Source: Fimicolochytrium jonesii (lineage: Eukaryota). Taken from it: 64,000 nt of DNA. A program made the translations under genes and the position numbers. Shown here one piece after another: positions 1 through 64,000 of the stretch. Location of the stretch: NCBI RefSeq assembly GCF_025526975.1, contig NW_026515681.1:682001-746000 (forward strand). Direction: 5' to 3'. How positions within the stretch are numbered: position 1 is the first letter of the stretch; the number at the start of each line of letters is the position of its first letter. Below the pieces are notes generated by a model that saw nothing but the letters and a program-made list of their open reading frames with translations, was not told the DNA's origin and ran no database searches.

Positions 1-794
1 CGAATGAGTCCGTGGCCGTGTATCATCTGGACACGAGGACGTTTGAGCGTCCTGCTTCGAAAAGTACGCCCACTCTGACTACGCAGACCCCAAGGGGCGA
101 TATTTCGAGACCAGTCGATAAGGTTACACCGCAAGAGATGTCATACAGAGGCAGAACTCCGGCCAATGAGAGAACTCAACCCCCAACAGCGTATGGGAGA
201 TCTATTCCCAAGGTTGAGATTGTGGCCGCTACTCCCAACGAGAGGAGCGGGGCCGACTACTTTGAGCAGCCGTCCTCGGCTGGGCAAAGAGGTCAACGTC
301 CGCCCAGCGCGAATAGATACAACAACGGTCATGAACCACAATCCTCGTGTGCGCAACCGACACCTACCCCCACGCAGCCCTCTCAACGCCCTAAGAGAGA
401 AAAACGATCCTGGGGCGTCGCCGCAAGCAAGAACATCGCCTCAACAGTCCGCCGTTTCTGGGAAACCGCCGGCGACGACACCGCCATTCCTCCCAACACC
501 CATAGATCCCACACCTCCTCCCGGTCCTCCTCCCACCCCTTCCCCGCCGACCCCAACACCACCCGCTTCACCACCAACGACGAAAGCATCAGCTACATCG
601 CCCCCGCCTCGGGCCCCGTCTCCGCCCGGACGTCTGCCGACACGAACCGCGGCAATGAGTACTCGGGCGTGCTGGATAAGACGTTTGGACTAGATGTGGA
701 GGAGATTAGCTTCAGAGGGGGGCATGACCCGAGTTTTTCGCTTGCGTCTGAGCAGTCATTTGGGGAAGGGGGGAGGCGGTATGCGAGGCGTTGA
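1..794 (+). CDS. 3' end of a Ser/Pro/Thr-rich hypothetical protein (5' part outside the window)
   Basis: Open frame from the window edge to TGA at 792-794, followed by a T-rich 3'UTR-like stretch; no recognisable domain. Confidence 0.5.
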   Translation, partial: NESVAVYHLDTRTFERPASKSTPTLTTQTPRGDISRPVDKVTPQEMSYRGRTPANERTQPPTAYGRSIPKVEIVAATPNERSGADYFEQPSSAGQRGQRPPSANRYNNGHEPQSSCAQPTPTPTQPSQRPKREKRSWGVAASKNIASTVRRFWETAGDDTAIPPNTHRSHTSSRSSSHPFPADPNTTRFTTNDESISYIAPASGPVSARTSADTNRGNEYSGVLDKTFGLDVEEISFRGGHDPSFSLASEQSFGEGGRRYARR

Positions 795-1569
795 GTGTTG
801 CCTCGCTGGCGTATCCTCAACGGCCTTCCTGACATTACGACGTAATCTACTCTGGAACAATCCCTTTGCTTTAATCGTTTTCTGGATCTGGGCGTACATT
901 TCTGCCTTTCTATGTAGTTTCTTTTCTGTTCCTTTTGTATTTGTGTTTTCCGGCTGTCACATATGTTCCTTACCCTGTACTCTCTTTTCATACCTTTTCT
1001 TTACAAGTTTCTTATTCCATAATACAAAGTTTATTCTGCCTTCCTTACACCCCGTCCTAGCGAGTTTCGAGTGAGCCCAACTTATCGTTGCCCAATGAGA
1101 AACCGTCCAAACCGCCAGAAACGGTAACACTTGCAGGAAGGGAGTAAATCAAGATCGCTAGGGGTACGAGCTCAGCCAGCCGGCCCGCCAGGGAGGATAT
1201 GGAAACAGGACCGGCGAGCGGGCGGGAGGGTAATGATGTGAAGAGCGCCCACCCTTCGGGATGGAGAGTTACCGGATCTTCCCGACGATCAGCATCGGTT
1301 TATCTTCCTTCTGTACGGCAAAAGAAAGTGAGAGGGAGAGGGTTTGTCAGGAGTGGGCTTTTTCAGTGGGGGGCAAACATCACAGGCAGCGATTTTATGT
1401 TACATACTCGCACGACCTCGGTCTTTGTCGTCTTCGCCCCGCTAAGGGCCGCCTCATCGTGCGCTTTTTCGTCGTAGAGTTTGAGGCCGGGTGCGAGGGT
1501 TGTGTCGGTCGGTTGTGGAAGGCGGGGCTGTGGGAAGTGGGATGGGGAAGGGATTGGAGAGATCGTAGG

Positions 1570-4500
1570 TTAGATTTGTGCATGATGTGTTGAGATGCTT
1601 TCCCTGCCTCGCCATCTGTGTGCATCCGAGTTGGTGTGCCCAATCCCACGGCCATCTCGCACACTGAGTAAGACGCCCTTATCGCGATGAACGACCCGAC
1701 TTACCCTGCTCGACTCATCCTCGACAGCCGCAGCATATTTCAATGGCTTCGGATGCTGGATCTGCGTCGCGAGGTCATCGCGCGGAGGTTCCTTGTAGAA
1801 CCGTGCGAGGGCGAGATTCGCGGATTCCAGTTTTGAGTAGAGGGCCGTCTGGGTGGGGAGAGATTGGGAGAATGTGTTAGTTCGGGATATGTGAAGCGGG
1901 GATATTGGGGGTGAGATGTGAGACGTGAGATGTGAGATGAGAGAGGGGTAAGAGGGACAAACCGGACCTTCTGCCAGTTGCCCACGGTCCCCTCGGCGGT
2001 ATCGCTGTCGGCCGCGGGCACGAGACGGAAGTCGCCCGATGCGAAGGCGCGGGATATTGTTTTGAAGCGGCGGAGATAACTGTCGGATTTCCACATGTTC
2101 ATGAAATAGATTCGGAAGGGGAAAAGATATGAGAGTACGCAGACACTCACGCAAACCCCCGCTCCAGCTCCGCTCTCCGTTCGTCCTTTTCAGCCGGAAG
2201 CGGGTTTTGGGACACGGAGGATGTGATGGTGCCTTTCGCTTTGATCTGAGTGAGGGTGGGATACATTAGCATGATACCGAAGAGATGTGGTATGATACAC
2301 AGAGTAGTTTCTGTGACGCACCTCCTTCCCGGGAACTTGCGTCCGCAATACGCCTCGCGAATCGACATATTCCTTTGGAATGGTTTCTGTTGTGCCTTCT
2401 TCTGATGCTATCCCTAAAAATTTCGTTGCAGAGTCAGGCTCAAGTGAGTCTCCTGGTGGGCATAATCTGGAAATCAGGTGAGATTAACATACCGTGAAGT
2501 TTCATCAACCTCCTTGCCCGGTCCTTCCGGTTTTGGCGTGCCCGTGCGGAAAGGAAGTCTTCGAACGTTCGGGTCTGCCATTCGACGTGGAAGACGAAAG
2601 AGTTGTAAGTTCCCGACGCCTCACGGGGAATGAAGTAACTGAGGTGATCTCCAGCGCATACCATACTATTGTACTCCTCCGTGCGTCTCGCGACCTCCTT
2701 TTCGAGGAACTCAGCAAACTTCTCGCGCTCTTTTAGCCGTTTGCCGAGCAGCTGGTTTTCGCTCATTAAAGAGCTGTATTTGATGCTCATGCCCTCATAG
2801 TCGAACCGGAGTTCGCTCGTTTCCTACAAAAGCAAACGACAGCTGAGCCAAACCATCCACACAAATGTAGGGATCGGAATGCGGTCCGCAACTTACCCTC
2901 GATATCCTCTTCAGCATATTCGCAATCGAGTTATGCCCCTCTCCCTTCGCATCCAACGCCATCCTGATAACCTTATGCCTCAAATGCTCCTTCTCCTGAA
3001 TCAGCACGCCCATCTTGGCATTATACTCATCCACCTTCCTCGCATAATCCGTCTCCAGCCGCCCCTTGGCGTCCTCCTTATCGGAGATGGTCTTGTTCCG
3101 CGCCTCGACGGTGGCGACGAGCTCTTTGATCCGCGTCTCAAGCGTTTTGAGATGTGATTGCAGTTTGTCGCATTTGGACTCGAGGGAAAGGTTTTGACGC
3201 TGTAGGAGGGATACGAGTGATTTTTGTTCGCTTTCTTGCGAGGTTTTGAGGTGGTCGATTTCGCGGGCGTGGGTTTTGCGGAGGGCTTCCATATCCTGCG
3301 TGAGCGTGAGGCAATCCGTCAGCAGTGAGAATCGATCCTCCCAGCGGGAAGCCAGGAACGTAGACATACCATCTCATGCTTCTGCATCAAATTCTGCAAA
3401 TCGCTCCCCTCAATCAAGCTCATAATCTTTGCATCCTTCGCAATCATCATGTCCGCATAAAACTTGTCCTTGGCCTGCACGACATACATAATCTCCTGCT
3501 CATACCGAGCCGCCTGACTCGACAGCTCGTCCTCCAACTTCGCCGCCTCCACGTTGAACAGGAACTCGCTGGTCGTCCTGTACTCGTCGAACTGCGACTG
3601 CATCGCGTACAGCAGACCCTGGTACTCCTGCATCAGCTGCTTTTTTTCTTCGAATTGTTCTCGTTTGTGCGTTTCGAATTCGTCCCGGAGTTTGTTGTAT
3701 TCGTCTTGTTGAACGGTGCGGTAGGCGTCATTTTCGAGTTTAGTGATTTCGATGAATTCCTCGTATTCTTTACGGATGCCTTCGATTAGCTGTCGGAATG
3801 TGTGTGAGGGGATAGATCAGATTTACGAAAAGTCGTTCTCTCTATGCTTTCTGATGCCCCCTTACCGCTTCCACGCCCTGCAGCTGATTCTGCTGCTCAT
3901 TATGCCGCCTATTCGCGTCAGCGGCGATATCCACAATCTGACGCTTCTGTTGCTGAATGATGGTCTGTGCTTCGTCAAACTTGGATTGCAGGGCTTGGTA
4001 GTCGTCGGATACTGTTCCACTCTTATCGGCTATAAATTTGGACAGAGTTCAAATGCTCCGTTCAAATCGTTGGGGTATGATTGGAACAATAGACTTACGA
4101 TCATTCTGTGCATCCTCCTCGGCTTTCAGTGCGTTGGCACGAAACCGACGTAGATCATGCAGCTCGTCCATCACATCGTTTGCCTGACGCTTGGCATCCT
4201 CTATATCGCCGAGAGAGATCTTTCAATCTCAATCCAATCTCCACCTCTCCACATGTCTGCTTGCCCCATACCAGCTTTCTCGACCTCCTCCTCATACGCG
4301 CTCTGTGTCTTCCCCAGGTCCTCTCTCACTTGCTTCAGCTCCGCGGATTTTCGCTCGAGCGTAAACAGCGCCTCCGCGAGGTCCTTAGCAGCATTTTGGG
4401 CCACCGACGGCGCTGTCTTGAGGGGGACGCCAGGAAGTCAAGGTAGAGAAGAGAGATGGGCACGTCTGTGAGATGAAGCGGCAGGTGTTGGGGTTCAAAA

Positions 4501-4934
4501 CAGATTTGTTCCACATTACCGATTCGCTGCCAATGCGTGGACCCTTTTTGACTGCACTCTGTGTCTGTATAGGTTGTAGGACAATGAATGAGCCATTTGA
4601 CTGGCGTTCTCGCATTCCGCACAATCTCCAAAGCCCAGACATACCGTGGGACGTGACGCGGCGGGGGCCTTCTCCTCCTCCATCCGGAGCCTTAGATCCC
4701 GTATCTCTTCATCCAGCGTCTCATTTTGTACAGTCTTGTTGTATAGCTATACGATTAACAAATGCCGAATGAGAACCATACAGTAAGTAAGATGATCTAT
4801 GTTTGGATTGCAGTCATATGAAAAGCCGCTTTTCCCGGCGCTCTTACTTCGCGCTGTAACGCATTGAACTGAGCTCGGAGCTGGTTATTCTCCTGGAAGA
4901 GCTGGTGCAGGAAGTCGGAGTCTACTTTGTCCAT
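1570..4934 (-). CDS. Multi-exon long coiled-coil protein of unknown function
   Basis: Chain of minus-strand heptad-rich exons (MDKVDSDFLHQLFQENNQLRAQF..., QSQFDEYRTTSEFLFNVEAAKLEDEL..., DMEALRKTHAREIDHLK...) separated by short GT-AG introns; start and end approximate. Confidence 0.65.
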
Positions 4935-5579
4935 GATAGCACCAATGCCTGCTGATATGTTTTTCGACCCTTTCCGGCTCACGATTCCACTGTAGCTTTG
5001 TTTCAACTGATTTTTCTCGACATGGGCGAAACTGCGGTTGACAGCACCTTACGTAAGGGAATTCGACAGCGCGAAGTCCTGTCGTTGGGTGGTCTGGCAA
5101 GGTATCTTTTCCGTTCAAGTGTGTTCTTGTTGTATCGCTCTTGCAGTCAATTGAAACTCAGCAAGGTTGACAGTTTAGTCATCATAATGATCCGCATCAG
5201 CTTCGCAACCACAGATGCCGCATTTGCTTAGAAGGATCGTCTCAGGATCGCAGCGATGTGCTTGCGCTGGCGTTAGGGAAGACTTTCGGTAGTTTCAGTA
5301 ACGCAAACCCTCGGAGTCGCCAAAGCCAGTAGAGCAGTAGATCTGCCGCCTCAACTCTGCTGTTTCAATATCCCATGTGTCTCCTCTGCAAGGTCCGGGA
5401 GGGAACCCAGGCTGGCCGGGCAACCTTTTTTAAACTTTACCGGTGGAGCTAAATGCGAACAAGGTTTGTCGCCACAGATCGTCTCTTTCCCAGGCAAAGC
5501 GGCGGAGAGTGGCCTGTCTACGTCGCTTCTCCTTATCCCTACCTTGCAAAAGTCCTCCAGCATCATCATCCTCGCGAGA

Positions 5580-7145
5580 ATGTCCGACCGCCTTTCGCCC
5601 CAACGATCCCCGACCCGCCGTCCCGACGCCCCTCTTTACAATCCTCCGGCCCGCAAATCCCCCACAAGCGCCCAGATTCCTGCGACACACCTCCGGGTTC
5701 CCAGCAGCAGCACAGCGACGTCGCCCGTAGTCGATTGTGCCGCTCTCGAAGCCACCAGCGCAGGCCAAACGCCGACGGCCCCATCCCGATCCAACCGCGT
5801 CGTGCACGCCTGGGAGACCCCCGACGCATCGCCATCTCCGGCAATAACGACTCCGACCCCGACACGTATCGTCCATGCATGGGAAACCGCCTCAAACGAC
5901 ACGGCGCCACCCGCATCCCGCGCCAGAGTCGACTCTGGGCGGCCGGGAAGCAGTGGATGGGATGATAGGGATAGGGATAGGGGCAGGTCGCCTCGAGGTG
6001 GGAGTGCGCGGCGGGGTCGGGGTGGGAGTGGGAGGAGGCCTGAGGGGTCGCATGAGCGGGAATCGCCCCGCCATGCATCGTATGGGGATACGCATAAAGG
6101 TTCTGGACGTAAAGAGGATGGGGGTGGTCTGCATGTTCAGCAGCATGGCAGGGAGCCGTGGGATGTGGAGGAGGAAACGGTCAGTCTAAGCTATTTGCAA
6201 CACGGTGACCCGGATGTGCGCGTGGTCACGCTGAAAGTGCCGGTTCAAAAAGAGAGAGGTCGTTCGGCAGGCGGTGGAAGGAATGGGAATTCCAGAGATG
6301 TGAGCGAGCAGCAATCGTCTAGGCGGGACGATGGGTTCCGATCGCTGGATAATCGGGGACGAGGCAGCAACCATGGGTCTCGGTCAGGCTCGGTTAGGAC
6401 GCTTGAACGGCGTTGTGTTACTCCAGATGGGCATGCAAGGAGGGAACCGACAGCCAAATCGACCATTTTTGATCGGCTTGGTCCGCGAGTTGACGATGAT
6501 GAAAGTGATGATGAGGTTGGTGGTGATGACTGCAGCGCATCAACAATCCAAGCACCAGGACCGACCCTCAGCTTCGTTGGCGCGGCACGTCGTCAAGGAC
6601 AATTCGCAAACCAATCGAGGGACAGGGATGGCGCGTGCTCCAGAGATGCCTCTCGATCCAAATCGTCCGGACCGCCCAATGCCCTTCAAGGAGACGGTGA
6701 CGATGATTTTGGTGGTGCTGACGGCCCCGCAGCAACGATACAGGCACCAGGACCGACCCTCAGCTTCGTCGGCGCGGCGCACCGTCATGGAAAGGGTGCA
6801 AACACATCTACGGAACGGAATGGCGCGTATTTCAGAGATGCTTCTCGTTCCAACTCGTCCGGGCCACCGCCGAATCGCGGCAAAGAAGGCGGTCTCGATG
6901 CGTCGAGAGCGGACATTGCGCGGGTTCCCGCCCAGAATCCCACGCCATCCGCACCACCCTCATCGCAATTGGACTCACAAGCCCTTAAAGCTCCCGACCA
7001 AATCCAGGGACCATCATCGCCGCGGACACCAGCAGCATCTCAACAACCGCCCGCCATCCCTCAAAAAGCACCAGAGAAAACCGTCTCGCCGAAAGCTGTG
7101 TTTGTTCCTGTGGAGATGCCGCTTTCGTGGGCTGACGACGAGTAA
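5580..7145 (+). CDS. Low-complexity Arg/Ser/Gly/Pro-rich hypothetical protein with internal repeats
   Basis: Long uninterrupted ORF; VHAWET motif twice and TIQAPGPTLSFVGAA...RDASRSxSSGPP unit twice (192-nt period). Confidence 0.5.
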   Translation: MSDRLSPQRSPTRRPDAPLYNPPARKSPTSAQIPATHLRVPSSSTATSPVVDCAALEATSAGQTPTAPSRSNRVVHAWETPDASPSPAITTPTPTRIVHAWETASNDTAPPASRARVDSGRPGSSGWDDRDRDRGRSPRGGSARRGRGGSGRRPEGSHERESPRHASYGDTHKGSGRKEDGGGLHVQQHGREPWDVEEETVSLSYLQHGDPDVRVVTLKVPVQKERGRSAGGGRNGNSRDVSEQQSSRRDDGFRSLDNRGRGSNHGSRSGSVRTLERRCVTPDGHARREPTAKSTIFDRLGPRVDDDESDDEVGGDDCSASTIQAPGPTLSFVGAARRQGQFANQSRDRDGACSRDASRSKSSGPPNALQGDGDDDFGGADGPAATIQAPGPTLSFVGAAHRHGKGANTSTERNGAYFRDASRSNSSGPPPNRGKEGGLDASRADIARVPAQNPTPSAPPSSQLDSQALKAPDQIQGPSSPRTPAASQQPPAIPQKAPEKTVSPKAVFVPVEMPLSWADDE

Positions 7146-7696
7146 TCGGTTCCACCTTTCGTAGTCTGGGCCAATGCTGATTTTTTTTAGCGGATAGAGA
7201 TTAGGATGTTGGGTAGGTTATGTAGTGCAGGGATAGCATTATGTAGCGTGCGTGGATAATGGAGATGGTAATTGGGGGCACTAAGACTCCAATGCGTCTT
7301 GGAATAGATAATGTTGCTTCTCATCGGCTTTTCATGAAATGAACTGAGCCGTCACACTCTTCGGATCCAAACCGGGTCAGAACGATGAACGAAAGATGGA
7401 CGGATTTCACCGTTCGCCAAATGTCCATCACAACCAGAGATTTCGGCGTACAGTCCAATTGTCCAGCTGTCATGGGCTAGCCACGAGGTCACCCAGGGAC
7501 CCCACCGCCTCTAAGGAACGGGTCGCTTCTGGCCTGAGACAGCCGGACCTGGCCGTTTCGAATCGCGCAGGACCAAGAACTCAAAAATCCAGAGAAACAC
7601 TGACAGGGTCGGAGATTGCCCAAAACTTGGAGGTGTCATCTAAGTCATGTGATCCTTCGCCCAGTTTTATTGCTTCCGATGGCCCTGACTTGAAGA

Positions 7697-8515
7697 ATGA
7701 TGGACTTGCCTTCGGTCGGGGACGAAAAGATGGCTCAATCACCCGAAAGCACAAGCGGCACAAGCGCTCTGGTGCCCAACGACAGGTTCCGCCTTTTCCT
7801 ACAGCGAATGGAAATCGCAGAAACCAAGTTCTTCTTCGCCGACCTCCCCCCACGACTCACGTCCCTAATCACTCTGCAAAACAGTCATCCGCTCCAAGAC
7901 CTCTCCCACATCGGCGAGGTTACCTTCCTGGCAGCCGGCCTCAAAGCCGCCGTTCTGATATCCTTCCCGGCTCTGGGATATACGGGCAACGAGGAGTTGG
8001 AGTGGCACGTGCGAAGTTGCATAGCGCGATACGTCAGTTGGGTGGTGATGCCTGCGTTATCTGAGCATAAGGGGTCGGATGCGGACCCGAAGTATAAGTT
8101 GCTTGAATGTTCCCGGCATCTGCGAAGTCCGCATACGGTGGAGTTGCAGGGAGCTTTCTTCGTGATCAACCTACGGCATCCGAAAGCTGCGGAGGTGTGC
8201 CGTCTGTTGGAGCATGGGAATCGGACTCGCCCACTGACGGAGCAAAACTTGGCGTTTATTCTCGACTATCCCGTTTCACTGCCGGAATCCGACCCTAGGC
8301 CCGTTCCACTGGCTATAGGGGAGGAAGGTGAAAGCACTGCTTGGGACGGGCAAGTCATTCGCGAGGTGGCGTATGTGGAGACGACGCATGGGAAACCTTG
8401 GACGACGTATGCAGCGGTGCCAGCCCTGCACGGCCCTCTTATTGTGGAGCATTTTCGACGATATCAGAAGGTCATGGCGGAGGCAGGAGTGTCATTGGGC
8501 ATGGTCACGCATTGA
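7697..8515 (+). CDS. Hypothetical globular protein (272 aa)
   Basis: Single long ORF with protein-like composition; no motif recognised. Confidence 0.45.
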   Translation: MMDLPSVGDEKMAQSPESTSGTSALVPNDRFRLFLQRMEIAETKFFFADLPPRLTSLITLQNSHPLQDLSHIGEVTFLAAGLKAAVLISFPALGYTGNEELEWHVRSCIARYVSWVVMPALSEHKGSDADPKYKLLECSRHLRSPHTVELQGAFFVINLRHPKAAEVCRLLEHGNRTRPLTEQNLAFILDYPVSLPESDPRPVPLAIGEEGESTAWDGQVIREVAYVETTHGKPWTTYAAVPALHGPLIVEHFRRYQKVMAEAGVSLGMVTH

Positions 8516-9797
8516 AGGAGGAATGCCTCTGATTGCGTTGTAGGGAAGACTATGGCAATTCAGGACATCCTGGATCGTGTCCGAACTGGGCGCCATGTGA
8601 GGACCCATCGAGTCGCGACAGATGAAAATAGCGCAATGCAGTTCAATGCAGTTCAAACGACCGTTGAGCCGAGTTTGTTATTCCAAAATCATTCCGACAC
8701 CAACAATCTAACAAAATCCACTATCTGCGGTCAAGTCCAGAGCATGTCCGATCTATGGTGGTACAAGGAAAGGACTGCCAGCGAGTGTTTGCGCTAATGA
8801 AGCATCGGCGGCACGATCAAGTAAATCCACCCTGATCCTTCTTCGGCATTCGAGCGACTAGTGCCCAATATCTCATTCAACCTATCCTCGGCCTTCATGA
8901 TATTGCCTGCCCTTGCGTAATACATCTTGGATCCGGATGCTGCGCCATGCCGCCGGCGATCGGCCCTATGCTGACCAAACCGGGGCTCAATGTCGATCGT
9001 ACCACCACCAGTCACGCCATGACGACGTGCGAATCTTCTGGCCAGCTCATAGAGGTCATCTTGAACCAATGCCGGCTGGACGAGCTCTAAATCTATGTAT
9101 TGCGCTGGGGACGAAGTGGGATATCGTGATTCGTGAGAAGACGCGCAGGACAGTTCTTACGGTTCACGGACACTCACGCGCGACACGATTGTCTGAAGCG
9201 GCGTAGTTATCGGCAAGTGCTGCGGCAACCGCTGGTTGCGGCCGTGGTCGGGGAGGTGTAGCGTTGAGGTTGACGCGGTGTTGGTTGCTCCTCACCGTCT
9301 TGCGCTCGCCGTCATCGTTGTAGTATTCTGAGCCATCACTTCTTTGGTAAATTTTCAGCGTGCGGCCGTCGCTCAACTCCACGTGGGTCATCTTCGTCGT
9401 AGGATGAGGGTGGGGCGAGATTCACAGTCGCAGTCGTTATAGCGGACGACCTCACTGGCGTACTGTCGTCAGCTTTTGGACAGCATGTTGAGTCTGCCGA
9501 GCTGCAAATCCTGCGTTGGCTTCCCTTTGTTGGTTGCCTTCGAAGTTCGAAGACAAAGGCGACAAGGGAATAAAACATGCGTAATAAACTCCAACGGCCA
9601 CGTGATCGAGAACAACTAATGAGCTTCTTGAAGGACACTTGCGCAACTTGGCCTTTCCCCCATCCCCAGGAACTTCATCCCCTGGAATCCCAAAAGCCCG
9701 TCTCTGTATATACACCTGCCTATTGGATCCAGGGACCGTTGTCGTGTCACGGACGTTGATATATTTGGGAACTCTGAATTAGCGCCGTCTTGTCAAA

Positions 9798-11520
9798 ATG
9801 GGAGGAGGAGATTTGGTAAGTGCTTCCCCGCCGTCAACCGATCCAACGCTCAGTACCGGTCCACTACCGTAGTCAGGACTAACCACCAGTCCCATCTTCC
9901 TCGCAGAACTTGAAAAAGTCCTGGCATCCAGGAACCCTCCGCAACCAAGAAAAAGTATGGAAAAAAGAACGCGACGCCGAAGAAGAGCGAAAAAAGCTCG
10001 AGCAGCTTCGCAAAGAGAAAAATGAAGAACGCCAATTGATGGAGCTGCAAGCTCTCAACGAAGCCACGGGAAAACGCAAACATGCCGAACGACTAGACTG
10101 GATGTACTCCGCGGGCCCGAGCGGGAACCAGGCCCTCGTCGATGAGGAGCGCGAGGCCTACCTGTTGGGCAAGAAGCGCGTGGATAAGATGGTGGAGCAG
10201 GGGCAGACGGTTAAGGAGATGGAGGCCTCGGCGGCGTTTGCGGCGGTGAACAAGTATGGGCTTGTCGCGAATAACGTGCGCGATACGCAGAATAAGATTA
10301 GGGAGGATCCGATGTTGGCTATCAAGAAGAGGGAGCACGCGTCGTTGCAGGCAGTGTTGAATAATCCGGTGGAGCTGAAGAGGTTACGGCAGGAGAAGGG
10401 TGGGAAGAAGGAGAAGAAGGAGAAGAAAGAGAAGAAAGAGAAGAAAGAGAAAAAGATTAAGCGAGAAGAGAGGCGAGATAGTGCGGTACATGAGGAGTCT
10501 GACGATCGGGATAGATCGCGACGACGGAGCGCACATGGGCAAGATCATGATTTCCCGCCTCGTCGCAGTCGTAGTCGCAGCCGCAGCGTAGATTGGGATG
10601 GCAGGCGACAGAACATTGACAGGGACGAACGAAACAGATACCCGAAGTCCAGAGCAGCACATACGCAGCAAAGCCGGTCCCCACGTCGCCGGTCACCGGA
10701 TAATGGATACCACAATCGCGATGCACCCATCTCATATTCGTCCCGTGGGTCCGGAAAACGATTACGGTCACCGTCAACAAGTCCGTCGGTGTCACCACCT
10801 CGTCGACATCGACGAATCGATGATAGCGTTTCTCCTCCTCGGAGGAGACGGACGTCATCTAGGGATTCGGCTTCGCCGCCTGTGAAACGGGAAAGGTCAC
10901 CGTATGATGGTCGTAAGAAAAACAGTTACCGACGAGATTCTCGAGACAGGAGAGATTGGAGGGATGATAGGAATGGCGTGGGAGATAGGGGAAGGCCGGC
11001 ACCGCGTCGGGTTGACTCGAGAGATCGGTCGTTGGGAAGACGGTCGCGGTCGCCCCCAACCCGGCATTATGGAAACGGTCGGGCAAGACAGGGTTCCTAC
11101 GAGTTCCCGAAACGAAGTACATCACCATCACGCTCAGAAAAACCGACAATCTCAGCGACACCCATCAAAAAGGAAGCCACCACTACAGCACCCATCAGGC
11201 ACGAACCCCCGAAAACCACCCCAGTCAACGCCGACCCCGACCGCGCCGCCCGCCTCGCCGAAATGCAACGGGACGCCGAATCCTGGGACCTCGCCCGCAC
11301 ACAACGCGTCGAATCCGACCGTCAAGCGCAAAAGGAGGAGGATGAGCGGGATATGAAGGCTAGATTGGCGAGATTAAACAGGGGTGATGGTGATAAGGAG
11401 ACGTTTATGATGGATTTGCAGCGGCAGGCGTTTTTGGGTGGGGGTGCGAGTGCGGCGGATCGGATTACGAGGAACAAGGCGTTGGTGCAGCGGAGAGGGG
11501 AGGGATTTTTGGAGGGGTGA
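9798..11520 (+). CDS. CWC25: Pre-mRNA splicing factor CWC25
   Basis: ATG at 9798, exon 1 MGGGDL, GTAAG...CAG intron 9816-9906, then NLKKSWHP...NQEKVW...RLDWMY...AYLLGK...KIREDPMLAIKKRE (Cir_N/CWC25 signatures) and an RS-rich tail. Confidence 0.92.
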
Positions 11521-14070
11521 ATTGTGAGGGGTAGCACCGGTGGTCTCTGGAAACTTACTGCATCATACTCGCTGGCGGCACTGAGGTTGGTGTTTTGTAA
11601 AGTGTTTGAGGAACACACCTGCAGCCCTGAGCACATCTCTCTCTGTCTTCACCTTGTCTCTATATCTACTTCATACACCGTTCTCGCTAGGCGAATCCAT
11701 ACGACATTGACATTGATTGTGGCCAAATATACCTCCTGTTCCTGGAAGACCATGGAAGCCATGTGCGTGCGCATGGCCGTTGAACGGGTTTGAGGTCCGC
11801 CTTGGGTCAGTGTGGATTTATACAAGCAAGGCATGGCGATTGAGCAATCCTCCGCCGTCATTTCTGATATGATTTCCTATATCATATACGTCCCCCGAGG
11901 ACCTATGGTCCTCCTCCTGAACACACTATGGAAAAACGGAGTGTCCCGCACCGTCCGAATGTGATAAGATCGCTTCGATCTCTTATGTTACCGTCGCCCC
12001 CAAAGACCTGCGTTCGTCTGAGCATCAACCTTTGCACCAACGGCTACGAAACAAGCTTGCCCAGGCGAACTTCATGTGCTTCAAACTTCAATGGGGTTGA
12101 CTTCCGTGACCTCATCTATGTCGCAAAATTGTACAGGAATATCAGGCTGGCGTGTAGGAGAAACCCTGTGCGGCCCTCGTACATTTACTGTACACAGTCG
12201 CACGCATATCGTGATTGCGTTGCTGTTCATTCGCATCGTCGGGGTTGTCGATCAATGACTAAAGGTAATGTGACACCAGTTCGGCGGCTGCCATTCCGTA
12301 CTTTCCTGCGTACTTTCCAGTAGGTTTTGCGAAACTATTCCAGCGCATTGTGGGGATGTTTTGGCAGCCATGGCTCGGTTGTAGCGAGGCGGATTCGCAT
12401 TTGCTTATGGCGCATTGCGACAGTCTTGGTTGGGCATGGACATCTGAATGGTGTCACTCCACAAATTCGTCGTTGCAGTTTCTCAAATATCCTCATCATC
12501 AACGCGGACCTTTGGATAGCCCTGTCTCGGAAGGCTATCCCTGTTCGTATTATCTCCTCTCTCCAAGTCTCCGTCCATCAGTTCGTCAGCCGTCACGGCG
12601 CGGAGTTGAAAGGTAGGACTTGGACGAGGGCGTCTCCACAAGACAACCTCGGCGCGTTCATCATCTTCCGCCCCCCCCGTTTGCGTACGTATGCGGACTT
12701 CTTTCTCCAACGGTCTGCCCGACGACTTTCAAAATCAAAAGCTCACTCCATAGGCCTCGAAGATCAATTCGGAAGTTCCGACTTTCCGTTGCCAACCTGC
12801 TTGCTACGGTCATTCTGCTCTCGTTCTTTCCTTGGCAAGTCGTAGGGAAGCTTTGTTGATTTTGCAGCTCCCTTCTCATGGCCCGGAGTTGTAAGGAATG
12901 TTACCGACCCACTCTTCCCCAGCACTCATGCTCGCCGGGACCTGCCCACTCATCGTCCATTTTCGAATCCACCATCTCCGACGCGACATTGCGAAGGAAT
13001 TTGCGCCGTGGTATTCTCCTCGCTAGTGTCAAGGTTGATACTTCAAAGTCGAAAAAGAAAGCGAACCTCGGCAAAAGGATCATCGGTGCCATCCCGGCGC
13101 CTCCCCTTTAACCTCACGCTCACCCGCCTAGCCCATTGATGTTTCGCAGGCTGCAAGTCCACGCCTCAGGTCATGGAGCCTTGCCTTTTAGTCACTACTG
13201 GTCAATGAAACTAGACGTTTTGGTTAAGTGGTTGCGTATGCCCCGCGATTCGCTAGACCTATTCCCACGGTAATCTCTGGTCGAGGTTGTAGGTAAAGGT
13301 AGTTCAGAGTGCACCCCATAAACGAAGAATGGGAGCGGCGCAGTCACAATCTCTCTGCTGGTGGGAAAAAGAAGGGGTAGGTGGGAAAAAGAAGGGGTAG
13401 CAGAGAGGGGGGGATTTATCAAGGAGTGTCGGAGTAGTCGGTAGGTAACGCGTGGAAGCCTCTTTTGCGCGTCCGCCCTTCCTCTTCCCCGCGGCGTCAC
13501 ATCCCGTCAAAAGAACACCTCGCCGAGGTGTGAAATGCTGTCAATCGGGGGCTTGCGGCGAGCGCTTCCCACCTCCCTGCGGACAGGAAAACCAGCCGAA
13601 ATGGATGGTCAAAAACCACTCCTCCAACCGCTCAAACCGCTCAGGCTGGGTGTTACTAACTCGAATCCTAACTCTAACCCCAACTGGGGCTGCAAGTTTT
13701 AATTTCCATTTACTTCGAGCGTCTCATGCATTCCTCACCTCTGGACATTGGGTGTACTACGAGCAACGATATGCATGCATTTCCCTCACCAATTCGCACA
13801 AAAAGTTCATCAAACCACATTTTCGTTTTATTCGAGCATACAATGTACAAGAGGATGATACACACCAGAGATAAAGTCCCTCAACCCATCCCCAGAAATG
13901 CTAACCCTCTACAATGTACCGTACGCCGTCATACAACTCGTGAAAAAAGGCAAAGGGTCGATGATGGTAAGAAAGGAATGAAGAAACAAAAGCACAGATG
14001 ATGAAAGAAACTTGAGATGTCGCTCGCCGACCCCGCGGCAAGAGAAATGAAGATGAAAATGATACGAGAA

Positions 14071-17000
14071 TTAAATACTGAAGAGAGCCTTGAACCCTTC
14101 CGTCACGCTTTTCGCGACAGCGGCGGTAGTGGGTGCCTCTTCAGAATCGGAATTCTTCCTGGACTCGAGGCCGCCGAGACCAGAGTCATGCCGGTGGCGT
14201 GCTGTGAGTTGCTCCCGTGCCGGGATAACCGGCGTAGGTGCGGTGGGCGTTTCGGCGAGCAGTTCTTTAAGGACCGTTGCGGCGGATTTCACATGTGCGG
14301 GCGCAAACATTGTATCGTGGCGACCTACCGGGGGGGGGGGGGGGGGGGGGGGGGGAAGAATGAGTACGTGGAGCATGATGCCATGCCGAAACTGATATGA
14401 AACCCTACCTGCAGAAACGCGCAACTGAATGTTTTCACATCTAGCGCCCCATCCATTGTAATCATCCATTCCCGTATCAAAATCGCTCGCACGCCCTGTG
14501 CGGAACCAGGCCCTGTCTTTGGGCACCACCAGTGTCACGAGCCCCTCATACCGCGCAGGGGGCTCATAATCAAATAGGCTCCCGATATTCTTGCCAATCT
14601 CAGTGCGGAGCCTATTCATCCAGGACTCGGAGATATCTGGGAAGTTCTCCGAGATGCGGTCAATGGCGCCTGCGGTCCAATCGGTGGCTTTCAGGGACAT
14701 GCGTTCCTTCCTCGGGATGCAGATCGAGTCGAAGAGGATCAGGTGCTGCACGGTTTCGCCGGCGTCTTGCAGTTTCCGCGCCACGCAGATGGCCACGTTG
14801 CCGCCGAAACTGTATCCGGAGATCACGTAAGGGCCCAGGGGCTGCACCGAGCGGATAAGCGTGATGTAATGGTCGGCCATCTCGTTGATACTGTCGAACC
14901 CGTCGGCTTGTCCGAAATGCTTGTCCCCGATCGCGTAGATCTCGTTCGGAATGAACGCGCCCAACCGCATAAACGGCGTCGCCATTCCCGTCACATCGTG
15001 AATGATGAACAACCTGGGCAAAATCCCTTTTTTCTTGATAGGCAGCAACTCGATCAAGAAATCTTGTTCGGAATCCTCGGCTTCCTGGATCTGCCGCGTC
15101 TCCCTGCCCAGCTGGTCAATGATGAACGCAGCAAGGTCGTGGACACTGCTGCGGATGTACAGGTTGTTGAGCCCCACGTGGACGTTGAATTTCTTGGTGA
15201 TGGCTTCCGCGGCTTGCACGGCCAGCAGCGAGTTCAGGCCGTGGCTAAAGAGGTCATGGTGCGTGCCCAGCGTCGAGGGGTCGATATCTAGCAGCGTCGC
15301 AAAGACGTCGATAAGGTCCGTCTCGATGGAGGATTCGGGTGCGCTGACGGCGTCGTTGGTGGGGAGCAGCGAGGTGAGGTCCATTGCCATCAGTTGCTTG
15401 CGGTCGATCTTCCCGCTGGATGTGCAAGGCATCTGGGGGAGGGCCAGTAGCAAAGAGGGGATGAGGAAGCGGGGGAGGATGGAGGACATGTGCTCTTTGA
15501 GGCCATTGAGCTCATCATCGACTTCGGTGGTTGTGTTTTTGAACTCGACAAAAGCTACGACAGCTTGTTCGTCGTGGATGGGACGCGCGACAGCAGCGCA
15601 GCGTTGGACGTGTTCGTAGCGTTGGATGGTGTCTTCGATCTCGCCGAGCTCGATTCTTTGACCTCGCAGCTAGAATTACCGGGAAGAAAAGGCCTCAACA
15701 AGGGGCAAAAAGTTGGAGCGGAAGCAGATATGCACATATGGAACATACCTTAATCTGGAAATCCCTCCGTCCGATATACTCAATATTCCCATCAGGGCGG
15801 TAACTCGCAATATCCCCCGTCTTGTACAACCTCTCGCCCTTTACGAACGGTGAAGGAATGAAGCTTTCCGCGGTGCGTTCCTCATCGGCAAAGTATCCGG
15901 AAGCAACTTGGATGCCGCCGATGTAGAGCTCGCCTTCGCAGCCGATGGGCACCGGGTTCATCTTTGAATCCAGAATGTAGGCGCGGCAGTTGGCCATGGG
16001 ACGGCCGATGACACCGCTGAGGTCGACGGAGTCGATGTGGGCGCAGATGACGTCCACGGTGGTTTCCGTGGGACCTATTTGGGGAGGTTCGAGTCAGCGG
16101 GGTTGATCCTACGAAAACATGCCCAAAGGAAGAAACATACCAAACATATTCATAAGCCTAGTCCTCTTACACCACTTCTCAATGACCGCCCTGCTCAGCT
16201 TCTCTCCAGCGACCACCACAGTCTCGAGTGTCGGGTAATCGGCAACCGGGACGGTCGCCAAGATACTGGGGGTCAAATGCAGCACATTGATCTTTAGTTG
16301 CGTGATAGCGGTCCCAATATCGCCCAGAACAAGCTCCTTGCGTCCCATGCACAGCGTCGCTCCACAGGCGAGGGTGCCAAAGACGTCCACCATGAATGGG
16401 TCGAAGGTGTATGACAAGGAACTCAGGACCCGCGCCCCTTCGTGATACCCGTAAACGTTGGAATGACGGACAAGGTTGGAGAGAGCGCGGTGGGGCACCT
16501 GTTTGGACGAAGAGAATTCGAAGTCAATGGGAATCGTCCTACAATATCACGCAGACTCAAAGCACAAAAACCCACCATGACACCCTTGGGCTTGCCCGAA
16601 GACCCGCTCGTGAAGCAGATGTACGCTAAATCCGTCGCCGCAATCTCCATCTCGAGATCCTCAGCCGGCAAGCGGGAGATGCGCTTCAGGAAGAACTCAT
16701 CGTCCATGCGGACAACAAGCGCCTGCGACGCAATCCGTCGCTCGAGGAGACGCGCACGGGCGGTGCTGGTGAGCAGGATCTTGGCGCCAACGTCCTTGAT
16801 TAGGGCCTCGGTACGCGCCGGCGGGTCATCCGGGTCAAGAGGAACGAACGCACCACCGCACTTGAGGACGGCAAGAAGACTGACGATCTGAGAAATCCCG
16901 CGGTCTATGCTGAGTGCCACGATACTTCCGGCCTTGACGCCTTGTTGGTTGAAGAAGAGAGCGGCCCGGTTGGCGAGGGCGTTGAGTTCCGCGTAAGTCA

Positions 17001-20000
17001 TGGACTGGTCTTCGTAAGTGACGGCCACGGCATCGGGGGTGAGGATGACTTGTTCCTCGAACAAGACGTGCACACAGCCTTCGACGGGGTCAACCTCACC
17101 CTCCGACGACCACTCATTGATGAGACGGTCACGCTCGGATGCGCTGATGGCAGGGATGTCGACGATCTTGACGTCCGGATTCGAGGCGGCTACTTCGAGG
17201 AGCGATACGTACGCCTGCAGGAACTGCTGGGCGGTGGTATCGGAGAACATAAAGTGGTTGAACCGCAGCACGAACGCGTCTCGGTCCGGGATCGCCGTCA
17301 GCAGGAGCTCGTATTTCTCCTCGGGGTTAGGCAGACCTTCCAAGCGCTCGATGTCGATGTGGTGCCCGGCGAGGGCGTCGCGGATGGCGTTGAGGTCGAT
17401 ACCGCCGGCCGAGAACAAGTGCTTGAATAGGCCGCGCTCCCCGGATCCGCGGCGGATGGAACCAACGATGTCTTCATAGGTCACGTCCTTGTTCTCCATA
17501 CAGGCCATGAAGTTGTCGCGGAAGGCCGACATGTACTCCGTGACGGACATGTTCTCGTCGATGGTGACGCCGATGGGGAGGATGTTGGCAAAGAACCCGA
17601 TGGTGCTTGTCAGCTGGTGCGAGCCACGATCGGTGACCATGGTGCCTACGCAGAACGACCGCTGGGAGGAGTATTTGTACAGGAGGATATTGTAGGCGGC
17701 GAAGAACGTTGCGAATTTGGTGAGGCCGAGTTGGGCGCCGAGGTTGGCGAAGTTCTGCACCACGTCGTGCGGGGCAAGCAATTCCACTTGGGTAACGCTG
17801 GACTGCGCGACTTCCGAGCGCTTGGCGAGGGGAAGGTGGAGTGGCCTGGCGTCCTTGAGCTCGGCCTTCCAGAATGCGAGCTGATCATCCCTCAACAATG
17901 CACGTGCGTCGGCAGTGCGAGCTTGCCAGTCACTAAAGTCGGAAAAGTGGATGTCCAACGGCTTGAGAACGGACCCAGTGCGGTTGATGTAGATCGTTGT
18001 CAGCTCGCTAAAGAAGATTGCCATGGACACCTCTGGATAAGCGAGGGAGGGGAATCAGTAAATGCAGCGCGGAGGTGTGCAATCATCATCTGCCGAAACT
18101 CACCGTCCATGATAATGTGGTGGATGATGACATTGATTGCCCATCGTCCGCTCCCAACCTTGTAAAGGCTAGCCTTCAACAACGGCAGGCTGTCGAGCTT
18201 GAAGTTGGGTTCGTAGTTGGCTTCGACCGACATCTTGTAGGCTCGATCCTCAGCATCGGCGTGCATGCTCAGGTCGATGAATTCGGGTTCAAACTCGACG
18301 AAAGGGTAGATGGTTTGCATCAGCTTCCCCTTCTTCTCGTCCCAGGTGAACTTCGTGCGTAGGGCTCCGTGGCGCTGAACAACCTCGTTAAATGCATCCA
18401 ACATGTACTCGTGGTCGTCGAGATCGCCGTCTCTGGCGGCAACAAGGACGTAGTAGCCTTCATGAGTGTCCCACTGAGTAGCTCCGAAGCGGCTAAGCTT
18501 CTTGTCCGCATTAGCCAATAGCTTTTTGCCATTGCCGGCCTCAGCTTGTGCGACCCAGATGCGGTACTGATGCGCAGATGCCTCGGTGACGTGTGCTTGG
18601 CCGTACACAAGCTTGTCATTGAGCAAAGGCTCGAGTTTCGCGCCGTATTTGCCCTCCATAACATCTTCGACTTGTTTGGAGTCAGAGCCGGCGGTGCTCA
18701 CGTTAACGGCCGCGATCATCGTGTTGAGGTCCGCGATGCTGGTTCGGCCCAGGAGCTGAATCTGACTGACAGCGATGCCAAATTTCATCTTTAGCTTGCT
18801 GCTCAGGTTCGATGCCGCGAGAGAGTCGATTCCGAAACTGGTAAGAGGAGCCTCCTCGGTGAGCTGCGAAGGCTCCAATCCGAGCATGCCGCTGATCATG
18901 CCGACGACGGTGTCGTCCGCCGCGCTGCGCTGACCCGATCCGTCCCCGGAGCTTGCAATCCGGCGGTGGCCCAGCAAGTGGCTGAAGAAGAGGGGTTCGC
19001 AAGTCGGGAAGGTAATCGGAATGTAGTCCGTTGCGAGCATCGGTACGTAGTGGGCGATGCTGGACAGCTCGGAGTTGATCTTCTTTCCGATTCTCCTCCC
19101 GGCGATAGCGTCTCCGACGAAATTGCACACTTGGTCAGTCGTCATCCCCATCTTGCTCAGCTTCTCACCAGCTTTGCTGCCGGTGGCAGCCATACGCTCC
19201 AACATTCGACGGAAAACTCCAACATCCGTGATGGCGGGGAAGGCCATCGATACCGTGTTGGGAAGTTCCTCCGCAATCCTGTCCAGATACAATTGGGATT
19301 GCACGTAGGCAGACTGTCCGGCGTTTCCGGTGACGGCCGCAATACTTGAAACTACAGGGCAGAACATTAAGTTGATAACCATAAATTAGTCACTACCGTT
19401 TGCAATCCCAGGTCACTTACAAAGTAGAAGGAAGTCGATGTCGTTGATCTTCTGCTCCATCACCGACAGAAGAACGTTGAGCGCGCCGACTTTGGATCCC
19501 CAGACGGTCTCGAAGTCTTCGTTGGTAAGATTTGGCAAGATGGAGTCCCGAAGAATCACCGCCATCCTTTTTTGGGCACAATATTGTGTAAGTCATGACG
19601 TAGTAGTAACGGAGTTTGAAAGTCAAGCACACTTACATGAAGATTCCTCCGATAGGTCCCACAGCGCTGGCATCATCAACTAAGCCCTTCATGTGTTCCT
19701 CGCTCAAGGCGTCTGCGGCCACAAGTTCAACGCGCACTCCAAGCTCCCGGAAGTGGTGGACATAGAAACGGTCGACCTTGGTCAGGGCGCGTTCACCACG
19801 ACGGCTGGTGAGGAAGATGTTGCGAGCGCCGAGCTTGATCATCCAGTGCGACATGCGGACACCCAGCTCAGAGCATCCACCGACGAGAAGGTACGTCTTG
19901 ATGGGGTCGAAGATCTGAACAGTCGTGTTCACGCGCTGGGGAGCAGGAAGAGGGTTCATGGTAGCGACGATTGTGTCGTGAGCGAAGTCGGTCGTTCGAG

Positions 20001-23000
20001 TCAAAGCGGCGGGAAGCTCTTCGAAAGACGTAACCTCGACAGGGAATCGGAAGGGTGTTGTCTGATGAGCGGCGACCAGTTTGGAAATAGCTTGCGCAAC
20101 GGCCTCGGGGTTGTATTTGAGGATATCGACCAAGGATACCGTGACGGTGGCGGCGGCGGTTGCAGGCAAGCGGACCTCCTCGGAGGCCGAACGCTTGACA
20201 TGAACGTAGCGGCCCGCAGGGGTGAGGAAGGCAGCATTGGCAACGAACTCGCGGTCGGCCGTAGTGTTGACTGCGTGATCGAAGCCCGATCGACGGTTGG
20301 CTTTCAACCAAGCTTTGAGCTTCCGGGATGCTTCTTCGGGACCGCGGTTGAGCAGAATAGACTGGGGCTCGACTTCAAGGTCTCTGGCAAGCTGTTGAGC
20401 TTGTTCCAAAGTGTCGACGGTGCAGAAAACTTGACCAGAAGGTGCTAGGCGCTTTGCAAGCTGAACCGCAAGGTACCCCGTGGTGGTGTGAGCATTGGCG
20501 ATGAGGAAAGAGTCCGTGGCGCGAATGAGTCCCTGTTCAACGAAGGCGATCCAAATCGGTAGCAGGGCAGGTAGCAAAGCAGCGACTTCGATACTCGCCG
20601 AAGAGCCATCTAGGCGTGCCACGCCAGCAATGCGAGGATATACCACGTCAGCGATGGGACGGGTAGCGCTCGAGGTTGCGATTCCTACAATGTCTTTTGT
20701 AACGAATCCGAAAACGTTGTCCGTGCTGCCAACGTTGGAGCCGACAGACACGGCATCCACCTTTACTTGCATGAATTCGTGATCTTCGCTGCTGATGACG
20801 GGTTGAGGGAAATAAGCCGCCAACTCCCAATTCCCGGCAGCAGATCGAACCAGTTGCATGTGCTCCGCGTCGGGTTGTTTCACGGCTAGATCGCTGGGCA
20901 CGAGCCTGCGAACGGTGAGCTTGCCGTCCTTCGTGAGGCGCATGTGCTGTTCAAGGAGCTCGGGGTTCTTGCGAAGACTGTAGATCAAGGCGTTTCGGTC
21001 CTGCTCAGAAAGTGTTTGGTCCTCAAACAGAATGGAGCGCACAGTGAATTCGGGCTGTTCGGCGGCGAAGCAGGCGGCGACGCCGAGAGCCCCAATGCCC
21101 GCGGCATCATCGTTTCCGACAATATAAAGCTCGGTGGAAGGCGCTTGCACCTTCACAGCTTCCGCAAGTTCTCCTTCATTGCCTCGGTGCATGTGGAAAA
21201 TGGTGACCTGACCGTTCGTGTCTTCGGGAGAAGCTTCGGCGAACTCGATCGGAACCGCGGGACGGCTGAAGACGAGCAGATGGCTTCCGTCGTCAAGTTT
21301 CTCGAGTTCCAGTCGGTCGTCCTCGGTCCGCTTGAAGAACGAAGAGACGTCGTTGAGAAGGTCGACCTTGATACCTGGGATAAAGAGCAATGTCAATGGG
21401 TTGGAGAGGTTGTAGAGTAAGCGGTAGCAAGGGCTAACTTTACCTGGGACGTGAGCCAGAAGACAACCTCCAGGAACTAGCAGGGAGCTAACCGCTTGAA
21501 CTTCGTCTCTCCAGAGTTCGCCGAGGTCGACAATATCCAGCGAGTGAAGAACGATGTCATAGGATCCCGCACGAAGAGTCGTCTCTTCCGCGGAGATCGG
21601 ATCGAAGATGCCGGACTCTACATTAGCGTACTTCATTCCCTCGCTCTTTGCGTCGGCCGTTTCGGCATCCCCCGCCGCACAAGTGTATTCTATGGAGAGT
21701 TCAGTGGCATCCACGGCGAGCAAGATCGGGTCGAGGGCCTTGGCCAAAGCGGCGTCAGGAGACAGGTCGGCGATTCGAAGAGCCTTCCGCTGGCCGAGCA
21801 AAACGGTGTGTGCGATAATCTCTTTCACCGTAGCGGCAGCAGTTGCATGCAGAGAGTCGGTGTGGAGAGACAGGATGCGGGTTTCGGGAAGGATCATCTC
21901 CTTTGCCTGCCAGCAAGTGGTAAGCCTCTCCTTGACGTTGGCATCGCTCACGCAAACTGCCTTCTCGGTTGGTAGCCGCGCGATCTCGAAGTCCTCCATG
22001 GTCAGAAGGACGCGACCATCTTCGAGAGCAATAGTGTAGCTTGCGACGTAAGGCCCGTCCGGAGACCAGGTGTCGAAATGGAAATGGACATAAACGTCCT
22101 TTCCGCGAATGACCTCGTCGACAATGGACTTGGAGTCCTCCCAACGCGTGATGCAGCCAATCTTGACAGGCACAAACAATCCGTTCATGTCGAAGCTGAG
22201 GGTTTCGAATTGGATGAACATCGCCAGACCGATCTGAGTCATGCTGTCTAGAATGCCTGGGTGCAGGACATAGCCGCGGTCGAACAGGTCGGGGTAGTCT
22301 TGCTTGATCGAAAACTTGCCGAGGTAAGATGTGCCGCCCCACGAGTTTGGGTCGTTCAGCTGGTGGACTTCGGCCAGGAAGTCCCGGAAGGAGCCGGTGT
22401 AATTGTAGCCTTTTGGGATAGCGCCGTGGAACTGGTCGCCCGTCATCTTGGCGGTAGACATCCCAAGCCATTTCTGGATGTCGGCGGTGGGAGGGTTTTG
22501 CTTGTCCAACGCGGGGTTGGTGTAGGCCAGACAGCCGGAGGCATGCACGGTGTCAAAAACGACATCTCCATTCTTGAACTCCTGGTTAGTGGCGGACTTG
22601 AACTGGAACTTGTCGCCTTCGATGGCGCAGGCGACGTGAATGGGGAGAGACTCTGCGTCAGGCAGAACGAGGGCCTTTCCGATGATGACGTCCTTCACTA
22701 CCATCGCCTGGTTTTGCAGAACGGCCTCGACGTATCCCGACCCCGGGAAGAGGACACTGTCCATAACCGTGTGACCCACGAGGGCGGGGTGGGTGCTGAC
22801 ACTGAGGCGGAAGTGAGGTGCGCCGAGAGGAAGACTGTCTTCTTGGTGCTTGCGGGAGTAAGCACTTTGGTCTTCCTTCCAGCAAGAACGCTTGGAGGTG
22901 TATGGGTACGGAGGCAGAGCGACTTCCACAAAGTCGGCGACATTGGTGATGGCGACATGTTCTTGTGCCTTTGATGGAAGGGCGCACAATTTGTCGAAAT

Positions 23001-25914
23001 CCAGCGAAGTGTATCCGGACGAAATCAACTGGCCGAGGCCTTCGAGGAATTGGAAGTCTTCACCAGTGTTGCTAGCCGGGTTCTTGCGATCAGGACGACG
23101 GACCAAATTGATGGGCGACGAGCCGCCGCACTGCTCGATGTACGCCTTCAGGACGGGATGAGGAGCAATCTCGAGGAATGCGATATCCTCGCCATACTCG
23201 TCGATCACTTTCTTCAATGCCGGTCCGAAGAGTACAGGGCTTTCAATGTTTTGCCAAGCCAGTTCAAGGTTCAGCTCGTCAACCCAATCGCCGGTAACGG
23301 TAGACATGACGCGCGAGCAGGGTCCGGCAGCGTTGCCCATGGCGAAGACCGGGGTAGCGTTGTTCTTGAAAAGAGTTTCCCACTTGGACATGAGCGGGGT
23401 GTGGAACGCACAGGTGACGCGAAGCTTGGCAGCAAAGACGCTAGCATTCTTGGCGTGGGCAACCAGAGCGTCGATAGCGTGATGGGTACCAGCAACCGTG
23501 ACTCCGTTGGGAGAGTTGATACCGGCGATCCACATGTCTTCTTTATGCCCGTTTTCGGCGTTATTCTCCTGCTTCAGCACCTTGCGAATGAGGAGTCGGG
23601 CTTGCTGGGCGCTTGTTCCGAGAGCGGCCATGGCACCGTTGCCCTCGGCGTGTGTCATCGCCGCTGCGCGAGCTACCGCAATCCCGACAACCATCTCCTT
23701 CGACGGGTAGTGTCCCGAAGCGTAGCCCATGGCGATCTCCCCGATAGAGTGTCCCATGCACACCTCGTAAGTAGCGACACCCTTCGCCCGGAGGAGGTCA
23801 ACCAATGCACATTGCATGAAGACGAGGGAGAAGACGACGTCTCGAACGGGCCAGACACCATTGGCGGGGAGCTTGCACGGAGAGTTGGGGTCGAAAACTC
23901 CAGTGCGGTCGATGAAGGACTCTTGTCCGTACACGGAAGTCAGAATCTCGTCCGACTGGCGAACGGAGGCCAGGAATTCCGGGAAGGCTGCGGCGAGCTC
24001 CTTGCCCATCGCAACGTGTTGAGGTCCCTGTCCGGCAAAGACAAGACACAGCTTCTTGCTGGCCCTAGCCGTGTGGGTGCTGAGGGCGGGCTTGGAGAAC
24101 GAGAGAGAGGTGTCAAGTCGCTTGCCAACCGCGAATGATCGGTAAGGGTAATCCCTGGCTTGACGACCGAGGGAGCGCGACAACGATCGGAGAACGTCGG
24201 CGTCATCGCAGGATGCGAAGTGTTCACCAAGGTCTTTGCCCCATTGGGTCAATGAGCTGGCGGTCATTGTGCCGATGGAGAAAAGGTAATGCGGGTCGGC
24301 CGCGCGCTTCTCGCTGACGGCGCCGGAAGTGTCGTTCTCCTCTTGGCTTGCTCGTTGAGCGACCGACATCGGGATCGAGTCAGGCTCGGCTGCGAGTGCG
24401 ATCATTTGCTGGGCCGATTCGAAAGTCTCGAGAACGAGATGCGCGTTTGCACCACCGACTCCGTAACTGGAAACAGAAGCCACCCACTTTCCATCAGCAG
24501 CCGCGAGCTCGGGAGTCATTGGCTCGAGTTCAGTCTGCACGCGCATGTTGAGGGCCTTGAGGTCGATCTTCTTGTTGGGGCTGTTGAAGCGGTAGTTGGG
24601 GATGATCTCCTTCTGATGCATCATCATCGTGACTTTGATCAAACTGGCGAGGAAGGAGCATCCCTCGGCATGTCCGATGTTGCCTTTAACAGAACCGATT
24701 CGAAGGGTTTTGGATTGGTCGCGATTCGGAGCGAAGACTTTGGCGGCGCCATTGGTTTCGATGGGATCGCCGACAACAGTTCCCGTGGCATGAAGTTCGA
24801 CAAAGAAGGCTTCAGCGGGGTCGCGCTCGGCGCGCCTGTAAGCAGTGCGGATGACTTCTGCCTGCATGTCGCCTTCGGGCATGGTCAGCGATTTGCCCTT
24901 TCCGTTGGTATTGATGGCGCTTCCGGCGATGACGGAGTAGATCCTGTCGCCGTCGCGAATGGCATGGTCGAGACGCTTCACGAGCACGGCCGCATAACCT
25001 TCGCTACGGGCGTAACCGTCACCGGCGGCATCGAAGGATTTGGAGGAACCGGTGGCAGAAAGAACGCCAAGTTTGGAAAAGGAGACTGTGTGCTCAGGGT
25101 TCACCATCGTGCTGGCGCCGACCACGAGAGCTTGGTCGATTTCACCGAGGCGAATGGCTTGCAAGGCGAGGTGCATAGCCGTCCCGGAAGAAGAGCATGC
25201 TGTTTCGGGAGATTGCGCGCATGAGACGGAAATCGCGATTCACATGATTGAAGCTGAACATACCAGTGTCAATGACCAGGGACGGCCCTTGCAAATTGAA
25301 AGTGTAGGAAATGCGGTTCGCGCTAAACCGACAAATGTGAGATTCTGCAGACAAGGATGAACTGCATAACAAGCGTCCACTTACCGAATAGCGACGCATT
25401 TCCCAACTCCATTGTTGTGGTCGATTTCATACGGATCGTCTTCCAATTCAGCAGTGGAGGTCAACAATTGAGCGAGGTAAACACCGGTGTTGGTGCCTCT
25501 GTAGGCCGCGCCAGAGTCGTGGAGAGCCTGTTTTCGTTGGAACATGGGTTAGATTAACCGCCTTTCGCCTCCATTTTATATGGCACCTTCTCCCGTTTGC
25601 CTTACCTGATGAGCGACTTCCAAGGAGAGCCGGAGGGAGGGATCAAGCAATTGCGCCTCCTTGACGCTGATTCCAAACTCAGTGGGGTCGAACATGTCGA
25701 TATCGTCCACGAAGCCGGCGGTGGGGGCGCAATACTTGCCCGGTTCATCCTTGCGCTCGGAGAACCACTTCTTGTGGTTCCAGCGGCTGGCGGGAGGCGG
25801 GACCATGCCGTCTCCCTTGTTGCGAAGGAACTCGTAGTAGGTCTCCTTGTCGTTGCAGCCTTTGGGGAATTTGCAACCTAGACCGACGATGGCGACGGGG
25901 ATTTTGGCGGACAT
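14071..25914 (-). CDS. Iterative type I PKS-NRPS hybrid: KS-AT-DH-(degenerate MT)-(degenerate ER)-KR-ACP-C-A-T-TE, multi-exon
   Basis: KS DTACSS (across an intron), ELHATGT, GNIGH; AT GQGPQ, GHSIG, CAFH; DH HPALVGHTVMDSVLFP and HPGILD; KR GGCSELG...LRD...GNAGQSAY; ACP GIDSL; C HHIIMD; A FTSGSSGKPKG, FGPTE, YKTGD, GRRDFQIK, SGKIDR; T GLNSL; TE GYSFGG and GRHDTM. Confidence 0.95.
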
Positions 25915-27900
25915 TGTGCGGAGATGAGTGTGATATCGAGTATTGATGCGATTTGTTGAGGAAGCTGTTTTTTTAATGACTGTCGGAGTCTGTTTTTCGT
26001 GATTGATTGAGGCAGATGTTTGCTTTGAGGGGAAGCAAACAGGTGTCGGGCGATTTGTAGTTGATGACAGCGATGCGAGAGAAGCAATAGTCGTCGGAGA
26101 GATGGTGAACGCAAAGTCAAAGATCAGGAGGCTGAGGGGACCTTCTTTTCTATGTTTCTTTGCTTGGAAGGGTAGGGAATGATGACAAGGGCGCCGTATG
26201 GACAACCGAGGGGAGTGGCAGATGGCATCCTGGTTTTATGGTGGCCGATGCTCCCTCGGCCTGCAAGGCCGGTGCTAGAATACAGATGTTCGCAGTCCCT
26301 GCAAAGGTCCATATCATCCGCCCCTGACTATCTTAGCCGTCGACTATGCGGTAGAACTGTGAGAGTGTCCGCCGACGGGACTTTGCCGCCGAAGGAAGCA
26401 TTACAAAACCAGCCACTCCTATCGTGCCGTCATCCCGCTAGTCGTGGGCGCTGGTGTGGGTTTTCGGGGCATATGTTCTCTCAGTGTTGGAAGGCAGAGG
26501 GCTGACGGGGACGGAGCTATTGATGTTGCAGGGTATGTACCGCACAGATTCTAGGTTTCCGGCCTTGCGGATGCCGGCGAGGCTCGTCCCCGAACCCCGC
26601 TCACAATCATAAGCCTCAGTCAGATGGTATTACCATCTAGGGTTCTCGGGACCTGGCATGACCCAAGTTTCGTCTCTGCGAATGCGAGCGCGGGAATCGT
26701 CGGCGAAGGTCCGATTTTGCTCAAATCAACGGCGCCGTCGTCAGAATATCCCCCTCCACGCTAAGAGAAACGGTCATGTCAACGGCGCCGTAGCCAGTTG
26801 GACCCGCACAGACGGCCCGATGTCTGCTGCGTTCCTGCTTCTTCATTCCGAGCGGGGCGGTCCATCCAAGATGCCCAGCGGGCCTGGAAGCGACGGAGGG
26901 ATTTCAAGGGGGAACATCATTCTCCGACGGCCCAAAGCATCTCAGGGCGTATACTGACGTGACAGCACCAAGCACTCCTTCGGCGGTGCGGAGCGAAGAC
27001 GAGCCAAGCTCTTTTGCTCCGCCTTTGGAACTTCGAACTTCGAAGTTCGGCTGCGCTCCCTGCAGCTCCTCGTGCGCGGCTTGAGCTTTGTCCATTGTGT
27101 GAACCATGAATTTTGAAAGCTGTGCGTGCAAACTTCAAAGTACTAAAGGTGGCAATTTGCAGCAGGGACCACGGTTCCACGATGCCACCCACCCAACGCG
27201 TCGAAAAGTGGCGTCCATCGTCGGGGCCCTTTTCTTTTAAAACTTCCAAACCGCTGGATCTTCTCCATTTCGAACCGGTAACGGTAATGAAGACGCCCAT
27301 CATCAACAAAGATCATCTGGCCAGTAACAGCTCCAGAAGTTGTTATTGTTCTGTAGGTGGAATTATCACCATACAGTTGGCTCTATAGTAGGCTCCATTA
27401 CAGGCTGAGAACTTCATGCCGCTTGTGCCATGGAAATGCAATTTATGACTTGCGCACATTCTCGCGGGACCCCAATATCATTGCTACCGGTGATGATCAA
27501 GGTTCGCTCTCGCACGTCTCAGTGTCTCACGGTGCCGACCTATGAAGAGCGCAATGGTGTACGAGATATTAGTACGACGGGCGAGCTCAAGGGCCTTCAC
27601 TTCGGTTTTTATCCACCGCTACTAGTGCGAGAAACAAAGAGGTTATCTTGATATCCTCCCCCTTCCCTTCTCGTACACTGACGTCCTGTCTCTAAGAAGT
27701 AACAGAAACGTGAGTCTATAGGGGCGTGGTTTCCCTCTCCCGTCCTCGGCCGTTGTTCCTGTTCGAGCCCCATTTTGCTTTATCGCCGAGCTGTGGTGTG
27801 GTCCTCGGAAAACCTACGAAACAAAGTCTCCCGTTCTGCAGTTCACCGTTGCTGACTTGCTGCTCCGTTCCGTTTTTGTCGTCAGAGCACCCTTTCAACA

Positions 27901-29123
27901 ATGCCGGGCCCAACAAGCATTGCGGACGCCGTCGGGATCCACTCGGTGGCCCTCCCTATTGTCTTCCTCGTCGTCTACGTCGCGCTGTTCTTTGTGTTCT
28001 TGTGGAAACTCCGCAGGAACCCTGTGGCCGTCTTCATCTTCATGGTGGCCTTCTGCGTTTTCAGAGTGGCTGCCTTTGCCGTCCGTGCCGCCATTGCCGC
28101 GTCCGACAGCCTCCAGAACGACCTCAACTGGGTCCTGACCGCCAACATCATCTACACCATTGGCTTCTTCGGCCTGGTCTACTCTGCATACAGCCTATTG
28201 GTTCGCAGGTGCGTTCGGCTATGCCTTTTCATGTTGTTTCTGGGGTGGGGTCTGGAAAGATGAGGTGTGAAAATCTCGACTTGGGCTTTTGCACACTTGC
28301 GGCATACGCGTCTTTTCAACATGGACATCCTAGCGCCGAGAGAAGGACGGAACAGAAGGGCGCATAGCAACGGAAGGGGCTTTGGACGGGAGTAAATGGA
28401 CATGATTGTGCATCACAGAGGCTCTCCCATATATTCCACTTGTAGCAATGTCTCACCTGGGTTTTTCCGTTTCTGCAGGGCGTTCGTCGTTCGTGACTTG
28501 CTGCGTGGCCCCTTCGGCAGGCTGCTCCCCCGCGTGTTGATTATTGTCCGAGTTTCTCTCGTCGCCGCCATCACTCTCGGGATTACCGGTGCCTGCTTGT
28601 TTGCTCTCGCGGACCCGGGCTCCGAGAAGAAAACTCTTGGAGACACACTCAGGCACGTTAGTCTGTGGATCTTCTTGGTTCTTGTCGCGCTCCTTTTGGT
28701 GAATTGCCTGTTTGTCTTGAGGCACGACCATAGCCGGGTGAGTAGTTCCGGTGTACGGGTTTCCATGCACTTCGCTACGTCGATCGCATCAGGAATTGGC
28801 TTTATGTCTTTCGGCGGATGCGTCTGTTCGTGGCCTCCTTTGACGAAACGTCGCGCCTTTCGTACATGAGCGTAGACTGACTTTCCTCTCACTCATCCAA
28901 CTAGTCTATGCTCGTCCTCACCGCCATCGCCGCTCTTCTGTTTGCCCGCGAGCTCTACCAAATCCTCGCCTGGAACAAGCCCGAGGCCACCGACGAAATC
29001 TACTTCTTCACGCTCTCTTGTCTCACCGAGTTGATCGCCGTCATCCTCTTCCTGGTCCCCAACGTCGTGCCGAGCAAGAACGAAGTCGAGTTTTCGCCCC
29101 ACCGTAACAAGGATTACGTTTAG
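27901..29123 (+). CDS. Multi-pass (about 7-TM) fungal membrane protein, RTA1-like topology, divergent from the PKS-NRPS
   Basis: Three exons (about 27901-28208, 28479-28737, 28904-29123) with GT-AG introns encoding successive hydrophobic helices (FCVFRVAAFAVRA; FFGLVYSAY; FFTLSCLTELIAV). Confidence 0.7.
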
Positions 29124-29669
29124 TCGTGCAAGTTTCTGCTTGCCAGTCCGAATATCGGGTACACCAACCATTCCCCATGTTTTTTCTTTGATCGCGGGAG
29201 AACGTCTTCGGTCGGCGTGAACCGTTTTCCCCTCCTAACTTTCCCTATCTTACATTAATTTCGAGAGACTGGCTCTCTCTTTCTCCTCTCCATAAACCAT
29301 GTAGTGGCTGACTTTTCAAAAATGTGTGCATAGACTTCGTCGGCGTATATGTATCATTATTCTGTACCAAATTGTGAATCGTTCGACCCCGCGCCGTCCG
29401 TGATGGCACAGATGAATGGCGACTGCAGCCTTTCTGTGTCCAATCTGTGTCTGCAGTACTTCCGCCTACACAGACACAGACACTCGCTGTCGATTTGCCG
29501 AATACCAGTGTCAGTCTAGCCAACGAACTGCTCGCCGCTTTCCGATAGCAAAACGTTTACGGCAGTGGAAAGCCAAAATCAGCTACAATTAGACTAAGCG
29601 TGCATAATGTGGGAATAATAACGGATCTATGCTGTGGTGGGTGCCTTCTTACTGTGTGGCACTGCCGCG

Positions 29670-29985
29670 GTGGACAATTTCCCACCATCTGCAAGCCAAC
29701 TACGAACGCCACAACGGCCACGATCGCCATATCCGGCTTTTTCAAAATGTATCGTCGCGCGACGATTCGGCAGTCCCAAGCGCAGGAATGTGGATTCGAT
29801 CATGACCTTGCAGAGGACGTGCTCTCCGATTGAAAAAGAGCCGGGTTCCAGCCAGTTCTCCGGGAGGATGCGAGCGAGGAGACGACCGACGGAGATACTG
29901 AAGAGGATGGCGACAAAGCAGGGTTCTGAAGGAGTTGTCCGGTAGGAGAGAACTATGGGGATGGCTGTCTCGCAGCGCAGACAGC
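29670..29985 (-). pseudogene. Frameshifted fragment of an OPT-family oligopeptide transporter
   Basis: LSYRTTP...FVAILFSISVGRLLARILPENWLEPGSFSIGEHVL resembles the OPT xPGxFxxxEH motif; a second frame continues IVARRY...FVVGLQMVG; no rest of the gene nearby. Confidence 0.55.
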
Positions 29986-30859
29986 GAGAGCGTAGACAAG
30001 ACAACCACTGAGTGTTGCTGCTTGTACTCGCCAACGTCGCCGAGGACTTGATTGATCTGAAAACTCGTAAGATTTGTAGTGTGTAGTATTGAATAACTCT
30101 CTAATGTTGTTTTGTAGTCACCCCTGAACGTAAACGACCGAACCGCACCTTCCGTAAAACCCGTTTCTTTTCGAGAACCCCCAAGTCAAGGGCTCCATCT
30201 CAAAGCACCTGGATATTAAGGTGGCACTGCGTAGCTTCACCGGAAGCTCCGTTTGTTAATACAAGAGACCAACAACTCCCGTACTCTGAAAACCGTATTC
30301 GATTCTCCGATAAACCTTCGCTTTCCCCAGCCACCACCGCAACGGTTCAGTGGAGAGACCCGGGGTGAGCGTTGACTGCAGGGCTAAGATCGGCTTTTCA
30401 AGCCCTGTTTCAGCCTGTGAGCATCGAAAGGTTTTCCAGCGGACAACGATGGATGTCAATGTGACGTTCCGCAATTCAGGCGACCCTTCATCGCCGGAGT
30501 GAGGCCCGCATGCTGCTTCAAAATCGGGACATCAAGATCCATTTTCAATGCAATCCACGGTGCACTTGCAGCCTGGATGCTTCACATGTAGATACCGATC
30601 GAACGTGAAGCGGCACCACCCTGGCCAACAGCTTCCGGAATCGAACGGTTCGTCCGGGTCAGATGGCAGTCCGCTTTTGTCAGCCTGCGCACCGCCGTTA
30701 CTCCACACCATCGGCAGATCTGCTTCGGTTCCAGCATGTCCGCTCGTAAAGGAAACAAGGACATGAGGTGTGCGAACCCGTCCAACGAAGCCATATGGTA
30801 CATTCTGTAAAGGCAACGTGGAAATGTAATTCCGCCGTCACCAGGGAACAGCTGTGCGA

Positions 30860-31980
30860 ATTCTGAGGTGGAAGGCGGGGATTTACGAGATTCTCGTGCC
30901 TGACCGTGAGCGGAAAATCTACTTCGATGTGGACAAAGCCGAGACCCCGCTAAGTGAAATCAAGAGGGTCATTCTCGGTGTGTTTCCAAATGCTCGACTC
31001 CAGATATCGGGCAGAGAAGGGTCCTGGCACATCATCCTTACGCGCAAAACCTGGAGGCCATGGGACCAGTTGTGCGTTTCGTCCAACAATACAAAGAGCT
31101 AGAATTTGACACCGGCGTCTACATGAAAAACCGAAACTTCAAGTGCATTAACCAGGCGAAACCCAATCAACCCAGGCAAGCTTACATCGAGGGAGACGCG
31201 GAATGGTCAAAGCACCTAGTAATGCACGATTTTGACGATCATGCTGTTGATATTGGGACGCTCTCTTTTCCCATGCTCCCGGAACTCGCCACGAAACGGC
31301 GGGACGGTTCCCCCGCCACCAAGTTAAGCATCCTGGCTTTACCAACAAAAACCCTCAAAGTCCCACCGATTTCGATTGGCTCACCGCAGAACCTCTCGAC
31401 AAACTTGCCATCTTGCCCTGCGCCAAGCGGGCGGAAGACGGCTTTCTTCGGCACGACGTTATCTGGCGTGTCATGCTCTGGTGTCGTGACATTGGGATCG
31501 ACTTTGAGGACTTCTGGGCTTGGGTTCAGCAAAAGGATTCGAGCGTGACGTACTTCAAGAAGCAACAGGAAGCGTGGCGCGGCTCTGGTAAGTACGGCAT
31601 GTCGCGCTCTTTCCTTGACCATCTCCTAGTACAGTTCTTCCCGAACATCAGGGAGACAAAAGTCACCCTGCGCCTCCGAGACCAATTCGAACTTTCGGAA
31701 GAGCGGATCACGGAAGGCGTGCACGGCGGGTTCTATGACTTTAGAGACATCTCACCACCGATGTCCGCACCGACTGACCCAAAAGGCGTCAGGCGATTCT
31801 TTCCGCAGGGTAAGGGGACGAGACCATCGGTCAAGTTTTCCGTTCTCACTAGGCCCATGGGAAGCGGAAAAACCGAAGCGGTCGTCGCCTTCATCAAGCG
31901 ATACGGCGTCGGCAAGCGCGTCTTGTGGCTAGCTCCGCGGATCACCCTTAGCGCCAACACGGAGCAGAGGCTAGAGAAGC
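30860..31980 (+). pseudogene. Degraded viral-type AEP/PrimPol primase fused to a UL9-like SF2 helicase (endogenous viral or mobile element)
   Basis: AEP motifs IYEIL...KIYFDVD, SWHII, FDTGVYMKNRNFK; PriCT-like IWRVMLWC...FWAW; Walker A RPMGSGKT then VLWLAPRITL. Intronless, spread over three frames (two frameshifts) and truncated after helicase motif Ia. Confidence 0.75.
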
Positions 31981-32113
31981 AGGAGTCTGCGCCGCTTTCG
32001 GCGGAAACACTGTTATACCCTAGTAGCAACGCAAGCAGCATTTCAAAATGTGTAAGTTATACAGTGTTTGGCAACATGCTCCACAGACGGAATCAAAGAC
32101 ACTCACTGAGGCG

Positions 32114-33478
32114 CACAATTCACTGGGATCGAGTTGAGAACAAAGTGGGAGTTTTTTTTTGCAGAGGTAAGCTATCTCTAAGCAAAAACTGAGAAAAACC
32201 CTCACTTTACTGGCGTTTTGAGCTACATTCCGCTGTCTCGGCACTTCCCAGTGCCAGGGATAGATTCTGGCGGGAACTGTCTCCATGGAGGCACAGATCC
32301 CTGATCTTTGGCGGGAACTGTCTCCGTGGTGGCACAGATCACCAATCAGGCTGACCTCAGCATCCAAAACCTGAGGAAATTTCAGCAGATGTCGCCGGGT
32401 TGCCTCGATCCCAAACCACCTCCTCAGCAGGTTTGAGACTTCAATTTCAGAGTAGACCTCCTCCGCCTCTCTTTAACAAGACCCTGGTCTCCGGTAAGCA
32501 GTTGAGCAAATTGGCATATTGAGAAGTAGGTCCCCTTAAAAAAGGGCTGGAGATCAGCTATCGATAAGGTGCGCACAACTCGAGCCAAATCTCGAGACCA
32601 ACTCGATTTACTAATTGTCGATCCCAGTAAATTGGGGGCCTCAGCATTGGGCTATGACCGAATCACTATGTCTGGAAATCGTAGTCCTTGCGTGTTTTAT
32701 TTGGACAATATGGAGACGATTAACGGACTCGTGCACCGATTTGAACCTTTTAGGCCCACAATTTACTGGGATCGAGTTGAGAACAAAGTGTGAGTTTTTT
32801 TTTGCAGAGGTAAGCTATCTCTAAGCAAAAACTGAGAAAACCCCTCACTTTACTGGCGTTTTGAGCTACATTCCGCTGTCTCGGCACTTCCCAGTGCCAG
32901 GGATAGATTCTGGTGGGAACTGTCTCCATGGAGGCACAGATCCCTGATCTTCGGCGGGAACTGTCTCCGTGGTGGCACAGATCACCAATCAGGCTGACCT
33001 CAGCATCCAAAACCTGAGGAAATTTCAGCAGATGTCGCCGGGTTGCCTCGATCCCAAACCACCTCCTCAGCAGGTTTGAGACTTCAATTTCAGAGTAGAC
33101 CTCCTCCGCCTCTCTTTAACAAGACCCTGGTCTCCGGTAAGCAGTTGAGTAAATTGGCATATTGAGAAGTAGGTCCCCTTGAAAAAGGGCTGGAGATCAG
33201 CTATCGATAAGGTGCGCACAACTCGAGCCAAATCTCGAGACCAACTCGATTTACTAATTGTCGATCCCAGTAAATTGGGGGCCTCAGCATTGAGCTATGA
33301 CCGAATCACTATGTCTGGAAATCGTAGTCCTTGCGTGTGTTATTTGGACAATATGGAGATGATTAACGGACTCGTGCACCGATTTGAACCTTTTAGGCCC
33401 ACAATTTACTGGGATCGAGTTGAGAACAAAGTGTGAGTTTTTTTTTGCAGAGGTAAGCTATCTCTAAGCAAAAACTGA
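32114..33478. repeat. Near-identical tandem repeat, 643-bp period, about 2.1 copies
   Basis: GAGTTGAGAACAAAGTG recurs at 32131, 32774 and 33417; the same ORFs recur (32020-32367/32750-33010 and 32569-32793/33179-33436) with only scattered substitutions. Confidence 0.95.
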
Positions 33479-33556
33479 TGACGCACATCCCACATCGCGG
33501 ACTTGTACAGCCTTCACTGTCGGGCTTACAGCCTTCACCCTCGGCCTTGTGTGTGT

Positions 33557-34473
33557 AATGGACTCCGTTCGGAGGTTGCTTAGTAAGCTTCTCTATTTTT
33601 CTTCTCGAGTGACAGTATATATAACAAGTCGTAGCCGTAGCTCCCTTTCCCCCTTATCTCTTTTGAGCTATCGAGTGCTATGTCAAGCTACGGTGGGAGG
33701 GAGGGATGGTTGATGGTGGTCGGAGGGAGCTAGCTATTCGGGAACGCTACTCTGCAACGCACAGAGCAGCGCATTTGGGACCTAATGTCCCGGGAAACCC
33801 GTAAACCCATACGTAGTCGTTGATCGCGCCGGAAGGCGAGGATGTCGACAAATAAAGTGATGCGAATGCGGCGAATGTTGAGGAGGTGCTTAGTGCGGTG
33901 GGTAATGCGGTGGGATACTAAGCAACCTCCTCCTCGTCCATACACTCTAGAGGACTATGTTCCTCGTCCAGAGCCGAATGGACTCCGTTCGGAGGTTGCT
34001 TATTTGTCGATGAAGCCGCATTCGGTGCCGTATCGTTTCGAGTCATTCGAATTGTTTTGGTGATGATTGCTGGAACCGTCGCGGTCGCCGCTGCAGCTGC
34101 CGCCGCCGCGGCCTCGATAGCCTTGACCTCGTGGACGACCGTGATATCCGCTGTGTGCATTGCTGCGGAAACCTCGTGTGTGGTGGGAATCCTCCTCGTG
34201 GGAATTGCGCTCCTCTTTGGAGGGGTAAGCCTTGGCGTAAATGGCGTCGGGACCGCTGCGCATGCCGGGGGTGCTGAAACCCTTTGGGGGTCGAAGGGAC
34301 TTCATCGTCTGGAGGGAGGCGACGATTTCCTTGACCTTGGAGAATTCACCGAAAAGCTCCTGTTTTGTTCGGACACCAAATGTGCATTCTTCGTGAACGG
34401 AATCGACGGTCGTGGCGGAGAAGCCGGCTGCTTCGAGTGTGGCTTTCTGGGCTTCACGGATCGTTTTGTTCAT
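33557..34473 (-). mobile_element. Possible retroelement relic: 26-bp direct repeat, internal complementary copy and a gag-like RG-rich ORF fragment
   Basis: AATGGACTCCGTTCGGAGGTTGCTTA at 33557 and 33977; reverse complement ACTAAGCAACCTCC at 33917; ORF 34000-34473 ends in an RGRGG-rich tail. No RT or recombinase seen. Confidence 0.3.
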
Positions 34474-34551
34474 TGTCTCGCGTGCGGCCCAGGGTAGTGG
34501 CTTCGCAGACCGACATGGTCCATTGAACGATGGAAATGAGCTGTTCCTGTT

Positions 34552-34780
34552 TCAGTTCGGGAGCGGCGGATTGCGCAAGGATGGAGAGTACAGCGGCTGT
34601 ACAGCGTTGTATATCTGCGTCAGCTCCTTGCCCCACAATAGTATCATAGGGTACCGCGAGGCCAGCAGAGTTCGGACAGTCGACTTGATGGACCATGACC
34701 AGGAGTGGATAGGACCCAGAGGAGTCTTGGACCACTCGTGGTTGTTGACGAGCTGGTGCATTTCGGAGTCGCCTGAAAGG
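34552..34780 (-). pseudogene. Isolated N-terminal sensor (PAS-like) fragment of a hybrid histidine kinase
   Basis: GDSEMHQLVNNHEWSKTPLGPIHSWSWSIKSTVRTLLASRYPMILLWGKELTQIYN matches the WSxTPLGP...PMxxxWGxExxxxYN sensor motif, then stops; no kinase domain follows. Confidence 0.7.
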
Positions 34781-47341: not shown

Positions 47342-48664
47342 TCATCCTCTCTCGCAAGCCTCAATCCGCACACTCAACTCCTCCCAGCTCATTTCCCTGA
47401 ATCCCGCGCACGCCTTGCTGTCGTCCTCTCCTAACCCCATACCCTCACCCCGCCCATTGACCCGATGATCTACACTCATCATATTCCCATCCTTTGCGTT
47501 CCTCCCATCATTCCCACTCGACCCCACAGCGGTATCCTCACTGGTGTGATTATCAGACACAGGAAGGTAGCAATACGCCGCCGGATGGTACGAGTCGAGA
47601 TAAGACATGTGGAACGTGTATTGCGCCTGCGGGATGTTGTCGAGGGAGACGGTGATGTGCGGGGTGGCGGCGATGTCGTCGTGCAGTGCATGTCCTGGAG
47701 CAGCATCGTTCTTGTCCTGCCCGTAAAAAACACATCAATCCACACGTACAGCACACAGCAAAGAGGGGAAATCGGAAAGTACATACTGCATCCTTGACAC
47801 AAAACTCCACCCTCATCAAATCCAACCCCAGCCCGATCCCTATCGCCTTCACAAAACTCTCTTTCAAAGCCCAAAGCGTCACGAACCGTCTCAATCGCTC
47901 CGCATTCAGAGTATGTTTGCGCAACATCTCCGCCCTCGCGCTCCTCTTCCTGCCGCCATCACCCTCCTGTGTTGTCTCGCCGTTGATGTACCCCCATTCA
48001 TTCGGGGTGAAAATCTCGTCAAAGGCCGCGAAGTATTCGTCGAGGGTCTCGTTGGTGGGCTTCTCGAACCGCGACACGTCGACGCCGAGTTGCGACCCGT
48101 ACCCGGCCGCGACGATGACCCAGTCGCCGTGGTGGGAAATGTTGAAGAGGAGGTGGGGGATATCTGGAAATGACTGCATTTTTTTTTTTGCGAAATCACT
48201 TAGAAGAACCACACACGCGCAAAAAAAACAAACGAAAAACCAAACAACATGGGTTTGCAAAAGAGCTTACCAAAAACGGCTTCCCGTATTTATCCCTCTC
48301 GACCTTTACGTCCGCCCATTTTTCCCTTGATGGCGCCGGGATGAGCGCCATGACGGCGGCGCGGGCGATGAGCTGGCCGATGAGTGCGCGGCGGGCGTCC
48401 ATGGGGAAGCGGAAGCGTTTAATTTTGGTGCGTTCGTGCGCCGGGATTTTCGTTAGGAGGGTTTGGATCAACTGGGCCGAGGGTAGAAGGATCATGAATG
48501 GAAGAGTTCGGCAAATGACACGTAGATGCGGAAGTCATAAATCAAAACATCCCTCTACAACGAAAACGCTCAAGTAGGGTCGGGGATCATAAGAGACATA
48601 CCTCAGGCGTCGGCTTCCACGTCGCGACATGGAACGACCATCTGATCATCCGCGGCTGGTCCAT
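47342..48664 (-). CDS. Sfp/Lys5 (AASDHPPT)-type 4'-phosphopantetheinyl transferase
   Basis: Exon 1 MDQPRMIRWSFHVATWKP; ER..IKRFRF..DARRALIGQL; RDKYGKP; FNISHHGDWV; LGVDV; FTPNEW; WALKESFVKAIGIGL. Confidence 0.9.
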
Positions 48665-51600
48665 TGTGATATGTGATTATCTCAATGGTTCCTAATACCG
48701 ACTGTCAAGATCAGGGATGTCTATACGCTTCGGTGAGGGCAATGCCTGACGGGCGGTGGTCGCATTAGCTCAGAGGAAATGAAGTGATTGACAATCGCTA
48801 GGCGGTGGACATTACCCGATGACTTTCGAGCGATGTAATCCTCCCGCGTCAGGTTGCAATGCGGGGGGTGGCGGGTATGTTGGCTCGTCAAGCTTGTGGT
48901 TAGCTATACGTTCTTTCTCTGTTCTGTGCTGGTGAGTTTTGAGGTTCAAGTGAGGGTGCAGATGCGCTGAAGATGCATGCTTTTCTCTGGGTCTTCCGGT
49001 GATGCGTCCGACTGAAGCTTCGACAGACAGGGTGGGTATGCCTAAAATGTTCTCGGCGTTCACGTCTACAGGGAAGGAAACGAGCAAGAGCAAAGGCAAA
49101 GATTAGATGCGAGTTTGCCTCTCGGCATGCCCTAGTTGGGGGGTGGCGAGCGGGATGGGAGAAGCATCTCAGATCACATGCGACATAGGCTCCCAGGGAT
49201 GCAATATCTTATCAGCTCACCTCCTCAACCACGATTTTTCCCAAAAGGAAGAGGGATGATTCTCATATGCCAATAAATGGCAAGAGAAAAAAAACAACAG
49301 CCGAACGCCAAAAGATTTTCGGGGGTGGATGTACACCCAATTTTGCCTATATACTCACATCAACCTCCCCAACGGGTGCGCGAACGGAGTAAAATGAGAT
49401 GAACATTGTTGTCGATTATTCGTGCGGGTAGATAGATCGTAGAAGGTGTATGGATCAGGATGGAGTTCGAAGACGCTCACAAATGACGGCGGCTGGTGTA
49501 ATTGGGCAACGGGTTCTTGTTGGGAACGAATGTGAAGGGCTTGAGCAGTCTACTCTCCGCCGAATACGCAGGGCAGGGGTGGATGTGAGCTGTAATCCCC
49601 GGCCATGTGAGTGCAAATGTGGTGGTAGACAACGAGCAGGGTGCATCGGCGCCATGTTCGATAGCTTCCTTCCTGTAGTACTTCGTATGCTCCGTTTGTG
49701 CTGTGTTGGGAAACTGTGGATATCTCTGCGCCGCGGTGTCGGGCGGAACGTTGAGCAGTCGCCAATCGTTTTAAGCATGGAGCTACGAAATCAGACTTGT
49801 AGAGGTCCCATGGCCGACGCACAAAGTGGGACCGGAAAACGCTCCCGGCGCGAAGGTTTGCGAGCGGATCCAGTTATGAGTATTTTTTACGTGCGGTTCC
49901 CTCGTATCGCAGCGGAGGGCCTTTGGATTCGAGTCATACAGAACAGCTACCGGTTACCCATTGCTGTCTTGCGTCAGTGATCTAGTTGCAAACGCACACT
50001 TTACAGAGTCGCAGCATTAATGTCGATGGACCGCGCGGTGCGTTACCATGTCCTGCTGGTATTCTGGCTGGTATTCGATGAAGGCAGATTTGCAATTTTT
50101 TTTCGGAATCCACCCAGATAAAAGTTTGACCGTCGGTATGTAATGATAAGGCTCAAATCCTTCACGTCGCTGCCAGAGCTGGATGTGTGTGGGCCAATAG
50201 CTTGTCCAGTAGACATCTGAGGCCGAATATCCTGCCGTTGCCTTTGGTTTACTCCGACATCCCTTTCTGCTGTGTCTTCCAGTTCCCTGTCAACACCTTG
50301 CGGGTGTATTTGCGATGTAAGGGAAGACGTACAAGAAACGAATACAAGCGAAGGAAGCAAGGAAGGTTGGAAAACGCTCCCCTTCCGAGGGGGAAATGCA
50401 GCGAGCGGAGTTTACGAGACGCGGAGCATAGTAAAAACGAAAAGCGACAGGTGACTCATCCTTGGAATCGACAGTATTGGACCCTGTCAACTGCAAGACC
50501 TCCAGCGTTTACCTTGGAGGTCAGACGTCAAGGATCCATCCATTCGAGAAACATCCTTGTATATGCACTTTGCTGTGGAAAAGATGCTAGACGCTGGTGC
50601 TCCCGCCGACTGTACATAGCTTCTAGTCGTGACCGCAATCAAACACATACTCAGGGGGGAACAATTTAGGCAAATTATCGTCTGAAGCTCTTCAAATTCA
50701 CAGTAAGGCGAGTTGTTAGACTTCTCAAGCGCAGCTGCAAACTCATCCGCTCCTCCACACGGTTCCATGCGTGCTAAGTGCTGGGGAGAAACGTACTCTG
50801 CAAGTACATACGACAGAAGAGTGCCCTCTGGATTTCCAAGGAAAGAGTCTGGCTGCAGGGGTTCGGCCGCAACGTAAATATCTATATTGTCCCATCTCCG
50901 CTCTTCGCTTCGAGTTCAGAAAACGACCCAAACCCCGGGCGGCGCCATCGTCCCCGCCCAACGAAGACTCGAGCAGTTCCGCGACACAGCATCCCGTTGG
51001 TCATCATAACGTGCGAAAGGGGCGGCTTGTCCTGTCTTGATGAGGTGTGTCTGCTGGCGGTTCTGCTAGGATTCGTGTCGATGCTGACAATTGGGATCAT
51101 ACGGGCGACCGTTGCCGTTGCAACTGTGAGCTCGTTTTTCGGGGAGGGATGTTTGGGAGGGAGGCATTTATTGTACGCGTGGGAGATGTGAACGGGGAGG
51201 AACGCAGAAGGGTGTTTTTGATATAGTCTTTTTATTTTGCTGGGTTGTCGCCTTGCAGCCGTGCTTTCAGTCAGGACAATGTGTACATGGGGATGGCGCA
51301 GGGCTTGGTATCTACCCGGGACTTGAACATTGGCAGTACTGTACATGAAGATACCTGGGGCCTTCTCCTGCAACTCTGTCCATCTCCGATAGAGATGACT
51401 TAGCTTCATGAATTCATCATCTTCCCCATCTCTTTCAGAGACCAACTCTACGGCAAGCTCCTAAACGACCTCATAATGCCGCTCACCGCCGTCCTCGTCA
51501 TGGAAAACTCGACAACCATCATCGACACCCCACAATTGTGACGGTACCTGAGCAACATAGAGTGGTCTAGCTACGAAAGTGCAAGACATAGATCAGATCA

Positions 51601-52086
51601 ATGTGTTGATGTAGATATTGCTCCCACGGAGGCGGCGGTGAGGAGACCGGATTGCGGTCGCTCCGACATTTCGTCCATCCTTACTGGCCTCCCAGGGTTG
51701 AAGTTCGTAAGGAGCGGGATTGCTCACCTCAGCCGCAGAAGTGTTCTCTGTCCGAAGAGCGCCAGGGAGCGGCCCGTTTGCACGATTTTTGTGGGTATTG
51801 CACAGAGAAGAGGATTTTGCGGGGTACTAATGAGCCAGAAGAACCCGGGTCCCAAAAACTCTGTCGCTGCTGCTCTACGTTCATCTCTACAAGGTTTCTT
51901 TGTGCGTCACATATCAATAGGCAGAATATCAGAGTAAGGCCAGAGTGAACATTGATGTATGTACATGAAGTCGGGATACAATGCAAAAGAGGTCGGATTA
52001 AGATGTTGGTCTACGTAAAAAAAAACATTTCAAGGAGATGCGAATATCAAATGGGAAGCGGATGTGTACGCCGTGATGACCTGAAT

Positions 52087-55000
52087 TCAGTCCTTACCTG
52101 AGCTCGCTTTCATTAATTGACTGAACAGCGAGTCAGGTCGGCCAAGCAACACCTCCGGTCGTTCAAACTCAGCAACGGAGCCATCGCTCATTACCAACAC
52201 TTTGTCAAAGCCGGCGATAACCGGCTCCTGCAAACGATGCATCACAGACAGTACCGTGGCGTGCGGACACCGCTCACGGATAATCTTATGTATTGTCTGC
52301 TCCGTCTTCGCGTCAACAGAGCCGGTGGCTTCGTCAAGGAGGAGGATGCGCGGGTTGTCGAGGACGGCCCGTGCAAGGCAGAGGAGTTGGCGTTGCCCGG
52401 CCGAGATGGACTCCCCGTTGCCCGTGACAGGCGTATCCAATTTCTGGGGAAGGGATGAGACGTACGGTTTCATGTCGACGGCTTCAAGCGCGCTCCAGAG
52501 CTGCTCGTCGGTGAGGTTTTGCCTAATGTCGAGGGTGGTGCGGATGGTGCCTGTGAAAGAAAGACGCAGCCTTAGCTTTCGGCGGTCTCACAAAGGCAAT
52601 GCATCAGCTAGTCGGCCAGATTTGCTTACCTGAAAACAGGTATGCATCTTGCACGATGAGGTTGAGTCCATGCCTCAAATCCTCCAGTGCCATAGAATGA
52701 ATCTCCCGATCGTCTACAGTAATGCTGCCCGCATCTCTCTCAATCATGCGCAACAGTGCGAGTAGCAGCGTGCTTTTCCCACTTCCAGTGCGTCCCACCA
52801 TGCAGATGCGTTGACCGGGGAGGATCTCGAGATCGACGTCTTGCAGGCATAATCGGTCAGGCCGGCTCGCGTAGTGCGCCGAGAACCCCTTGACCCTTAT
52901 GTGGCCTTGGCTTGGCCACGCTTTGCTAGGATCTACACGAATGTCTGCACCCTGTGCCTCGGACGGCAATCGATCTGCATATTCCTGCAGTCGGAGTACC
53001 GAGTAAATCTCGCTCTCCAGGTTCGCAATGCTCCGTACGATGATGGTCATGATGTAAGTGAGAGCGGCCGAGTACGCCAACGCCATGCCAAAATTGGATG
53101 CCGTTCCCGCAAAGGAGGTTTCGCCGAGACCCGCGAGAACCGCAATCACGACCGCGGAGATGAGGTCCATGCGCAGGGTTACCCACAGCTCGGCATTGTA
53201 GCGGAGGAAGGATGCTCGATTACTTTGGTCGATCAACTGTTTCGCGCGATGGCGGAAATCGTCTTCGCGGCGGAATGCGGATATGGTGGGGATGCCTTCC
53301 ATGGTTTCGTTGATGTACGAATACAGCGGCGAGCGCTCGGTAGCTTCAAGTCGGCGAAGCTCTCGCGCGGTACGATGGTAATATCGGAAGACAAGGTAGT
53401 AGGCGATCACCATGACACCAAGAACCGCTGCAAGATAAAATACCATGTGTCAGCCGGATGTAGATCTAGAGCCTCAAAGATAGCCAAGGCCATGGACTCG
53501 TATACCCACCAGACATGATTGGAACGTTATACGTAACCGTAACCGCGATGGACAGAAATGTCCCGAGTCCAGCAACCAATTGAAAAAAAATCGGCATCAT
53601 GGCTTGGTCAAGGGCCGCGACGTCGCGAGAGAAGCGGTTGACAATACGCCCGACAGATTGGCTTTCGAACCACGAGAGTGGGGCACGGAGGACACCTTCG
53701 ACCGCGCGCTGATGGAATGTGTTGGATGCTCGAGATACGCCGCGCAGAATATTCGTGTTCATGATGACTATAGACAGAAACGAAGGAGTGTTAGGTCTCA
53801 AAGGAGATCTGCAATCGCTGCCAAAGAGAACTTACTCAGAAGGAAGGCGGCCGTCCAAGCGACGGCGTTGTACCGACCGATCCACCAATCCGTTCCCTGC
53901 ATAAACTTATCCGACGTCCACCACGACAGCCATTGGGTCATAATGACATTTCCCGCCTGGTAGAGCAGGATCTGAACCAAAAGTGAAACGAGTATGAGCC
54001 CGCCACCAGCTGCGTCAATGTAGCTGCGGTAGGTTGACCAGGAGACTGAGTCACTCATCTCTTCCGCTATGATCGTCGCCGGTAGCGTTTCCGCCGACAG
54101 CTCTATTGCTGTATTGCTGGCCGACGTGGCCGCAATGTGAGAAGGTACTTTTGGATCCTCGGCCGTGGTGGCCTCACTGGCATCATCTTGCTCCTCCGAT
54201 GCTCTTGCTTTCCCGGCGAGAAGAGCAGAGAGGTGCGTACCCGCCTTTGAGAGCTCTGTAAATGACCCTTGCTCCAATACCCGTCCTTCGGACATGACGA
54301 TGATAGAGTCGACGGCTTGTAGAAGGTCCAGGTGATGGGTGACCAGGATGCGGGTCTTGGACGCGAGGCCCTGCCGAATGCAGTTCTCGAACACTTCGCG
54401 AGCGACAGTGGCATCCAGAGCGGCGAGGGGATCATCCATGACATATATATCTGCATGTAGAAGGAGGGCCGCACAGTTAGTGTGCTGTTATGCATCGGGT
54501 TTCATAAGCCTTGCGAGCAGCAGCATCCTGCTTACCAGCATCATTATACATCGCTCTAGCACAAGCCAGGCGGGACTTCTGTCCTCCCGAGAGATTGGAT
54601 CCTTTCTCCGCTATGGCGCTATGGATGCCATCTTCGAATGAATCCACATCCCTTTGCATGGCGGTAGCGCGGATGACATTCTGTAGCTTCCGTTCGTCAT
54701 AGGGGAGGCCGAACGTGATATTGTCTTTCACGGTTGTGCTCTGCACCCAGGGCTGCTGGGAAGTGTAGGCAAAAGTCCCACCCACGTACGCCTGGACGAT
54801 GCGACTTGATTAGCGACATTATTTGCCATGCGTGGGCGAATCCTCAGTCACTTACGTAGCCCTCAACGCATTGCATGTGTCCAGTAATCGCAGACAGCAA
54901 ACTTGTCTTCCCCGATCCCACAACCCCGACAATCGCCGTAAGCGATCCCTTCGGAATATTCACATTGATGTCCTTCAGGAAAGCGCTGTCCAGCACAGCC

Positions 55001-58000
55001 GATGTTGCGTTCGCCCCGACGTCCACGGACGTATGATACTCCTTCGGCGCCCATGAGAAAGACGCCTTCTCGATCAGAATGGCAGTTTCTGACGATAACT
55101 TGGTTTCCGCGGCGGGTGCCGAGTGCGACGACCTCTCGGTCACGGGTACTTGACGTTTGGCGGTGAGGAACTGGTACACACGTTTCCAGGATTGACTTGC
55201 GCTCATGATCCCGCTGTTCGATTGAGTACGCGTAAGTCCATGCAAAGTATCTCCTAGCGCTTTGACGTAACAGACCTGAGCGTCTGCGGGAGAGCAATAA
55301 GAGGATCGACCAAAATGCTGAAGAACGCAATAGATGGGAATACAATCGCGGCCTTCATCATATGGCCTTTAGCTGCGTAAAGACTGAACGCACAGACGGG
55401 TGCAATGGTCGTGCCAAGCTAACACATGGGAAAAGTGGGTCAGCCAAACCTGTCCAGAGCCGGCACATTTGTACTCGGGGCTTTTAAACTCACCTGACCG
55501 ACGACAACAAAGCACACTATCCCGATGTTGAATACGAAAAGACTCTTTGCCTGATTGGCGCGCGCGGCAATGATCTTGCTCGCAAAGATCTGTTCCCATA
55601 CTTGCGCTTTGACGAGTTTGATGCCTGTCATGCGCAAACCCATTAGCCGGAAGTATTCACCCCAACAAATGTGAAGGCGAACATGCATCTCGAACATACC
55701 CTGCACAGTCTCCTTGATCAATCGGATCCTCTCGTCATCGAAGCGGGACATCTGCGGCGCCGCACGAGCCATCAAAGCAGGTGCAATGAACATGACGACG
55801 AAGACGGCGCCGATGAGTCCACCGGCGCCTGCCCACACCGATATGCCAAGGATGTGGCCCATGATGGCCAAAACAGTGACAATCTGAGCCGGGATCGCCC
55901 AGAGATCGTGCATTGATTGCAAGCCTCCGGTAATCTGGGCGGGCGGCAAGAGACGGTCAATCAATGCTGTCTCCATGGTGCATTGTGATCCAAAACAAAA
56001 GCACACATACCCCTTCGCAATCCACAGTGACGAGATTAACCACATATCCCTTCGAAAACCGCTGAAAGCTCAAGCTATCCACACTGAGCGTCTTCTCAAA
56101 CACCGCATTGATAAGCGCCGTCTTGACATTAAGCGCAAAACGGCGCATGATCTGCTCACTCCCTCGACCCGCGAATGTGAACAAGATGCGTAATGCCAGG
56201 AGGATCCCTGCATTGATGTAGATCGAGTCAAAGAACAACGGCATCCCGCCCGTGGCTTCTAGGATCGCGTCGTTGTACTTGTCGACGGCTTCGGGCGGGC
56301 CGCTGGGCCGTGGAGGCGCTTGGGAGCAGATGATGATTTGTTGGATGAAGAGTGGGGTCGCTAGCGATGCGGAAATGCAGAGGAGCCAGAGCAAGCCTGC
56401 TGTGCGTCTTCAAATATAGATACGGAAGTAAAGGAAATTGAAAAGCAAAGTCAGTTACTTTCATTCAATCGTTGCAACAAGCATTATATTGTCCAAGAAG
56501 AAGTTGTAAATGTACACGAAAAAAGGCAGGGGTGAGTCGGTGGGCGCGCACTCACATGTAGCCTGTGTTTGCCTTCAGCATATCCCCAAACAGTCCCGGT
56601 GCCTTTCCCTCTCTCCCTCCATCATCCCACTCCCTCACCCTGCGCTCAAAGTCATCCATCGACTTGCTGACCGTCTCGGTCGTATCTTTCACGTTCAATT
56701 TCAGTAGATCATCCGCGGACAATGGTCGGGAGGCGCCGAGTTTCATGAGCGGGGTCATCCACGAAACATCAACGGTTCTGAGCCCGTCGTACATGGTGAG
56801 GTCGCCGGTGTGTGATTGCTTCTGTTGCTCCGTGCCGTGGGCAGTGACAGTCACGTGGTCGACTTTCCCGCTTTTGAGAAGCTCGGTGGTGGAGTCCATG
56901 AACGCTAAGGGGTCGCATATGTCTGGGACGATGGGCTGGACTTCTATCTCGTCTTCGACGATGGAGTCGATGACCTTGACTTGCATGAGGGAGTCTTTCA
57001 TGCTGAGCATGCTTTTCTGGAGTTGGATTTCGTCCATCGTTTCGGGCGAGGTCTGTGTATCTGTGCCCCGCGCGCCGTCCGCTTCTTCTTCGACTCGGGT
57101 TCCGTCGCTGTCGGAGGATGAGTCTTTGACCGCTGGTGACGAGAAGCGGACAAGGAAGCAATGAGTGAGTGAATGGAAGCGGGTATAGAGTGAGAAAGAT
57201 GGCAGATCGCATACCGAGCATCATCCTAGCTAAACGAGTGAGCGTCATCTCGGTATCAAACAGTAGGCACTGTTCTTCCTGGAAATCATAGTTGGTCTGC
57301 AATTTAAAGTACAGACGCAACATAGCAATCGAATGCAGCCCCACATCGGTCAACGGCGCGGTAATATCGATCGTGTTGGCGTCGATCTTCAGGATCTTGG
57401 AAATATCCGCGGCGATCAGGTTGGCCAGGGCCGTGACTTCGCCGTTAGCCGACGACGACCCATCCTGGACGCTCTCGTCTTTCGCCGACATGGTCTTAGA
57501 GTCGTCGACGTCTTCATCCTCGGCATTTTGCGGGGACGCGATGTTCCGTGGTCCCAAGGGCGCCGACCGGCCCTTGACATTGTCTTGCACGACTTCCGCC
57601 GCAGCCACAGGCCCCACCGAGTTCTCCACCGGCGTGCTTGCATCCGCCCACGTCTGCAACAATTGCATATCGACTTTGAAGCTGGCATTGAACGGCATTT
57701 CCGCCAAATGCTGCGGTGCGATTGGCAAAGTCAGCCCATCGTTCTTGACCAAATCTTGCAACAGCCCGCGAATGCACTGCGAAACCATGGCGGACGTTGC
57801 TGACCCGGCATGAAACAGCGTTAACATGTCGCGGTGGACGCCTTTCATGAGCTTGAACGCCGCTACACCCGCCGCGGGGTCCGAGAGGGGTTTCCGAAGC
57901 AGATTCTCTACGTCGTCTAGGTCGATGAACAGGCCGTTGATCTTGATGTTGCGTGACTTGCGGCCCTTGACGACGACGGCGCCGCGGGCGGTATACTCGC

Positions 58001-59481
58001 CTATATCGTCTGAGATGAGGGTTAGCATGTCTAGGTCAGTGCTGATTTCGGGAGCGGTGGCGCGGAACATGTGCTGGGTCGCCGCGTCGTTGCCGAGGTA
58101 GTGCGTGGCGCTGTGCTTTGTGACGAAGCCGATGATGCCGGAGACACCGGTATGCTTGGGGAGTGGGGTGTAGGTGTGTTGGTCGAGGAGAACCAGATCT
58201 TCGCAGCCGTGACAGGGGCGGTAGCATATCTCGCGGGGGATGGTTGTTGCGGGGCCGATGAAGCATTGTGCGATTCCTGCGAAGCCCGATTCTGAGCACT
58301 ATTGCGGAAAAGTACATAAGATTGGTTGTTTCACTCAGGTCAGACGAAGACGCTGTATACCCACAGCATAATTGCACGCAATAGTCGCATTCGGAAACAT
58401 TCGTCTCGCAATAGCCGTCAGATCCCTCGTCACGGCCTCCCCACCCAGCACAAGCCAATACATGCGTTTAAACTTCGGTGACGTATTCCCCGCCATCATC
58501 TTGGCATACTCAAAGAACACGCGAAACGCACTGGGCGTAAAATGTGTGCGCATGGGCTCCGTGTGGGAGCTTTCCTGAAGCTCCCAGAGGAGATTGCGGC
58601 ATTGGTCTTCCATGCTTTTGCCCGGGTCGAGGTGCAGAACGGTTTTGTTGAATGGGAAGCGGCGAACTTCGAACAAAGGGCGGAGGAAGGTCTGCAGCGT
58701 TTGCAGGAGACGAAATTAGTGATGCCGTAAACTTAGAAATATAATCGGGAAGGGACCCTTACCGTTCCTCCACGAAGCCATTGCACATCGTCGGTCTTAA
58801 GAATGTCATCAGATTCTTGCGAAAGGATTTCAAGAGACTTGCGCATGGGATAGACGATTGATTTCGGAACCCCAGTAGATCCGCTAGTGAAAAGTAAGGC
58901 AAGAATGAATCAGCCATCACCTCATGATCGTAGCCTCATATCAAGCTCCCTGAATGAGGCACCTACCTGGTAGGAGTAATGGAGCATATCCTCGGAACAG
59001 AAATGACACGGTCGTTCTCGAGTGACGGGATATGTGGCTCTGATAGAATCGGGATATCGCGAGTCGATACAAAGGTGACGCCCGGTATTGGCACCGCCGG
59101 CTTCTCCGCCTCGCAATAAAGCACGACCGCACATCCACACCGGCGGAGAATGGTTTCGAGAACGGATGCCGACCATTTTGGGTTCAGGAACAGGACGGTC
59201 CGGCCAGCGAGCCAGATTGCATGCGAGCCGGAAACGTAGTCCAACTCCATGCCCGTGTAGAGACCCACTGGGGCACCGCGCGGCGAGTCGGTTGATAACG
59301 ATGTGGAAAGAAGATGCTCGATGTAGGATGCCTGGGACCGCACCCGTTGCCAGATGTCGGTGTATGTCCATGATTGATGTAAGATGCGCAGGGCGTGCAG
59401 GTCTGGGTCGGATTGGGCAACTAAGAGGAGCTCCTCGGTGGGAGACCGCATTGTGAGCGGGTCGGGCGCGACAGAGACCAT
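52087..59481 (-). CDS. Predicted fusion: adenylation domain - carrier (T) domain - full ABCC/MRP-type ABC transporter
   Basis: [10 protein letters not shown] (spliced), [48 protein letters not shown]; in-frame intron 57133-57214 leads to the lasso motif [23 protein letters not shown]1 [24 protein letters not shown]2 [21 protein letters not shown]. Confidence 0.8.
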
Positions 59482-59598
59482 GCTTAAGGCCTTGCTGGGG
59501 CGATGCAGATGTTGATCTTTTGAAACCTTGGTGGTCTTTGGTGTCCAGTGCCAGTGCCGTTGCAGGCTGGCCGTGCGAGGACACCCCGGCGGTCTTCT

Positions 59599-59606
59599 AT
59601 TATATA
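59599..59606 (-). promoter_or_regulatory. TATA box of the A-T-ABC gene
   Basis: TATATAA on the minus strand about 120 nt upstream of ATG 59481. Confidence 0.45.
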
Positions 59607-60055
59607 CCGCCACAACGTTTGCCTCTGCCGACCCGGGAGAACAATCCCAGTTAAACATTCCCTCCTCCTCTTTCTTTTCCCCCGTCACATCCTCCGCACA
59701 CACGTTTGATCCCGCTTGATGGAAAGGATTGTGATATCATCACTTTGCATTCGGCCGTGGATTTCGAAGCACGGCATGTTTTTCCCGTATCTCAGCAACT
59801 CGTTTTGAAAGCAGGCGCCATTTTGTGTCTGGTAATTGCTTCATACGGTTTGTTCTTGAGCCCGCCTCACCGCCGGGCGCAACGTCTTTGCCGGTACGCA
59901 GAAAGATTGGAAACAGGTAGCCGGCCACGTTGTGGCGGAAGGTACCAGTCCCTAAGAAACGCATGCATCCTTATTGCTGTTTTCCTCCGTCCGAGCGCTC
60001 TTGCTTCCGTTTTCCTTGGAGTCTTGGATTGGGGCGACGGCCCGTTGGCCCCGCT

Positions 60056-60147
60056 TTGACAGGTCGGTGTTTTGACGGAGCGACGGCAGACGGAGTGTTT
60101 CCACGCGCGCTGTGACTCATATTGACAGGTTGAGAATATTGACAGGT
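60056..60147. promoter_or_regulatory. Three TTGACAGGT repeats upstream of the A-T-ABC gene
   Basis: TTGACAGGT at about 60056, 60122 and 60139, plus TTGACGG at about 60072. Confidence 0.45.
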
Positions 60148-61112
60148 TGCTTGCGAACACAAGAAAAACATGGATAACTCGTGCAATCGTGGATCAGGCG
60201 GGCCTAGCACCGCCCTTCTCCGTCAAGGCGGGCAGGCAGGCAGCAGCCCAGCCAGCAGGCGGTTTGTGTTTCCTGTGTACAGTGTAGTTCCAGTGATGTC
60301 GGAAGCCTCTCTCTCGGTCAAGCTGAACCGTCGTGGAATCCGCTAGGGAAACGCCCCAAAACAAGAATGATGGGATGCATCAAATCGTGCTGAAATGCAG
60401 ACCCAGCCTGAGATGAAAAGGACGGAACAGCTGATAACAACCAATCAAAGCGGCAACAATCAACGGGGTGGCTCGGCTAGCGGCTTGTCTCCCGTGTGCA
60501 TGCGCATGGGACGCAGAAGCCTCTCTATTACCGTTGTGCTGAATCCCGTTCAAAGCTCCAAGACGCGACGATGGAGCTGCGTGTGCACGCAAGGCATTCC
60601 ATCAGAAGCGTTGGATAGACACAAGATCACTGCTGGTTTCCCGCATTTGGAGGGGAAATGGAACGAACGAATGATATGGGGAACAACGCTCCAAACGGAG
60701 GAAACGAATATCCGAAAAGAACTAGACTCGCAGCATTCACTTCCGAATCCGGAACCCCCTCACGCGGGTAAGGGCCGGCGGAAAGCCATCCATCGCATCG
60801 GTGAAAGCGCCAATGCCATTGTAGCCAGCTACACACCCTACTTACAAGAACCCCAAAGAAAAAAGACCAAGTGCAAGAATAGAGGTATATACAACGAACG
60901 ACTTGCACAAACCGAAGGGGTCCAGAAAAAAAAAAGGGCGCAAGTATGAAGTCTTTGAAACGGACCCACCCCAACAAAGGTGGGAAAGAGGAAAAAGGGG
61001 GGTATATACAGTACATTGCCTAAAACCTACGAGAAGTTCTAAACCCTAAAAAAAAGCCAACTCGCAAGGGGAGGGGGGGAAGGGGGGGGGGGGGTGCTCC
61101 CAATCGCCAGTC

Positions 61113-64000
61113 TCACATCCTCCACAGCATCTCGTCCAGGTCCGTGTCCATGAGCGCGACCATGTCCACGTCCTCCACCGCCGCCGATGGGTTCGCGGTC
61201 GCTGTGGAGGATGGTTCGGTATAATTCTGCTGCTGCTGCTGCTGTTGAAGCAGGCCCGCCGCCTGCTGCTGCTGCTGATACGGGCCTTCCAGCTGATGCT
61301 GCTGCTGGTCATGCGCGGCCGGCATCCCCATCGAGATATCCGCCAACCCGTCCTGCTCGTGTCGCTGCATATGCGGCGGGATCATGAACTCGTCCTGCAA
61401 CACCATGCTCGCCTCATGATGATGCGGGGGATGCTGGGCGGTCAGCGGCGACGGTAGTGGGACAGGCACGGGCACGGGCACAGCCGGCGCCGAGTGTCTG
61501 CGGATGTAGTGCAACGGATCCAGCAGTTGCTGCGTGTGCGGGTGGACAAACATGCTCAGATCGACGCCTTGCAGGAGCATGGACGCCGCGACGTCGGTGG
61601 GATTCATGTTGAGTGATAGTGGCAGCTGCGGGTAGTGCGGCCAAATCGGGTTGGTGAGGAGGTTGGATGTGTGGGTATGGTGCGGGTGTTGAGCGTACGC
61701 GGCGGCGGTGGAGAGAGCGAGGGCCTGGTTGTTGTGTGCGGGAGTGGCATTCGCGACGGCTGCTGCTGCGGCGTGTGCTTGGAGGAGAGCGGCGAGGGGG
61801 GTCGCCATGTGCATCAGTGGCGGATTGGAGGCATAGAGCTGTGGGAAGGCCATGGCTGGGAGCGCGGATAACATACTGGTGGGATCGTGTTGCGCGGCGG
61901 CGCTGATGGGTATAGGTGGCGGTATCGGCGTGGGTGCCGGCGCAGACATGGTGGGAAAAAGCATTGCTGCCCAATCTGCGCTGCTTTGGTGATTCGAGGT
62001 TTGGAATACGGCTTCCGGCGACCCCGACATGGGAAAATTGGGAGTCCCCATCGACGGGGATGAGTGGTGCCTTTGGGGTGCCGGCGGCGGCGCTGGCGGC
62101 AGGATCATGGCCGGGGAGGTTGGAGCGGCGATGGCAATCGCCTCGGATGTATCCGCTCCTCTCAGCGCCAGGGCCGGCGACGAAAACGACCGCGACCTGC
62201 TCCGGCTGCGATTGCGCTCATGCGACGGGTCCCGCGATCGTTTCTGCGATTGTGTCGGATGCGGCGACAAAGAGGCAGATGCGTGCTCTACCTCCGTCAT
62301 ACTGGCAACACCCATATCTTGCAATGGCGGTGCGACAGTCACCTCGGGCGCAGCAGCAGCCGGCCGAACCAACTCAACCCCCGCCGCCAAAAACGGCTTC
62401 ACGACCAACAAGGCATCCAGCTGACTCCACGTCTGCTCCAACTGCACCCTTGTCGTATCCTCCCTCACTCCATGCAAACGACTCATACTGTTCAGCCCGT
62501 CGATGCAAGCATGCACGGCAATGACACACAACTTCGAGTACGAGTTTTGGCACGAGTCGGATTCAACCGTGTTGTCCACGTTGACGACGACCCACCGCAC
62601 GTCTTCGAGGACGCCTTCGATAATGGGGAGGAGCATCGGCGATGCCCCGGTGAATGTTTCCTGGTCTTGTGCTTGTAATGGAGGGCAACGTCGTGCGCTG
62701 GAGACTTGCAGGGGTCTGAAGGGATCGGGTGATCGGGTTGGCGTGGGATAGGACGCGAGCTGATGAGTCTCGTCGAGCGGCTGGGTGATCGATTTCGCCG
62801 CAGTCGGCGAGGACGACGGGGACCCGGGCTCAATCAGCAAATCGATGAGAAGCAACGTCGATACCAGGCGAATCGCTCGACTGCTATCTCCGCCGCCCTC
62901 GGCCGCCGAGTTGCGCGCCTCATCAAACGCAAACGAGTCCGATAGCCGCGCGAGCTCGTTGATGAGACTTGCACGTAACGCCGTCACACGCTGCTTCTGC
63001 GGTTCCGTGGGTGGGGCGCGAGGCATCACAGGGTGTTGTTGCGAGTGGAGGCTCGCATCGCTCAGAGTGTGACTCTCGCCCTCCTTTTTCGCAATCTCAG
63101 CGTCAAGCAGGTTGAGTGTATGCACCTGCGCCGCAAACTCGGCAATCTGAATCGCAGCTGCAAACGTCGCGAGCCTTGACCGCTGCAAGCTCACCGCCAC
63201 TTTGTTAACACAGGACTTGTCTTCGTGGCTGGGTATCGAGCCGACGGCGCTGCATCCGGCTGTCCCGTCTTGCAAGATGACCAGTGCGGCGTTCACGGGG
63301 GCGGGTTTCATAGCCCGGAGAAACGAGTCGACTTTTTCGCCAGAGACGATGCGGTAGTGGAGGGAGAGGAGGACACAGGTCCACCAACAGAAGTTGGTGA
63401 TCTCGCGTTCCACGTCGTCTTGGGTGATGGATTGTCTTGTGCCGTGTGTTGACGATGATGGTGGTGGAGGAGACGGGTGTGAGGAGTCGCTCGACGAAGG
63501 GAGGCTTGCCTTCCTCGACGCAGTCCGTAGCCGCCACCGCTGGGCAAGCTTCCAAGTGCACTGCAGCCGCTTGCCCGTTTCGCGCCACTCCAGCACATCC
63601 TTTGGCGTCAACGTAGCCAAGCGATGCAGGATCATGATCAGGTACGCTTGCAGTGTCTCTAGCGCATCCTCGGCAGGATCATGCTTGGGCCGCGCAGCAT
63701 ACGCATCATCAAACGAGCACGCAGCGGCCGTTTCCGCATCGTCACCGCCGTCCATGGCAAAAATGTCTTGGTCTTCCGATCCAGCTTCGCAGTCGCACAT
63801 CCCGATGGACTTGCGGGCAACGTATGCGGCGGTGGTGACTGCGCGGAAGAGCGGACTGTCTCGGGAGATGAAGCCGTCGGATTGGATGAAGAGGGTCTTG
63901 TTGACAAGGTAGGAGAGCGGGTGCGTGATGAAGAAGGTTTCGGTGAGTTGGAGGCCTTCGACGGGTGATAAAGTTTTGGGAGGAGCTTGCGCGGTGGGTG
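61113..64000 (-). CDS. C-terminal part of a probable fungal transcription factor (5' end beyond the window)
   Basis: Open frame to the window edge; FFITHPLSYLVNKTLF and ERE.TNFCWW segments resemble the fungal-TF middle region; Pro/Ala/Gln-rich tail ends in acidic-hydrophobic DVDMVALMDTDLDEMLW. No DNA-binding domain visible. Confidence 0.55.
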   Translation of the reverse strand, partial: PTAQAPPKTLSPVEGLQLTETFFITHPLSYLVNKTLFIQSDGFISRDSPLFRAVTTAAYVARKSIGMCDCEAGSEDQDIFAMDGGDDAETAAACSFDDAYAARPKHDPAEDALETLQAYLIMILHRLATLTPKDVLEWRETGKRLQCTWKLAQRWRLRTASRKASLPSSSDSSHPSPPPPSSSTHGTRQSITQDDVEREITNFCWWTCVLLSLHYRIVSGEKVDSFLRAMKPAPVNAALVILQDGTAGCSAVGSIPSHEDKSCVNKVAVSLQRSRLATFAAAIQIAEFAAQVHTLNLLDAEIAKKEGESHTLSDASLHSQQHPVMPRAPPTEPQKQRVTALRASLINELARLSDSFAFDEARNSAAEGGGDSSRAIRLVSTLLLIDLLIEPGSPSSSPTAAKSITQPLDETHQLASYPTPTRSPDPFRPLQVSSARRCPPLQAQDQETFTGASPMLLPIIEGVLEDVRWVVVNVDNTVESDSCQNSYSKLCVIAVHACIDGLNSMSRLHGVREDTTRVQLEQTWSQLDALLVVKPFLAAGVELVRPAAAAPEVTVAPPLQDMGVASMTEVEHASASLSPHPTQSQKRSRDPSHERNRSRSRSRSFSSPALALRGADTSEAIAIAAPTSPAMILPPAPPPAPQRHHSSPSMGTPNFPMSGSPEAVFQTSNHQSSADWAAMLFPTMSAPAPTPIPPPIPISAAAQHDPTSMLSALPAMAFPQLYASNPPLMHMATPLAALLQAHAAAAAVANATPAHNNQALALSTAAAYAQHPHHTHTSNLLTNPIWPHYPQLPLSLNMNPTDVAASMLLQGVDLSMFVHPHTQQLLDPLHYIRRHSAPAVPVPVPVPLPSPLTAQHPPHHHEASMVLQDEFMIPPHMQRHEQDGLADISMGMPAAHDQQQHQLEGPYQQQQQAAGLLQQQQQQQNYTEPSSTATANPSAAVEDVDMVALMDTDLDEMLWRM

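Follow-up and report, generated by a model that had tools for sequence, protein, structure and literature searches.

Gene model and neighbourhood

The window (the whole stretch of 64,000 nucleotides that was analysed) contains on its minus strand a gene in which an NRPS-type adenylation (A) domain and a carrier (T) domain are followed, once the predicted introns are removed, by an ABCC transporter. As listed in Table 1, the coding region is divided among 15 exons. Translation begins at 59481 and ends at 52087; the joined exons amount to 6279 nt, encode 2092 residues and contain no stop before the last codon, and all introns of the model are GT-AG and 62-148 nt long. The motifs AATAAA, ATTAAA and TATAAA were not present in 51500-60500.

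Table 1. Genes, exons and domains in the window, with approximate values marked as such
Feature	Position	Strand	Basis or remark
A-T-ABCC fusion gene	52087..59481	-	15 exons, predicted 2092 aa; open frame and homologue-guided spliced alignment
Fusion gene, exons 1-5	59481-58967, 58883-58763, 58691-58365, 58298-57215, 57132-56556	-	
Fusion gene, exons 6-10	56407-56011, 55934-55700, 55624-55494, 55418-55276, 55213-54856	-	
Fusion gene, exons 11-15	54791-54536, 54450-53836, 53767-53510, 53427-52630, 52550-52087	-	
TATA-like element	59601..59606	-	TATATA, 125 nt upstream of start codon
Adenylation (A) domain, NRPS type, aa ~14-540	57642..59442	-	Pfam, alignment, fold match
Carrier (T) domain, aa ~608-682	57215..57440	-	Pfam PP-binding
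Intron 4 (T-to-transporter junction)	57133..57214	-	82 nt, GT-AG, phase 1
Acidic linker, aa 683-800	56780..57132	-	Low complexity; 9-20% identity to homologues
ABCC lasso region	56556..56779	-	25-39% identity to homologues
Intron 5	56408..56555	-	148 nt, AAG acceptor
TMD1	55159..56407	-	Six hydrophobic segments; ABC_membrane
NBD1	54215..54990	-	Walker A, signature and H-loop present; Walker B catalytic Glu replaced by Asp; ABC_tran
TMD2	52967..54061	-	Five segments over hydropathy threshold; ABC_membrane
NBD2	52111..52912	-	Walker A, Walker B with catalytic Glu, H-loop; ABC_tran
Sfp-type 4'-phosphopantetheinyl transferase (PPTase)	47556..48534 (approximate)	-	AASDHPPT_N, ACPS; 3.5 kb downstream of fusion
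RTA1-like membrane protein gene	~45590-47008	+	Between carrier gene and PPTase
Catalase-family gene	42554-43825	-	Between carrier gene and PPTase
Stand-alone carrier protein gene	40593..41026	+	Intron 40861-40934; 11 kb from fusion
GH3-family acyl-acid amido ligase gene	37166..39380	+	Domain match
PKS-NRPS hybrid, KS-AT-DH-KR-ACP-C-A-T-TE	14074..26235 (approximate)	-	26 kb away; candidate link to fusion

The intron at the junction between the T domain and the transporter contains only one AG and has branch-like sites at -38 and -34. If it were retained, the frame would shift and translation would continue into a tail that ends at the stop at 56769. The donor at 57214 is supported by the stand-alone carrier gene of the window, where a phase-1 GT donor follows the same codon. 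For the next junction (~56412-56555) the earlier note had called for either an AAG acceptor or a micro-exon, and it is the acceptor that was found. The AAG is the first AG past a branch-like site (other inner AGs occur only at -145 and -52) and the exons that it joins align without gaps to all six homologues. A micro-exon inside intron 5 was ruled out, as there is no usable AG...GT pair, the inner AGs open none in frame and the register is already gapless. Retention of intron 5 would bring translation to a stop at 56552, so that a soluble protein consisting of A-T, linker and lasso is predicted.

As an independent check on the hand-built model, a spliced aligner was given only the DNA and the protein of one homologue and was run unsupervised. 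With the Irineochytrium protein as the guide, all 14 introns of the hand model were returned, including the junction intron and the AAG acceptor. With a bolete guide, 12 of the 14 were recovered: the junction intron and intron 7 were overlooked, and two spurious introns were placed in unconserved stretches. The AAG acceptor of intron 5 was picked with this guide as well. One 15-exon gene, predicted to splice into a single A-T-ABCC polypeptide, is thus supported. The coordinates of the earlier note all hold, including those of the 82-nt intron whose removal keeps the frame open, and its proposal of a single-gene fusion gained support from homologues that are themselves fused.

The stand-alone carrier matched the T domain of the fusion with 30% identity (E 5e-11, 95% probability) and the terminal exon of the PKS-NRPS with an E value of 0.30; judged by sequence, it is a paralogue of the T domain of the fusion. 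A GH3-carrier fusion at 37-41 kb was considered and rejected, these being two separate genes. The PPTase of the window may be a housekeeping copy.

Domains of the predicted protein

A Pfam AMP-binding domain was matched in exon 1 (E 1e-10). Motifs and pocket residues of the A domain and the NBDs were read by eye from alignments. The catalytic motifs of the A domain are present, namely the P-loop (A3), the A5 Glu, the A7 Asp, the A8 Arg/Lys and the A10 Lys. When aligned to LgrA, the amino-binding Asp of motif A4 is replaced by Leu, and the same replacement is seen in six of the seven fused proteins. The ten positions that we take to form the pocket, following PheA numbering, are occupied by Leu, Arg, Phe, His, Val, Gly, Asn, Phe, Ala and Lys, again identically in six of seven. 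A pocket that contains Arg, His and Asn and is shared in this way would point to one conserved polar non-amino acid substrate, and the substrate of the A domain is likely to be a non-amino carboxylic acid. Identity to intact homologues was 42-57% across the A, TMD and NBD parts. The A domain (42-53%) is conserved to about the same degree as the transporter (41-57%). An AlphaFold2 model of the A-T part of a Pisolithus homologue (mean pLDDT 60), which was used for fold class only since pLDDT in the pocket region fell below 50, matched NRPS A domains; by sequence and modelled fold, the A domain is NRPS-like.

The PP-binding domain in exon 4 scored 23.4 bits, above the cut-off of 20.8, and its predicted phosphopantetheine site is Ser644 (codon 57332-57330). 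This Ser is conserved in five of six homologues; the model from Chiua has Pro in its place and is missing the front of the A domain. Neither the window model nor any of the six fused homologues has a Pfam match to a C, R or TE domain.

The predicted protein has no hydrophobic segment ahead of residue 878; it accordingly lacks a TMD0, and a cytosolic location is predicted for the A-T part. The ABCC lasso region is followed by TMD-NBD-TMD-NBD, and the best solved relatives of the transporter are all ABCC proteins. One of the two nucleotide sites is degenerate and the other canonical, an asymmetry that is usual for ABCC proteins. In the glutathione-conjugate pumps Ycf1 and MRP1, the anion site is made up of an Arg in TM16 and a Trp and an Arg in TM17. 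The TM16 Arg and the TM17 Trp of Ycf1 are aliphatic residues in the fusion protein; with two of the three anion-site positions replaced, a glutathione-conjugate cargo is less probable, and export of acyl-glutathione was rejected as the main reading on these grounds. Adjoining the lost Arg in TM16, an Asn of Ycf1 is replaced by an acidic residue that is conserved. Complex prediction for the T domain against the lasso-TMD1 and TMD2 parts of a bolete homologue (P0169), run without an alignment, gave a score of 0.00.

Range and descent of the family

Exon 4 had 969 phmmer matches, eight of them at E ≤ 1e-30, and a word-based search with the same exon gave no match among proteins of 633-2000 aa, a range that most fused proteins exceed. 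One of the eight, a homologue from Irineochytrium annulatum (Chytridiales), has 2232 aa, with an AMP-binding, two ABC_membrane and two ABC_tran domains. When the Irineochytrium A domain was searched against proteins of 1227-3906 aa, a size range that excludes short forms, 198 matches were obtained. The top six (E ≤ 2e-57) all have ABC domains: two are from Irineochytrium, one each from Astraeus and Chiua, and the remaining two fall into clusters with Pisolithus and Imleria. The first match after them is an ordinary NRPS (E 1e-27). No further member from Spizellomycetales appeared in the exon 4 phmmer search or the A-domain search, so the family is patchy within reach of these searches. An Atlas search returned generic A-T clusters only. 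The nearest outside relative seen was Geranomyces KAJ3150429.1, an A-T protein with a 430-aa tail that has no assigned domain. Most likely, the fusion is present in two chytrid orders and in Boletales, with the placement of the window in Spizellomycetales resting on one marker, the CWC25 gene of the window, which is 78-82% identical to the proteins of Geranomyces, Powellomyces and Thoreauomyces.

Public annotations split the gene in at least three genomes: the NCBI models of P. tinctorius, P. orientalis and I. badia are each in two parts. The clusters that hold these split models also contain five proteins of 2021 aa and four of 2004 aa, on contigs of 6.2-8.6 kb, and one contig of 6470 nt gave two pieces with the break near NBD1. 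A GC donor directly after the lasso was rejected as the cause of the split annotations, as loci L013 and L016 have GT there. Separately, the intron of L016 that follows the post-lasso one was observed to be GC-AG.

Among 24 metagenome loci, 15 encode an A domain and two or three T domains but lack an intact lasso, four keep T and lasso within a single stop-free frame, and five are cut by the contig end. One contig of 6267 nt (L003) is a single frame of 2008 codons with zero introns. Since the genomic locus L013 has 11 introns, L003 was read as the spliced, fused mRNA of a bolete relative. A bolete contig, L004, is spliced in the A domain and ends within the post-lasso intron; it represents either retention of that intron or a short isoform. 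Five of the 14 introns of the window gene match introns of the bolete-type L013 in codon and phase (two in the A domain and three in the transporter), one of the five depending on the gapless register of the homologue alignment. The presence of shared introns in both parts supports common descent of both halves with the bolete-type halves.

In trees of the A domain the family formed one clade, with 18 rows and a support of 99 in a quick tree and with 17 rows and 100/100 in a second tree, from which P0007 (gappy), P0057 (long branch) and seven of ten bacterial outgroups were left out. The window and Irineochytrium fell outside the Agaricomycete-type clade (93/97, second tree); a single chytrid clade was neither rejected (p-AU 0.218) nor demonstrated. 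Recent transfer from boletes was rejected because the window protein is not nested in the bolete clade. Stand-alone A-T-T(-T) forms nested among fused forms in both trees, and the A-T part thus appears to have been retained without the pump. Three of the stand-alone forms end in a lasso-like remnant and several have intron-free contigs and intact motifs. As far as the long branches permit a reading, the fusion looks ancestral and the free A-T-T(-T) forms derived, and the latter seem to have originated from fused forms on two or more occasions.

Possible roles of the fusion and known systems

A 2013 paper by Kovalchuk is said to be the first report of the AMP-binding ABC-C proteins of Boletales. 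Kovalchuk (2015; PMC4692070) describes ABC-C proteins with an AMP-binding domain in Boletales and proposes that biosynthesis and transport are coupled, a hypothesis attributed there to the 2013 paper. The genes of mycorrhizal Boletales had no link to biosynthetic clusters, linkage to NRPS clusters being given for Serpula and Coniophora only (PMC4692070). The earlier note, which knew of no description of this architecture, is corrected on this point. The terms "phosphopantetheine", "thiolation" and "carrier protein" are absent from the main text of that paper, and "phosphopantetheine" and "PP-binding" from its six supplement files. In the literature as covered by titles and the start of abstracts, a scope outside which most subscription papers fall, no chytrid member, carrier domain or experiment was reported. 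The fusion is genuine, and proteins of this kind had been published before: the window gene is a chytrid member of a family already described. What is added here is the carrier domain, the occurrence in two chytrid orders, which widens the range of the family from one class of mushrooms, the conserved pocket that lacks the amino-binding Asp, the stand-alone A-T-T(-T) offshoots and the cluster.

We favour, with a probability of roughly 0.45, a reading in which an acid would be activated, tethered and released in trans by a partner, and the product exported by the fused pump. The A domain would activate a non-amino carboxylic acid with ATP, the neighbouring PPTase would prime Ser644, and the activated acid would be tethered to the carrier. 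A separate enzyme or a small nucleophile, acting in trans, would then release the product beside the pump, the local candidates being the GH3 ligase, the free carrier and the PKS-NRPS; the released product, rather than an unrelated cargo, would be exported. The pump-less A-T-T(-T) forms, the free T paralogue and the PPTase in the window were counted in favour of release in trans. The persistence of the stand-alone forms also fits with halves that work independently. The long, unconserved linker counts against coupled synthesis and export, as do the Boletales that lack cluster links and the finding that none of 76 flanking ORFs (at least 150 codons, from 12 related genomic loci, 11 of which are stand-alone or cut-off forms) matched the NRPS, PKS, GH3 or PPTase families, a check that intron-rich genes can escape. 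With the PPTase, free carrier, GH3 and PKS-NRPS genes as likely partners in one 45-kb stretch, the idea is testable. If acylation and export are coupled in one polypeptide, this would be a new way of running an ABCC pump.

It is possible, although unlikely, that the transporter is mainly a membrane anchor and co-expression device, with the A-T part feeding another pathway and the pump exporting the end product, or some other compound, without hand-over. The lack of conservation in the linker suits such a role, as does the apparent origin, from fused forms, of the stand-alone ones, three of which keep a vestigial lasso-like tail. A precedent is the cereulide NRPS, reported to be tethered to the membrane by an ABC transporter (PMC7527721). 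However, a mere anchor would not require two intact nucleotide sites, and the fusion and the same pocket residues have been kept between distant chytrids and boletes.

We are more doubtful that the protein is an ancient load-and-eject machine, in which the ABCC core would unload the acyl carrier while pumping, and retention of the post-lasso intron, or polyadenylation in it, would switch between a soluble A-T and a membrane A-T-ABCC form, a switch later fixed as the A-T-T(-T) genes of Agaricomycetes.

We know of no ABCC protein that cleaves a thioester, and it seems improbable that the core acts as peroxisomal ABCD proteins do on acyl-CoA and, while transporting, cuts the thioester on the carrier or passes it on. 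The missing C, R and TE domains and the acidic TM16 residue beside the lost Arg would agree with this, as would the mycorrhizal boletes without neighbouring clusters (PMC4692070) and the reported thioesterase activity of ABCD proteins (PMC6642094, PMC7838297), but the pump-less offshoots with intact motifs on intron-free contigs argue that release is not always pump-dependent. Just as improbable, in our view, is that the A-T part acts as a sensor, acylation of the carrier altering how linker and lasso restrain the pump and thereby gating export of another cargo. The A-T part does occupy the position of the TMD0 of long ABCC proteins, directly ahead of the lasso by way of the acidic low-complexity linker, and a release domain is missing; yet the tandem carriers of the stand-alone forms and the free carrier gene indicate acyl flux, and the linker is not conserved.

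Finally, it is very improbable that the A-T part and the transporter are separate products, with a transcript end at ~57100-56500 and a second start at Met 57037 in the linker: although this Met lies in a good start context, the spliced contig L004 would yield a soluble A-T protein and three NCBI annotations split the gene, the halves are only 82 nt apart with no stop once spliced, Met 57037 is not conserved among homologues, T and lasso are not separated by an intron in four relatives, and full-length intron-free contigs exist. A short isoform might nevertheless occur alongside the fused form.

Among known proteins, BoledABCC7.5 (PMC4692070) has the same architecture and belongs to the same family, its first ~400 residues closely matching P0169 by eye; identity between P0169 and the window protein is 49-55% in the A domain and NBDs. 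The window protein differs in coming from a chytrid and in lying outside the Agaricomycete-type clade; its gene has PPTase, free carrier, GH3 ligase and PKS-NRPS genes as neighbours. With the fungal NRPS-like A-T-R, A-T-TE and A-T-C enzymes, the fusion has in common an NRPS-type A domain and a carrier with an attachment Ser, but it has a transporter in place of the release domain. With the short ABCC exporters that lack TMD0 (the Yor1 group ABCC7, MRP4/MRP5) it shares the lasso, two TMD-NBD halves and the pairing of a degenerate with a canonical site; it differs in the 680-residue enzyme module in front and in the aliphatic residues that stand for the Ycf1 TM16 Arg and TM17 Trp. Peptidase-containing ABC exporters likewise join an enzyme physically to a transporter. 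Such a tie is also reported for the cereulide NRPS with CesCD, a non-covalent bacterial partner (PMC7527721), and for the LplT-Aas fusion, an MFS importer with an acyltransferase (PMC8154325). The present protein is distinguished from these three by its combination of an ABCC transporter with a predicted phosphopantetheine carrier.

Introns flanking the lasso

In several lineages, the introns around the lasso, the ABCC segment ahead of the first TMD in the fused proteins, seem to be either weakly spliced or retained. The metagenome locus L004 (122-2373) appears to retain an intron near the lasso, L016 has a GC donor in the lasso-area intron at residue 786 of the fused homologue P0169, and the window intron 56555-56408 ends in an AAG acceptor. 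These introns may act as a switch between soluble and membrane forms.

Stand-alone and divergent homologues

The stand-alone A-T-T(-T) proteins (loci L001, L002, L005-L012, L014 and L018-L021) carry no release domain. A gene for a ubiquitin-like activating enzyme lies downstream in five genomic loci of this group (L011 and L018-L021). On the upstream side, the group repeatedly has VHS/GAT or FMO genes. The sister A-T protein P0057 (Geranomyces variabilis KAJ3150429.1) has a C-terminal part of 430 residues, which had no match in Pfam and, judged by eye, is possibly condensation-like. The model of P0171 (Chiua virens KAG9315666.1) has proline in place of the carrier serine and an A domain without its front; it may represent a decaying or mis-annotated copy.

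Other features of the window

The chytrid PKS-NRPS hybrid ends in a thioesterase domain. The adjoining gene encodes a hydrophobic protein that probably spans the membrane several times; Pfam and NCBIfam searches gave no matches to it. The near-identical direct repeats are spaced 643 nt apart and comprise three copies of 84 nt (96%) and two of 300 nt (98%). The ORFs adjoining them matched nothing in Pfam or NCBIfam, and the two unassigned ORFs lying between the fusion gene and the PPTase matched nothing in NCBIfam. A GH3-family amido ligase gene is present in a chytrid here, beside a free carrier gene. The intron donor position of this carrier gene is the same as that of the fusion gene's T domain.

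Features of the window outside the fusion gene
Feature	Position	Strand	Remark
PKS-NRPS hybrid, KS-AT-DH-KR-ACP-C-A-T-TE	14074-26235	-	
Hydrophobic protein	27856-28866	+	adjoins PKS-NRPS
ORFs	30958-32189		adjoin direct repeats
Direct repeats	32109-33478		
GH3-family amido ligase gene	37166-39380	+	adjoins free carrier gene
Stand-alone carrier protein gene	40593-41026	+	paralogue of fusion gene's T domain
Two ORFs	50487-51460	-	between PPTase and fusion gene
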